Shown: positions 1 through 64,000, counted from the stretch's first letter. The stretch: 64,000 bases of DNA from a virus (IMGVR_UViG_3300045988_123515:15468-79467), one strand, 5' to 3'. Notes: generated by a model not told the origin, from the sequence alone. Numbers and translations are program-made.

Positions 1-957
1 ATTCTGACTGCACAAAAGTTAGGATATCCAGTTTACAACTTTAAGAGAATCGTTCGCAGCATGAGAAAACAGATAGGTGTTGTCGAAAGTCTTATGTCTG
101 CCGGTAAGTGGAACGAGATTAAATATCCAGAAGTTCCAAGCCGTGCAATGATGATTTATCGTAGAGCCTTTGCAAAGCATGATTCAGATGGATTCAGCGA
201 ATTTATCAATAAAGCTGATAAAGGAGAAGTTAAAATCAATGCTTCAACCTTGTATCCATACGACATCGTAGAAAAAATCCTTTATGGAAGAGAAAATAAC
301 AAAGTTCTTGAAGCACAGTGGAAAGCATTTCCAGATTATGTTGAGCAGAGAACAAATGCACTGATAATGGCTGATGTATCTGGTTCAATGTCTTGGAATG
401 GTGGCAGACCGCTAGCCACTGCAATAGGATTGGCGATTTACTTTGCAGAAAGAAATGTTGGAGCATATCATAATCTGTTTATGACATTCTCTAGCAAGCC
501 ACAGATCGTCGCATTAAAGGGCGAAACGCTTCACCAGAAAATAATCAATGTTGCAAAAGCAAATTGGGGTGGTAGCACAAACCTTAAAGCTGCATTTGAG
601 AAAGTACTTGATATTGCTGAAGAGAACAACGTTTCACAAGAAGAGATGCCGAAAGCTATAGTTATTATCTCTGATATGGAAATTGATTACTGCGGGAATA
701 AGGACTGGACTTTCTATGACAAAATGGCAAACAAATTCCAAAAAGCTGGATACATCATTCCGAATGTTATCTTCTGGAATGTCAACAGCAGACATGATGT
801 GTTCCATGCAGATGCTACAAGAAAAGGTGTGCAGCTTGCAAGCGGTCAGTCGGTAACAGTATTCAAACAGGTATTACAGAACCTTGGATACAATCCGATT
901 GAGGCTATGGAAAACACAATCAATTCAGAGAGATACGATTGTATCACTGTTGAATGA
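1..957 (+). CDS. vWA-domain protein (DUF2828/UCP015417-like), 5' end lies outside the window
   Basis: The frame is open from nt 1 to the stop at 955-957. It has a MIDAS-like DVSGSMS motif and a later IVIISDME strand, as in von Willebrand A folds. Confidence 0.7.
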   Translation: MLTAQKLGYPVYNFKRIVRSMRKQIGVVESLMSAGKWNEIKYPEVPSRAMMIYRRAFAKHDSDGFSEFINKADKGEVKINASTLYPYDIVEKILYGRENNKVLEAQWKAFPDYVEQRTNALIMADVSGSMSWNGGRPLATAIGLAIYFAERNVGAYHNLFMTFSSKPQIVALKGETLHQKIINVAKANWGGSTNLKAAFEKVLDIAEENNVSQEEMPKAIVIISDMEIDYCGNKDWTFYDKMANKFQKAGYIIPNVIFWNVNSRHDVFHADATRKGVQLASGQSVTVFKQVLQNLGYNPIEAMENTINSERYDCITVE

Positions 958-1008
958 AATATAAGGTGAAAATCAACTCAGTTTTTTAACTGGCCGTGAC
1001 AAGCGGTA

Positions 1009-1077
1009 CGGAATGTAGCTCAGGTGGGAGAGCGCACTACAAAAGTGAGGTCGCAAGTTCGAATCTTGCCTTTCCGA
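1009..1077 (+). tRNA. tRNA-like element with a truncated 3-bp anticodon stem (non-canonical, possibly not a decoding tRNA)
   Basis: Acceptor CGGAATG/CTTTCCG has 1 mismatch. The D arm is GCTC-AGGTGGGA-GAGC and the T arm is GCAAG-TTCGAAT-CTTGC. Only 19 nt lie between the D and T arms: a CAC/GTG stem, loop TACAAAA with A at position 33, then AGGTC. No CCA is encoded. Confidence 0.5.
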
Positions 1078-1140
1078 TTCCGGTGAATTGCTAGCACTGG
1101 ACAAGTTTCATTTTGAAACTCCTTACGTCTATTTAATGGT

Positions 1141-1193
1141 TTCCAGTATTCCACGTTGGGTGGCTAGTTACGGTTCAAGTCCGTGTACTGGAA
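1141..1193 (+). ncRNA. 53-nt tRNA-like minihelix lacking an anticodon arm
   Basis: It has an 8-bp stem TTCCAGTA/TACTGGAA, a D-like arm CCAC-GTTGG-GTGG and a T arm ACGG-TTCAAGT-CCGT. Only CTAGTT stands where the anticodon arm should be. TTTTT follows. Confidence 0.45.
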
Positions 1194-1215
1194 TTTTTGC
1201 TTAATGAGGTGACTT

Positions 1216-1377
1216 ATGGAAGAAAAAGATTATTGTTGTACATGTAAATGGTACGCAACATACGAAGGTGTCTGCTGTAATGGTGAAAGCAAACATCGTG
1301 CAGATTTCAGATGCTTGGATGATAGTTGCGAATGTTGGGAAGAAATTGAAGATGAAGATAATGGGGAAAGAAATTAA
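1216..1377 (+). CDS. small Cys-rich protein (53 aa, 9 Cys)
   Basis: A GAGGTG RBS lies 5 nt before the ATG. Hand translation gives MEEKDYCCTCKWYATYEGVCCNGESKHRADFRCLDDSCECWEE... It is below the 60-aa cutoff of the ORF track. Confidence 0.5.
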   Translation: MEEKDYCCTCKWYATYEGVCCNGESKHRADFRCLDDSCECWEEIEDEDNGERN

Positions 1378-1516
1378 CGATGAATGTTCCAAATGCGGGA
1401 ATATCCTTGAATGCGAATTATTCCGACAAGGACATGGAATAAAGCAGGAACGTGAGAATGTAGCAAAGATGATCGAGTGCCAGATGAAGCACAGGGAGGA
1501 AAGAGAAAATGAATAA
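1361..1516 (+). CDS. small CxxC protein (51 aa)
   Basis: Internal ATG of ORF 1268..1516 that overlaps the end of the previous gene. Sequence MGKEINDECSKCGN... Confidence 0.35.
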   Translation: MGKEINDECSKCGNILECELFRQGHGIKQERENVAKMIECQMKHREERENE

Positions 1517-2216
1517 ACCGGAAGTTTTTAAAAATGCAGAATTAGGTTCTGTACGTGTAGTGATGGTTGAGGAAGTGCCATATTTCGTTGGAAAAGACGT
1601 TGCAGAAATATTGGGATATAAAGATACATCAGATGCAATAAAGAGACATGTGGATGATGAAGATAAGCTGACAAGGCGTTTCACCGACTCAGGTCAAAGC
1701 CGTGAAATGTACATCGTTAATGAATCTGGTCTTTACAGCCTTATTCTTTCGAGCAAGCTTCCGTCCGCTAAACATTTTAAAAAGTGGGTAACATCGGAAG
1801 TGTTACCGTCAATCCGCAAACACGGCATATATGCCACTGATAACGTGATTGATAACATTCTGAACAATCCAGACTTCGGCATCGAGCTTCTGACTAAACT
1901 AAAAGAAGAACGTGCTGCAAGAGTAGAATCCGAAAGGAGGAATGCTATTCTGATGCACGTAAACAAAACTTATACCATTACCGAGATTGCAAAGGAACTG
2001 GGACTGAAATCAGCGATGCAGCTCAACCGGATTCTGGCAGAGAAAAAGATACAGTATCAGGTGAACGGTACGTGGTTGATGTACTCCAATTACAGTGACT
2101 GCGGATATGAAGAAATCAAACAGGAAGTGTTGGATTCAGGAAAGGTAATCTACCATAGACGGATTACACAAATGGGACGGGAGTTCATTCTTGGATTATT
2201 TGAGAAGACGGATTGA
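1509..2216 (+). CDS. phage antirepressor, BRO-N plus KilAC/ANT domains
   Basis: The N-terminus FKNAELGSVRVV..PYFVGKDVAEILGY fits the BRO-N pattern. The C-terminus ITEIAKELGLKS..LNRIL..GTWLMY fits the KilAC pattern. Confidence 0.8.
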   Translation: MNKPEVFKNAELGSVRVVMVEEVPYFVGKDVAEILGYKDTSDAIKRHVDDEDKLTRRFTDSGQSREMYIVNESGLYSLILSSKLPSAKHFKKWVTSEVLPSIRKHGIYATDNVIDNILNNPDFGIELLTKLKEERAARVESERRNAILMHVNKTYTITEIAKELGLKSAMQLNRILAEKKIQYQVNGTWLMYSNYSDCGYEEIKQEVLDSGKVIYHRRITQMGREFILGLFEKTD

Positions 2217-2235
2217 GTGTGAATGGAGGATTGTT

Positions 2236-2577
2236 ATGAGAATTGAAGATTTGAAGAGTTGGACAGTAGATCAGTTGAAAGAAGAGGTTGTTCGATTGGC
2301 TGATGAGAGCGAAGCAAAGCAACATGAAATTCTGAACAAAAATAAGAAAATCAATGAGCTTCAGGCTAAACTGGATAATATGTGTGCTTATAATAACGAG
2401 TTAAAAAGACAGGCGGACGAAAAGACAGATACACCATTTTACGACGAATCTATAGAAATCGCAAAATATCACAGACAGCATCAGTCCGATTGCATCACAA
2501 TCAATCAGCTTCAGACTGCATTGGACGTAATAGTTGACCGATATGCAAATCTAAGAAAGATTCATGGGGTGAGCTGA
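2236..2577 (+). CDS. hypothetical coiled-coil protein
   Basis: A GGAGG RBS precedes the internal ATG of ORF 2191..2577. Confidence 0.5.
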   Translation: MRIEDLKSWTVDQLKEEVVRLADESEAKQHEILNKNKKINELQAKLDNMCAYNNELKRQADEKTDTPFYDESIEIAKYHRQHQSDCITINQLQTALDVIVDRYANLRKIHGVS

Positions 2578-2578
2578 T

Positions 2579-2884
2579 ATGGGCGAGAAAGACAAATCAA
2601 AGCTTTTCTTTATAGGCGATAAAGAGGTAGAAATTTCTGGAATACCAGAATTTCCGGGAGATTTGATTGAGTGTTCACTACGATCTGTTGAAAAAGAAGA
2701 TAATTTGCTTTTATGCGACGGAAAAGCAGTCAAACTTGAAATGAAACATGCATTATCAAACAAAATATTGTATTCGTTAATTTTCCCAAATCGAATAAAT
2801 CAGAATAATTTTCGCAGAATGCATGGAATCCCTATGATACGTAGAGTTGCAGGACGAAAAGGAGTGAGAAAAAAGGAGCATTAA
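2579..2884 (+). CDS. hypothetical protein
   Basis: ORF packed tightly against its neighbour (ATG 2 nt after the previous stop). Confidence 0.5.
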   Translation: MGEKDKSKLFFIGDKEVEISGIPEFPGDLIECSLRSVEKEDNLLLCDGKAVKLEMKHALSNKILYSLIFPNRINQNNFRRMHGIPMIRRVAGRKGVRKKEH

Positions 2885-2924
2885 ATCAGCATTTGAATCC
2901 GAAGGAATAAATTTTTCTGAATAC

Positions 2925-3107
2925 ATGAACCCACCTGAGCTGTGGGACGGACGGGCATTAATAAAGAACATCAATGGCAAACTGTGGTATTGTTGCCCTT
3001 TTTGCGAGAAGAAAGCACTTCTGATTAGCCAAGAGACAAAAATTCGGCATCTTAAATTGAAATGCAAGGGTAGCAACTGCAAGAAAGAGTTTGAGGTGAA
3101 TGTATGA
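2925..3107 (+). CDS. small zinc-ribbon protein (Com-like?)
   Basis: Paired Cys motifs CCPFC and CKGSNC in a 60-aa protein. Confidence 0.4.
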   Translation: MNPPELWDGRALIKNINGKLWYCCPFCEKKALLISQETKIRHLKLKCKGSNCKKEFEVNV

Positions 3108-3126
3108 AACTTGGAGGAAGTATTAA

Positions 3127-3762
3127 ATGCAGAGTATTAGGCTAATTGATAGAGATACAGACATTTCCAAATTAAAAATGCGTCAAATGGACTGGGACAC
3201 AGTAATTAATAGGAAACCGTATTTTGTCGTTTTAATAGAAGGTTATATACATACAATCGGTGGAAAATACGGAAATAACAATTTATGGGCTTATCCAAGA
3301 AATGAAAAACCAAGTTGTGAGAATCTTGTTCAATTCAATGGAGAGCCTGTATGTTGGGGCATAAATTATGCGCCTTACAATCATGCAAGATACAGACACG
3401 ATGAATTTGAAGCAATAACAATTGGAAACGTGTTTATAACCAGAAACGGTGAAAAATTCTGTGATGTAAGAGGCAGTATTGAACGTGCGAAGTGCATGAT
3501 TAATGATTTTTTAGATCACCCAATGAATTTGAATGAAATTGATTTTGATAAAAATGTTATCGGAAGAAAAGTTTGGTGGCGTAGCGAACCAGCCGTTGTA
3601 ACAAGATATATTTCTGGACAGGCGTGTGTCATATTGGAACCAGATGGAATACCACAATTTACAACACCGGCAGAATTTGCAGGTGATGGGTGTGAATATT
3701 ATGTTGATGGTGATGTAAAAGCAGATATTCTTGATAAACATATTTGGTGGTTTAGAAAATAA
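3127..3762 (+). CDS. hypothetical protein
   Basis: 211-aa ORF in the + strand gene array, with no recognisable motif. Confidence 0.55.
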   Translation: MQSIRLIDRDTDISKLKMRQMDWDTVINRKPYFVVLIEGYIHTIGGKYGNNNLWAYPRNEKPSCENLVQFNGEPVCWGINYAPYNHARYRHDEFEAITIGNVFITRNGEKFCDVRGSIERAKCMINDFLDHPMNLNEIDFDKNVIGRKVWWRSEPAVVTRYISGQACVILEPDGIPQFTTPAEFAGDGCEYYVDGDVKADILDKHIWWFRK

Positions 3763-3786
3763 TGTAAATTTATTCGAGGTGAATGT

Positions 3787-4065
3787 ATGATATGGAACGA
3801 AGAAATATCCTTTGATGGCTTTCAAAAGAAGATTGATGAGTGGTACAAGGATAAAGACTTTGAGCTGTGCGACCCACCTATCAGTGCTCAGTTTGCTTTA
3901 GACTTAATTTTCAAGACATTAGTAGATGATAGAGAAGATTATCCGTATCTCACAACTATGTCAGAAAACACAGAACAAACAAATAGCATCATGCTTGATT
4001 TGATTCTTCGGAAATACAGTCGTAAATATAGAAAATACTTGAAATTAAAAAAGAAAAATAAATAA
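3787..4065 (+). CDS. hypothetical protein
   Basis: 92-aa ORF with a GAGGTG RBS. Confidence 0.5.
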   Translation: MIWNEEISFDGFQKKIDEWYKDKDFELCDPPISAQFALDLIFKTLVDDREDYPYLTTMSENTEQTNSIMLDLILRKYSRKYRKYLKLKKKNK

Positions 4066-4086
4066 ACCAGTCAAAGAGCCACATGA

Positions 4087-4130
4087 GAGCCAGACTAAAT
4101 CCTAAAAGAAAGGAGGTCTGGCTCTATTTT
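4087..4130 (+). terminator. hairpin plus T-run immediately upstream of terL, enclosing the terL Shine-Dalgarno
   Basis: GAGCCAGAC (4087-4095) pairs with GTCTGGCTC (4116-4124). AGGAGG (4111-4116) lies at the loop/stem edge. TATTTTT then leads to the ATG at 4132. Confidence 0.55.
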
Positions 4131-4131
4131 T

Positions 4132-5820
4132 ATGCAAAAATTCACAGAAGGTTCGCTTGAATGGTATCGGGCAGTCTTAAATCAAATCATCAGTGGTGAT
4201 ATGACAATCTTACAGAATCAGAAGGATTGCCTTGATTTACTTCTGAATATGAATATTGACCTTCCTTTTAAGGAAAACCTGGATGCACGGAACATGGCAA
4301 TGAAAGTAAGCAAGTATGCTCATAATACAGCCGCAAGGCAAGCTGCATTGACGGGAAGTGGCAATTTTGACGATATTTACTGGCAGTATTTATTGATGGA
4401 AGCACCATGGCTGTTCGAGAGTTATCTGTACTACATGGAAAAGAACAGACAGCCACGCAGAAAATTCTATGAGCCGAGAAAAAAGACGTTGAAAGTTCTC
4501 GTGCAGGACTTGCAGGACTTAGAAGACAGGAAGATTGAATTTCTGGGTGTATCAATGCCACCCCGAACGGCTAAATCCACTACATGTATTTTCTTCTTGT
4601 CCTGGATAATGGGAAAAAGACCAAACAGCCATAACGCTATGAGTGGGCATAGTGGAATCCTTGCCGATGGTTTCTATGGGGAAATCCAGAATCTGATTTC
4701 AACACCAGAATATACATTTAGTGAAATTTTTCCAACATCAACATTGGAAAGAAAGTCAGCGGATAAAAAAGAAATCAACTTAGGAGCACCAGACCGATTT
4801 TCAACTCTTACTTGCCGTGGTATTGATGGAACATGGACAGGTTCCGTAGATATATCTTCGGACGGATATCTTTATGTCGATGACCTTGTTCGCGACAGAA
4901 CCGAATCTTTAAGCCCTACTCGATTGGAAAACCGGTATCAGGATTATCTGAACGTTCTGGTTGACCGTAAAAATGACGGTTCAAGAGAATTGATGGTTGG
5001 TACTCGATGGAACGTTATGGATCCTCTTGGGAGAGTAGAAACAGAGAATCAAAGCAATCCATTATACCGATTTAGAAAGATTCCAGCATTGAACGAAGAT
5101 GGAGAATCTAATTTTGATTACGATTACGGAGTTGGCTTTTCTACAAAGTATTACGTAGATATGAAAGCCAGACTGGATTCAAATGAATGGCAAGCTAAAT
5201 ATCAGCAGAATCCGTTTATCCGTGAAGGGCTTCTGTTTCCAACTGATGAACTTAGATTATACAATGGTGTTCTTCCTGATGGAGATAGCAGAGTAGTTAC
5301 CGCTTGCGACGTTGCATGGGGTGGTGGAGATAGTCTTTCAATGCCTATTGGGCGAGAATACGAAAATGGAGATGTTTATATTTTTGATTGGGTATTCAAT
5401 AAAGGCACAAAAGAAACAACACTTCCAATAGTTGCCGGAAAAATCATGGGAAATGAAATACGGCAGATTAACTTTGAGGCCAATAATGGTGGAGATATGT
5501 ACAAGATGTACATTGATGAGAAATTAAAGGAACAGAAGTATAAATGTAGTTGCACTTCAAGCAGAGCACCTGGGAATATGGAAAAAATGTCAAAGATTAT
5601 CGCATATTCAGATGATATAAAAAGAAACTTTATTTTTTTGGATGCTGAGCATCGGAGCAAAGAGTATCAAGCAGCAATGGATGAACTTACCTTCTTTGTC
5701 CAACTCGGAAAGAACACTCATGACGACTCCCCAGACTCGCTCACTCAGCTTCAAATGTTTATTGAAAAAGGAAATGGATCAGTTGTAAAAGCAGTTCAAA
5801 ATCCTTTGTGGAGAAGATAA
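4132..5820 (+). CDS. terL: terminase large subunit
   Basis: Walker A-like PPRTAKST, Walker B-like YLYVDDLV and a GTRW coupling motif. The C-terminal acidic nuclease region (ACDVAWGGGDS) and the 562-aa size also fit. Confidence 0.9.
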   Translation: MQKFTEGSLEWYRAVLNQIISGDMTILQNQKDCLDLLLNMNIDLPFKENLDARNMAMKVSKYAHNTAARQAALTGSGNFDDIYWQYLLMEAPWLFESYLYYMEKNRQPRRKFYEPRKKTLKVLVQDLQDLEDRKIEFLGVSMPPRTAKSTTCIFFLSWIMGKRPNSHNAMSGHSGILADGFYGEIQNLISTPEYTFSEIFPTSTLERKSADKKEINLGAPDRFSTLTCRGIDGTWTGSVDISSDGYLYVDDLVRDRTESLSPTRLENRYQDYLNVLVDRKNDGSRELMVGTRWNVMDPLGRVETENQSNPLYRFRKIPALNEDGESNFDYDYGVGFSTKYYVDMKARLDSNEWQAKYQQNPFIREGLLFPTDELRLYNGVLPDGDSRVVTACDVAWGGGDSLSMPIGREYENGDVYIFDWVFNKGTKETTLPIVAGKIMGNEIRQINFEANNGGDMYKMYIDEKLKEQKYKCSCTSSRAPGNMEKMSKIIAYSDDIKRNFIFLDAEHRSKEYQAAMDELTFFVQLGKNTHDDSPDSLTQLQMFIEKGNGSVVKAVQNPLWRR

Positions 5821-5822
5821 TT

Positions 5823-6392
5823 ATGGTAAATACATTGAACAAGCCAGAAGAAGTCGAGTTTAACGGAAAAACATATCGACTTATGGGAGCAAGAAAATAC
5901 TATCTTTCTTCGTCTACTAAAAACGAAGAACGCAGACATGCAAAAGGACTTCATGTAGCCATATGGGAATTTTATCATAATCAAAAAGTGCCAACAGAAT
6001 GCTGCATCCATCACAAAGACGGAAATCCTTTTAATAATGATATTAATAACTTGGAATGCGTGAATAAGTCTGAGCATTTTTCTAAACATTCTTTAAATAA
6101 TTGGAAAAACCCAGAGTTCCGAAAACTTGGCGTAATAAGCCTAAATAATATACGCAATAAAGCGTCTGAATGGCATAAATCGCCAGAAGGATTGAAATGG
6201 CATCAGAAAAATAAAGAAAATTATTCTAAGCCAGTTGATATGTTTGACACAAACGGAAATAAATTGAATTCTTTTGCAAGCTTGACTGATGCGTCAAGAG
6301 AAACAGGAATATCATATTCCGGAATTGCTAAATGTGCAAAAGGTGACCTGAAAACATCTGGTGGATTTGTTTGGAAATATAGTAAAAATTGA
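5823..6392 (+). CDS. HNH homing endonuclease with a C-terminal NUMOD/IENR-like DNA-binding motif
   Basis: HHKDGNPFNNDINNLECVNKSEH is an HNH motif. The C-terminus FASLTDASRETGISYSGIAKC...GGFVWKY is typical of free-standing phage HNH enzymes. Confidence 0.8.
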   Translation: MVNTLNKPEEVEFNGKTYRLMGARKYYLSSSTKNEERRHAKGLHVAIWEFYHNQKVPTECCIHHKDGNPFNNDINNLECVNKSEHFSKHSLNNWKNPEFRKLGVISLNNIRNKASEWHKSPEGLKWHQKNKENYSKPVDMFDTNGNKLNSFASLTDASRETGISYSGIAKCAKGDLKTSGGFVWKYSKN

Positions 6393-6415
6393 TTCTTTGG
6401 GGAAGGAGATAAGAT

Positions 6416-6835
6416 ATGACAACTCGTCAATATTTAAGCCAGATTGAAAAATATGACAATTTGATTCACAACAAAATAATTGAAGAAGAACAACTTAATA
6501 TCTTATCCATGAGTGTAAAATCCGTCCCGATTGGAGAAAAAGTGCAGACTTCTTCAAAACAAGACCCAATGGGAGATATGGTTGCAAAGATTATTGATTT
6601 ACGAGAAGAGATTTCAAAAATGGCAACAGATTTCTTGGAGCAAAAGCAAGAAATTATCAGAACGATAGAAACGGTAGAAGACCCGATTTTGTACGATGTT
6701 CTTTTCAAACGTTATGTGGAATACAAAACGCTTCTCAATATCGCAGATGAACTTGGATATTCCGAAGTGACTATCAAACGATTACATCTAAAGGCGGTAA
6801 AAGCAATAAAAAACATAAAAGGTTTTGAAAGTTGA
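6416..6835 (+). CDS. sigma-70 region-4-like late regulator (RinA/ArpU/DUF1492-type)
   Basis: C-terminal HTH LLNIADELGYSEVTIKRLHLKAVKAIKNI. Its stop codon overlaps the first GATAC repeat of module A. Confidence 0.5.
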   Translation: MTTRQYLSQIEKYDNLIHNKIIEEEQLNILSMSVKSVPIGEKVQTSSKQDPMGDMVAKIIDLREEISKMATDFLEQKQEIIRTIETVEDPILYDVLFKRYVEYKTLLNIADELGYSEVTIKRLHLKAVKAIKNIKGFES

Positions 6836-6876
6836 TACCTTTTGATACTGAATGATACTTACCAAATATGTATAAT
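6832..6876 (+). promoter_or_regulatory. GATAC-repeat module A: three GATAC at 10-bp phasing plus a -10 box
   Basis: GATAC at 6834, 6844 and 6854, with TATAAT at 6871-6876, 12 nt after the third repeat. The core is near-identical to modules B and C. Confidence 0.6.
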
Positions 6877-6883
6877 GTAAAGT

Positions 6884-6917
6884 AAAGCATTGGGCACAAA
6901 AACCTGATGCTTTTTTT
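6884..6917 (+). terminator. intrinsic-terminator-like hairpin directly after the module A -10 box
   Basis: AAAGCAT (6884-6890) pairs with ATGCTTT (6907-6913), followed by a T7 run. Confidence 0.6.
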
Positions 6918-6944
6918 ATTTAATGAAAGGAGTGTGTAGGTTTA

Positions 6945-8381
6945 TTGGCGAATAAAAGTAATTTCATAAATTTATGCCGTGGGGATTTTGGCAGGAAGAT
7001 AGCCTACACAGGCATTGAGCAAATTACTTCCGACAATGTGGTAAAAGTCGTTTCAGATACTATTGGTACACACAACAGAAACCGAACCATGATTGATTAT
7101 CTGTACAGGTACTACAAGGGCGATCAGCCTATCTTGTATCGTGAAAAGCTAGTACGTCCGGAAGTCAATAATAAGGTTTCTGAAAATCATGCACTTGAAA
7201 CAGTCAAATTCAAGGCAGGACAGATATATGGCGAACCAATTCAGTTTGTCTGTAAAAAGAAGAATACAAATGCAGAAACTAATGAACAAGTTGATTTGTT
7301 GAATGATTATCTGGATGAAGCCAATGCAGATGCCAGAAACATCCAGCTTGGAATTTACCAAAGTGCAATAGGAACTGCTTATAAAGCCATACTCAGAGAA
7401 GACGATTGGACGGAAGACAGCGATATGCCCCCATTCAGAATTTTTATTCCATATCCGGGCGATTGCTACATTGTGTATTCCAGAAAAAATGGTAAAGCAA
7501 TGCTATCCGTACAAGTCCTCAAAGACGAAAACGAAGAGCAATATTACTTATGCTATTCCAAGAATCAGTTTTATGAAATACAGAATGGAAAAGTAAAAAG
7601 GGTTGGAATTAATGGTTTTGGTGGAATTCCAATCATCGAATATCCGAACAACCATGACAGGCTATCTGATATTGAAATTGCAATCACATTGTTTGATGCA
7701 ATTAACAAGTATCAGTCTGATAGGCTGAATGGTGTTGAGCAATTTGTACAGGCATTCATGAAATTCAAGAACTGCGAGATAGATGAGAATGAATTTCTCA
7801 AGATGGTAAAACTTGGCGCTATTTCCGTGAAAGATACTGGAAGTGGTTGCCAGTCAGATGTTGAATTAATGACTGCCGAGTTGAATCAGTCTGAAAGCCA
7901 GGTTGCCAAAGATGATATATACAACAATATGCTGATTGTCGAAGCAATGCCAAATAGGCAGAGTAACACAGGAGGCGATACTGGAAACGCAGTGTATCTC
8001 AGGAATGGATGGGATTTTGCTGAACGTGATGCAAAGCTGGTAGAAGCATTTACCAAAGAAGCCGAGAAAGCATCAGTTAGGATTATTCTTAATATCATCC
8101 GCAAAACTACCAAAGATATTAAAATAACCACAAGAGACTTTGATGTAAAAATTACCAGAAACCCAACAGACAACATGCTCGTGAAAGCACAGGCGCTGGA
8201 TTATCTGGTTAAAAACAAAATACATCCACTCATTGCATTGATTACTTGCGGATTATTTAGTGATCCGCAGAAAGTATATGAAATGAGTTTCCCATACATG
8301 CAGTCTTTGTATGAGAATCCAGAAGAGGAAGTGCAGAAAGCACAAGCTCTACTTTCCGGTAAGGATGTGAAAGAAGAATGA
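6945..8381 (+). CDS. portal protein (SPP1 gp6-like)
   Basis: 478 aa, positioned after terL and before a MuF-like gene. TTG start. Confidence 0.8.
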   Translation: MANKSNFINLCRGDFGRKIAYTGIEQITSDNVVKVVSDTIGTHNRNRTMIDYLYRYYKGDQPILYREKLVRPEVNNKVSENHALETVKFKAGQIYGEPIQFVCKKKNTNAETNEQVDLLNDYLDEANADARNIQLGIYQSAIGTAYKAILREDDWTEDSDMPPFRIFIPYPGDCYIVYSRKNGKAMLSVQVLKDENEEQYYLCYSKNQFYEIQNGKVKRVGINGFGGIPIIEYPNNHDRLSDIEIAITLFDAINKYQSDRLNGVEQFVQAFMKFKNCEIDENEFLKMVKLGAISVKDTGSGCQSDVELMTAELNQSESQVAKDDIYNNMLIVEAMPNRQSNTGGDTGNAVYLRNGWDFAERDAKLVEAFTKEAEKASVRIILNIIRKTTKDIKITTRDFDVKITRNPTDNMLVKAQALDYLVKNKIHPLIALITCGLFSDPQKVYEMSFPYMQSLYENPEEEVQKAQALLSGKDVKEE

Positions 8382-9013
8382 GTGCAATAACTAACTTTGA
8401 TGAAATAAATGCACTTGATCAATCCAGACGGAGTGAGCCATACGAAGAGTATTTTGACAAGATGTCTATTTCTGATAAGCAAAAGAAATTAAGGATAACT
8501 TTTTCTGAACGAATGGAAGAAGTTATCCTTTATGTTTTGTCACTCATAGACACGATGGTTGAAAATGAAGAGGTTGACCAAGAATATATAGAGAACAGCT
8601 TGTACGATGAGTATATCGCAATAGTGGCTGTGTATTTCACAGTTGATAGCTACATATCGGGTTATGTTAGGCAGTTCTCACATGATGTTGTCCAATCAAC
8701 ATTCGATCACATTAAAGAAGAATATTATCTTTCCAGAGACAGAGCAATGTTTATTTCCGAATGCGAAGCCAATACTTCCTTAAATTACAAGGAATATACG
8801 GACGCAATCAAAGCAGGAAAAACGCATAAAACATGGAAAGACATTGGAGACAGAAGGGAGCGCAGAACACACCTTGAAGTTGGTGGGACAACGATTCCTA
8901 TAAGAGAGTTATTTGTGGTAGGAAACAGTTTAATGCTCTTTCCAAAAGACAATTCCCACAATCCAAGCGCAAAAGAGGTCGTGAACTGCCGATGCTCAAT
9001 TCAATACAGCTAA
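8378..9013 (+). CDS. head morphogenesis protein (SPP1 gp7 / Mu F-like)
   Basis: The C-terminal pattern RTHLEVGG...FPKD...NCRCS is characteristic of the Mu F domain. It follows the portal gene. Confidence 0.75.
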   Translation: MSAITNFDEINALDQSRRSEPYEEYFDKMSISDKQKKLRITFSERMEEVILYVLSLIDTMVENEEVDQEYIENSLYDEYIAIVAVYFTVDSYISGYVRQFSHDVVQSTFDHIKEEYYLSRDRAMFISECEANTSLNYKEYTDAIKAGKTHKTWKDIGDRRERRTHLEVGGTTIPIRELFVVGNSLMLFPKDNSHNPSAKEVVNCRCSIQYS

Positions 9014-9015
9014 TC

Positions 9016-9040
9016 AGAGACGAGAAATCGTCTCTTTTTT
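9016..9040 (+). terminator. rho-independent terminator
   Basis: AGAGACGA-gaaa-TCGTCTCT followed by TTTTT. Confidence 0.85.
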
Positions 9041-9139
9041 AATACATAAAAATAAAATGCATCCCGATAGCGTAATCATGGGAGACACCTTGTGCTGAGC
9101 GAACAGCGTTAAAAAGCGTACTGGTGATAGGAGATTTCA

Positions 9140-17995: not shown

Positions 17996-18388
17996 ATGAG
18001 AGGATTAAAACGTCAAAAGCAAACAATATACTGGTCTAGGATAGTCGAAGAACTTGACGGTATAGATACTAAACCAAAATATCAAAACCCAGAATTACAC
18101 AAATTTTCCGTATCAGCAACAGCAGGGACAAGTGAAGAACTGGCATCGGGTTATGTGCCTGAATACGATAGGTACATCACAAGTTTTGATCGAAATTTTA
18201 ATCCGCAGGAATCAGATGTTTTCTGGATTGATAAAATTCCAGAAATCAATGAGGATGGTTCTTTGGTTCTTGATGAATCCGGAAAGCCAACCGTTCCACC
18301 AGATTATGTTTTGGTTAAAATTATAAACAGCCAAAAGTCAAATGTGGCACGATACGGAATTTCAAAAATAGGTTCAGAAAATGGCTAG
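17996..18388 (+). CDS. putative head-tail joining protein
   Basis: 130 aa, assigned by position upstream of the tail tube gene. Confidence 0.3.
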   Translation: MRGLKRQKQTIYWSRIVEELDGIDTKPKYQNPELHKFSVSATAGTSEELASGYVPEYDRYITSFDRNFNPQESDVFWIDKIPEINEDGSLVLDESGKPTVPPDYVLVKIINSQKSNVARYGISKIGSENG

Positions 18389-18896
18389 AAAAATTATTAA
18401 ATGTAAGCTGAATGAAAAATCAATCCAGAGTGCAATTGATGAATTGAACAAGTATAAGGAAAACCTTATACGAAAGAACAAAATATTCGTTGATAAGCTT
18501 GCGGAAATTGGGTTGAATGTTGTACAAGTCACAATGGAATCAATACCTGATGAGGAAAAAGGTTCTTATTATACCGAAACCATAAATAACAGTAGTGGCG
18601 ATATAGTTGGTGTTGGTATTAGGCTTACAGGGGAAAATGTTCTTTTCATCGAGTTTTCGGCAGGTATTACTTATGGAACAGACACATATCCATTGCCCTC
18701 TGGCGAGCCGTATGGAGTTGGTACGTATCCTGGTCAAACACATGCTTATGACCCAAACGGATGGTGGTACATTGATAAAAGTGGACAGAAGCATCATTCC
18801 TATGGTAACAGGGCTTACATGCCTATGTATCATGCAGAAGAAGCTATTGTTTTGGCTGTTCATTCGGTTGCAAAAGAAGTATTTTCTGGTTCGTAA
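18381..18896 (+). CDS. putative neck/tail-completion protein
   Basis: 171 aa, assigned by position only. Confidence 0.3.
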   Translation: MARKIIKCKLNEKSIQSAIDELNKYKENLIRKNKIFVDKLAEIGLNVVQVTMESIPDEEKGSYYTETINNSSGDIVGVGIRLTGENVLFIEFSAGITYGTDTYPLPSGEPYGVGTYPGQTHAYDPNGWWYIDKSGQKHHSYGNRAYMPMYHAEEAIVLAVHSVAKEVFSGS

Positions 18897-18898
18897 AG

Positions 18899-18943
18899 TT
18901 GATACTAGATGATACTGAATGATACGGATATCTTTGGTATAAT
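18899..18943 (+). promoter_or_regulatory. GATAC-repeat module B
   Basis: GATAC at 18901, 18911 and 18921, with TATAAT at 18938-18943. Confidence 0.6.
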
Positions 18944-18952
18944 GTAATGTAT

Positions 18953-18985
18953 AAAAGCATCTACCTGATTGGTGGGTGCTTTTTT
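18953..18985 (+). terminator. intrinsic-terminator-like hairpin directly after the module B -10 box
   Basis: AAAAGCATCTACC-tgatt-GGTGGGTGCTTTT followed by a T run. Confidence 0.7.
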
Positions 18986-19009
18986 CGTACTCAAAATGAG
19001 GTGATGCAA

Positions 19010-19417
19010 ATGCTAGATACAGTAAAAAATCCAGTATCGGATACTTTTTCTTATTGGGGGAAATCCGTTGAAAAAGTTGTTGGAAAAGGCAATTACTCAA
19101 TGGATAGAAGTAAAACCTTAGCATCAAATAAAACAGCATACGCAAGGCTTTATATGCTCGGAAATCCTACATCACGTAGCGACCTTGAGGGGAATGAATG
19201 TGCCACTACACCATCGTTTCAGGTGGATAGTTTTGCATCGGGAACAAAACCATTAACTAAGGTATACAAGATAGACGATGCAAGCCACAAAGCTATGGTT
19301 GATATGGGGTATCGTAGAACATATGGCCCGGAATTAATGGAGAATGCTGATGGCAGTATAAAACGTGTTGTCAGCAGGTACAGCCGTGTATATGCAGGAA
19401 AATTATTAAACGAGTGA
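19010..19417 (+). CDS. hypothetical structural protein
   Basis: A GAGGTG RBS precedes the ATG at 19010. The longer ORF-track start would overlap the terminator hairpin. Confidence 0.45.
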   Translation: MLDTVKNPVSDTFSYWGKSVEKVVGKGNYSMDRSKTLASNKTAYARLYMLGNPTSRSDLEGNECATTPSFQVDSFASGTKPLTKVYKIDDASHKAMVDMGYRRTYGPELMENADGSIKRVVSRYSRVYAGKLLNE

Positions 19418-19438
19418 ACGCTTATGCGTTCTTTTTTT
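19416..19438 (+). terminator. rho-independent terminator
   Basis: GAACGC-ttat-GCGTTC followed by T7. Confidence 0.85.
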
Positions 19439-19467
19439 ATGCTTAAAACGAAAGTGAGGTGAGAACT

Positions 19468-19761
19468 TTGGAGCAGATTTTGAATTATGTAAAACCAGAA
19501 CTCCTGATTGTGGCAGTTGTGCTTTACTTCATTGGAATGGGAATCAAGAAATCTGAAACGATTTCTGACAAATACATTCCGGCAATCTTGGGTGTACTTG
19601 GAGTTTTGATTTGCGGAATATACGTTATTGCAACATGCAGTATATCTGGTGGTCAGGAAATCGCAATGGCTATTTTTACCGCAATCACGCAGGGAATCCT
19701 TGTAGCAGGACTTAGTAATTACGTGAACCAGATAATTAAGCAGGCAGGCAAAGAAGATTAG
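19468..19761 (+). CDS. holin-like protein (3 TM segments, charged C-terminus)
   Basis: TM segments LLIVAVVLYFIGMGI, IPAILGVLGVLICGIYVIA and IAMAIFTAITQGILVAGL, ending KQAGKED. TTG start 8 nt after GAGG. Confidence 0.55.
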   Translation: MEQILNYVKPELLIVAVVLYFIGMGIKKSETISDKYIPAILGVLGVLICGIYVIATCSISGGQEIAMAIFTAITQGILVAGLSNYVNQIIKQAGKED

Positions 19762-19840
19762 AAAGGACGGTGATCCTTTACATCTCCCAGCACAGGGTTA
19801 CGTGCAACAGTTCACTATTCACAATTATTGAAATGGAAAT

Positions 19841-19865
19841 GGCAGGTAAAATCCTGCCTTTTTTA
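19841..19865 (+). terminator. rho-independent terminator
   Basis: GGCAGG-taaaat-CCTGCC followed by T6. Confidence 0.8.
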
Positions 19866-19900
19866 TTGCATAAAATTCTTTTGAAGAAAGGAGATAAATA

Positions 19901-20383
19901 ATGTCTAGACTTACAACCCTTGGGGTGACGTTTGGTTATGGAGTTGAAACAATTGCTGGAACCAAACCTACAAAATTTACACAACTTGAATTACCATCGT
20001 CCATTGGCGGTATTTCCCTTGATACAGAGCAGATTGACGTTTCCGCTCTGGAAGATTTTATAACTCAGTATGCCGCAGGCAGACAGGATACAGGCGGTAC
20101 ATGGGAAGTCGAATTTATCATGGATCCAGACAAATCTGTTAAGCAGATTAAGAAACTGTATGAAGAATCCAAAACCGCAAAAACTGGCGGTAAAGCAACA
20201 TGGTTCCAGGTTAATTTCCCAGATATGACAGATGCATTTTTTGTAATTGCAGAGTGTGGTAGGGAAATCCCGATGCCGGAAATTGGCCAGAATGAGGCTG
20301 CTACAATGTCTATTTCTCTTATCATTTCAGAGTATAAGGGACTTGACACAAAAGTAGAGTGGACACCGGCAACAGACGTTTAA
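19901..20383 (+). CDS. major tail (tube) protein
   Basis: 160 aa, immediately upstream of the G/GT chaperone pair and the tape measure gene. Confidence 0.7.
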   Translation: MSRLTTLGVTFGYGVETIAGTKPTKFTQLELPSSIGGISLDTEQIDVSALEDFITQYAAGRQDTGGTWEVEFIMDPDKSVKQIKKLYEESKTAKTGGKATWFQVNFPDMTDAFFVIAECGREIPMPEIGQNEAATMSISLIISEYKGLDTKVEWTPATDV

Positions 20384-20409
20384 TATCATGAATTTCAGGG
20401 AGGCTAAAC

Positions 20410-20820
20410 ATGATAACTTTAAAAGTAAATGGCAAAGATTACAAACTTGTATTTGGATACGGAGCACTGTTAAAAACAGATATTCTGGACAGAATCCAGA
20501 ACTCAAACAAAGAAGGACTGAAAGGGGCAATTTCATTACTTCCAGAATTACTTCTTGTTGGTCTGCAAAAAAGACACAAAGATGAATTTGGATGGGAAAC
20601 AGAATCTGAAAAAGAAGTTGCTCTTGATAAGGTATACGACCTTCTGGATGAGTACGAAAGCGAAAGTACAGAGGATAATCCGCAGGATGGATTTATGCTT
20701 CTTCAACAAATGAATGATGAACTTGGTAAAAATGGTTTTTTATCCAGAATCATGAAGATAGCGGAAGCAGAGAGCCAGAATGCGACCAAGATTCCGCAGG
20801 ATCACAAGAAGAAATCCTAA
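20410..20820 (+). CDS. tail assembly chaperone (gpG analogue)
   Basis: 136-aa acidic protein before the tape measure gene. It contains a slippery site near its 3' end. Confidence 0.75.
   Translation: MITLKVNGKDYKLVFGYGALLKTDILDRIQNSNKEGLKGAISLLPELLLVGLQKRHKDEFGWETESEKEVALDKVYDLLDEYESESTEDNPQDGFMLLQQMNDELGKNGFLSRIMKIAEAESQNATKIPQDHKKKS
20736..20742 (+). promoter_or_regulatory. -1 programmed frameshift heptamer T_TTT_TTA
   Basis: In the G frame the codons are GGT TTT TTA. The -1 frame is open from 20730 to 21227. Confidence 0.7.
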
Positions 20821-21227
20821 CTTTTCATGATGCTGTTTATCAGCACATTCTTCCATTGTACTTGTCTTTAGGGGTTTCAAAAGCTGAGTTTATGGATTCC
20901 ACGCCATCGGAGTTGAAACCTTATTTGGATGCTGAAAAGCTACGCCAGGAACGCAAAGACGCAGAATTGTGGCAGGCAGGTATTTATACTACGTCTGCTA
21001 CTTTTACAGCAGTAGCCAATGCTCTTATGGGTAAAAAGTCCAAAGCCAAGTATTATGAGAAGCCACTATTGGAACAAGCGGAAGAAAAGAAAAGAGAAGA
21101 GGATGGGATTCTTTCTGAAGAAGAAAAGAAAAAGAGAAGAAATGCACTTCTTACAAGCCTACAGCTTATGCAGGCGAACTTTGAATTGAATCATAGTGAT
21201 GATGAAAAGGGCAGGCAGGATGAATAG
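20742..21227 (+). CDS. gpT-like extension of the tail assembly chaperone (GT fusion via -1 frameshift)
   Basis: The -1 frame overlaps the G gene 3' end by about 90 nt. It has no ATG start; the ORF track uses TTG 20856. Confidence 0.65.
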   Translation: MQNHEDSGSREPECDQDSAGSQEEILTFHDAVYQHILPLYLSLGVSKAEFMDSTPSELKPYLDAEKLRQERKDAELWQAGIYTTSATFTAVANALMGKKSKAKYYEKPLLEQAEEKKREEDGILSEEEKKKRRNALLTSLQLMQANFELNHSDDEKGRQDE

Positions 21228-21267
21228 TCTTGTCTGCCCTTATTTTTGATGAAAGGAGGGAGAATAC

Positions 21268-24200
21268 ATGGCTGAAAATACCATTGATACCCTTGAACTA
21301 CAAATTAGTAGTACAGCGGATGCGGCAGTCAAATCCATTAATAATATGTCCAGGGCATTGCAGAGTGTAAACAATACCATTACTGGTTTGAATTCTCATG
21401 GCTTACGTAGCTACGCAAAAGGTATTGGACAAGTTACCGCAGCTATTCAATCCCTTAATTCTGTAAATACCGGAAACATTGCCAAAGCGGTAACACAGCT
21501 TAAAGCACTAAGCAATATAGATTTTAGTAAATTTGAAAATAAGAAACTGAAAATAGATGTTGAGATTTCTGGTGGTGATGCTGCAAAGAAAATGCAGTAT
21601 GCCATTGAAAAATCTCTTGACCAAACCAAAATCGACACATCCAAAATTTCTGCACAGCTGATTAACGCTTTTGACTTAAAAGGTGGTGCTGCTTCCAGAT
21701 TGAGAAAGCAGATGGAAACGCTGGCAGAACAGCTTACAGCTTCTTTTGATGGAAAATCGTCTTTTAATTCTGGCGAATGGGGAAAAACCTTAGACCAGAT
21801 TGGAAATGATATTGTTAAAAGCGGTAAAACTGCAAGAAGTGAGTTGGGTAGTTATTTGGCAGGAGCGGAGCAGGAATGGATTGATTTTTATGATTTCTTC
21901 AAGAATAAGAAAATCTACGTTTCTGATATGCTTAAAAACGATGTCGGAAAGGGTGAATATCAGGATATTTTAAAGAACAATCTTGGTAATATCACAGTAG
22001 ACCCACTTAAAGGAATTAATCTGGATAAATCATGGAGTGAACTTGCTGATAAATTCCCAACCCTGATTTCACAAGACACAATTAATCAGGCAGATCAGCT
22101 TATTACAGTTCTTGAAACTTTAAAAAAAGTAAGAGATCAGATTAAGCCTATCAGCATTCAGGATTTATCCGGGGATGATTTATCATCTGCACAAAGCAAA
22201 GTATTTAGTCAGGTATCCGATACTGCAAGCCAGATAGGTACAAATATTGCCAAAAACATTCAGGATGCAGCAAAAACAGCAGATGGTCAATTTCCAATTG
22301 ATATTAAAATCAATCAAGATAAGATTGTGCATGATATTAAAAGTGCGATCAGTAAAGCATCTTCAATTACTTATGACCCCGTAAAAGTAACCCTTGATGT
22401 CGATACGAAAGAAATTAAGGATTCGATCAGTCAAAAGTTAAACAGCATTGATGCAGGGCAACTTCCACAAGTATCAGATGGACTTGAAAAAATTAAAAAC
22501 GCTTTGCAGTCAATGGCTGGATTGGATTTAAAGAGCACTGGAATCAATTCCACAATCAATGCTTTACAGAGGCTTGCCAGCACTGATTTGACGAATTTTG
22601 ATACTGCTAAGATATCTGGTATTTCTGATGCTTTATCAAAATTTGCAAATATACCCGACATTTCATTAAGCGTAAATCGTTTAGTTTCCTCTTTGGCTAA
22701 ATTATCTGCATCTGGTGGAAGCATCGGAACCGTAACATCTACTCTTCCTGTACTAGGCGATGCAGTCAGTAAGTTTGTGGCTAATGCATCAAATGCCGGA
22801 GCAGTTTCTGGACAATTAAATACATTTATTGCATCGTTGGCCAAATTAGCAACTGCCGGAAATAAGACTGGGCAAACAGCATCTCAGTTAGATTCCTTGT
22901 CGCAAGCAACATTGAATTTCTTCAACGTGATGAAAAATGCGCCTGAAATAAGTGCGAATACATTACGAATGACAGAAGCACTTGCACAACTGGCAAATTC
23001 GGGAAGTAAAGCGAATACAGCTACTAATATGGTTGCAAGCGGATTTAACCGATTATCTAGTGCAGGCAGAGGAATTACCGGTATTGGCAGTAAAATTGCT
23101 TCTGCGGTTTCCGGAGCAAGTAATTCATTGCTTAGTTATGGTAATACTGCGACAGGCACAGCAAAGAAAACAGGTAATCTGGTATCACGGCTTACCAGTC
23201 TTTATATAAAATTTTTTACGCTTAGTCGAATTATAAAATCTGTTTGGAAATCCGTTTCGTCTGCATCTGATTATGTTGAAACACTCAATTACTTCAACAG
23301 TGCTTTTGACCAAGTGACCGATGGCTTGGACACAAGCGGATGGGAAGATGCAGGAGCAAAATCAGCAGAGGAATATGTAGGCTCTTTTGAGAAACGTGCA
23401 AAAGAATTAACAAAAAAGCTCACCGGATTTGAAGTATCCGACGCAGGTGATCTAATGCGTTCTCAAAGCGGTAGCCTTGGCTTAAACCCTAATGATACGA
23501 TGAATTATCAAGCCACATACGCACAGATGGCATCTTCCATGGGAGCCACTGCCGATAATGCCACAAAACTTTCACAGGTATTAACTGAGATTGGTGGTGA
23601 CCTTGCGTCTGTAAAGAATCTTGACTTTAACGATGTATGGCAAGACATGGCATCCGGTATTGTGGGCATGAGCCGGGCATTGGATAAATACGGAATTAAT
23701 ATCCGTGTCGCAAACTTGCAGCAGGAACTTTACAATCTTGGAATTGATACAACTGTAGCAAAATTGAATCAGTCAGACAAGGCTATTTTAAGAACCATTG
23801 TAATCCTCAATAGTTCAAAATACGCCTGGGCGGACTTAGCTGAAACGATAAATCAGCCCGCTAATCAAGTCCGTATGCTCAAATCAAATTTTGAAGCACT
23901 GGCACGCTCAATTGGTACACTATTATTGCCTATTGTTGCAAAAGTGTTGCCATATTTGAACGGAATTACAATTGCAGTAGAACGAGTATTTTCTGGGATT
24001 GCAAGACTTTTAGGAATCAAACTTTCAGACTATGTATCATCCACAAAAAGTGCATCTATAGACATGGATTCCATGGCAGATGCATCTGATAATGCGGCTT
24101 CTGGGCTTGGAAATGCAGACAAAAACGCAAAGAAATTAAAGAAGTCTCTGTCTGTCTTACCATTTGACGAACTGAATCAGCTGAATAGCGATAAAGATTC

Positions 24201-27200
24201 TAGTGGTAGTTCTTCATCTGGTTCCGGTGGTGCAACACCACATATTCCGGCACTTGATGATGCACTTGCCGATGCTATTTCAAACTATCAAAAGGTTTGG
24301 GATGAAGCATTTGGGGGTATGGAGAATAAGGCTCAACAGGTTGCCAATAAAATTACTGATGCTTTTGAAAAAATCAGAAAAGCAGCAAAACCTACAACCA
24401 ATGCAATCAAAAAATTATGGAATGAGGGGCTTAGTAAGCTCGGTAATTTTTCTATTAATGCATTGAAAAATCTTTGGAAAAATTACTTAAAGCCAATGGG
24501 TAACTGGGTGCTTTCTGACAATTCAGGGCTTCCAAGATTCTTTAAAATTACTAACGACATCCTCAATAAAATCAATTGGTCAAAGCTTCAAACTGTTCTG
24601 AAAAATTTCTTTGAAATGCTTCAAAAACCAACGAAATTTGTCTGGACAGGACTTATGGATTTTTATGAAAATTTCTTAAAACCCATTTCTGCTTGGACAA
24701 TGAATGAAGCTATTCCAAGACTTGTTGACGCACTCACACGATTTGGAAACGCTATTCACTGGGATGAACTGAATGCAGCACTTTCAGATTTTTGGAGTGC
24801 GCTGGCACCGTTCGCTCAAAACGTAGGTGAGGGGCTTGTATCATTCTTTGAAAATCTTCTTAAAATAGGAGCGGATTTCATTAATGATAAGGTTCCGAAT
24901 GGCTTAAAATCCATTTCCGAAGCGTTAAAGAATATTGATCCAGAAACAGCCAAACAAATCGGTGTAGGGCTTGTAAAAGTAGCTGTTGCAATCGCAGGAT
25001 TTAAAGGCCTGACGTTTATCGGTAGCATAATTGGAAAAGATAGTCCTTTAGCAAAAGGTTTAGCATTACTATCTGGGCATCCGTATATCGCTATCGCATT
25101 TGGGTTGGCAGGTGTTGTGGCGGCATTGGATAATTTTGGCATCATAGACGTTGATTGGGAGTGGCTTTCCGGAGAAATTGGCAAGGTCAAAGATGCTATT
25201 TCCAATTTTATTGATAAAGTTGATTGGGATGCAATCGGTACATCAATCGGTAAATTTGCAGATGCATTTGCACCGTTTGCAGCAGGTTTTGCAGATAGTT
25301 TAATTGCTGGATTACAAGGGCTTCTTGATTTAGGTGCAGACCTCTTAAATGCAATCGGTAATGCAATTGGATGGCTGGGTGATGCCCTCGGAAAAGTTGA
25401 TCCAGAAATACTTCAAAAGTTAGGAAATGCGCTTGGTGTATTCGTGGAAGTCAAATTGACTTTTGCTATCGTCAGCAAATTAACAGGGTTAGCTGGAGCA
25501 ATTGTGACTTTTGGAAATTCTTTGGGAAACGGAAAAGTTGCTACCAATACTTCCACATTCGCAAAAACATTAACGCTTTTAAAGGGAGCAATTACTGGTT
25601 TGGCAGTTGGCATGGCTTTGACAGAAGAAACAGTGGGCGAAGCAAAGGATGCGGAAGGCTATGGACAGGACATGGAAAAAGGTTTTTCCTATTTGAGTGC
25701 AGCTGTGGAAGACCTTGGAGTAAAAGCAGGTGTTTCTGATGGACAAATGCAGCAATTGAATAGTCAACTTCAAAGTATGAAAGACCAAGGACTTATATAC
25801 GATCCCTCCGCACTCCAAAATTTTGCAGATAAATTATATGATGCAGGAATTAAAGCGGGAGATTTAAAAGATTCTGCTTTGAATACATCAGAAGTAGTTG
25901 ACCAGTTGCGAATTAGCCTTGGAGATTCTGAAAAAGCAGCTAACTTTGTAGGGAAAAATGGATTCACGTATTTATCTGGTGCGTTAAATTTAATGTATCA
26001 AAAAGGTAAAATAAGTCTTGACCAGTACAAACAATTGAATGAGTATCTAAACACAGAAGATGGTGCTAAAACTGCTGCCGAGAAATATAGGACGCTCTCT
26101 GATAAAATTTCAAAAATGGGAATAAATTCAGATGAACTCTACAATAATATGCCAAGTACCATCGAGTCCGCACTCAATCTTGCTCAAACAAGTATTGACA
26201 ATTTTAATGTATCTCCTGTAGTTGAAGGATTGCAATCGCTTACATCTGAGGCACAAAAAGTAGAATTTGCAAATCTTATAACGCAATCATCAAATGCCAT
26301 TGACGGCATGGGCGGCATCTGGAAAAATGGAAAACAAATCCTGGGTACTGATGCACTTGCTATACACAATGCCATTCAGGCCGGACTAGAGCCGGATAAA
26401 GATGGTTATTATGACCTTGGAAACGGTCAGATGGTACAATACGGTAAATCAATCAAGGACAATAAAGAACCAATCAAATCCACATTAGACGATACCTTGA
26501 AGTCAATACTTACAGACAAAGATCTGATGGGAGAGGGCTACAATCTTATGTATGATATATCCGGATATCATATTGACGGATATGTAGAAGGCATGGCAGG
26601 ATTAGGATATAAAGAGGTTAAGAAAGCTTATGAAGCTGCCTTTAACATAGATCAAAATGTTAAAGATAACACCAAAAAAGATGGAGAATCACTCGCTCGA
26701 AATACCGTTGCAGGATATAACGATTATTTGAAAAAGGATGGAGTGACAAATACTTCTCTTGTTACAGAGCAGTGGGCTAAGCAAGGAATCACTGATCCGG
26801 CAGAAAACAAGCTGGAGATTCATTCTCCATCCAAACTTTTTGCCCGATATGCAGAATATGTCGAAAAAGGCTACTCTGATAAAATCAAGAGCCTTGCGAC
26901 AATAACTGCTGCATCCATGAATACTTGGATTTTACAGGGAATCCAGACACCAATAATTAGTAAACTGAGGATTGAAAAAGGTAGTTCCGGTCTGGCAAGT
27001 GATTATGGCACAGCTTTTGGAAAAGGGTTATCTTCTGGTATACTTGAAACCAAAGATAAAAATGAATCCGCTGTCGGCACAGTTCTCTCCGCATTGAAAA
27101 CCAAGCTGAACACCTACAATACCTCATTTGAGAATATTGGTGGAAAGTACATGAGAAAGCTTAATTCAGGAATCAATTCTGAAAAGAATGATCTTGAAAA

Positions 27201-27735
27201 CAATGTAAAAAACATTACAGGAAGCGTTAAAAGTGCATTTGGTTCTATCCAAGATTCAATGTGGTCATATGGCCATAACGCAATCCAGAATTTTGCCAAC
27301 GGTATCCAATCAGTGCATATCAACCTTCCACACCTTAAAATGGATTATACTGATTGGCAGGATGGCGACAACCATAGATGGCGCTGGAACTCTTCTGTAG
27401 ATTGGTATGCTAAAGGCGGTCTGTTTAATGGCGCACAAGTAATTGGTGTTGGTGAAGCCGGACGAGAAGCTGTTCTTCCTCTGGAAAACCGCCGTACCAT
27501 GAACATGATTGCAGATAGCATTGTATCCAGTTCAGACAATACAATGGGATTGACCAAAGAAGAAATGGCACAAGCTGTAGCCCAAGGAGTTGCCATGGCA
27601 ATGATGAACAACTCTGGAAATAACCCGAAATATATCATGAACAGTATAAATGTCAATGGACGAGAGATTATGAAAGCAGTGACCGAAGCTGAAAACGATG
27701 CTAATTATCGTTTGAATCCGTCACCAGCTTATTGA
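21268..27735 (+). CDS. tail tape measure protein
   Basis: 2155 aa, alpha-helical and repetitive, positioned after G/GT. Confidence 0.9.
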   Translation: MAENTIDTLELQISSTADAAVKSINNMSRALQSVNNTITGLNSHGLRSYAKGIGQVTAAIQSLNSVNTGNIAKAVTQLKALSNIDFSKFENKKLKIDVEISGGDAAKKMQYAIEKSLDQTKIDTSKISAQLINAFDLKGGAASRLRKQMETLAEQLTASFDGKSSFNSGEWGKTLDQIGNDIVKSGKTARSELGSYLAGAEQEWIDFYDFFKNKKIYVSDMLKNDVGKGEYQDILKNNLGNITVDPLKGINLDKSWSELADKFPTLISQDTINQADQLITVLETLKKVRDQIKPISIQDLSGDDLSSAQSKVFSQVSDTASQIGTNIAKNIQDAAKTADGQFPIDIKINQDKIVHDIKSAISKASSITYDPVKVTLDVDTKEIKDSISQKLNSIDAGQLPQVSDGLEKIKNALQSMAGLDLKSTGINSTINALQRLASTDLTNFDTAKISGISDALSKFANIPDISLSVNRLVSSLAKLSASGGSIGTVTSTLPVLGDAVSKFVANASNAGAVSGQLNTFIASLAKLATAGNKTGQTASQLDSLSQATLNFFNVMKNAPEISANTLRMTEALAQLANSGSKANTATNMVASGFNRLSSAGRGITGIGSKIASAVSGASNSLLSYGNTATGTAKKTGNLVSRLTSLYIKFFTLSRIIKSVWKSVSSASDYVETLNYFNSAFDQVTDGLDTSGWEDAGAKSAEEYVGSFEKRAKELTKKLTGFEVSDAGDLMRSQSGSLGLNPNDTMNYQATYAQMASSMGATADNATKLSQVLTEIGGDLASVKNLDFNDVWQDMASGIVGMSRALDKYGINIRVANLQQELYNLGIDTTVAKLNQSDKAILRTIVILNSSKYAWADLAETINQPANQVRMLKSNFEALARSIGTLLLPIVAKVLPYLNGITIAVERVFSGIARLLGIKLSDYVSSTKSASIDMDSMADASDNAASGLGNADKNAKKLKKSLSVLPFDELNQLNSDKDSSGSSSSGSGGATPHIPALDDALADAISNYQKVWDEAFGGMENKAQQVANKITDAFEKIRKAAKPTTNAIKKLWNEGLSKLGNFSINALKNLWKNYLKPMGNWVLSDNSGLPRFFKITNDILNKINWSKLQTVLKNFFEMLQKPTKFVWTGLMDFYENFLKPISAWTMNEAIPRLVDALTRFGNAIHWDELNAALSDFWSALAPFAQNVGEGLVSFFENLLKIGADFINDKVPNGLKSISEALKNIDPETAKQIGVGLVKVAVAIAGFKGLTFIGSIIGKDSPLAKGLALLSGHPYIAIAFGLAGVVAALDNFGIIDVDWEWLSGEIGKVKDAISNFIDKVDWDAIGTSIGKFADAFAPFAAGFADSLIAGLQGLLDLGADLLNAIGNAIGWLGDALGKVDPEILQKLGNALGVFVEVKLTFAIVSKLTGLAGAIVTFGNSLGNGKVATNTSTFAKTLTLLKGAITGLAVGMALTEETVGEAKDAEGYGQDMEKGFSYLSAAVEDLGVKAGVSDGQMQQLNSQLQSMKDQGLIYDPSALQNFADKLYDAGIKAGDLKDSALNTSEVVDQLRISLGDSEKAANFVGKNGFTYLSGALNLMYQKGKISLDQYKQLNEYLNTEDGAKTAAEKYRTLSDKISKMGINSDELYNNMPSTIESALNLAQTSIDNFNVSPVVEGLQSLTSEAQKVEFANLITQSSNAIDGMGGIWKNGKQILGTDALAIHNAIQAGLEPDKDGYYDLGNGQMVQYGKSIKDNKEPIKSTLDDTLKSILTDKDLMGEGYNLMYDISGYHIDGYVEGMAGLGYKEVKKAYEAAFNIDQNVKDNTKKDGESLARNTVAGYNDYLKKDGVTNTSLVTEQWAKQGITDPAENKLEIHSPSKLFARYAEYVEKGYSDKIKSLATITAASMNTWILQGIQTPIISKLRIEKGSSGLASDYGTAFGKGLSSGILETKDKNESAVGTVLSALKTKLNTYNTSFENIGGKYMRKLNSGINSEKNDLENNVKNITGSVKSAFGSIQDSMWSYGHNAIQNFANGIQSVHINLPHLKMDYTDWQDGDNHRWRWNSSVDWYAKGGLFNGAQVIGVGEAGREAVLPLENRRTMNMIADSIVSSSDNTMGLTKEEMAQAVAQGVAMAMMNNSGNNPKYIMNSINVNGREIMKAVTEAENDANYRLNPSPAY

Positions 27736-27795
27736 TTTTCTCGTAACCGTGTGTTATTATATTAGCATATAAGAGGAGACACGGTTTGAAGTTTT

Positions 27796-27860
27796 GAGCC
27801 GCTGAGAAACTTAATATTTCTCTATTTGAGGAATTTTTTGTTTACTTGGCGGCTCTTTTT
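27796..27860 (+). terminator. long-loop hairpin plus T-run after the tape measure gene
   Basis: GAGCCGC (27796-27802) pairs with GCGGCTC (27849-27855), then TTTTTATTT. Confidence 0.4.
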
Positions 27861-27920
27861 ATTTAACCGTTAATTTTGGTAAAACCAGTGGGATAGGGTA
27901 GCTCCCGAAAAGCGTAAACC

Positions 27921-27949
27921 TTGATACGCCTGTCCACTGTTTTTATAAA
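27921..27949 (+). promoter_or_regulatory. sigma-A-type promoter for the inserted three-gene unit
   Basis: TTGATA, a 17-nt spacer, then TATAAA. Confidence 0.55.
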
Positions 27950-28005
27950 TCAAGGATTCTGGCATATTACGGAGACGCCAACGACCAACAAGGAGGTTAT
28001 CTATT

Positions 28006-29082
28006 ATGAGAAAAGAACAGTCTATTTCCGAAAAAAGAGAACGAGATTTCACGGGTGTTTTTATACCTTCACGATTATATCTTACGAATAAATTCAGCCC
28101 TAGAGAAAAATTTTTATTAGTAGAAATATATAGTCTTCGCAAGAAAGATAAAAATGGAGATTGTTTTGCAAGTAATCGGCATTTCGCGGATTTTATTGGT
28201 GTATCTGAGCGTACTGTCCAGTCAATGCTTAATGGATTAAAAACAGAGGGATATGTAGAAGCATGGTATGAATATGAAAAAGAGAACCCGAAAGTTATTC
28301 ATTGTAGACACCTTGTTTTGACAGAAAAATTTTATGAAGAATTTATTAATGAACATGAGATAAAACAATCTTCTGAACAAGGTGAGAAAAAACACATGGG
28401 GGACGGTGAGGAAAAACGCACCTCCCGTGGTGAGGAAATCTGCATGTATAAGTATAACAAGAGAATAAGTATAACAGAAGAAAAGAATACAGATAAAAAC
28501 TGTATTTTATCAAATACAGAAAAAGAGACTTTACCAAGTGCTGGTAAAGACAATCAGACTTCTGCTCCTAATAATTATAATAAATTAAATATATATAATA
28601 TACCCCCTAGAACAAAGGAGCAGAAAGCCAACCGTTATAATACCAGGAACCAATCATCCCTCTTTGATTATAAAGACGAGGATGTTGAGAATTTGGTAAC
28701 CGAGATATACGAAAGTATTTACGGAGCCAAGGAGAATATTTTTGAAGACCACGACATTTGCCTGTCCATATTTTTGATTACAGAGTTTTTTAAGAAATAT
28801 CAAAAGTACCGTGAAGAGAAACATCCGATGGTTACGCAAAATCAAGCAGAAAATATTCTGAAAATGATTCGTAACCCAGATACAGACATGGCGAAAGATG
28901 ATTTGGTGGACGATAAAGAAGAACCGCTGGTTTATCTTGAAATGATGGAAGAACACTTTAAAACCAAGTGGGGGAAGAAAAATGGTGGTGATTTCAATTA
29001 TCGTATTATGCTGTTTTTTAAGGATACCACGCAGAACCTGTTGTACCAAAGAGTGAAACATAAAAGGGAGGACGCACTATGA
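28006..29082 (+). CDS. winged-HTH DNA-binding protein (DnaD-N/replication-initiator-like N-terminus) with an N/K/E-rich tail
   Basis: FSPREKFLLVEIYSL...FASNRHFADFIGVSERTVQSMLNGLKTEGYVE. Confidence 0.4.
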   Translation: MRKEQSISEKRERDFTGVFIPSRLYLTNKFSPREKFLLVEIYSLRKKDKNGDCFASNRHFADFIGVSERTVQSMLNGLKTEGYVEAWYEYEKENPKVIHCRHLVLTEKFYEEFINEHEIKQSSEQGEKKHMGDGEEKRTSRGEEICMYKYNKRISITEEKNTDKNCILSNTEKETLPSAGKDNQTSAPNNYNKLNIYNIPPRTKEQKANRYNTRNQSSLFDYKDEDVENLVTEIYESIYGAKENIFEDHDICLSIFLITEFFKKYQKYREEKHPMVTQNQAENILKMIRNPDTDMAKDDLVDDKEEPLVYLEMMEEHFKTKWGKKNGGDFNYRIMLFFKDTTQNLLYQRVKHKREDAL

Positions 29083-29220
29083 GGTATACGAGGGCAAGTA
29101 ACAGACATAATAAAACGCTGAAATTTGATTTAAAATTTGCCACTTGATAAAATATAGGCACAGCCCAGAAAAACCGATTCTAGGCGAAAAATCATAAGCA
29201 ATTGATGGAGAAGTGAACAA

Positions 29221-29553
29221 ATGAGTAGAGTAGGTAGAGAACTTCCGGCAGAATATTCTGATCGGTTTGACGAATTACGTCAAAACAGAGTAGAAATTAG
29301 TTATTACAAGTACGGTACTGCCAGAGATAACTTTGGTGAAAAGTTAGTAAATGCTCTGGAAACGCATGATATGTGCATAAAAAAATATCAGGAAACTGGA
29401 AACACCGAATATTTATGTGATGCTGCTAATTACCTGATGTTTGAGTTTATGTACCCACAAAAGCATGGAGCATATTTTAAAGCTACCGACAGTGGGGGAA
29501 GTGCAGGTGTTGCCGGTACGCCAATAAATCAATTGAGAGAAAAATGGTACTAA
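29221..29553 (+). CDS. hypothetical protein
   Basis: 110-aa ORF with a GGAGAAG RBS. Confidence 0.5.
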   Translation: MSRVGRELPAEYSDRFDELRQNRVEISYYKYGTARDNFGEKLVNALETHDMCIKKYQETGNTEYLCDAANYLMFEFMYPQKHGAYFKATDSGGSAGVAGTPINQLREKWY

Positions 29554-29617
29554 AGTATTCCCTTAAATATCCTAATGTGGTACAATATATTTACCAATTT
29601 CAAGGGAGGAAAGGGAT

Positions 29618-30487
29618 ATGAAAAAAAGCAAAAAGTTATTATCAATTATGACTGTGTTGTTACTGATTGTGTGCATGGCAGTTCCTGTGTCCGCTGCAAC
29701 AAAAATCAGTAAGAAAAAAGCAACATTAAAAGTCGGGCAAACATTGCAATTGAAAGTAACTGGAACGAAAAAGAAACCAAAATGGACAAGTAGCAAGAAG
29801 TCTGTGGCAACAGTATCTTCTAAAGGGCGAGTTAAAGCCAAGAAAAAAGGGACTGCCACAATTACTGCAAAAGTAGGCAAAAAGAAATACACTTGCAAAG
29901 TCACCGTGAAAAATGCAAAAAATAACACAAATAAAAAGCCACAGAATTATGGTGTGACATATTACACTGAATCTACAGACTATGGAGCTATAGCCATATT
30001 TGAAAACCACTATGATTACCCTGTGAGTTTAAGTGCAGAATTTGTATATTATCTAAATGGATACATGGTGGGAGCAGAAAGGGATACAAACTATGCGTTT
30101 GCGCCACATACAAAGTGTGCGCTTCAAGGGTGGAATTATGATAAGGAGTGGGATTCATACAAAATAAACCTCACAATCAAGAAAGCTGGATCAAACCTCA
30201 TTTACAACAATTCCGGAATACGCTATAAAGCAAATTTTGGCATGGGAAATGTTATGGTTCAGGTTGATAATAAGGGAAAGAAAAATTATTTTACAGAAAT
30301 TGCGGTTGTATTTTATCAGAACGGAAGAATGGTTGGGTATGAGCATCGGTTTGCAGATGTAAAAACACCTGGCTCTACAGCGTATCTTGAATTTAGTTTT
30401 CCTCACGGGAGAGATTACAAAACTATAACACCAGACCGATACGAAGTGTACGTAAACAGTTCGTATACATATGATTGGATTAAATAA
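29618..30487 (+). CDS. secreted protein with a Big_2 (bacterial Ig-like) domain
   Basis: Signal peptide MKKSKKLLSIMTVLLLIVCMAVPVSAA. The Big_2-like stretch is ATLKVGQTLQLKVTG...WTSSKKSVATVSSKGRVKAKKKGTATITA. Confidence 0.7.
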   Translation: MKKSKKLLSIMTVLLLIVCMAVPVSAATKISKKKATLKVGQTLQLKVTGTKKKPKWTSSKKSVATVSSKGRVKAKKKGTATITAKVGKKKYTCKVTVKNAKNNTNKKPQNYGVTYYTESTDYGAIAIFENHYDYPVSLSAEFVYYLNGYMVGAERDTNYAFAPHTKCALQGWNYDKEWDSYKINLTIKKAGSNLIYNNSGIRYKANFGMGNVMVQVDNKGKKNYFTEIAVVFYQNGRMVGYEHRFADVKTPGSTAYLEFSFPHGRDYKTITPDRYEVYVNSSYTYDWIK

Positions 30488-30524
30488 ACCAAAACAGCAA
30501 AAAGTCACGAAGCAAGAATATTAA

Positions 30525-30570
30525 TTGATACTTAAAGATACTGAATGATACTGCTGTTTTGTGATAAAAT
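30525..30570 (+). promoter_or_regulatory. GATAC-repeat module C
   Basis: GATAC at 30527, 30537 and 30547, with a -10-like ATAAAAT at 30564-30570. Confidence 0.55.
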
Positions 30571-30580
30571 ATAGAATCAT

Positions 30581-30614
30581 AAAGCGTTTACCTGTACGGG
30601 TAGGCGCTTTTTTT
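30581..30614 (+). terminator. intrinsic-terminator-like hairpin after the module C -10 box
   Basis: AAAGCGTTTACC-tgtac-GGGTAGGCGCTTT followed by a T run. Confidence 0.7.
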
Positions 30615-30633
30615 ATATCACGAAACTGTTTAA

Positions 30634-30656
30634 GGGAGCAAATGCTCTCTTTTTTT
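30634..30656 (+). terminator. second tandem hairpin plus T7 run
   Basis: GGGAGCA..TGCTCTC followed by TTTTTTT, just before the RBS of the Dit-like gene. Confidence 0.5.
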
Positions 30657-30670
30657 ATGGAGAAAATCAC

Positions 30671-31036
30671 ATGGCAGCAGAAATAATGTTGAAAGTAAAT
30701 GGTGTAGCGGTTAGATGCCCGTCAAAATTTGAGTGGGGCTTGCAAGATGTATCTGCATCTGAATCAGGGCGAACCGATGATGCTTTGATGCATAAAAACA
30801 GAGTTGCACAAAAAAGGAAAATAAGTCTTGGGTGGAACGGTCTTGGATGGGCTGAAACATCCAAAGTATTACAAGTGTTTAATCCTGAATACATAAGCGT
30901 AACATATCCCGATATGTTGTCTGGAAAATACGAAACCAGAACATTTTATGTTGGAGATCGTTCAGCACCAGTCAAATGGTGGTGGATTGGGAATCAAAGA
31001 ACTGAATCTGTTGAATTTGATATTATTGAAAGGTAG
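30671..31036 (+). CDS. putative distal tail protein (small Dit-like)
   Basis: 121 aa, the first gene after the tape-measure/insert region and before the large Tal-like protein. Confidence 0.4.
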   Translation: MAAEIMLKVNGVAVRCPSKFEWGLQDVSASESGRTDDALMHKNRVAQKRKISLGWNGLGWAETSKVLQVFNPEYISVTYPDMLSGKYETRTFYVGDRSAPVKWWWIGNQRTESVEFDIIER

Positions 31037-31039
31037 AAA

Positions 31040-33877
31040 ATGAGAAGTATTTCAAGCGATTTTAAAAATGAGCAAGATTCCGGGAATAGAAATTATCTAA
31101 AGTATGCAGATGTAACACTAATTGATGGAACAGTATTTAATTTCACAAATAAGGAATTATGGCAAAATGGTCTGTCGTTTGAAAGTGATACATCCAATTC
31201 AGGGAGTTTTGACATCGGGTCTGCAATGATAAGTAAGCTTACTTTGCAAATTAACAATTTTGATGGGACGTACTCAAAATATGATTTTAACAACGCTAAA
31301 GTTGTGGCATATGTTGGATTGCAACTCACGGATAGAATAGAAAAAATAAAAATCTGTACAGCCACAGTAACAGATGCACCATATCAGAACAATGTAATCC
31401 TGTCGCTTACGTGCGAAGATAACATGGCAAAATTTGACCGTGATTATTCTGAAAGCAAACTGATATATCCGGCAACCAGATTGCAGATTGTTCAGGATAT
31501 TTGCTCTGTTTGTGGTGTTTCTTTGCAAACAACATCTTTTGCAAATAGTGATTATATCGTTCCTGAACGTCCAGAGGATGAAAACCTTACGTGCAGACAA
31601 GTTTTAGCATGGGTGGCGCAGATTGGATGCCAGTGGGCTAAATGTGATGCAGATGGAAAACTTAATATTGGATGGTACAAAACAGAACCACTTGATTCTG
31701 ACTATATCAGCATTGAGCATACTAATGGCTTTACACCATATTTGGATGATGTTGTAATTACAGGGATCCAGGTTACTGAATACCTGAAATCAAATTCATC
31801 TGAGAAAAAAGCAAAATCATACCTATATGGAAAAACAGGATACGTGCTGAGCATCAGTGATAATAAATTAATTCCAGAGGGCACTGGCGAAACAGTAGCA
31901 TCTATGATTGGCCAGAAATGTATTGGAATGTCTTTTAGACCGTTTACAGCCCAATGCTTGACAGATATATCACTGGAAGAGGGAGATCCGGTAAAAATCA
32001 TATCCAGAGATGGAACAGAATACAAAAGTTATCTTACATCTGTTAGATTACAGCCTGGTACATTTGAGGACATATCTTGTGAAGCCAAAAGTCCGGCAAG
32101 GAACAGCCGAAAGCAATACTCGTTACTATCACAAGCAATGGTAGAAGCTAGGCAATCCGTACACCAGGAAAAGACAGCAAGAGAACTAGCAATTGAACAG
32201 CTTGGACAAAAAATAGAAGAATCATCTGGTGTGTATACAACTGTTGTAAAACCAGAAACAGGCGGTAATATCTATTATTTGCACAATAGACCCAAACTAG
32301 AAGATTCTGATATGGTGTGGAAAATGACCGCAGAAGCATGGGGAGTGTCTACTTCTAAAGATTCAGACGGTAATTTTATCTGGAATGCCGGAATGACAGT
32401 GGATGGAGATACCATTGTTCGTATTTTGACTGCAACCGGAGTAAATGCAGACTGGATTAACGCAGGTGAAATCCTTGTGAAGGACAATAACGGTAATACT
32501 ATTTTCTCTGTCAATATGGACACAAAATCCGTATATATTGATGGTTCTTCCGTGACTATCGGTGGGAAGCCTCTTGAGCAGACGTTATCCGAACTTAACA
32601 GCAAAATTTCTGACAGTTTGCCAATAGCAATGTCTTTAACCTGTGATTTTAAAGGGATTACAGTAGATGCAGATGGAAATTATGAAACATTTCCAGACGG
32701 GATTTCAACTTCCCCAATAGTGGTTTTAGGGGCACAGGATATTACAGCAAATTGTGCTTATACAATCACAAAATCAGATTCAATTACTGGAACATGGAAC
32801 AATGCTACAAGAACATACACGGTTACTGGATTGACTGCTGATGATGGATGGGTGGATATCAGGGCAACATATCTGACCAATATTATTATCACAAAACGTT
32901 TTTCGGTATCTAAGGTGTACAGTGGGCAGAGCGGCGTAACATACGGATTAATGACTTCAAGCCCAATTATCAAAAAAACGTCACAATCAGAACTAACACC
33001 AACATATGTTGATTTTACGGCATATTACACAATTGGAAAAGACATGACAAAATATTTTCTCAATGGCCGGTTTGTTATTGAAGAAGTATTGAATGATGAT
33101 GGTGTATGGAGAACGGTATACACCAGTACACAGGATGAATCAGAAGTGCGCCGGTCGCTGTATACGGTTCTGACTACCAAGGATGGAAAAGTCCCTGTAA
33201 CAAAAGACGGAAAATATGCGCTTGGATATTCCCGGAATGTTACCTCTATCAGATGCAGGTTCTATGCAGCAGGCGGTACAACTCAGCTTCTGGGAGAACA
33301 GACATGTGCTGTTGTAGCAGATGCAACCGCTCAGCTGTCACAGTCAGATATCGTTGAGATATTAAGTGATGGCGGTAGGTGGAACGGACTGTATTACATT
33401 GATGGCAAGTTGTATATTTCATTCAGTGCGATGCTTGGTGGGGCACTTACACTTGGTGGAGCTAATAACGGAAACGGTCTGTTAAGACTATTAGATGAAA
33501 ATGGAGATACAATAGCTACATTGGATTCTTCAGGTGCAAGTTTTACAGGACAATTCGTAAATAGAAAAGGCAAAGAATGGATAAAAATTCTGGATTCTAT
33601 CATAACATCAGGATATGACGAATATGTAGATGGTCGTATTGATCTATCAGCACAGTATGGGGATGGGACAAGAAAAGTAGTTTTGGAATCTCTGACAAGT
33701 GATCTTGTGCTGAAAAGCGCAAGTGGGAAAATTCTCACAGGCGATGGAAGGGCTCTGATTGGAACAGATGTTTCAGGAGTGTATATATCAGAAATAAGCT
33801 ATATGGATGATGTTGAAACAGGAGAAAGAAGCATAATTTTTACATTTAGTGATGGAACAGTAAAAACTCTTGCATAA
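31040..33877 (+). CDS. tail-associated (Tal / prophage tail endopeptidase-like) baseplate protein
   Basis: 945 aa, assigned by position after the Dit-like gene. Confidence 0.6.
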   Translation: MRSISSDFKNEQDSGNRNYLKYADVTLIDGTVFNFTNKELWQNGLSFESDTSNSGSFDIGSAMISKLTLQINNFDGTYSKYDFNNAKVVAYVGLQLTDRIEKIKICTATVTDAPYQNNVILSLTCEDNMAKFDRDYSESKLIYPATRLQIVQDICSVCGVSLQTTSFANSDYIVPERPEDENLTCRQVLAWVAQIGCQWAKCDADGKLNIGWYKTEPLDSDYISIEHTNGFTPYLDDVVITGIQVTEYLKSNSSEKKAKSYLYGKTGYVLSISDNKLIPEGTGETVASMIGQKCIGMSFRPFTAQCLTDISLEEGDPVKIISRDGTEYKSYLTSVRLQPGTFEDISCEAKSPARNSRKQYSLLSQAMVEARQSVHQEKTARELAIEQLGQKIEESSGVYTTVVKPETGGNIYYLHNRPKLEDSDMVWKMTAEAWGVSTSKDSDGNFIWNAGMTVDGDTIVRILTATGVNADWINAGEILVKDNNGNTIFSVNMDTKSVYIDGSSVTIGGKPLEQTLSELNSKISDSLPIAMSLTCDFKGITVDADGNYETFPDGISTSPIVVLGAQDITANCAYTITKSDSITGTWNNATRTYTVTGLTADDGWVDIRATYLTNIIITKRFSVSKVYSGQSGVTYGLMTSSPIIKKTSQSELTPTYVDFTAYYTIGKDMTKYFLNGRFVIEEVLNDDGVWRTVYTSTQDESEVRRSLYTVLTTKDGKVPVTKDGKYALGYSRNVTSIRCRFYAAGGTTQLLGEQTCAVVADATAQLSQSDIVEILSDGGRWNGLYYIDGKLYISFSAMLGGALTLGGANNGNGLLRLLDENGDTIATLDSSGASFTGQFVNRKGKEWIKILDSIITSGYDEYVDGRIDLSAQYGDGTRKVVLESLTSDLVLKSASGKILTGDGRALIGTDVSGVYISEISYMDDVETGERSIIFTFSDGTVKTLA

Positions 33878-33900
33878 TTAATTAAAGGAGGCACAGAACA

Positions 33901-34401
33901 ATGGCAACAAGCTTTGAACCAATTAAATTTGCAAATTTGACAGAAAAGACAACCGCACCGTCTGATGCAGACATTATTGTGATCGAGGATTCCACGGCAA
34001 CCAAGAAAGCAAAATGGAGCAACCTGATAAGCTGGATTAAAACCAAACTAAATATCGGGTCAGCTGATATTTCCAGTATTGGTGACGGAACAGTGACAGG
34101 AGCAATAAATACGCTAAACACGAAGATAGACCTAAAAGGAACTTATCGGGCAAATGTGCCTGCCGTTGTTGCAGGAAACTTTGTGGGATTTCCATTTATT
34201 TCAATTCCTAACGCCAATTTATATAATATTGAGATCACGGAAATCGCTATATTCGGCGGTGCTGATAAACCACATTTCGGTTGGAATATCTCCAAAAGTA
34301 AATTAGGGATTGGAATTGAAACAAACAATTCTGATGCTGCGTTCTATTTTGGTACAACGCATCCGAATTGTTTTTGGACATTAACAATTAAGATATCATA
34401 G
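33901..34401 (+). CDS. tail fibre / receptor-binding tip protein, currently expressed C-terminal variant A
   Basis: 166 aa. The inverted-repeat crossover site lies at codons 73-76 (NTKI). Confidence 0.55.
   Translation: MATSFEPIKFANLTEKTTAPSDADIIVIEDSTATKKAKWSNLISWIKTKLNIGSADISSIGDGTVTGAINTLNTKIDLKGTYRANVPAVVAGNFVGFPFISIPNANLYNIEITEIAIFGGADKPHFGWNISKSKLGIGIETNNSDAAFYFGTTHPNCFWTLTIKIS
34116..34128 (+). repeat. left inverted repeat of the invertible segment
   Basis: AAACACGAAGATA. The exact reverse complement is at 34704-34716. Confidence 0.85.
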
Positions 34402-34403
34402 TG

Positions 34404-34694
34404 TTATTGAACCCCATATACAGTTATCTGCCGCCCAGAACCACCGATATATAATCCGACCTGTATGTCGCTATTATAACAAGCATAACATTTGATTGTA
34501 TCGTACTCACTTAACATTGCAGTGCGGTTTGTACTATTACAAGTTTTAAAAATGCTGATCGGATAGATCGCGGGTGGGAATTGAGACATATTTCCGTCAT
34601 TGATGCAGAATATAATGTATCTGTACTGCGTTAATGATGGAACATTAAAATTCATCCATGCGCCAGCAGTAGTTGTGGCAACTAACTGTACCAT
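34404..34694 (-). CDS. promoterless alternative fibre C-terminal cassette (variant B)
   Basis: No RBS is present. Upstream of its ATG the frame stays open through the right inverted repeat, reading QNTKI-NAS-MVQL in the same NTKI codon phase as the + strand fibre ORF. Confidence 0.55.
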   Translation of the reverse strand: MVQLVATTTAGAWMNFNVPSLTQYRYIIFCINDGNMSQFPPAIYPISIFKTCNSTNRTAMLSEYDTIKCYACYNSDIQVGLYIGGSGRQITVYGVQ

Positions 34695-34703
34695 AGACGC
34701 ATT

Positions 34704-34716
34704 TATCTTCGTGTTT
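34704..34716 (-). repeat. right inverted repeat of the invertible segment
   Basis: TATCTTCGTGTTT on the + strand. Confidence 0.85.
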
Positions 34717-34753
34717 TGTGAATTAACAAACCACCTCCTACATTCTAAAATGT

Positions 34754-35773
34754 TTGTGGGAGGTGATCTTTATGACAGACATACGAAACACAATAATTAA
34801 TAACGTGCTACAGGCGGTACAGCCATTGCTAGATAGTCAGCAATTACAGGCTGTACAGGACGCACTCTGCATCCAGCTTGGCAATTGTGAAGTGCAGGAA
34901 AGGCACACGGAAATAACTGTAACAGATAATACGCCAGATGCAATGCTGGCCAGATATGTTGCCACAAAACGGATAGAGGGCAAGGCGGAATCTACTATCA
35001 AACGGTATCGTGATATCTGTTATATGATGATACATACCATATGCAAGCCTTTGCATGAGATTACAACCTATGATCTCAGATTCTATTTGGCAACTTATAA
35101 AGAGCACAGAAAAGTAAGCAACTGCACACTGGATGGAATGCGAAGATGTTTCGGCAGCTTCTTTTCATGGTTGTCTGCTGAGGGAATGATCGGAAGGAAT
35201 CCATGTGCAGCGCTGACACAGATCAAGTACACAAAAATAATGAAAAAGCCGTACTCTGCCCCTGAAATGGAGCGCCTGAAACAGGCATGTACATCCATCA
35301 GAGATCTTGCATTGATAGATTTCCTGTACGCTTCCGGATGCAGGGTATCAGAGGTAGTGCGACTTAACAGGACAGATATTAATTTCCAGACGCAAGATGC
35401 AGTAGTTTTGGGCAAAGGAAACAAAGAGAGGAAAATCTATCTCACTCCTGTAGCACTTATGCATCTGCAAGATTATCTGAATACACGGACGGATACGGAT
35501 CCGTGCCTATTTGCAAGCCTGAGAGCACCGCATAAGCGATTGTCAAAAGCAGGGATTGAGAGAACGCTAAAGAAGCTTGGGGAGAGCGCTAAAGTTACAA
35601 ACGTACATCCTCACAGGTACAGGAGGACACTGGCAACCAATCTGTTAGACCGGGGAGCCAACATACAAGATGTGGCATCAGTCCTTGGCCATGCCGATCT
35701 TAAGACTACTCAAGTATATTGCTATATCAGTCAGAGCAACGTGAGAGCATCGTACAATAGATATACTGCATAA
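34754..35773 (+). CDS. tyrosine recombinase (XerC/D- or Rci-like): candidate fibre invertase and/or integrase
   Basis: ASGCRVSEVVRL (catalytic R), HPHRYRRTLATNLL (HxxR) and LGHADLKTTQVYCY (H, Y) motifs. Confidence 0.85.
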   Translation: MWEVIFMTDIRNTIINNVLQAVQPLLDSQQLQAVQDALCIQLGNCEVQERHTEITVTDNTPDAMLARYVATKRIEGKAESTIKRYRDICYMMIHTICKPLHEITTYDLRFYLATYKEHRKVSNCTLDGMRRCFGSFFSWLSAEGMIGRNPCAALTQIKYTKIMKKPYSAPEMERLKQACTSIRDLALIDFLYASGCRVSEVVRLNRTDINFQTQDAVVLGKGNKERKIYLTPVALMHLQDYLNTRTDTDPCLFASLRAPHKRLSKAGIERTLKKLGESAKVTNVHPHRYRRTLATNLLDRGANIQDVASVLGHADLKTTQVYCYISQSNVRASYNRYTA

Positions 35774-35879
35774 CATACAAATCCAATTTTTACTCTGGGG
35801 AGTGCTCCAGAGTTGTTGTTGTGCCTGAAAATAGAAAACGAATGTTGATGCAAGAACAACGAGAAAAGAGGTATCTAAC

Positions 35880-37301
35880 TTGGAAATAAAAGGAATTGAT
35901 GTGTCAAGCTATCAAAAGAAACCAGACTGGAAGAAAGTGAAACAATCAGGTGTGAAATTTGCAATATTGCGGATTCATCAACGCTCAGGGATTGATGCTA
36001 GCTTTGAGCACAATTACAAAGGGTGCTGTGATAATGGTATTCTGGTTGGTGGTTATAAACTAAGCTATGCAACCACTGTCGCAGAAGCTGAAAAAGAAGC
36101 CAATGAAACTTTGGCAGTATTAAAAGGACGAAAACTTGATTTTCCTATCTTTTATGACCTGGAATGGGAAACACAAAGAAAATTTAGCAAGTCCAAACTT
36201 GAAGCAATTACTTTAGCATTTTTACGTAAAATCCATTCTGCCGGATACAGGGTGGGAATTTACAGTAACGTAGATTGGTTCAATAATTTGTTCACACCAG
36301 CAATGAGGGATTATGATTGCTGGATTGCAAGGTATCCGGCAACTGATAATGGCAAAATCGTTGAACGCCTTAGACCAGCGCAAGGAATTGGCTGGCAGTA
36401 TTCCAGTAAAGGAAAAGTCCCAGGAATTGATGGTAATGTTGATATGGATGTATTTTACAAAGACTACAGGGATACAGAAACGAAAGGGGATGTAAGTGAA
36501 ATGACAAAGAAAGAAGCGATTAATAAAGTGTTGTCTGTCGCAAAAGCAGAGATCGGATATCTCGAAAAGAAAAGCAACAGTCAGCTTGACAGCAAGACTG
36601 CCAACGCCGGAAGTAGAAATTACACCAAATATTGGCGTGATGTAAAGCCGTCCTATCAGGGACAGCCTTGGTGTGCATGTTTTGTCTCATGGTGCTTTAT
36701 GAAAGCATTTGAGCAAGATAAAGCAAAGAAATTATTGAGACATTGGCCATATGTTTATTGTCCAACATTAGGGAACCTTTTTGTAAAGAATGCTAATCCG
36801 AAAGTTGGTGATATTGTCATTTTTTACCACGGTGGAAGATTTACTCATACTGGAATTGTAACATCGGTAAACGGTGACAAATTTTCAACAGTTGAGGGCA
36901 ATACTTCCGGGGCATCAGGAATTATCCCGAATGGCGGTGGTGTCTGTGCAAAAAGCTATTTAAACAGCAAATTGCCGGGAACAAAATTCTGTACGCCGGA
37001 TTGGAGTATTGTAGCCGATACATCTACGGATAATTCAGGAAATACAGCGGCTACAAAAGAAGATTCTAAACCGTCTAAAACGCCTAAGTTTGTCGGTAAG
37101 GTTACTGCTAATTCCCTTAATGTCCGTACATGGGCAGGAACAGAAAACGCAAAGCTTAAAAGCTATCCTATGCTTGCAAAAGGGAATCTGATTGATGTAT
37201 GCGATACAGTTAAATCCAAAGACGGGAATCCTTGGTACTACATCCGTATTGCCGGAAAGTATTTCGGATTTGTATCTGCAAAATATATTAAAAAAGCGTA
37301 A
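35880..37301 (+). CDS. endolysin: GH25 muramidase, CHAP and SH3b domains
   Basis: N-terminus IKGIDVSSYQ..DW..VK..GVKFAILR (GH25). Central QPWCACFVSW...HTGIV (CHAP Cys/His). C-terminus LNVRTWAGT...GNPWYYI (SH3b). TTG start. Confidence 0.85.
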   Translation: MEIKGIDVSSYQKKPDWKKVKQSGVKFAILRIHQRSGIDASFEHNYKGCCDNGILVGGYKLSYATTVAEAEKEANETLAVLKGRKLDFPIFYDLEWETQRKFSKSKLEAITLAFLRKIHSAGYRVGIYSNVDWFNNLFTPAMRDYDCWIARYPATDNGKIVERLRPAQGIGWQYSSKGKVPGIDGNVDMDVFYKDYRDTETKGDVSEMTKKEAINKVLSVAKAEIGYLEKKSNSQLDSKTANAGSRNYTKYWRDVKPSYQGQPWCACFVSWCFMKAFEQDKAKKLLRHWPYVYCPTLGNLFVKNANPKVGDIVIFYHGGRFTHTGIVTSVNGDKFSTVEGNTSGASGIIPNGGGVCAKSYLNSKLPGTKFCTPDWSIVADTSTDNSGNTAATKEDSKPSKTPKFVGKVTANSLNVRTWAGTENAKLKSYPMLAKGNLIDVCDTVKSKDGNPWYYIRIAGKYFGFVSAKYIKKA

Positions 37302-37306
37302 AATTT

Positions 37307-37338
37307 AAGCCCCTTGGAGTTAATCCTTGGGGCTTTTT
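37307..37338 (+). terminator. rho-independent terminator
   Basis: AAGCCCCTTGG...CCTTGGGGCTT followed by TTT. Confidence 0.7.
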
Positions 37339-37372
37339 GCCATGCCAAGTCTTAAAAAAGTTAAAATAATAG

Positions 37373-37426
37373 TTGACTTCTAAATGACTTCATAGTATAT
37401 TATAAGTAAGAAGTCAATATGACTTC
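37373..37426 (+). promoter_or_regulatory. promoter with four GACTTC operator half-sites
   Basis: TTGACT, 17-nt spacer, TATATT. GACTTC at 37375 and 37386 are direct repeats. GAAGTC-N5-GACTTC at 37410-37426 is a palindrome. Confidence 0.6.
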
Positions 37427-37444
37427 AAGAAAGGGGAAGTGCTA

Positions 37445-37642
37445 ATGATGAGTATCAAAACATTTACGTTAAGACTGACAGAAGAACAACTTGATTTTGT
37501 CGGTGAGAAGGCAAAAGAAATGGGGGTGAGCAAAAACGATTATATTCGCAGATTAATTGATGGAGATATTCGTGCGGACAAAGAGGATAAAATTTTACAG
37601 GAAATTATCGAAATCAAGAATATGTTAAAAGCAAATAAATAA
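37445..37642 (+). CDS. ribbon-helix-helix (Arc/CopG-type) regulator
   Basis: KTFTLRLTEEQLDFVGEKAKEMGVSKNDYIRRLI. Confidence 0.6.
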   Translation: MMSIKTFTLRLTEEQLDFVGEKAKEMGVSKNDYIRRLIDGDIRADKEDKILQEIIEIKNMLKANK

Positions 37643-37763
37643 AAAAGGATTCCTGCACCCTGGAAAAGTCGGAACCCTTTAAGCACTCAACGCACCGAGG
37701 TGGTCGGTATTGTCATTATATCTCCCTTCGGTGCATTTGTAAACACTGAAAGGAGATTTTTTT

Positions 37764-38570
37764 ATGGCAGATTTAAAGGTTATCGAAAATGAATTAGTTC
37801 CTGTGTACGAGACAAGTACAGGAGAAAAAGTTGTGTATGGTTCAGAATTACATAAAGTATTAGAAGTAAAAAGCCGTTATCGTGAATGGATTGAAAGAAG
37901 ATTCGCTGATATTGAAGCCACAGAGAATGAAGATTTTCAAGCCGCCGAAATTTCGGCACCTTCTGGACAGACCAAGAAAGATCACATTATCAAACTTGAC
38001 ACCGCAAAAGAAATGGCAATGCTTGAGCGCAACGACAAAGGGAAACAGGTTCGCAAGTATTTCATCCAAGTGGAAGAGAAATATAAACAGACAGCAATTA
38101 ATATCAATCAGCTGTCCCCAGAATTGCAAATGTTCAATCAGATTTTTCAGCAAGTAGCTAAGACTGAACTGGAACAGAAAAAACTTGCGGAACGTGCCGA
38201 CCAACAAGAGAAGAATATGAAAACCATCATTGATACTTTCAAGGGGACGGATTCTGATGTTGGCACAGAAAAGTGGGTGAACAGATGTATTTCAAAGATT
38301 GCCGAGAGTGACGATTTCTCTTACTCGTTCGGAAATAAATACGCCGCCGCCAGAAATGAAAGCTATCGCAGACTGACAGACAGAGCTGGTTGCCGTTTAG
38401 ATCAGCAACTTAGAAATGCGATTTCAAGAGCCGAGGAAAGAGGTTGCACTAAAGCACAGACCAGCCAGATTAACAAGTTGTCTGTGATTATGCAGAATAA
38501 GCGGTTGAAAGATATTTATGTTAGTGTGATTAAAGAAATGATGATTGCATACAGAGTAGAAATTGCATAA
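37764..38570 (+). CDS. antirepressor-like protein (AntA N-terminal plus ORF6C-like C-terminal domain)
   Basis: LVPVYETSTGEKVVYGSELHKVLEVKSRYREWIERR. The C-terminus is paralogous to that of 40065..40874 (RAGC.L...LRN....E.GCTK). Confidence 0.65.
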   Translation: MADLKVIENELVPVYETSTGEKVVYGSELHKVLEVKSRYREWIERRFADIEATENEDFQAAEISAPSGQTKKDHIIKLDTAKEMAMLERNDKGKQVRKYFIQVEEKYKQTAININQLSPELQMFNQIFQQVAKTELEQKKLAERADQQEKNMKTIIDTFKGTDSDVGTEKWVNRCISKIAESDDFSYSFGNKYAAARNESYRRLTDRAGCRLDQQLRNAISRAEERGCTKAQTSQINKLSVIMQNKRLKDIYVSVIKEMMIAYRVEIA

Positions 38571-38641
38571 TTTAAAAAAATATAGAAAAATATACATCCA
38601 TGGGTCAACTGTTTTTTTCTTAAATTGGAGGGATTTTCTAT

Positions 38642-38956
38642 ATGAACGAAATCACAATTAACACAGCAAATCAGACACCTATTGAAACAGCACTTGGTAT
38701 TGATGAAGAGGGAATGACTACCGCTGGTACACTCTTTGATTTTCTCAGAATGGATAGAAGCAATTTCTCAAGATGGTTTAGAACAAATATTATCGGTAAT
38801 GGTTTTGCCGAGGAAAATACCGACTATTTTCTGTTCGTCATCAATGACGAGCAAGCGTTTGGTTCTATTCCCCACAAGTCAAGCATATACTGTTATCATA
38901 AATCATTGATCGGGAGGAGAAGCATATGGATTACAAAAAGGAAATTATGGAGATGA
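38642..38956 (+). CDS. AntA-like fragment, possibly truncated
   Basis: LFDFLRMDRSNFSRWFRTNII...ENTDYF, followed by a non-conserved tail. Confidence 0.4.
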   Translation: MNEITINTANQTPIETALGIDEEGMTTAGTLFDFLRMDRSNFSRWFRTNIIGNGFAEENTDYFLFVINDEQAFGSIPHKSSIYCYHKSLIGRRSIWITKRKLWR

Positions 38957-39024
38957 TACAAAAGATACATAATGTCCGTTGGCTAAGGTCGATATACATT
39001 TTTGTTAAAACACTAATAGAATAG
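38926..39024 (+). CDS. possible 32-aa ORF
   Basis: A GGGAGGAG RBS lies 7 nt before the ATG. Confidence 0.25.
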   Translation: MDYKKEIMEMIQKIHNVRWLRSIYIFVKTLIE

Positions 39025-39077
39025 CATTACTAAGTAGAAAAAAGACAAGGGCTTGCGCATTACCCTTGTCTTTTCTG

Positions 39078-39443
39078 CTATGACTTCTTTGAAATTGTGT
39101 CTATGAGTTTTTCTAAGTTGTCCCATCCGGAATCATCAAGCCTTGCTAAAGCATTTACGAGACGATATTTAAAATCGTCATCGTCAGCTTTTGTAACATA
39201 TCCAAGTAATTTCGAAATTTCATCATTCCTTTTAGCTGGATAAAACATCTCGCCTTCGCCATCTTTAAGCCATTCTTCACGAACATTAAATTCTTTACAA
39301 ACATCATCAATTGTTCGATCTGAAGGAACTTTGTTTCCTATTTCAATTTGCGCTACAAAATTCCTACTTATTTTCAGCTTATCTGCAAATTCTTGCTGAG
39401 TTACGTTCAATTTTTTTCGCAACTCTTTAAATCTGTCTTTCAA
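39078..39443 (-). CDS. XRE-family HTH repressor (CI-like)
   Basis: LNVTQQEFADKLKISRNFVAQIEIGNKVPS. TTG start 7 nt after AAGGAGG. It is divergent from the early promoter. Confidence 0.75.
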   Translation of the reverse strand: MKDRFKELRKKLNVTQQEFADKLKISRNFVAQIEIGNKVPSDRTIDDVCKEFNVREEWLKDGEGEMFYPAKRNDEISKLLGYVTKADDDDFKYRLVNALARLDDSGWDNLEKLIDTISKKS

Positions 39444-39480
39444 TTTAATTCCTCCTTTCTGAAAATATAGTACCATAAAA

Positions 39481-39552
39481 TGTTTACAAAGTCAACAAAA
39501 AACTATTGACAAATGTTATCCCAGGGACTATACTGTGTTTACAAGGTAAACA
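39481..39552 (+). promoter_or_regulatory. immunity-region early promoter flanked by two 17-bp operators
   Basis: TTGACA (39506), 17-nt spacer, TATACT (39529). Operators are TGTTTACaaaGTCAACA (39481) and the perfect palindrome TGTTTACaagGTAAACA (39536). Confidence 0.7.
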
Positions 39553-39572
39553 AAGAAAGGAGGCAAGTTAAC

Positions 39573-39824
39573 GTGTTGAAAGGATTTTTAAAAAGAATAT
39601 TCGTACCGCAGATTGTAAAAATTCCAGATAAAACAAGAGTTATGTGCTTTTCTAAAGATGGGAACAAGTACTTAAAAGTATTTAATACCGAAAGCGGCGC
39701 GAACATCTGCTTCCAGGTGAAATCCATAGATTATGAAAACAGTGATTTAAAGAATGAATATCACCCAGAAACGATGTTCTCAGATATTGAAAGCGATCAA
39801 AGCGTTACGATTTTGAACCAGTAA
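39573..39824 (+). CDS. first early-operon protein, not an obvious HTH
   Basis: GTG start 9 nt after AAGGAGG. Confidence 0.45.
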   Translation: MLKGFLKRIFVPQIVKIPDKTRVMCFSKDGNKYLKVFNTESGANICFQVKSIDYENSDLKNEYHPETMFSDIESDQSVTILNQ

Positions 39825-40003
39825 GTATAATCGTTACATTTTGAACACTTTGGAATGGTTTTACCGGACTTTACAGTTCTTTTTGAATTGCAATTACAAC
39901 AAGTGAAAACAGTAGTTTCAGAAACTTTTTCACCAGAACGGTAAAAACCATCCATGTAAGGAAGCAATATCAATTTCTTATCTCCTTTCAAGTTACTTGG
40001 CAT
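39797..40003 (-). CDS. possible zinc-ribbon protein
   Basis: CCNCNS...CSKCN. The RBS is poor and it overlaps its convergent neighbour. Confidence 0.3.
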   Translation of the reverse strand: MPSNLKGDKKLILLPYMDGFYRSGEKVSETTVFTCCNCNSKRTVKSGKTIPKCSKCNDYTYWFKIVTL

Positions 40004-40064
40004 GGTAGTGCCTGTACTTACATTATAAAGAGATAAGAAGTCAAACTCAACAGAAAGGAGACTA

Positions 40065-40874
40065 ATGGGCGGATTAATACACATCGGAAATTCAGATATT
40101 TCCATAAAAGAGTATAACGGTCAGCGAGTGGTTACATTCAAAGACATTGATGCAGTTCACGGCAGACCAGACGGAACAGCAAGGAAGCGTTTTAATGATA
40201 ATCGCAATCGTTTCATTGAGGGAGAGGATTTTTTCAAAATTAGCGCGTCCGAAATTCGGACAACCAAATTATTTGACATTCCAGACAAGGCAACTTCTGA
40301 TTATGCCCTTATGACAGAACAAGGATATCTAATGTTAGTAAAGTCTTTCACAGATGATTTAGCATGGGATGTTCAGAGACAGCTTGTGAATGGATATTTC
40401 AAAACCAGAGAAAAAGTAAAAAAGGCATTGTCACCGGAACTTCAAATGTTACAGGGACTACTTTCACAAATGGTAGAGAAAGAACTTGCTGACAAGGAAA
40501 GAGACCGGCAGATTTTAATTGCCAAAGAAACAGCAGATAAAGCTGTTGCAACTACAGAGAATATTAAAGAAGCAGTCAAACCAGTATTTGATAACTGGCG
40601 TTCAGAAATCAATTTGAAATTCAATCGTATACAGAAATGTGCAGGAGCAGAGTTCAAAACGCTCCGGTCAGAAATGTATCAAGAATTGGAATATCGGGCT
40701 GGATGTGATTTGAGTACCAGGTTGAGAAACAAACGTAATCGCATGGTGGAAAACGGATGCACAAAGACGGCGGTTAATGCACTCAACAAAATGGATATCA
40801 TTGACGATGATAAAAAGTTACGAGAGATTTTCTCGAAGATTGTAACTGAATATGAAATTAAATATTGTGCGTAG
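40065..40874 (+). CDS. ORF6N/ORF6C (KilA-N-related) antirepressor-like protein
   Basis: YNGQRVVTFKDIDAVHGRPDGTARKRFNDNRNRFIEGEDFFKI. Confidence 0.7.
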   Translation: MGGLIHIGNSDISIKEYNGQRVVTFKDIDAVHGRPDGTARKRFNDNRNRFIEGEDFFKISASEIRTTKLFDIPDKATSDYALMTEQGYLMLVKSFTDDLAWDVQRQLVNGYFKTREKVKKALSPELQMLQGLLSQMVEKELADKERDRQILIAKETADKAVATTENIKEAVKPVFDNWRSEINLKFNRIQKCAGAEFKTLRSEMYQELEYRAGCDLSTRLRNKRNRMVENGCTKTAVNALNKMDIIDDDKKLREIFSKIVTEYEIKYCA

Positions 40875-40889
40875 AAAGGAAGTGAGAAA

Positions 40890-41039
40890 ATGTCAGAAAA
40901 AGAAAAACGTATTGTCGAGAAGCTTAAAGATGCCATTCCGAAAATGTCTGATTTTGATAAAGGTTACATTCTCGGAAAAGTAGAAAGCCTTTCTTCTGAT
41001 AAGAAAGACGATGATTCTGATAAGAAAGAAAGTTCTTAA
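40890..41039 (+). CDS. small acidic protein (49 aa)
   Basis: Hand-translated, below the ORF-track cutoff. GGAAGTGAG RBS. Confidence 0.4.
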   Translation: MSEKEKRIVEKLKDAIPKMSDFDKGYILGKVESLSSDKKDDDSDKKESS

Positions 41040-41057
41040 CTGAAAGGAGGTAATCAA

Positions 41058-41141
41058 ATGGATTTGTACGATGTAGCACTTTTGTTTTCGATTGCAGCAA
41101 TTATTCTAAATATAATCACTTTTTTCTTAAATCGAAAGTAA
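41058..41141 (+). CDS. 27-aa single-TM peptide
   Basis: AAGGAGG 7 nt before the ATG. Sequence MDLYDVALLFSIAAIILNIITFFLNRK. Confidence 0.4.
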   Translation: MDLYDVALLFSIAAIILNIITFFLNRK

Positions 41142-41666
41142 ATCTTTACTTTCTTTTGGTACTTGAAGAGTATATATTTTATTCTTCTTGTTTGTGATTA
41201 TTTTTAATGTGATAAAATCTTTGCTCAATTTAATATTAGCAGGAATGTCAAACAAGACAATTTCAAATATTCCTTGTGATGGTTGCAAAGAGATCGGAAA
41301 ATCCGCACTGAATATTCTTTCAGTGATGGGAATATCTGTTTCGTTGTACTTTGGATAATAACGTTCAGCAACCCATCTATGGGTTAGAACACATGAATAC
41401 GAAGCGCGATGATTCAAAAGTAAAGAAACTCTGGTAATAATTATAGGAGAAGATGAATTGTTCTGAAAGATTAAACCTAGTTTGATAGACTGTTCGTTTT
41501 CTGCATTTAAAGTGCACAGTGTTTCCAATGAAACAGAAATATTTGTCCGTTTACTCCAAAGTGAATGAATGAATTGAAATAGAGAAAGAACAAATCCTGC
41601 AATCGCAATAACGGTTGTAAGCAAAGACTTGTTTTCTGCAACAAATTTAACAATGGTACTCAGCAT
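41127..41666 (-). CDS. N-terminally membrane-anchored protein: candidate superinfection exclusion or abortive-infection factor
   Basis: Minus-strand gene in the immunity region with TM LLTTVIAIAGFVLSLFQFI and a GGAGG RBS before MLST. Confidence 0.45.
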   Translation of the reverse strand: MLSTIVKFVAENKSLLTTVIAIAGFVLSLFQFIHSLWSKRTNISVSLETLCTLNAENEQSIKLGLIFQNNSSSPIIITRVSLLLNHRASYSCVLTHRWVAERYYPKYNETDIPITERIFSADFPISLQPSQGIFEIVLFDIPANIKLSKDFITLKIITNKKNKIYTLQVPKESKDLLSI

Positions 41667-41717
41667 AATTAAAACCTCCATTTTTTTAATTAGAGTATAC
41701 CACAGAAAGGAAATGAT

Positions 41718-41918
41718 ATGTTGGAAGAAACAAATGCATTACTCGAGCAGATTTTGGAAGAACTTAAAGCCATTCGGAAAGAAGTCACCCCTACGAGAAC
41801 AAAAAAAGTAACGCACACGGCAAATATTGACGGGGAGACAATTGTCGAATGCGTTACAGATGGAATTCAAAACGCCTTATACGGGAAACGAGCGTTTAAT
41901 CCGAAAGATTCTGAATAG
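41718..41918 (+). CDS. hypothetical protein
   Basis: 66-aa ORF. Confidence 0.4.
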   Translation: MLEETNALLEQILEELKAIRKEVTPTRTKKVTHTANIDGETIVECVTDGIQNALYGKRAFNPKDSE

Positions 41919-42072
41919 CAAAATCATATGCACGTTTTAAATATTGAATTTCGTCATTTGACATAGAAGTATTTCCAGCCAATGGAGCTTCTCTTTTATC
42001 AAGAACGTATTCATTTAATTTAGACTTTGCATAAGTAATTGCTAAATCATGAATTATTTGTTCTTTATTCAT
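41896..42072 (-). CDS. hypothetical protein (58 aa)
   Basis: GGGAGGTG RBS before MNKEQIIHDL. Confidence 0.45.
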   Translation of the reverse strand: MNKEQIIHDLAITYAKSKLNEYVLDKREAPLAGNTSMSNDEIQYLKRAYDFAIQNLSD

Positions 42073-42264
42073 AATACACACCTCCCTTCGAGGAAAATTA
42101 TACCACAAAAAAAGGAGGCGAATCAAAATCAAAGACTTCATATATGAATTATTTTTCAAGAAAAGATATTCAATAGTGGATATATTAAGCAGGGTTATTG
42201 GAATTATTATTGGACTTTATATTTTCAGCAGATATATTTTACCAATGATGTAAGAAAGGAGAAA

Positions 42265-42489
42265 ATGCAAATGGAACTTGAGGAATACTTATCTCAAAAG
42301 CTATCGAGCCGTGAAGGACAACGGTATTTGGAATTTAGAAGAAGGAACGGACAGAAAGCAGATGATCTTTACAAAAAGGTAAAAGATGAAATTGCTGAAT
42401 GCCATCTGTCCGTTACCGAAGCAAAAGGTTTTTTGGATTTTATGAAGTTGGTTGTTGAAGAAGCTTCATATATTCCAATTAAGAAATGA
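42265..42489 (+). CDS. hypothetical protein
   Basis: 74-aa ORF with an AAGGAG RBS. Confidence 0.5.
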   Translation: MQMELEEYLSQKLSSREGQRYLEFRRRNGQKADDLYKKVKDEIAECHLSVTEAKGFLDFMKLVVEEASYIPIKK

Positions 42490-42605
42490 CAGAAGTAGTA
42501 ATGCAGAAGCATATTTACACCCCCTTTTCCTACAGAAAAGTATACCACGAAAACGAGGGGTGTGAGAAATATAAAAAATTATCAAATCAAGGAGGAAAAA
42601 ATATC

Positions 42606-42893
42606 ATGATTAGTTGCAACAAAGGAAATGTAAAACTCGAGGGAACAGTATCAAGGCTCTACGCAGAACTTGCAACCATAGTGCATTGTTTAAAGGAATC
42701 TGCTCTTGAGAAAGGAATTGAAGATAAAGAAGCTGATAAAGACCTTCTGTCTGCATTTGAATCCGGCCTTAAAACAGAGCAGGAACTCAATGAAGAGCTC
42801 AAAAAGAAAATAAAACAACTTGATGGTCTTATCCCAGACCTTATCATGGATGGCATTGCAACTACATTAAAAGCTAATGACAAGGAGGACTAG
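42606..42893 (+). CDS. hypothetical protein
   Basis: A strong AAGGAGG precedes the internal ATG of ORF 42486..42893. Confidence 0.5.
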   Translation: MISCNKGNVKLEGTVSRLYAELATIVHCLKESALEKGIEDKEADKDLLSAFESGLKTEQELNEELKKKIKQLDGLIPDLIMDGIATTLKANDKED

Positions 42894-42895
42894 GC

Positions 42896-43075
42896 ATGGA
42901 GGAAAACAAGAGTACGGATTTCGTTCCCGAAAATTCAAATGAGGAATACGCAATGCTCATTGGCAGACTAAAAGCATTTGAGGCATGGGCAAGAAATGTA
43001 TCTGAATTTGACTTCAAAAAGGATATGTGTTTCAGAATGCTGGGATTAGAAATTGATGATCCGGAAGAAGAATAA
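42896..43075 (+). CDS. hypothetical acidic protein (59 aa)
   Basis: Hand-translated, with an AAGGAGG RBS. Confidence 0.45.
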   Translation: MEENKSTDFVPENSNEEYAMLIGRLKAFEAWARNVSEFDFKKDMCFRMLGLEIDDPEEE

Positions 43076-43201
43076 AAAAGTTGCCCTGGACGGTGCTGGA
43101 ACACCAACCAGAGCAGAATTTAACTAAGGCAGTTAAATACAGGGTAATTATAACATATCCTCCTGTATTTGACAAACAAAAATACAACAGGAGGAATTTT
43201 T

Positions 43202-43345
43202 ATGCGAAAAAACAAAGGAAATGAGCCACTTTCCAGTGAAATTATCGCAAATCTGGAAGAAAAAGTGGTGTTACGGAACGTATGGATTGTCATTATGATA
43301 ACAGCTTTGATTGTGGTGTTAATCAAGAAAGAGAGGACAAAATGA
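43202..43345 (+). CDS. 47-aa single-TM protein
   Basis: CAGGAGG RBS. TM segment VWIVIMITALIVVLI. Confidence 0.4.
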   Translation: MRKNKGNEPLSSEIIANLEEKVVLRNVWIVIMITALIVVLIKKERTK

Positions 43346-43515
43346 AATTAGTAGCAGAACTTCTTGTATTTACTGGGATGTTAACCTTGATATTCTTCGG
43401 ATTATGGTTTTTCACAGCCAAGGATTTGTTGGAAATATTTGTATTATCCAGTTTCGGGGCATTCTTTGTAGCAATCCCTGTAATGATATATTTGGAGGAA
43501 AAATTAAATGGGTGA
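43342..43515 (+). CDS. 57-aa two-TM protein
   Basis: ATGA overlap with the previous ORF. Sequence LLVFTGMLTLIFFGLWFF...FGAFFVAIPVMIY. Confidence 0.4.
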   Translation: MKLVAELLVFTGMLTLIFFGLWFFTAKDLLEIFVLSSFGAFFVAIPVMIYLEEKLNG

Positions 43516-44131
43516 GAACAAAATAGTAATTTCAGGTGTTGCATCAAGCGTAGCCTTTCATCATGAAGCATTCGGTATTTATTATTATCAAACATCTGTT
43601 GCAGTAACAAGAAGAAGTGGGAATATTGATTACCTTGACGTAGTTGCAAGTGATGAAACTTTCGGGGCTTATGATTACGAGGGAAAAAAAGTTGTGGTGC
43701 ATGGTGCAATTCGCTCAAGGATTGAGAAGAAACAGGCGAGAGAAGCATATGTTGCAGCGGACAATATAGAAATATTGGATGCCCCTGTTGCAGGCGGAGA
43801 TTTAAACAAGGTTGAGGTAGAGGGATTCATTTGTAACAAAAACATTGAGGGAAAATATACGCCGGTAACAAGAAGATATATTCTCAATCTGTTCTTGGCA
43901 ATTCACAGAAATAATAAGAGGAACGGAAGAGCAGATTATATTCCCTGCTGCATTTGGGGGGAAAACGCAAAAGAAATTGAGAAACAAGTTGAGCAAGGCT
44001 CAAAAATTAAAATAACAGGAATGCTCCTTTCCAGGGAGTTATACAAAAATGGCGAATTTGTAAGTGTATCTGAGATTTCAGTAAATTCAGTGGAGGTATT
44101 GGATGAAAACAATAGAGTTAAAAAGAATTGA
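43508..44131 (+). CDS. tandem OB-fold, SSB-like protein
   Basis: Two SSB-like halves, for example ADYIPCCIWGENAKEI...GSKIKITGMLLSRE. Confidence 0.45.
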   Translation: MGENKIVISGVASSVAFHHEAFGIYYYQTSVAVTRRSGNIDYLDVVASDETFGAYDYEGKKVVVHGAIRSRIEKKQAREAYVAADNIEILDAPVAGGDLNKVEVEGFICNKNIEGKYTPVTRRYILNLFLAIHRNNKRNGRADYIPCCIWGENAKEIEKQVEQGSKIKITGMLLSRELYKNGEFVSVSEISVNSVEVLDENNRVKKN

Positions 44132-46079
44132 GCTTGAGAACTATAAAAAGTATTCCAGCAAAACAGTTGAGTTATATAAAAAGACCAAGATTTCAGGACG
44201 CAATAAAGCAGGAAAATCCACGCTGATGGATGCGTATTTTGATACGCTAACAGGAAAATTAGCTGATGGTACATTGCCAAATGAAGTAAGAAAAAAAGAC
44301 AATGGAGTTGAAGTTGATAATCCAGTAGTCCGTGAGATTACGCTTTCTGTTGACGGTCAGGAAATGGTTATTCGAAAAGAAATCAAAAAAGGCAAGAACA
44401 ATAACACAACTTCCTATGAAATTGATGGTTTCAAAAGCAATAAAACGAAGTTTGAAGAGTTTTTAAAAGAGAATATTGCTGATCCGGATACGCTTCTGAT
44501 GTGTAGTAATGCCCGGGCATTTATCAATGAAATCTCAAAATCTACAGCTGATGCAAGAAAGACTTTATCAGATATTTCTGGATTTGATGAAAAGCAGATT
44601 GAAGGCTATGCAGATATTCAGAATATCACAAAAGGGCATCCGGTTGAGGAAGTTTTGAGGACATTGAGGGGTAATTTACGGAAGCAGGATAAAGCCGTTT
44701 CTAATAAGAAAGCAGTTATTAATAATGCAGAGGAAGAACTTTCAAAGATAAGTTCAGAATCTGTTGCAGATAAAGAATCCTTGCTGAAAGATAAAGCAAT
44801 TATTGATGAAAAAGAAGCTAAAATCGCCGATTTATCAAAAGCCTATGAAACAGCCCAGGGTGAAATCGAAAGTCTTAAAAAAGCAAGAAATGATTTTGAA
44901 AGAGCATCCGGTGAACAGCTTGGAAAGAAACATTCTGAAATTTTAAACATCGTTTCTGATAGAAAAATCAAGTTACAGGCTGACCAGAACGATTTAAGAA
45001 CTGCCAGAACAATCTTGTCCAACATGGAATCAGATGATGATTTAAAAAATAACGTTACAGATTTACAGGCACAGTATAAAGCAGTTTTTTCATCTGCATG
45101 GAATGATTCTGCATTAAAAGCTATCGAAGTAGAAGAATTTAATGAAGCAGAAGCCGTATGCCCGACTTGTGGACAGAAGTTGCTCCCAGAACAGGTTGAA
45201 AAATTAAAGGTAACATTTGAAGAAAACAAGCAGAAGAGAATCACTGAACAGTTTGAAGCAAAAGCTAAATTCGAACAGGACAAGAAACTCACTCTTGAAG
45301 AAATTACCAAAAGAGGAAATGAAGCCGTTAAACACAGAAAACAATGTTCAGAAGATCGCACAAAGCTGGAATCTGATATTTTAGAGATTGAGAAGCGTAT
45401 TGCAACTCTGACGGAAGAAATTCAGGCAAAAGAGAATGAATTGGAAGAAATTCCTACAAAAGTTGATTTATCTGCAAATGCTGAGTATCAGCAGATTCTG
45501 GCAGATATACAGAAGAAAGAAACTGAGCTTGCTGGGCTGAATAATTATTTTAAAGAGAGACAGGAAATCGCAAATAAGAAACTGGAACTTGCTAAAAAGA
45601 TTGCGGAAATCGAAACCACGGAGAAACTTATAAAAAAGCAGAAAGCAGACAAGCAGCAGTCAATTGCCAGTATGAAAGAAGAATTAAAAACATTAGGGCA
45701 GCAGTCAGCTGATATTCAAGGACAGATTGACAAGGTGATGAATTTTTCAATTCTGAAAAACAAGTTACTTGCCGAAAAGATTAATCCTTATTTCAAGCAT
45801 TTCCAGTTTAAATTCCTGGATTACACATCGGATAATGAACCGATTGAAACTTGCCGGATGATCTGCAATGGCATTGATTATATGAATGGCTTGAACCACT
45901 CTGATCAGATTTTGTGCAACATTGATTTAGTGGCAGGATTGCAGGAATTGAACGGATTAAAACTTCCAATTTGGGTTGATGATGTGGAATCCGTGAACGA
46001 AGAAAGATTGCCGGAATTAGAACAGCAGGTTATTTACTTGGAAGTATCAAAAGAAGAATTAAAAGTGGAGGAATTTTAA
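44103..46079 (+). CDS. Rad50/SbcC-like AAA ATPase with a CxxC zinc hook
   Basis: Walker A GRNKAGKST and a long coiled coil containing CPTCGQ. The C-terminus LPIWVDDVES is Walker B-like. Confidence 0.7.
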   Translation: MKTIELKRIELENYKKYSSKTVELYKKTKISGRNKAGKSTLMDAYFDTLTGKLADGTLPNEVRKKDNGVEVDNPVVREITLSVDGQEMVIRKEIKKGKNNNTTSYEIDGFKSNKTKFEEFLKENIADPDTLLMCSNARAFINEISKSTADARKTLSDISGFDEKQIEGYADIQNITKGHPVEEVLRTLRGNLRKQDKAVSNKKAVINNAEEELSKISSESVADKESLLKDKAIIDEKEAKIADLSKAYETAQGEIESLKKARNDFERASGEQLGKKHSEILNIVSDRKIKLQADQNDLRTARTILSNMESDDDLKNNVTDLQAQYKAVFSSAWNDSALKAIEVEEFNEAEAVCPTCGQKLLPEQVEKLKVTFEENKQKRITEQFEAKAKFEQDKKLTLEEITKRGNEAVKHRKQCSEDRTKLESDILEIEKRIATLTEEIQAKENELEEIPTKVDLSANAEYQQILADIQKKETELAGLNNYFKERQEIANKKLELAKKIAEIETTEKLIKKQKADKQQSIASMKEELKTLGQQSADIQGQIDKVMNFSILKNKLLAEKINPYFKHFQFKFLDYTSDNEPIETCRMICNGIDYMNGLNHSDQILCNIDLVAGLQELNGLKLPIWVDDVESVNEERLPELEQQVIYLEVSKEELKVEEF

Positions 46080-46313
46080 ATGGCTACTTATAACATTAAA
46101 GAAGCAATCAAAGCACAGGAACAGTATTGTGAAGAACATGAATTACCGCATTTTGCACCACGTAGCGGGGTTTGCTGGTCTTGTCATCAAAACATCTATT
46201 CAGAAAACGGATTCACAAGGTTTGGTGAGAAAACGAGTGGAATTTCAGTTGAGGGAGCAGGAAGTCATATGATTACCGGATGCCCGTTCTGTTACAGAAG
46301 CTATTGTGATTAA
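46080..46313 (+). CDS. small zinc-binding protein
   Basis: CWSC and CPFC pairs. Confidence 0.5.
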   Translation: MATYNIKEAIKAQEQYCEEHELPHFAPRSGVCWSCHQNIYSENGFTRFGEKTSGISVEGAGSHMITGCPFCYRSYCD

Positions 46314-46693
46314 GTAATTATTCTTTGCATGGCATTGGAATTGAATAGAACTGTATAGGCATGGAATGGTAACGCACAGTAACGATTAGTGGTGAAAAGG
46401 CAAAGTAAAGATTAGCAGAGGAAGGGCAAGGCAACGTAGCGACGGGAGATGAGCAGAAATGGAATTGAATAGCGCAGCACAGCCAAGGAACAGAACAGAA
46501 CAGATTGGCTTAGTAATGCATGGGCAGTGAATAGTACCGCAAAGTAACGGAAACGCATTGTAGAGTTGAGCCATGCGCGGCAGAGGAGTTGATAGGTGAT
46601 GCATGGCAATGTATTGGAAAAGCGTCGTCTGGCGCTGCGCCGGAGAAGCCTGGTTTAGAGCAGTATTAAAAAATAATAAAGGAGAAAATTGAG
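46314..46693 (+). other. 380-bp non-coding, C-poor, motif-rich region R1
   Basis: No + strand ORF. TGGAATTGAATAG occurs twice (46336, 46460). Recurrent GCATGG, ATTGG and GAATAG words are shared with R2. Confidence 0.6.
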
Positions 46694-47290
46694 ATGAAAG
46701 AAATGAAAGTTAGATTAACATTTTTAGAGGAAGTTTTGGGAACAGCAAATGCGGAAAAAGATATTCATGAGAAGTTTATTGCATCAAAAGCACCAGATGC
46801 ACCTTCCAGAGAACAGGAAGTTGAAGCTTTAGGAATTGAAGAAGTTATCGAAAAAGGTCGAACAGTATTTCCGAAAGATGAAAATGGCAATCCGTTCCTT
46901 TGGGACTACCAGATCAGGGGATTCTTTAAGTCAGCTGCACAGGCCGGTTCCTATATCGGAGGAGCAAAGAAACTTGCAGCTTATAAGAAAAAAATTGACT
47001 TACTGGTATTTGTAAACGAACGCAAAATTCCGTTTATTCTTCCAGAAGGTACATTGCTTTCTGACTGTCAAAGGCCACTAAGAGCGCAGACAGCACAGGG
47101 CGAACGAATTTCGTTGGCAGATAGTGAAACAGTACCAGCAGGATCAACAGTAGAATTTACAATCAGGGTACTTGATGATTCGCTCATGAAATATGTAATC
47201 GACTGGCTTGATTATGGAAGATACAACGGTATTGGTCAGTGGCGAAACTCAGGGAAAGGCCGATACACATGGACTGAAATCACCGAATAA
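46694..47290 (+). CDS. 198-aa protein of unknown function with a C-terminal glycine-rich loop
   Basis: Strong RBS. The C-terminal GIGQWRNSGKG resembles the GhGxxxxxGhG loop of RAMP proteins. This rests on a single motif only. Confidence 0.6.
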   Translation: MKEMKVRLTFLEEVLGTANAEKDIHEKFIASKAPDAPSREQEVEALGIEEVIEKGRTVFPKDENGNPFLWDYQIRGFFKSAAQAGSYIGGAKKLAAYKKKIDLLVFVNERKIPFILPEGTLLSDCQRPLRAQTAQGERISLADSETVPAGSTVEFTIRVLDDSLMKYVIDWLDYGRYNGIGQWRNSGKGRYTWTEITE

Positions 47291-47738
47291 GCTACGGCAT
47301 GGCTGAATGTAGCTATGACAGGCAAAGCAAAGGTGTGGAATCGCGGTGATTAGACATGCTATGGAGTAGATTGGATATGTAACACATTGAGTTGTAACGG
47401 AATTGCTTAGAATTGAGAGGCATGGGCAGAGCAAGGCATAGAGAAGTTATGGAATAGTAAAGAGCCGATACGTTTTGGCGAAGCATTGCAACGAATTGTT
47501 GTGTATTGGCAAAGTATGGAGAGGCACAGCAAGGCAGAGGTGTTGAGTAGTTAAGATGGGAACCGCTTTGGAACAGTTGTGCTAAGTGAAACGTTGTGAT
47601 GGATTGGCGTAGTTCAGCACTGTTTTGCTGTGATTTGTTTGGGAGTGGAGGAGTTTTGAAATGCAAAAGCGAAGTGTAGTGCTAAACAGAAATGCAAACA
47701 AAAAATGAGTTAATCAATATAAGAAAAGGAGAATTAAA
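47291..47738 (+). other. 448-bp non-coding, motif-rich region R2
   Basis: It shares with R1 the words GCATGGGCAG, GATTGGC(T/G)TAGT, TGTATTGG(A/C)AAAG and GGCAGAGGnGTTGA. Confidence 0.6.
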
Positions 47739-48842
47739 ATGGCGGAAAACACACAGGTAGCAAATTTTAACACACAGCTTTCCTACTACACAAATCGTTA
47801 TGTCGATTTAATGGAAAGAGATTTAACTTCAAGAGGAATGGAATTTGATTCTTACTCAAAAGATTGTGTAGTGGCAGCAATGGGATCTATTTTCCAGATG
47901 GTGCATGAGAGCGGCGTCAATTTTGACACAATCAACGGTTCTAATCTTAAATTTATTCTGAGCAAGGTAGCAGCATTGAAATTGAACGCAAACGCACAGC
48001 CAAGAGAATGCTATTTCCAGATTAGAAACGTAAATGTAGCAGCGAAAGGGCAGAAACCTCAGTGGGAAAAGAAAATTGAGTTTGCGATTGAAGGCGACGG
48101 AAACGATGCTCTTGTAAGTAGATATGGTGTCAATGTAGCTAAAGTATTTCCATATTGGAAAGTCAGAGAGGGTGATAAGTATATCCCACCGAGACATAAA
48201 GGTGTGGAGATTACACCGCCGGAATGGGAAGAATCTGGAATTGGAAAAGTAGTTCGCGTCGTATATCCAATTCAGTACAAAGATGGTCACGTTGAATACC
48301 TTTCTTGTGAAAGAGCAGATGTATTAAAAAATCTTGCAGCACATATCAAGAATAATCTTCAGAACGAAACATTTGGTATTTGTGCGGACAGATACAAAGC
48401 TACAGATGCACAGAAAGCTCAGATTGAAGCAAAGAAAAAAGAAGTTATGAAAAAGGTTGCTGATATTGGGGAACTGGAAGCAATCATTGATTGCGAGGAG
48501 TTAAGACCGTATATTTCACCGTCTTATTATGAAACACAATCCAGAGAATCTATGATTATCCGCAAAATGCGTAACAACATCATGAAGTCTATTCCTAAGA
48601 AATGGGATAATCCGGTGCAAGCTTATGAATATAACACGATGGACGCTACATACAGAGAAGTACAGGAAGAAATCGAGCAGAACGCTAACACCGAAGAATT
48701 TATTCCAGAGCCAATGGCAATCGAAGAACAGCCGAAACAGCCGACAGTTGCAGAAGTCGTTAAGAAAGCCGAGAAAGGACCAGTTCCAGCAGCAGTTGTC
48801 GAGCCAGAGATTCCGGATTTTATGAAGCAGGAGGAAATGTGA
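47739..48842 (+). CDS. RecT/Red-beta-like single-strand annealing protein
   Basis: QPRECYFQIRN...IEFAIEGDGNDALVSRYG...VREGDKY follows the RecT core pattern. Confidence 0.55.
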   Translation: MAENTQVANFNTQLSYYTNRYVDLMERDLTSRGMEFDSYSKDCVVAAMGSIFQMVHESGVNFDTINGSNLKFILSKVAALKLNANAQPRECYFQIRNVNVAAKGQKPQWEKKIEFAIEGDGNDALVSRYGVNVAKVFPYWKVREGDKYIPPRHKGVEITPPEWEESGIGKVVRVVYPIQYKDGHVEYLSCERADVLKNLAAHIKNNLQNETFGICADRYKATDAQKAQIEAKKKEVMKKVADIGELEAIIDCEELRPYISPSYYETQSRESMIIRKMRNNIMKSIPKKWDNPVQAYEYNTMDATYREVQEEIEQNANTEEFIPEPMAIEEQPKQPTVAEVVKKAEKGPVPAAVVEPEIPDFMKQEEM

Positions 48843-48843
48843 T

Positions 48844-49449
48844 ATGAACAATAAAGAAATTTTACAGAAAGCAAAGGAACTCGTTGAACTGTTGGAAAAA
48901 CAGGAAGAAGCTGGCAAGGTTGCACTGTCAACATTGAATCCTGGTGATGTGTTCCAAACCACCGGAAAACGCAAATACAAGGTTCTGGAACAGTATGGAG
49001 ATACAACGAAAATTATTTCGCTTGATCTGGTGAAAGAAAATGTGAGATTCGGAGACAACACGGATTACAACAAATCAAATGTAAAGAAATTGTGTGATAC
49101 AGAAATCTTAAAGGATTTTGAGAAAGAATTTGGTGCTGAAAGCATCGAAGAGCATACGGTAGATATTATTACCGCGGATGGACAGAAAGTAGGAAACACT
49201 GAATGTAAAATCCGTCCGATTACATTTGATGAAGCACGAGAATACACAGATATTACACCGAATAAGAAGTTGAACGACTGGTATTGGACACTATCACCGT
49301 GGTCAACGGAAGAACGTGGATGGAAGAACTGTTTAGCCGTTGTTTCCCCTTCGGGCGATTTCTTCAGGCTCAGTTACGTCATTGTAAACGGTGTTCGCCC
49401 AGTTTGTATCTTAAAATCTAATATCTTTGTATCTAAGGTGGAGGAATGA
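48844..49449 (+). CDS. DGR target protein 1 (C-terminal variable ligand-binding fold, DUF6273/CLec-like)
   Basis: WYWTLSPWS...AVVSPSGDFFRLSYVIVNGVRPVCIL. No signal peptide. Confidence 0.8.
   Translation: MNNKEILQKAKELVELLEKQEEAGKVALSTLNPGDVFQTTGKRKYKVLEQYGDTTKIISLDLVKENVRFGDNTDYNKSNVKKLCDTEILKDFEKEFGAESIEEHTVDIITADGQKVGNTECKIRPITFDEAREYTDITPNKKLNDWYWTLSPWSTEERGWKNCLAVVSPSGDFFRLSYVIVNGVRPVCILKSNIFVSKVEE
49337..49401 (+). repeat. VR1
   Basis: Versus TR it has 11 substitutions at TR adenines plus 1 at a T. Confidence 0.9.
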
Positions 49450-49451
49450 AA

Positions 49452-50051
49452 ATGAAGAAAAATCTGAAATATTTTGAAGATGAATTATCCAGATTAAGTA
49501 AAGAGTTTACGGAATTCAAGAAAAAGCACATCGGAAAGCCGGAAATCGGAAAAGCTATTGAACTTGCAGGTATGGAATGGCTGATTCTGGATAAGACAGA
49601 AAAAGGATATTTTGCCATTTTGAATGGATTTGATGGAAAAGAAAGAACATTTGATTCAGATTCAAATAACTGGATTTCGAGTAAACTGAGAAATGAGTTA
49701 AATACTCGTTTTCTTAAAAAAATTACGGACGAGTTGGGAGAAGATGCAGTTGTTGAGTTTGATCGTGATTTGCTTTCTTTGGACGGGCAGACAGAATATG
49801 GACATTGTAAAGATAAGATTTCGTTTTTGACGGTGGATGAATACCGGAAATACAGAAAACTTCTTCCAAATATGAGCGAATGGTGGTGGCTTATTACTCC
49901 ATGGAGTACACCAGCAAATAATTACAGTACAATAATTGCCGTTGTTTCCCCTTCGGGCATTATCTACGGGAGCGGTTACTACGGTGGGGACGGTGTTCGC
50001 CCAGTTTGTATCTTTTCTTCTTCAATCTTTGAATCAGGAAGTGATGATTGA
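49452..50051 (+). CDS. DGR target protein 2 (paralogue)
   Basis: WWWLITPWS...AVVSPSGIIYGSGYYGGDGVRPVCIF. The start was chosen 7 nt after GGAGG. Confidence 0.8.
   Translation: MKKNLKYFEDELSRLSKEFTEFKKKHIGKPEIGKAIELAGMEWLILDKTEKGYFAILNGFDGKERTFDSDSNNWISSKLRNELNTRFLKKITDELGEDAVVEFDRDLLSLDGQTEYGHCKDKISFLTVDEYRKYRKLLPNMSEWWWLITPWSTPANNYSTIIAVVSPSGIIYGSGYYGGDGVRPVCIFSSSIFESGSDD
49939..50003 (+). repeat. VR2
   Basis: Versus TR it has 12 substitutions at TR adenines plus the same T-to-G change. Confidence 0.9.
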
Positions 50052-50422
50052 TGGCGAATGAAGATTTAAAGGTAATAACAAAGGCCAAGCAACTTGCAAA
50101 GCATACATTAATAGTTACGAGTAATGCCAGACGCTACCCAAAGAAATACAGGTTTTCACTGGTAGATAAAATGCAGAACAAAGCTCTTGAAATATATGAG
50201 ATGCTTTTTGAAGCCAACAGAACCGACTTGAAAGATTATAAAAGAGAGCGCTTGGAACTCCAAACAAGAGCAATTACTCACTGCGATGAACTGATGTATT
50301 TTATAGAACTTTCATATGAATTAGGAATTATCAATTCTGGCGGAATGGAAGCCTGGTCGCAAATGGTTAAGGACATAAAGTACATGACTATTTCGTGGAG
50401 GACTAAAGACAGGAACAGATAA
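50051..50422 (+). CDS. avd: accessory variability determinant (Avd-like four-helix bundle)
   Basis: 123-aa basic helical protein between the targets and the TR. Sequence ITKAKQLAKHTLIVTSNARRYPKKYRFSLVDKMQ. Confidence 0.7.
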   Translation: MANEDLKVITKAKQLAKHTLIVTSNARRYPKKYRFSLVDKMQNKALEIYEMLFEANRTDLKDYKRERLELQTRAITHCDELMYFIELSYELGIINSGGMEAWSQMVKDIKYMTISWRTKDRNR

Positions 50423-50447
50423 TTTTACAGGTTGTGCACTGCGAATA

Positions 50448-50512
50448 CCGTTGTTTCCCCTTCGGGCAATATCAACAGTAACAATTACAACAATGAAAAC
50501 GGTGTTCGCCCA
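50448..50512 (+). repeat. DGR template repeat (TR)
   Basis: The core reads AAT ATC AAC AGT AAC AAT TAC AAC AAT GAA AAC, with 19 adenines in 33 nt. It is non-coding, and ORF 50432..50746 across it is spurious. Confidence 0.9.
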
Positions 50513-50571
50513 ACATGGATCACATGCAGACAGAGTAAGCATAAAGCTGAAATCAGTAAAGATACAAGCAA

Positions 50572-51636
50572 ATGCATAACCTTTCCGCAATGGATAAATA
50601 TAAAGGAACAAAGCAGATGGATAAAGAAATTGTTGCAAATTTTGAGAATTTATATTGTTCTTACAAAAAGGTTAAGAGCGGTAAGAAATTCAATTCAGGA
50701 ACTGCAAGGTTTTCTAATTTGTCTCTTGAAGGTATTCATCTTCTGAAGGAACAATTGGAAAGCCAAACGTATACCATAAATCCGTATAATAAATTTCAGA
50801 TTCATGAGCCGAAAGAACGAACGATAGAATCATGCGCATTTAAGGACAAAGTAGTGCAGAGATGCTTTTCTGATTACATTCTGACACCAAAACTTGAAAA
50901 TATCCTGATTAAATGGAACACTGCCGGACAGCAAGGAAAAGGACACCACATGGCAATGGACGGGCTAAGAAATCAGATGTTGGATTTCTACAAAATGAAT
51001 GGGTTGAATGGCTGGATTGTAAAATGTGACATTCATAAATATTTTTACAGCATAGATCATGAAATCACGAAAGATGTTTTGGATTATTACTTTAATGATG
51101 ATTTTACAGTCTGGTTGAACCATTTGTTTATTGACAGCACAGATAATCCAGGATTGCCATTAGGAAATCAAGTAAATCAGAAATACGCATTGTTACTGCT
51201 TCATTCGTTAGATCAAATGATAACGATTGAATTTGGAAATCCATATTACGGACGATACAACGATGATTTTTACACAGTGTGTAAAACGAAAGAAGATGCC
51301 AGAGAAATCCTTGAAGCAATCCGAATGATGGTCGAAAGCCTTGGACTGGAATTAAACCCAAAGTCGCAAATCGTACCATTTCGCATGGGCTTGTGTTATC
51401 TGGGCTTTCACCATTACGTGACTGATGAAGGAAAATATATCAGAAAATTGCGGGGTGATAAGAAAAGAAAAACTCAGAAAAAGGTTCGTAGATGGGTTCG
51501 TGCATTAAATGAAGAAAAGATGCCGATAGAAAAATTCAATGAAAAATATGAAGCATGCAAGAATCATATGCTTCATGGAAACTGTATCAAATTATGCCAT
51601 AGTATGGATTTGGAAATTGAAAGGAGAACGAAATGA
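50572..51636 (+). CDS. DGR reverse transcriptase
   Basis: HEPKERTIESCAFKDKVVQ, LPLGNQVNQ (DGR-type GxxxSQ-like) and YGRYNDDFY (YxDD box). The start is uncertain, with alternatives at 50590 and 50617. Confidence 0.85.
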   Translation: MHNLSAMDKYKGTKQMDKEIVANFENLYCSYKKVKSGKKFNSGTARFSNLSLEGIHLLKEQLESQTYTINPYNKFQIHEPKERTIESCAFKDKVVQRCFSDYILTPKLENILIKWNTAGQQGKGHHMAMDGLRNQMLDFYKMNGLNGWIVKCDIHKYFYSIDHEITKDVLDYYFNDDFTVWLNHLFIDSTDNPGLPLGNQVNQKYALLLLHSLDQMITIEFGNPYYGRYNDDFYTVCKTKEDAREILEAIRMMVESLGLELNPKSQIVPFRMGLCYLGFHHYVTDEGKYIRKLRGDKKRKTQKKVRRWVRALNEEKMPIEKFNEKYEACKNHMLHGNCIKLCHSMDLEIERRTK

Positions 51637-51875
51637 GATTAATTAGTCAGAATGGAGAATTTGATGTTCCTTATGAAATTACATCGTTAAGCAGAACTGG
51701 AAATATCATAAGAGCATATGTACCGATGGTAGGTGAAAAAGGAACAGTCATGGCTTGTTATTCGACAGATGAAAAAGCCATGCAGGTTATGGAAATGTTA
51801 CACGATGCTTATCATGATGTAAAAAAATCCAATAATTCATCAGCATTGTATTTTCCAAAGGATGATGAAGTATGA
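51633..51875 (+). CDS. hypothetical protein
   Basis: 80-aa ORF with an overlapping start. Confidence 0.5.
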   Translation: MRLISQNGEFDVPYEITSLSRTGNIIRAYVPMVGEKGTVMACYSTDEKAMQVMEMLHDAYHDVKKSNNSSALYFPKDDEV

Positions 51876-52060
51876 AATGCAAGTATTGCAGGCCTGTCAG
51901 AGATGATAACGAAGAATTGATTTATACAGAAGTTAATGGAGACTGCATTAATTTTACGCAAATCAGATATAAAGGTGGAGAATACAGACTTTATACATCG
52001 AATGCATTCATCAAGATTAATTACTGTCCGATATGTGGAAGAAAATTGAAAGCGAGGTGA
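51872..52060 (+). CDS. zinc-ribbon protein
   Basis: CKYC...CPICG. Confidence 0.5.
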   Translation: MKCKYCRPVRDDNEELIYTEVNGDCINFTQIRYKGGEYRLYTSNAFIKINYCPICGRKLKAR

Positions 52061-52066
52061 TGTCGT

Positions 52067-52834
52067 TTGTTCATGCGAGTAATTTCAACAGGAAGTACCA
52101 AAGGAAATTGTTACGCTTTGCAGTCAAGTACAGGCGAGATTGTTCTTCTTGACTGCGGATGCAATTACAAAAAAATTCTTAGAGGGATTGATTACCAGAT
52201 AAGCAATGTTGAAGCTGTACTTCTTTCGCATGGGCACGGAGATCATACCGAAGCATTCAAGGAAATAATGGATGCAGGCATTCAGATTTACACCAATGAT
52301 GAAACAATGGAACATTTAAAAATCATCACAGGTGAATTGATGAAAAGTGTTCTGGAAAGATATCCATTTAGAGTCGGTTCGTTTAACGTGATTCCATTTG
52401 AATTGCCGCATACGACATATGATAAGGAAGCAAATCAGCTTATCCCTTGCTCGAACTATGGATATCTGGTGGAGCATAAGGAAATGGGGAAACTTCTGTA
52501 TATGACTGATTTCGAGTATTGCATATATAGTTTCCGCAAGATGAAAATTGAACATCTGGTAATCGAATGCAATTACTGCGAAGAATTGGTGGACAAGGCA
52601 GAAGCTAATTACAGTCATAGATTAAAGGGGCATTGCTCTTTATCAACTTGTAAGCAATTCATTAAGCAAAACCGCACAGAATCACTTCGGACGGTAACAC
52701 TGGTGCATTTGAGCGGTCAAGCGTCAGATGCCCATAAAATACAGCAAGAAATACAAGAAGTCGTAGGAAACAATGTTCTGGTTCAGATCGGACGGGCTGG
52801 ACTGGAAGTTGATTTGAATTTATGCCCGTTCTGA
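52067..52834 (+). CDS. metallo-beta-lactamase-fold hydrolase
   Basis: The LLSHGHGDH motif. Confidence 0.75.
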   Translation: MFMRVISTGSTKGNCYALQSSTGEIVLLDCGCNYKKILRGIDYQISNVEAVLLSHGHGDHTEAFKEIMDAGIQIYTNDETMEHLKIITGELMKSVLERYPFRVGSFNVIPFELPHTTYDKEANQLIPCSNYGYLVEHKEMGKLLYMTDFEYCIYSFRKMKIEHLVIECNYCEELVDKAEANYSHRLKGHCSLSTCKQFIKQNRTESLRTVTLVHLSGQASDAHKIQQEIQEVVGNNVLVQIGRAGLEVDLNLCPF

Positions 52835-52845
52835 AAGGAGATAGG

Positions 52846-53115
52846 ATGACAAATTTTAAAAATTGGAAAGAGGTTACGAAAGGGCTTTACAGATACGTTG
52901 TTTCATCAAATGTTGCATACGAAATTCACATCAAATATTGGGACATGGACACAGACGTTTTAACTGCGAATGCAAGTCTGTACATTGTTGGTGATTGGCG
53001 TTCGAGAGATGGAAAAAACACAAGAGAAAGAAAGTGTTTACTTGAATCTGCGCCTGTCATGGCTTGCTTAGCCAAAGCAGAAGAAGATGATTTGGAAAAT
53101 AATACTGAATCATAA
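52846..53115 (+). CDS. hypothetical protein
   Basis: AAAGGAG RBS before MTNFKNW. Confidence 0.5.
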   Translation: MTNFKNWKEVTKGLYRYVVSSNVAYEIHIKYWDMDTDVLTANASLYIVGDWRSRDGKNTRERKCLLESAPVMACLAKAEEDDLENNTES

Positions 53116-53128
53116 AAGGAGAATAACT

Positions 53129-53296
53129 ATGGAACATTTCTTAGAATCACTTAAAAAATTAAAGAAGCCGTCAACTCACAGCAATCCAGAGGAAGTTGAC
53201 CCGCTGTTCTGTCGGTATAACAAGGGTTGGAACGATGCAATCGAAAAGGTCGAGAAACTGTTTGCAACGATTTCTAAGGAGAATAAGGATGAATAA
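53129..53296 (+). CDS. hypothetical protein (55 aa)
   Basis: AAAGGAG RBS before MEHFLESL. Confidence 0.45.
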   Translation: MEHFLESLKKLKKPSTHSNPEEVDPLFCRYNKGWNDAIEKVEKLFATISKENKDE

Positions 53297-53717
53297 AGTA
53301 ATTTTGATCGGACGGTTGATTAAAGATCCAGATGTCCGAATGGGAACAAACAATACTGCAATTGCTAGATACACGCTTGCAGTCGAAAGACAGTATCGTA
53401 AAAATAACGAACGCACATCAGACTTCATAAATTGCGTTGCACTTGGAAAGAATGGTGAGTTTGCCGAAAAATACTTGCACAAAGGCATGAAAATTGCAAT
53501 TGTCGGTTCATGGCAGACTGGAAATTACACTGACAAGGACGGTAAAAAAGTTTACACAAATGACTGCCTTGTTGCATCACAGGAATTTGCAGAAAGCAAA
53601 AAGAGCCAGTCAGAATCACAGCCACAGCAACAGCCACCGATTCCAAGCCCAGAGCAGGATGCAGATGGGTTTATGGAGATTCCGGCAATCATGGATGATG
53701 AATTTCCATTTAGTTAA
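53289..53717 (+). CDS. ssb: single-stranded DNA-binding protein
   Basis: MNKVILIGRLIKDPDVR...TSDFINCVALGKNGEF, Q/P-rich linker and acidic tail DDEFPFS. Confidence 0.85.
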   Translation: MNKVILIGRLIKDPDVRMGTNNTAIARYTLAVERQYRKNNERTSDFINCVALGKNGEFAEKYLHKGMKIAIVGSWQTGNYTDKDGKKVYTNDCLVASQEFAESKKSQSESQPQQQPPIPSPEQDADGFMEIPAIMDDEFPFS

Positions 53718-53720
53718 GGA

Positions 53721-55100
53721 GTGATGATGGAGAATCTAATTATAGACTGCTTTGCCGGAGGTGGCGGTGCATCCGTTGGAATCGAGATGGCACTCGGTAG
53801 ACAGGTAGACATAGCAATTAACCATGATCCAGACGCTATCTTAATGCACAAGACGAACCATCCGGGAACGCTGCATCTGACAGAAGATATTTTCAAAGTA
53901 GATTTGCAGAAATATGTCGGAAATCAGCACGTAGCGTTGATGTGGGCTTCCCCGGACTGCACAAGCCATTCAAAAGCGAAAGGCGGTCAGCCGAGGAAAC
54001 AGGGGCTTCGTATTCTTCCGTGGGCTGTATATAAGCACGCAAAAGCAATTCTGCCAGATGTAATTATTATGGAGAACGTGGAAGAAATACAACAATGGGG
54101 ACCATTAGACAAGAAAGGGCATCCGATCAAGGAAAAGGCTGGTGAAGATTATCGAAAATTCATTTCAGCAATGGAAAATATTGGCTATGAATTTGACAGT
54201 CGTGAACTGGTAGCTGCGGATTATGGAGCACCGACAACGAGAAAAAGATGGTATGCGGTATTTCGCAGAGACGGAAAGCAGATAGTGTGGCCAAAACCTA
54301 CGCATAATCGTTTTGGTACAGACGGTCTGAAGCCATATGAACAGTGTGGAGATTATATTGATTGGTCAGACTTAGGAAAGAGCATTTTTGACCGCCCAAA
54401 ACCACTGGCAGAAGCAACACAGAAACGTATCGCAAATGGAATCAAGAAATATATCATTGATAATCCAGATCCATACATTGTGAAGAACAAAGATGCATTG
54501 GCATTTATTATTCAGTACCACGGAGAAACCAGACAAGGTGATTCCAGAGGTCAATTGCTGACTGAGCCGATTAAGACCATTGATACTTCAAACAGATATG
54601 GGCTTGTGACTGCTTTTATCACAAAGTATTACAAGACGGGAATCGGTCAAGGATGTGACGAACCACTGCATACGATAACAACTTCTCCTGGTCACTTCGG
54701 AATAATATCTGCATTTCTAGTTAAGTATTACGGAACAGGATGCGGACAAGTACTTAACGAACCGCTTGGAACTATTACCACAAAAGACAGGTTCGGACTT
54801 GTGAATGTTCTGGTTGATATTCATGGAGAGAAATACATTATTTCAGATATTTTTCTTAGAATGTTAAAGCCGGAAGAATTAAAGGTAATGCAGGGATTCC
54901 CGAAAGATTACATCATTGATCGGGATTACAAATGGAGAAATTACCCGATTGCAAAACAAGTAGCAAGAATCGGAAACAGTGTGGTGCCGGTTATGGCAGA
55001 AGCACTTGTAAAAGCAAATTGTCCGTATCTGAAAGTTGGAGAACGCAAAGCTGCACCGATGATTTATATGCAAAATAACGGGCAGGTGGCATTTGGATAG
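53721..55100 (+). CDS. DNA (cytosine-5) methyltransferase
   Basis: DCFAGGGGAS (motif I), SPDCTSHS (PC motif IV), ENV (VI), QGFP and GNSV (X). Confidence 0.9.
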   Translation: MMMENLIIDCFAGGGGASVGIEMALGRQVDIAINHDPDAILMHKTNHPGTLHLTEDIFKVDLQKYVGNQHVALMWASPDCTSHSKAKGGQPRKQGLRILPWAVYKHAKAILPDVIIMENVEEIQQWGPLDKKGHPIKEKAGEDYRKFISAMENIGYEFDSRELVAADYGAPTTRKRWYAVFRRDGKQIVWPKPTHNRFGTDGLKPYEQCGDYIDWSDLGKSIFDRPKPLAEATQKRIANGIKKYIIDNPDPYIVKNKDALAFIIQYHGETRQGDSRGQLLTEPIKTIDTSNRYGLVTAFITKYYKTGIGQGCDEPLHTITTSPGHFGIISAFLVKYYGTGCGQVLNEPLGTITTKDRFGLVNVLVDIHGEKYIISDIFLRMLKPEELKVMQGFPKDYIIDRDYKWRNYPIAKQVARIGNSVVPVMAEALVKANCPYLKVGERKAAPMIYMQNNGQVAFG

Positions 55101-55116
55101 GAAGGAGTGATGCTAA

Positions 55117-55704
55117 AGGAACTACAAGGACATTCGGAAGAGAAAAGCAATCGAAGCCAATAACAAGAAAAGACTTCTGAAAGTCAATTCAAAACTCGAC
55201 GATGGAAGCGGTATCTACTTTCTGACCAGAGTTGACGAAAATGGAATTCCATTCTTTTATATCGGGCAGGCCGTACATATAATCCAGAGGATGTGTTCAC
55301 ACCTCACGGGTTATCAGCACATTGACCTGTCAATAAAGAAAAGAGGGTTCTGCAGTGAAGATAATCCTTTTGGATGGAAAATTAATTTCATTCATTATCC
55401 AATAGATCAGCTTGATAAAATGGAGCAGTTCTGGATTCTTGAATATACGAAAAAAGGTTATCAATGCAGATACAATAAGACATCTGGAAGTCAAGGCGAG
55501 GGGAAAGAAAAAATCAATGAATTTAAACCTGTCAAAGGCTATAGGGATGGAATCAGGCAAGGCAAAATAACCCTTGCAAGAGAATTAAAACACATCATTG
55601 ATACTCACTTAGATGTATCAATCAGACCAGACAAAGCAAATAATAAAGTTTCCATCAAGGCATTGGAAAAATTCAATAGCCTGCTGGACGAGGATAATTA
55701 TTAA
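55117..55704 (+). CDS. GIY-YIG nuclease with no canonical start in frame (frame break at an A4 run?)
   Basis: SGIYFLTRVDENGIPFFYIGQA is a GIY-YIG motif. The only nearby ATG (55110) is in the adjacent frame and stops at 55161. Confidence 0.55.
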   Translation, partial: RNYKDIRKRKAIEANNKKRLLKVNSKLDDGSGIYFLTRVDENGIPFFYIGQAVHIIQRMCSHLTGYQHIDLSIKKRGFCSEDNPFGWKINFIHYPIDQLDKMEQFWILEYTKKGYQCRYNKTSGSQGEGKEKINEFKPVKGYRDGIRQGKITLARELKHIIDTHLDVSIRPDKANNKVSIKALEKFNSLLDEDNY

Positions 55705-55811
55705 ATACTTCTGACTACCCCAACAATTCTGTTGGGAAAATTCCAAAACAAAATAAGGGAAAGGAGCTTGCCTTCATATGACGCAAGGGTGCACCGGGCT
55801 TCTTTTGAATC

Positions 55812-56102
55812 ATGAATTATACAAATGAAGAATTAAATAAAAATTCAATAGACACATTTAAACACCGAAGACATATGGAATGGAAGCAAAATCGTAAAGA
55901 TATTTATTATTTCATTCTGAAATACACGAAAACGCATAAAGGAACTCCTGATACCAGAACCATAGCAGATAAACTCGAACTTAGTATGACTTCCGTACAA
56001 AGACATCTGAGGCAGTTTGAGGATGATGGTTTAATTATATTTCATGGTTCCGGCTCTCACAGAATGTATGAACTGATTGGAGTTAAAAAGCGTGAAAAAT
56101 AA
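55812..56102 (+). CDS. winged-helix DNA-binding protein
   Basis: RTIADKLELSMTSVQRHLRQFEDDGLI. Confidence 0.5.
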   Translation: MNYTNEELNKNSIDTFKHRRHMEWKQNRKDIYYFILKYTKTHKGTPDTRTIADKLELSMTSVQRHLRQFEDDGLIIFHGSGSHRMYELIGVKKREK

Positions 56103-56152
56103 TAAAGATTGATTCTTTGTTACATAGGATAAGGAGGCTTCAAAAAACAGAC

Positions 56153-56545
56153 ATGAATAAAATGCGTGAATACGAAAGAGGCAGGGAAGATGGTCTTGAC
56201 CTGGCAAGGAGAATTGTCCGTGACGGTGGTCTTGAAGCATTGGAAAGAGAATGCGTATTTCGCAATGTAACAGGCATTCACACATCGCTTGCTTCAAAAG
56301 ATCTTGGCAAAGCGTCTGAAAAAATGAAAGAATTATTTGCAGATTCATTCATGATTTTGTCATTGGCAGTGCTACACGATGAATTTGGCTTTGGTGAAAA
56401 GCGTTGTCAGAGATTCCGAACCGGTCTTGATAGAGCAGCAGACTACATTAATGATGGGCTTGCCGAATGGGTTGATTATGTTCAAAGCATCAAGGATGAA
56501 TTAAACATTGAATTGGTTGAACCAGGTAAGAGATACGGATCATAA
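56153..56545 (+). CDS. hypothetical protein
   Basis: ORF 56117..56545 with an internal ATG downstream of AAGGAGG. Confidence 0.45.
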   Translation: MNKMREYERGREDGLDLARRIVRDGGLEALERECVFRNVTGIHTSLASKDLGKASEKMKELFADSFMILSLAVLHDEFGFGEKRCQRFRTGLDRAADYINDGLAEWVDYVQSIKDELNIELVEPGKRYGS

Positions 56546-56564
56546 AAATAGGAGATGTAATGAT

Positions 56565-56906
56565 ATGGCAGAAAATTGCAATGAATGCAGTATCGCATGG
56601 ATACGTGGAAGTGATTATGCTGAGATATCGGCATACAACGGAAGTACTTTAAAGAATCGAACACTTAAACTGAAAGAAGAAAACCCGGAAGATGTGAAGA
56701 TTCTAGCTACAAACAAAGATGGTTCCATATTTGCTCATGTTCCAATTAAGTATGTGAAATTACGAGCCCCGAGAAAACTGACGGAAGAGCAGAGAGAAAA
56801 ACTGATTGAACGTGGCAAGAATATATCGAGAAACAAAGCAATTGATTGTGAAGAAACGTCAGATTTAGATTCTGATGATGAAGATGAGGAAATGTTCACG
56901 TTTTAA
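56565..56906 (+). CDS. hypothetical protein with an acidic tail
   Basis: GGAG RBS before MAENCNEC. Confidence 0.45.
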   Translation: MAENCNECSIAWIRGSDYAEISAYNGSTLKNRTLKLKEENPEDVKILATNKDGSIFAHVPIKYVKLRAPRKLTEEQREKLIERGKNISRNKAIDCEETSDLDSDDEDEEMFTF

Positions 56907-56923
56907 AGAAAGGCGGTTTTAAG

Positions 56924-57151
56924 ATGAGTAAAGTAAAATCTTACGGATTAAAAGCGCATATATCCAATGCATTCGATTTACATGTTGGAAAAAGAATCAA
57001 ATACGTAGAACGTGGTGAATACGGGAAAGAACATATCTACGAAGTGAAAAAGATGTATCCACATTGTATCTCACTAGAAGATATTTACGATCACACAAGA
57101 ATTTGCCCTTGTTACAGTAAATTAAGTTTGATGTTAAGGGGGATTGAATAA
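56924..57151 (+). CDS. hypothetical protein
   Basis: 75-aa ORF. Confidence 0.45.
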   Translation: MSKVKSYGLKAHISNAFDLHVGKRIKYVERGEYGKEHIYEVKKMYPHCISLEDIYDHTRICPCYSKLSLMLRGIE

Positions 57152-57153
57152 AT

Positions 57154-58272
57154 ATGAAACAGGGAGTAAGTAAAGTGTTTTTAGATAGACCAGCTTATGC
57201 TGATTTTGATTCACCACATAAATTTAATGCAATCCAGAGTATTGTAGGTAAACATCTTAAAGAACATCCGAATGCGGTGTGTTCATATTCTGGCGGATCT
57301 GACAGCGATATTATGATTGATATTATCGAAAAAGCAAGGCATATATTCAATCTTCCGCCAGTAAAGTATGTGTTTTTTAATACAGGGCTTGAAATGAAAG
57401 CAACAAAAGACCATGTAAAAAGAACTTCTGAAAAATACGGAATAGAGATTGAGGAATGCAGGCCAGACATTAACATTGTGCAAGCTTCAAGAAAATACGG
57501 GATTCCGTTCGTGTCAAAGATTATGTCAGGAGGGTTATCTGACTGGCAAAGGAAAGAAATCCCACTATCTATCGCAGAGGAATATGATCAGGCAGAAGAC
57601 AAAGCGGCAAAGCGTCAGGAACTGAGAGAAAGATACCCAAAATGCGAAAGCGTAATTAATTTTATTTGCTGTTGTAATAAAGATGGGGAGCCAAGGCCAA
57701 ACATTCAGTTGGTTATTAATTCATCAAAATATATGCGTGATTTTATTGGAGAATACCCCCCCCAATTCAAGATAAGCGCAAAATGCTGCGATTATTGCAA
57801 GAAGCAAGTTGCACACAGGGTTCAAAAAAATTATGAAATGATAATCACCGGAGAGCGGCGTGACGAGGGTGGAATGAGATCAGTTCCAAGGAAAGATAAT
57901 ACATCATTATGTTTTACTGAAACAGCTTCAGGACAGTTCAGGCTTAGGCCGTTATATTATGTTTCCGATAAAGATAAAGCGTGGTACAAGGAACGCTATG
58001 GAATCAGATACTCAGATGCTTACGAAGTGTACGGATTGACTAGAACGGGTTGCTGCGGATGCCCCATCTCATACAAAGCAGTGGATGATTTGGAGCTGAT
58101 TAGGCCGTATGAGCCGAACGTAGTAAAAGCTGCGTGGAATATTTTCGGAAAGAGTTACGAATACCGAATGAAATATAACGAATACAAGAAGCAGAGAAGA
58201 GAACAAGAAAAAGCAAAGTCACTTGATGATACTGAAATCAAGGGACAGATGAATATTAATGACTTCATTTAA
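57154..58272 (+). CDS. PAPS-reductase-family (PP-loop ATP pyrophosphatase) protein with a C-terminal Cys cluster
   Basis: CSYSGGSDSD PP-loop, and GLTRTGCCGCP. Confidence 0.7.
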   Translation: MKQGVSKVFLDRPAYADFDSPHKFNAIQSIVGKHLKEHPNAVCSYSGGSDSDIMIDIIEKARHIFNLPPVKYVFFNTGLEMKATKDHVKRTSEKYGIEIEECRPDINIVQASRKYGIPFVSKIMSGGLSDWQRKEIPLSIAEEYDQAEDKAAKRQELRERYPKCESVINFICCCNKDGEPRPNIQLVINSSKYMRDFIGEYPPQFKISAKCCDYCKKQVAHRVQKNYEMIITGERRDEGGMRSVPRKDNTSLCFTETASGQFRLRPLYYVSDKDKAWYKERYGIRYSDAYEVYGLTRTGCCGCPISYKAVDDLELIRPYEPNVVKAAWNIFGKSYEYRMKYNEYKKQRREQEKAKSLDDTEIKGQMNINDFI

Positions 58273-58277
58273 AAATC

Positions 58278-58856
58278 ATGTACCAACTGTACAATAGTAT
58301 GTCAGTTGCTTACATGGGGAAAGTGAGGATGGAAATGGATTATAAGCACTGTAGATGTGAATGCGGTGGAATTATAGGACAATACAGTAAAGCGAAAGGA
58401 TTTACCTGTGAAAAATGCAATAAAGAGTATCAATTATCAGAGCTAAATTTTGATTGGATTGCATTGAACGAAAAGACCGGATGGCTATTTACCGATGTTG
58501 GAAAAGGAGGACACAAAATGAAATTATATTTCTACATTTTGTACAGTGACAGAAAAACAAAAAAATGGAATCTTCGCCTTGAAGAATGTGAAGTGATAGA
58601 AAAGCCGAAGACATACAAACCAGTAACTAAATTCCCTGACGGAATCTACGCTTCGTTTATAAAAAAAGAATCAATAGGCAATTTCATTAGCGAATACAGC
58701 AAAGTGGTTGTACTATATGCACCTAATTATGAAAAAGCAAAGGAAGTATTTTTTAAAAAATACGATAATGAATTAAATACGCTAAGAAAAAGCATTAATT
58801 TCTATGAGGAACTTAAATCTGCGATCGAAGATTACAAGGAGGACACGAAATGTTAA
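58278..58856 (+). CDS. zinc-ribbon protein, with a possible in-frame internal restart at 58518
   Basis: CRCECGG...CEKCN. A strong AAGGAGG lies before the in-frame MKLYFY. Confidence 0.45.
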   Translation: MYQLYNSMSVAYMGKVRMEMDYKHCRCECGGIIGQYSKAKGFTCEKCNKEYQLSELNFDWIALNEKTGWLFTDVGKGGHKMKLYFYILYSDRKTKKWNLRLEECEVIEKPKTYKPVTKFPDGIYASFIKKESIGNFISEYSKVVVLYAPNYEKAKEVFFKKYDNELNTLRKSINFYEELKSAIEDYKEDTKC

Positions 58857-59101
58857 TCAGAAGTCAGGATAAAACAGCACTGGTAAAGTTTGAAAACATT
58901 GTAGTCAATCTAAAACTCCCAGATTCATTGAATGTTATATGTTGGAGTTTGCAGGATGCACAGAGAAGTGGAGGCTATTTTGTTTTGGGAGAATATTCCA
59001 CAAAAGCAAAAGCCATGAAAGCACTGGATATGATTCAGGAAGCATATGTAAATGGACATATTGATTATCAGATGCCAGCGGATAGTGAGGTGGTTGTATG
59101 A
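58850..59101 (+). CDS. hypothetical protein
   Basis: 83-aa ORF overlapping its neighbours. Confidence 0.5.
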   Translation: MLIRSQDKTALVKFENIVVNLKLPDSLNVICWSLQDAQRSGGYFVLGEYSTKAKAMKALDMIQEAYVNGHIDYQMPADSEVVV

Positions 59102-59316
59102 AGTATAAATGCGTGAAAGCGTTCACGTTAGATACATACGATGGTGATGGATTTTACGTTGACGGATACATGGAAATTAAAGCAGGTGAAGTTTATGAAG
59201 TTGGAAATACAAAAATTATTGATGGAGAAATCCATCTTGACGGAGCAAATGTTAACAGATGGATTGAGATATCAAAAGAAACTTTAGAAAAGTATTTTGT
59301 AGAGGTGGAAGGATGA
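59098..59316 (+). CDS. hypothetical protein
   Basis: 72-aa ORF with an ATGA overlap. Confidence 0.5.
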   Translation: MKYKCVKAFTLDTYDGDGFYVDGYMEIKAGEVYEVGNTKIIDGEIHLDGANVNRWIEISKETLEKYFVEVEG

Positions 59317-59660
59317 GCGATAAACGTAAAATATACGATTACATAAAAAGAACAATAAATCCATACGGGAAACCTTTTGAAGGAACGGCTTACGAGTTGG
59401 GACTTAAAATCATGGATTATATCGAAAATATGGATGACGAGAAAGAAAATGGTTGGATTCCGGTCAGTGAGAGATTACCAGAGATCAAAATGGCTTATAG
59501 AAAATGTTTTTTGGTTACAAATGGAAGATTTTGTTGGATGGCATACTGGACATTTGAAAAAGAATGGATTCTTGCGGATTGCACAGATTGTAAAAATAAA
59601 ATTGATTGGACAGATATTGTAGCATGGCGACCACTTCCAAAACCATATAAGGAGGACTAA
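59313..59660 (+). CDS. DUF551-like protein
   Basis: GWIPVSERLPE...WRPLPKPY. Confidence 0.4.
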   Translation: MSDKRKIYDYIKRTINPYGKPFEGTAYELGLKIMDYIENMDDEKENGWIPVSERLPEIKMAYRKCFLVTNGRFCWMAYWTFEKEWILADCTDCKNKIDWTDIVAWRPLPKPYKED

Positions 59661-59819
59661 ATGGGAAGATGTAAATTAGAATGCCCGGACGGTGAAACAG
59701 AGTGCTGCATCTGCTGTGCTAAACAGGATTCCTGCCAGTGTAGATGTGATGATATGGACAGTTATGAATATGCGGAGGAATGCGAAAATTATATCGCAGA
59801 GGGAGAAAATAATGAATAA
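59661..59819 (+). CDS. small Cys-rich protein (52 aa, 10 Cys)
   Basis: AAGGAGG 5 nt before the ATG. Sequence MGRCKLECPDGETECCICCAKQDSCQCRCDD. Below the ORF-track cutoff. Confidence 0.5.
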   Translation: MGRCKLECPDGETECCICCAKQDSCQCRCDDMDSYEYAEECENYIAEGENNE

Positions 59820-59875
59820 ATATTTTGCATTAGTTTTAGGCATTGCAAATGCTGGATGCATTGTTGTGAATATAA

Positions 59876-60226
59876 TCAATCAGAAATGGATTATACTTTA
59901 TTTATAGTATTGTAAATTCAGAATCATGCAGACAAAACAATTATGAAATTGTTCCAGAAACGCTCTGCCAGTTCACGGGACTTTGCGATAAGAACGGGAA
60001 CAAGATTTGGGAGAATGATATCGTTAATCATAACGGAGAATATGCCCCGGTAAAATTTGGAATGTATTGTTCGAGTTTTGATTACGGAAACTATAATTTT
60101 GGATTTTATGTTGATTTTCCAGAAGAGACATTTTACCGAAAAGAACTGGGTTATTGGTGCAGAAAGGTTGAATCTGCCGGGAACATTTTCGACAATAAAG
60201 AATTATTACAGGGGGAAACACGATGA
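59876..60226 (+). pseudogene. YopX-family C-terminal fragment lacking an N-terminal half and start codon
   Basis: ETLCQFTGLCDKNGNKIWENDIV...GNIFDNKELL matches the YopX C-terminal pattern. The frame opens at 59876 and has no ATG/GTG/TTG before the internal M. Confidence 0.45.
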
Positions 60227-60951
60227 CGATGCAGAGAGATTTTATCTTTGGCGACTGTATGAAATTCCTTCCAAACTTCTCAGATAATTATTTTGATGTA
60301 GCAATTGTGGACCCGCCATATGGAATCAAGGAGCATGGTGGTAAAAACCGGAGCAAATATGTAAAGCAGAAAAATGGAAGTTCTATTTATGTTCCTGATG
60401 GCGGCTATAAGAATTATGGTTGGGATAATAAACCGCCAGATCGAGAGTATTTTAAACAGCTGTTCAGAGTATCAAAGAATCAGATTATCTGGGGATGTAA
60501 TTACTTTGACTACACAATGGCAGGTGGCTTGATAATCTGGGATAAATGCAATGATGGTTCAGATCAATCAGACGCAGAAGTCGCTTACTGCAGTCTTACA
60601 AGAAGGGTTGACATTTTTCGCTATATGTGGAGAGGAATGTTTCAAGGAAAATCAATAATTGAAGGAACAATACAGCAGGGCAACAAAAAACTGAATGAAA
60701 AGCGAATCCACCCAACTCAAAAGCCTGTAAATTTATATCGTTGGATATGTCATAAATATCTGCAGAAAGGAATGAAGATTCTTGATACCCATGTGGGGAG
60801 TGCAAGCTCACTGATTGCATATGAGGAATACGGTCTGGAATATGTTGGTTATGAAATCAATAAAGATTATTACGATTCAGCTCAAAAACGGTTGAACGAG
60901 TTCAGATCACAATTAACATTATTTGATTTAGGAATGGAGGTGACGGAATGA
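60223..60951 (+). CDS. DNA N6-adenine/N4-cytosine methyltransferase (DPPY type)
   Basis: VAIVDPPYG (motif IV), then HPTQKP and ILDTHVGSASS (motif I). Confidence 0.85.
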   Translation: MTMQRDFIFGDCMKFLPNFSDNYFDVAIVDPPYGIKEHGGKNRSKYVKQKNGSSIYVPDGGYKNYGWDNKPPDREYFKQLFRVSKNQIIWGCNYFDYTMAGGLIIWDKCNDGSDQSDAEVAYCSLTRRVDIFRYMWRGMFQGKSIIEGTIQQGNKKLNEKRIHPTQKPVNLYRWICHKYLQKGMKILDTHVGSASSLIAYEEYGLEYVGYEINKDYYDSAQKRLNEFRSQLTLFDLGMEVTE

Positions 60952-61229
60952 GTAAATCAGTATTAGCAATGGATACGCCAGAAGATTGTGAATCATGTGT
61001 TTTACACGGTGGAATATTCCATTCTTTTTGTAAAATAAATTGTAGATATATCGAAGACTTAAGCGCAAAGCCAGATTGGTGTCCGTTGAAACCACTGCCG
61101 GAGAAAATGAAATTAACAGGAGTGTACGGAAGAGAGTATTTTCAAAACAATGGGAAAATGCCTAGTTACAAGATTGGTTGGAACGATTGCATTGATGCGA
61201 TTACAGGAGGAGGGGATTCTGATGATTAA
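60948..61229 (+). CDS. hypothetical Cys-containing protein
   Basis: 93-aa ORF. Confidence 0.5.
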   Translation: MSKSVLAMDTPEDCESCVLHGGIFHSFCKINCRYIEDLSAKPDWCPLKPLPEKMKLTGVYGREYFQNNGKMPSYKIGWNDCIDAITGGGDSDD

Positions 61230-62007
61230 TTTAACTGGGAAAAGCGTGTTTGTAAAGACGCAGGAAGAATATTTGAGTGTTCTGAAAATGGCAAAGCTTC
61301 AGGGATTCACATGGGCAATAGAAAACCATTTAAACCCTATCGAAATTCCATTTCCAAACATATTGATTTTTCGCAACAGCAAGATCGTTACTTACAGAGA
61401 CGATGAAAAGGCATTGTATGAAGCATCTGAAATCATTGAAGATGAAGAAAAAATCAAGGAAGCAATAGCCCGCGTTAAGTATTTTGCGAATAACAAAAAC
61501 AGAATGTCATTAACAGATAAAGTTATTGAATCAATGTTATTACTTGCAGATACTATAGAAAGTCAGATGGAAGAGGTGAAGCAGATGGAGAGATTAACAG
61601 AAAGAATAAAAAGACTGCAAAAGGATGACTTGATTGTGTATACAAATGGGAAATATGAAGATACGATTCCAACAGAAATGACAAATGATGATATAAGGGC
61701 AGTATTGAAAAAACTTGCTGATTATGAAGACTTAGAAGAACAGGGGTTGCTTGTGAGGTTGACGTGTAAGGTTGGAGATACGGTTTATAGAGTGGATGCC
61801 GGAGCCAAGCAACCGATTATTCCGATGACTGTTTCAGAAATTCATTTTCTTTGTTACAAAAATGAACGTGCTGTAAGGTTTGACGCAATAGGCAAAGAAG
61901 ATATGGGAGAAAGTTGCTACCGTTTAGAAGATATTGGAAGAATAGTATTTCTCACCCACGAGGAAGCTGAGAAGAAGCTGGAGGAGTCACAAAATGACAA
62001 GACCTGA
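61222..62007 (+). CDS. hypothetical protein
   Basis: AGGAGGAGGGG RBS before MINLTGK. Confidence 0.5.
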   Translation: MINLTGKSVFVKTQEEYLSVLKMAKLQGFTWAIENHLNPIEIPFPNILIFRNSKIVTYRDDEKALYEASEIIEDEEKIKEAIARVKYFANNKNRMSLTDKVIESMLLLADTIESQMEEVKQMERLTERIKRLQKDDLIVYTNGKYEDTIPTEMTNDDIRAVLKKLADYEDLEEQGLLVRLTCKVGDTVYRVDAGAKQPIIPMTVSEIHFLCYKNERAVRFDAIGKEDMGESCYRLEDIGRIVFLTHEEAEKKLEESQNDKT

Positions 62008-62488
62008 GATTACAACAGAATTATCTGCCATGCTGGAAAAGAAAATAAATCCTCACAATGATCCACGTATTTATTGGGCTAAGGAAGTTACATTTGATTA
62101 TTCGACAGATCATGCCGTAAGAGTGGATTATATGCGGTTCGTGCCAGCAAATAACAGCGTGTCCGGGATAGAAAAAGGCGATTTCTATTGCTATGAAATT
62201 AAGTCGTCTGTTGAAGACTTCCGATCTGGACACGGGTTAAATTTCATTGGCGATTACAATTATCTGATTCTGCCAGAAATAGTATGTGCGACAATATCAC
62301 TGGTAATTCCACATGATGTAGGGATATATGTTCCAGAAGGTAATGAGCTTACATGCATCAAAAAGGCTAAGCGCAGGAACAGGACAAGGCCTGTGTCTGA
62401 AATGCTCTTGATGATGTTCCGGTCAGCGAATAGAGATTATAGAAAAGCAGTAAAACAGTTGGAGGGGGTAAGGAATGACAAAAGGTGA
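61994..62488 (+). CDS. PD-(D/E)XK nuclease-like (MmcB-like) protein
   Basis: RVDYM...FYCYEIKSS fits a D...E-x-K arrangement. Confidence 0.35.
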   Translation: MTRPEITTELSAMLEKKINPHNDPRIYWAKEVTFDYSTDHAVRVDYMRFVPANNSVSGIEKGDFYCYEIKSSVEDFRSGHGLNFIGDYNYLILPEIVCATISLVIPHDVGIYVPEGNELTCIKKAKRRNRTRPVSEMLLMMFRSANRDYRKAVKQLEGVRNDKR

Positions 62489-62648
62489 AAAAGAGTATAT
62501 CTATGATGAAATAGACAATGTTGCTGTATTACCATCCAGACCTATGAACTTGGAAGAACTAGAGGCATATGTCGAGGGCTATAAAGATGCAAGAAATGCG
62601 TTTCTTGATAAGTTTGAGGAATGCTATTTTAACGTAAAAACAGACTGA
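62475..62648 (+). CDS. hypothetical protein (57 aa)
   Basis: Hand-translated, with GGAGGGGG upstream. Confidence 0.4.
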   Translation: MTKGEKEYIYDEIDNVAVLPSRPMNLEELEAYVEGYKDARNAFLDKFEECYFNVKTD

Positions 62649-62658
62649 GAGGCGACTT

Positions 62659-63072
62659 ATGGAAGCAAACAAAACCTGCAGAACATGCAAAGACAATGAC
62701 AACGGCTTATGCGACCGCACAGGACAGCTGATTGACGATGATGATCATTGCGGTGTGCGTCACACTAGCTCAAAAGTAGAGATGCAAATAGTACACAATA
62801 TTGATAAAGAAATTATTATGAAAAGCATTCACCATTACAAACAAGACAATCAAAGCACCGTCTGCATGGAAGAATGTGCGGAACTGATCCAGGCAATTAG
62901 CAAGGCAAAGCGTGGAAAAATCGACAGAAACAACATGGAAGAGGAAATTGCAGACGTACTTATTTGCGTTGAAATGTTGAAGCTGATGTATATGATATCC
63001 GATGAGAAAATTAATAAGTGGATTGAGAAGAAACAGGCGAGAGAAGCAGAAAGGATGGAAAAGAATGAATAA
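62659..63072 (+). CDS. MazG-like nucleotide pyrophosphohydrolase
   Basis: MEECAELIQAISKAKRGK...MEEEIADVLICVEMLK. Confidence 0.5.
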   Translation: MEANKTCRTCKDNDNGLCDRTGQLIDDDDHCGVRHTSSKVEMQIVHNIDKEIIMKSIHHYKQDNQSTVCMEECAELIQAISKAKRGKIDRNNMEEEIADVLICVEMLKLMYMISDEKINKWIEKKQAREAERMEKNE

Positions 63073-64000
63073 GAAAGAAATCGCAGAAATTAAGAAACAG
63101 TTTACTCCAGCCAATTGCACAATCACACGCATTTGTGGTTGTTATGTGGACGCAGAAAAGAACAAGAAAACCAAAATTAAAGAAGCATTCCTGTCTCTTC
63201 CAGAGGAAGAAATGTTTAAGTATTTTGACATTTTCAAGAAAACCATGTCTGGCAGACTTGGAAAAAACCTTATGAGCCTTGATTTTCCATTATCACAGGA
63301 AAAAGAGGGTGGAACACAAGAATTTCTTATGCAGATCAGAGCAAGTAAGCTTAAAGATGATGAGCTTTTGGACGAGTTCTACGACAAAGTGATTGAAAAT
63401 TACGATTATCACGAAAATTACTACATAGTTCTCATTCATGCAGTATATGACATTCCCGGAAAAGCTTCTGATGGAACCGAAATGCACGATGCATCAGAAG
63501 AAATTTATGAACACATTCTGTGCAGCATTTGTCCAGTAAATCTTTCAAAGGCTGGGCTTAGCTATGATGTGGCTGAAAATAACATCAAAGACAGAATTCG
63601 TGATTGGGTAGTCTCAAGACCAGAAACAGGATTCTTATTCCCTGTATTCAATGACAGAAGCACTGATATTCATGGAACCTTGTATTTCAACAAAAACATA
63701 AAGAATATTCATCCTGACTTCATCGAAAATGTTCTTGGCACACCAATTCCACGTATACCCGGAAACGAGATCAATGTCTTTTCAGATTTTATCATGGACA
63801 ATTTCGAAGGAAATATAACATTCAATTTCGCGGAAAGTCTGGTTGAATCTTTGCATGAAATAAGAGAACAGAAGAAAGACATCCCGGAGATGGTAACCGT
63901 GTCATGTGATGAAATGGAACAGATTTTTGGATATTGCGGAGTTCCAGACGAGAAGTTGTCGGATTTCAAAGAAAAGTGGGAAATGTATTTCAGCAATGAG
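63065..64000 (+). CDS. DUF4317-like protein, 3' end outside the window
   Basis: The frame is open from ATG 63065 to the window edge. The N-terminus is MNKKEIAEIKKQFTPANCTITRICGCYVD. Confidence 0.45.
   Translation, partial: MNKKEIAEIKKQFTPANCTITRICGCYVDAEKNKKTKIKEAFLSLPEEEMFKYFDIFKKTMSGRLGKNLMSLDFPLSQEKEGGTQEFLMQIRASKLKDDELLDEFYDKVIENYDYHENYYIVLIHAVYDIPGKASDGTEMHDASEEIYEHILCSICPVNLSKAGLSYDVAENNIKDRIRDWVVSRPETGFLFPVFNDRSTDIHGTLYFNKNIKNIHPDFIENVLGTPIPRIPGNEINVFSDFIMDNFEGNITFNFAESLVESLHEIREQKKDIPEMVTVSCDEMEQIFGYCGVPDEKLSDFKEKWEMYFSNE

Follow-up and report, generated by a model that had tools for sequence, protein, structure and literature searches.

A predicted diversity-generating retroelement with two tandem DUF6273-like targets beside the recombination genes of a gut phage

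Diversity-generating retroelements (DGRs) in phages are almost always read as tail-fibre host-range switches, and a target without annotation is routinely taken for an unknown structural protein. To our knowledge, every phage DGR target that has been characterised experimentally is displayed on the virion. The locus described here raises the question of what a DGR diversifies when, in an abundant gut phage lineage, its only detectable targets lie in a recombination/replication operon. The window analysed is a 64-kb stretch of DNA from a temperate gut siphovirus of ~75–80 kb with a putative Clostridia host, the host assignment being drawn solely from one NCBI contig, labelled ‘uncultured Ruminococcus sp.’, that holds a close relative. 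A megablast search of the cassette against 50,697 GenBank phages gave no match, and neither an RT scan nor a target-alignment scan found relatives in the GTDB species genomes.

The cassette contains three 65-nt repeats, a template repeat (TR) and two variable repeats (VR1 and VR2), the latter lying in two tandem genes, T1 and T2, and each finishing 48 nt ahead of its target's stop codon (Table 1). Their flanks, 20 nt on the 5′ side (CCGTTGTTTCCCCTTCGGGC) and a G/C-rich 12 nt on the 3′ side (GGTGTTCGCCCA), are the same in all three. Each flank pattern is confined to these repeats in the window, where none would be expected by chance, and a search with the flank patterns found no third VR elsewhere in the 64 kb. 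The TR has 20 adenines among its 65 positions, 19 of them in the 33-nt core, so that the flanks are almost devoid of adenine. VR1 differs from the TR at 12 positions (11 at TR adenines) and VR2 at 13 (12 at TR adenines); the sole non-adenine change, T>G at TR position 32, is common to both. TR adenines thus take 23 of the 25 mismatches (P = 2.5e-10 for at least 23 of 25 falling by chance on 20 adenines in 65 positions). The 11 codons of the TR core permit 5.5e10 peptide variants per target, with stop codons impossible. Directly 3′ of the shared GGTGTTCGCCCA, both VRs, here and in all relatives, read GTTTGTATCT and the TR reads ACATGGATCA, a difference that appears to fit a directional boundary (IMH versus IMH*). 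A hairpin or cruciform 3′ of the VR is found in BPP-1 and is not universal among DGRs; here the DNA fold 3′ of VR1 (-0.4 kcal/mol) is no better than that of shuffled sequences, and the fold 3′ of VR2 is weak (z = -1.6). A preliminary description of this locus had proposed these repeats, together with adenine-specific mutagenesis and an IMH/IMH*-type difference. Its coordinates and mismatch counts proved exact on recomputation, the skew towards TR adenines bears out the mutagenic signature, and the boundary difference holds as a sequence pattern.

Table 1. Positions of the cassette's features and of the adjoining RecT-like gene, counted from the first nucleotide of the 64-kb window.
Feature	Position	Strand	Description
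RecT-like single-strand annealing protein	47739..48842	+	phrog_2185, 1.1e-118; stop codon 1 nt ahead of T1 start
T1	48844..49449	+	201 aa; N-terminal helix and DUF6273-like domain; phrog_9958, 8.9e-23
VR1	49337-49401	+	variable core 49357-49389, 11 codons, DFFRLSYVIVN
IMH-like 3′ boundary element, VR1	49390..49411	+	shared GGTGTTCGCCCA, then VR-specific GTTTGTATCT
T2	49452..50051	+	199 aa; phrog_9958, 8.3e-50
VR2	49939-50003	+	variable core 49959-49991, IIYGSGYYGGD
IMH-like 3′ boundary element, VR2	49992..50013	+	same element as 3′ of VR1
Avd accessory protein	50053..50422	+	phrog_3206 ‘Avd protein of DGR’, 1.3e-24
TR	50448-50512	+	core 50468-50500, AAT ATC AAC AGT AAC AAT TAC AAC AAT GAA AAC
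TR-RT spacer of DGR RNA, non-coding	50513..50616	+	hairpin at its 5′ end, immediately after TR
DGR reverse transcriptase (RT)	50617..51636	+	phrog_1423, 8.6e-84; Pfam RVT_1 43 bits (cut-off 29.6)

The preliminary description had suggested looking for A-position polymorphism of VR1 and VR2 in metagenomic or population reads; in a comparison of related genomes, variation of the VRs proved adenine-specific. The cassette is present in 78 related IMG/VR phages, in which 1450 of 1569 TR/VR mismatches fall at TR adenines; over 140 TR–VR pairs, 52% of TR adenines are substituted, compared with 1–3% of other bases. Nearly every VR is unique, with 67 distinct VR1 sequences in 71 relatives and 73 distinct VR2 sequences in 77, where VR2 appears as a hypervariable block in the protein alignment. 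This uniqueness and the adenine bias indicate, on comparative grounds, that the element has been active on both targets in the lineage. Other parts of the cassette are conserved: the RT is full-length and 89–93% identical in 80 IMG/VR loci, the TR is still A-rich in 76 of 78 relatives, and dN/dS is 0.12 for T1 and 0.25 for T2 (both outside the VR), 0.03 for Avd and 0.07 for the RT. The scaffolds, the RT and Avd are under purifying selection. The TR is eroded in two natural relatives, adenine-specifically in L080 and, in L064, with the TR carrying the VR2 core. In two further loci the targets are intact while avd, TR and RT are deleted (L081) or absent (L084). The 160-aa gene that stands in place of the TR and RT in L081 was suspected of encoding an HNH homing endonuclease, which is conjecture, as Pfam gave nothing at E <= 1e-3.

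An Avd gene, a spacer and a reverse transcriptase complete the cassette. The listed Avd reading frame begins at TTG 50048, its most likely start being ATG 50053. Its scores against curated models are all under the cut-off (NCBIfam DivGenRetAVD, 40.5 bits, cut-off 80; Pfam bAvd, 19, cut-off 40), as is a match to Pfam 23S_rRNA_IVP. The longest RT reading frame begins at 50572, but translation probably starts from the conserved ATG 50617, which leaves a non-coding spacer of ~104 nt after the TR. The RT translation contains LGNQVNQ and YNDD; against NCBIfam, in a set that holds no DGR-clade-specific RT model, it gave only sub-threshold matches to group II, Drt and retron models. The Avd-like gene and the RT with intact motifs that had first been noticed by eye are thus both recovered by profile matches. 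Over the spacer, Rfam RT-2 (RF03077) matches 50521-50625 with 26.4 bits, under the gathering score of 40, and an unrelated locus, L089, gives the same match (28.5 bits, threshold 40). The spacer sequence is conserved in relatives, with compensatory changes at 6 pairs. Because the score lies below threshold, we call this putative RNA RT-2-like only, though its position between TR and RT and its conserved 5′ hairpin fit. Judged by these sequence patterns, the cassette is almost certainly a canonical, recently active DGR.

What the element diversifies is a pair of single-domain DUF6273 proteins of ~200 aa, an assignment that is solid for T2. Against Pfam DUF6273 (PF19789; cut-off 23.5), T2 scores 29.6 bits and T1 23.0 bits, just under the cut-off; the two are paralogues with 36% identity. 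The listed T2 frame opens at ATG 49446, with ATG 49452 the likeliest start, and database homologues begin MKKNLKYF. T2 is represented by more than 4000 database clusters at 90% identity. The preliminary description had called for structure prediction, and we modelled T2 with AlphaFold2 from an alignment of diverse family members collected by profile search. The model (pLDDT 89.9) consists of a helix (residues 2–27) and a single globular domain, without beta-prism or beta-sandwich attachment domains. In Foldseek searches it matches the DUF6273 domain solved for an IgA peptidase (9qa6, N-terminal domain; E 3.8e-7, TM 0.62), as well as many phage DUF6273 proteins in BFVD (E 1e-8 to 1e-4); a sequence profile search of the PDB recovers 9qa6 weakly (E 0.058). 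Classical C-type lectins show no significant similarity to the model (E 0.4–2.7), nor do Mtd and TvpA. The proposal that these proteins have DUF6273/C-lectin ends is therefore borne out in part: DUF6273 stands for T2 and falls just short of the cut-off for T1, and direct Foldseek similarity to classical C-type lectins is not significant. PADLOC and NCBIfam returned no match for either target. T2 also carries a conserved cysteine pair (C121/C188). The N-terminal helix could serve as a virion docking or oligomerisation module.

The surroundings of the cassette are those of the recombination module, as first described. Genes for an MBL hydrolase, an SSB and a C5-methyltransferase lie 3′ of it, and a tail protein gene (31040-33877) is ~15 kb away. 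Both targets are thus outside the tail module, and no structural DGR target is detectable in the 64-kb window. The position next to the RecT/SSB genes is fixed in ~77 relatives, even where the RecT slot is filled, at the same position, by a different RecT family (phrog_148; Pfam RecT, 131 bits). T1, T2 and Avd overlap or abut RecT and each other, and therefore probably belong to one early recombination/replication transcription unit. Scans for sigma-70 promoters and terminators found nothing above shuffled sequence, so it is gene spacing that speaks for co-transcription with RecT.

This placement recurs in unrelated phages. Among nine independent phage lineages sampled, small DUF6273 genes lie in early/replication regions in eight and in the structural module in none. 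Early placement holds for all four cultured or published phages among the nine (including nd4, Toutatis/Lelie and Brigit), whose small targets lie among replication/recombination genes, and at least seven of these lineages use, or once used, the small gene as a DGR target. The whole target-target-Avd-TR-RT unit occurs in the early modules of the unrelated prophages L086, L088 and L089. The small target of Toutatis, nd4 and Brigit is early and the RT elsewhere, which argues that the position belongs to the target and not to the cassette. Two-target DGRs and small DUF6273 targets have already been published (PMC10743442, PMC11792537, bioRxiv 10.1101/2024.10.15.618418), and those who described the small targets took them to bind receptors in the manner of Mtd (PMC10743442; bioRxiv 10.1101/2024.10.15.618418). 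The targets had at first been called unusual; their early-module placement is real, and the published precedents, together with the non-structural target proposed for Quimbyvirus (PMC8008677), make the feature less novel than this implies.

These observations lead us to the following proposal. The TR and its structured spacer would be transcribed, and an RT-Avd complex would copy the TR into cDNA, misincorporating at template adenines. The cDNA would then replace the 65-bp VR in both tandem paralogous genes, at their 3′ ends, in a direction set by the VR-specific sequence 3′ of the shared GGTGTTCGCCCA. Each round would re-randomise 11 codons (~5e10 peptides), forming a patch near the C-terminus of a DUF6273 (C-lectin-like) protein with a 27-residue N-terminal helix. 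Given the early transcription unit and the early regions occupied in eight of nine lineages, T1 and T2 would most likely be soluble binders expressed early, with a part in phage-host conflict inside the infected or lysogenic cell, rather than receptor-binding proteins of the tail fibre. For this explanation as a whole, an active DGR diversifying two early intracellular binders, we estimate a probability of roughly 0.55; that the targets are non-virion proteins is, in itself, close to an even bet. Since about half of the genes of a temperate phage lie in early regions, context by itself is weak evidence. A non-virion role for T1 and T2 is nonetheless plausible, and the putative non-receptor, intracellular function put forward in the preliminary description gains contextual support from placement.

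T1 and T2 could instead be virion-associated accessory receptor-binding or adhesion proteins of Mtd-like function, with the N-terminal helix as their anchor on tail or head. Their early position would then be an accident of cassette insertion, and the DGR would serve host-range or mucus-adherence switching. We regard this as possible but on the unlikely side. Phage DGRs are by default assigned a receptor-type role (Roux et al.), which is also how the small DUF6273 targets have been read in published work. DUF6273 domains also occur in annotated receptor-binding and tail-collar fibre proteins and in tentaclins, and in other proteins are joined to Ig-like, receptor-binding or tail-fibre modules (Foldseek matches; also PMC10743442); that of the IgA peptidase is extracellular (PMC12402451). 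The N-terminal helices, too, have heptad-like hydrophobic spacing, as judged by eye only. An accident of insertion, however, sits poorly with the nine sampled lineages, none of which has the small gene in its structural module, and with Toutatis, nd4 and Brigit, where the target is early although the RT is not beside it. The T2 model, too, has neither the beta-prism or beta-sandwich attachment domains nor a significant Foldseek match to Mtd or TvpA.

Placement might also reflect mechanism, with phage single-strand annealing functions (RecT/Sak4-like, SSB) integrating mutagenised cDNA into the VR at replication forks. This idea would suit both views of the targets, and we consider it rather improbable. 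Synthetic DGR systems, which perform the integration step with CspRecT, depend on RecT (bioRxiv 10.1101/2025.03.24.644984, 10.64898/2026.07.21.739853). RecT is directly 5′ of our cassette, in a slot kept despite the swap of RecT family, and the place directly 3′ of the RT is taken by RecT in L089 and by an AAA_24 protein in L088; moreover, the TR erosion in L080 and L064 matches that reported for RecT-driven systems. Against this, the RT cassette lies away from any annealing protein in Toutatis, Brigit and nd4, and adjacency within an early module is fairly often expected by chance. We also know of no annealing-protein neighbour of the prototype BPP-1 DGR. Finally, the notion that gene conversion has homogenised repeats left over from paralogous coding sequence, with the RT belonging to something else, would account for some shared sequence between the paralogues T1 and T2, but it is effectively ruled out by the adenine specificity of the mismatches in the window and its relatives, and agrees poorly with a non-coding TR that lies between avd and RT and shares a 65-bp block only, and with the presence of Avd in a canonical arrangement.

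The DGR mechanism itself is ordinary; it is the target context that is under-appreciated, and it is testable. If proteins of the T1/T2 type are virion components, this is simply another DGR. If they are non-virion proteins, part of the very common DGR activity of the human gut virome would have an uncharacterised intracellular purpose. More speculatively, and with a small chance of being right, the small DUF6273 proteins may constitute a repertoire of intracellular binders that DGRs diversify and that is expressed along with the recombination genes, placed much as Gam is in the lambda Red operon; its task would be to neutralise host nucleases or defence proteins that themselves vary. Such a repertoire would amount to an antibody-like arm of counter-defence, spread widely among gut Firmicutes phages, to which some DGRs would be wholly dedicated. 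The question can be tested directly, since homologous small targets are present in the Faecalibacterium phages Brigit, Toutatis and Lelie, whose hosts are cultured.

Compared with known systems, the cassette most resembles the prototype DGR of BPP-1 (mtd-avd-TR-brt) in its machinery. Both have the order target(s), avd, TR, spacer and RT, with the VR at the 3′ end of the target; both show adenine-specific mutagenesis, AAY-rich TR codons and a G/C-rich boundary followed by a VR- or TR-specific element; and Avd, which BPP-1 requires, is present here. In contrast to BPP-1, however, there are two tandem targets rather than one, both ~200-aa single-domain DUF6273 proteins without the beta-prism and beta-sandwich domains of Mtd. 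The repeat is short (65 bp), a convincing hairpin 3′ of VR1 is missing, and the location is a RecT/SSB module instead of the neighbourhood of tail genes.

The targets are closest to tgt2 of nd4/nd12 (PMC10743442), the small targets of Lelie/CP11 (PMC11792537) and gp24 of FP_Toutatis (bioRxiv 10.1101/2024.10.15.618418), which belong to the same DUF6273 family (29–32% identity by tblastn). They too combine one globular domain with a short helix, carry the VR at the C-terminal end of the domain, lie among early/replication genes and share one TR with a second target. That second target, however, is a large multi-domain, Ig-bearing ‘tentaclin’ near the tail/accessory region, and the RT lies far from the small target, whereas here both targets are small, in tandem and directly 5′ of avd. 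The helix is C-terminal in the small targets of the Faecalibacterium phages and N-terminal in T1 and T2.

Quimbyvirus (‘Quimbyviridae’, Benler et al. 2021, PMC8008677) likewise has a hypervariable DGR target of C-lectin type outside the structural module, near methyltransferases and nucleases, which its authors read as non-structural and engaged in phage-host conflict. It differs in its Bacteroides host, in its pair of targets, one structural and the other non-structural and on the opposite strand, and in its frameshifted RT. Synthetic RecT-assisted DGR mutagenesis (DGRec and others) also brings RT, Avd and TR together with a RecT-family annealing protein, and shows TR adenine erosion as a side effect, as in the natural L080; those systems are engineered in E. 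coli, whereas here the link to RecT is one of gene adjacency only.

We compared with each other the three repeats of the diversity-generating retroelement (DGR) in the region 48500-52200, namely the template repeat (TR) and the two variable repeats, VR1 and VR2. A 20-nt 5′ flank, free of adenine, and a 12-nt 3′ flank are common to all three and enclose a 33-nt core that contains 19 A in TR. Twelve positions of VR1 and 13 of VR2 depart from TR, and the repeat coordinates, flanks, core and mismatch counts of the preliminary description all proved exact. TR adenines account for 23 of the 25 mismatches; the probability that at least 23 of 25 would fall on 20 A of 65 positions by chance is 2.5e-10. 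The non-adenine mismatch, common to VR1 and VR2, lies at TR position 32 (window 50479), where TR has T and both VRs have G. This TR sequence is unique at that codon among 24 TR variants of related phages, the others having AAC or AGC, and the T is likeliest a TR point mutation later than the last homing events.

Repeats of the DGR, in window coordinates
Repeat	Position	Length
TR	50448-50512	65 nt
VR1	49337-49401	65 nt
VR2	49939-50003	65 nt

Downstream of the common GGTGTTCGCCCA, both VRs read GTTTGTATCT and TR reads ACATGGATCA, a VR/TR-specific difference of the type that would mark the boundary in directional homing; no convincing hairpin was found 3′ of VR1. Beyond the three repeats, the 64-kb window contains no copy of the flank patterns and hence no detectable third target. 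By computation, the 11 TR codons can encode 5.5e10 peptides per target and never a stop codon.

Scanning IMG/VR with the reverse transcriptase (RT) yielded 80 loci whose RT aligns along the full length at 89-93% identity. The order VR1-VR2-avd-TR-RT is the same in 70 of them; in most of the others the contig stops upstream of the cassette or a repeat was missed by the pattern search. Across 140 gap-free TR/VR comparisons, TR adenines hold 1450 of 1569 mismatches (A>G 796, A>T 574, A>C 80), bearing out the adenine-specific pattern read from the window. Variation at adenine positions, suggested as a check at first reading, is extensive among these genomes: 52% of TR A are substituted, compared with much lower rates for C (1.0%), G (2.3%) and T (2.8%). 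Nearly every VR is distinct (67 VR1 sequences in 71 genomes, 73 VR2 sequences in 77), while TR is still A-rich. Variation of the target proteins is limited to an 11-residue block, and dN/dS indicates purifying selection on target 1 (T1, 0.12) and target 2 (T2, 0.25), both outside the VR, and on Avd (0.03) and RT (0.07). Together, these comparative data on VR diversity, the A-rich TR and purifying selection argue for a functional element that diversifies both targets in this lineage by the canonical DGR mechanism. The median dS of T2 (49446-50051) to relatives is 0.18, far lower than the 0.5-0.8 of adjacent genes, so T2 may recently have been exchanged or homogenised.

The accessory genes are those initially named. 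The Avd gene that follows the targets matches phrog_3206 (1.3e-24), with matches to the curated NCBIfam and Pfam Avd models sub-threshold only, and the RT 3′ of TR matches RVT_1 and phrog_1423 (8.6e-84) and carries the motifs LGNQVNQ and YNDD. The conserved TR-RT spacer of ~104 nt matches Rfam RT-2 below the gathering score of 40, with 26.4 bits in the window and 28.5 bits in L089, a phage unrelated to it. In an alignment of 13 spacers the sequence is strongly conserved, and compensatory changes occur, some of them in the hairpin directly 3′ of TR. From this alignment and gene calls in relatives, we reassign the probable true starts to a conserved ATG at 50617 for RT and to the ATGs at 49452 (T2) and 50053 (Avd).

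T1 and T2 are 201-aa ORFs with 36% mutual identity. Both show similarity to Pfam DUF6273, where T2 exceeds the gathering score and T1 narrowly misses it, and both match PHROG family 9958, of unknown function. A whole-library search returned 1293 clusters at 50% identity, mostly of 180-230 aa. In four members (P0122, P0138, P0149 and P0177; 355-411 aa), T2 is matched in two separate stretches; a predicted two-domain fusion of the tandem pair thus apparently exists as well. A shallow alignment gave a useless AlphaFold model of T2 (pLDDT 40); with diverse family members gathered by profile search, AlphaFold2 produced one with pLDDT 89.9 and pTM 0.82, consisting of an N-terminal helix of 27 residues and one globular alpha/beta domain. 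In a Foldseek search of the PDB, its sole significant match is 9qa6 (E 3.8e-7, TM 0.62), in the N-terminal DUF6273 domain of a Thomasclavelia ramosa IgA peptidase. Classical C-type lectins appear at non-significant E only, and neither Mtd nor TvpA is among the matches listed. The C-lectin-like fold first proposed is partly supported, through the DUF6273 domain of T2. Matches in BFVD include many phage DUF6273 proteins, some small, others carrying additional domains with receptor-binding or tail-fibre annotations.

By PHROG assignment, the structural module of the window runs from terminase, portal and major head protein through a 2155-aa ORF (21268-27735), taken to be a putative tape measure protein from its size and position, to a tail protein ending at 33877. 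Between that ORF and the tail genes, an ORF at 28006-29082 has weak PHROG matches to replication initiation/DnaD-like proteins (2e-13), an odd location for such a gene. Integrase, endolysin and anti-repressors follow. The DGR cassette comes next, preceded by the genes for SSB, an SbcC-like ATPase and RecT and followed by those for an MBL-fold hydrolase, another SSB and methyltransferases. Gaps of 1-2 nt separate the target genes from RecT, one another and Avd. The placement in the recombination module noted originally thus stands, and it is constant in relatives. Where the window-type RecT is absent, another RecT family (phrog_148, Pfam RecT) takes its place, and in some genomes a Cys-rich gene of 133 aa separates it from the block.

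Several neighbours have features of their own. The two RecT families, phrog_2185 (window 47739-48842) and phrog_148 (L003:5308-6270), alternate in otherwise collinear genomes. Both end in a common C-terminal tail, …EEFIPEPMAIEEQPKQ…PEIPDFMKQEEM, which appears to have been retained when the annealing core was swapped. The MBL-fold hydrolase (52067-52834) weakly resembles Apyc1, an anti-Pycsar protein, at a sub-threshold score of 17 bits (cut-off 50); its homologues lie beside RecT/SSB in L081, L082 and L089. The SbcC-like AAA ATPase (44103-46079) also matches the PADLOC Lamassu LmuB model (49 bits); we regard it as an SMC-like protein of the phage recombination module.

We then considered distant small DUF6273 proteins, picked solely for long contigs, together with deposited phages. 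L084 has a tandem 205+205-aa pair with VR-like adenine-depleted ends in a module with AAA ATPase, RecT, methylases and SSB, and no RT within 10 kb. In the small HK97-type prophage L086, SSB, a tandem pair with two adenine-specific VRs, Avd, TR and RT lie at the end of the early region; L088 has a single target, Avd, TR and RT, then an AAA_24 protein and, further on, DnaB. The order in L089 is SSB, AAA ATPase, Tad4, tandem pair (non-adenine TR mismatches: VR1 0, VR2 1), Avd, TR and RT, directly followed by RecT, MBL hydrolase and SSB. Its Tad4 (anti-Thoeris) family gene (L089:6206-6556) places a known counter-defence gene in this neighbourhood, in a phage unrelated to the window. L083, L085 and L087 represent one ambiguous element type. 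Among published phages, Toutatis gp24 and Lelie orf58 neighbour methyltransferases, a regulator, a replication initiator and antiterminator Q, and nd4 tgt2 has an RNase_T exonuclease, SSB and DnaC downstream. Brigit gp06 (L093:3948-4559; 203 aa) is one of the first genes of the rightward early operon; two regulator genes precede it, and two exonuclease genes and RecT come immediately after it. Over 50 nt it shows 0 non-adenine and 7 adenine mismatches to the Brigit TR (L094:33700-34050), 41 kb away, and so represents a remote DGR target additional to the Hoc-like one, which alone was given in the original description. In total, the small gene occupies the early/replication/recombination region in 8 of 9 independent lineages and the structural module in 0 of 9.

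Targets also outlast the DGR. L081 (10600-11216) is closely related and comes from a contig of 179 kb labelled 'uncultured Ruminococcus sp.'; there and in L082, avd is cut to 44 codons and a 160-aa ORF, without a Pfam match in L081, replaces TR and RT, while both targets are intact; L081 looks like a recent DGR loss leaving frozen VRs.

DUF6273 DGR targets of gut Firmicutes phages, including small single-domain targets and two-target DGRs, have been described (PMC10743442, PMC11792537, bioRxiv 10.1101/2024.10.15.618418), and large surveys presume unannotated viral DGR targets to be structural. For Quimbyvirus, Benler et al. 2021 (PMC8008677) reported a DGR target surrounded by defence-related genes and not part of the structural module, and suggested that it acts in phage-host conflict. 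Our incomplete coverage of the literature found no statement of a systematic early-module location for small DUF6273 targets, nor a DGR described as dedicated to them. This contextual pattern is modestly surprising and accessible to experiment.

We favour, with a probability of about 0.5, the reading that the targets are early-expressed, soluble, non-virion binding proteins, because their neighbourhood is consistent across lineages, their position is independent of RT location in Toutatis, nd4 and Brigit, the T2 model lacks a virion-attachment domain, and the targets are kept after DGR loss. The main rival, assumed in published work (PMC10743442; bioRxiv 10.1101/2024.10.15.618418), is that they are virion accessory adhesins docking via the helix; we consider this rather unlikely.

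Least probable, and compatible with either reading, is that the cassette lies beside RecT/SSB because the phage annealing protein integrates the cDNA; RecT is required in synthetic DGR systems, which suffer TR erosion, and two natural relatives have eroded TRs. At the TR locus of L080 (7876-7941), substitutions are adenine-specific (AAC>GGC, AAT>GAT etc.), and the TR core of L064 (7449-7514) equals its own VR2 core; in these 2 of 78 genomes, TR seems to have undergone self-mutagenesis or conversion by a VR under natural conditions. Separately, L009:547-2290 has VR2 and avd twice, the first copy followed by a chimera that joins the 5′ flank and core of TR to the VR1 3′ flank, the second by TR, either a tandem duplication via TR/VR1 recombination or an assembly artefact. 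The eroded TRs of L080 and L064 resemble the TR erosion of RecT-driven synthetic DGRs.
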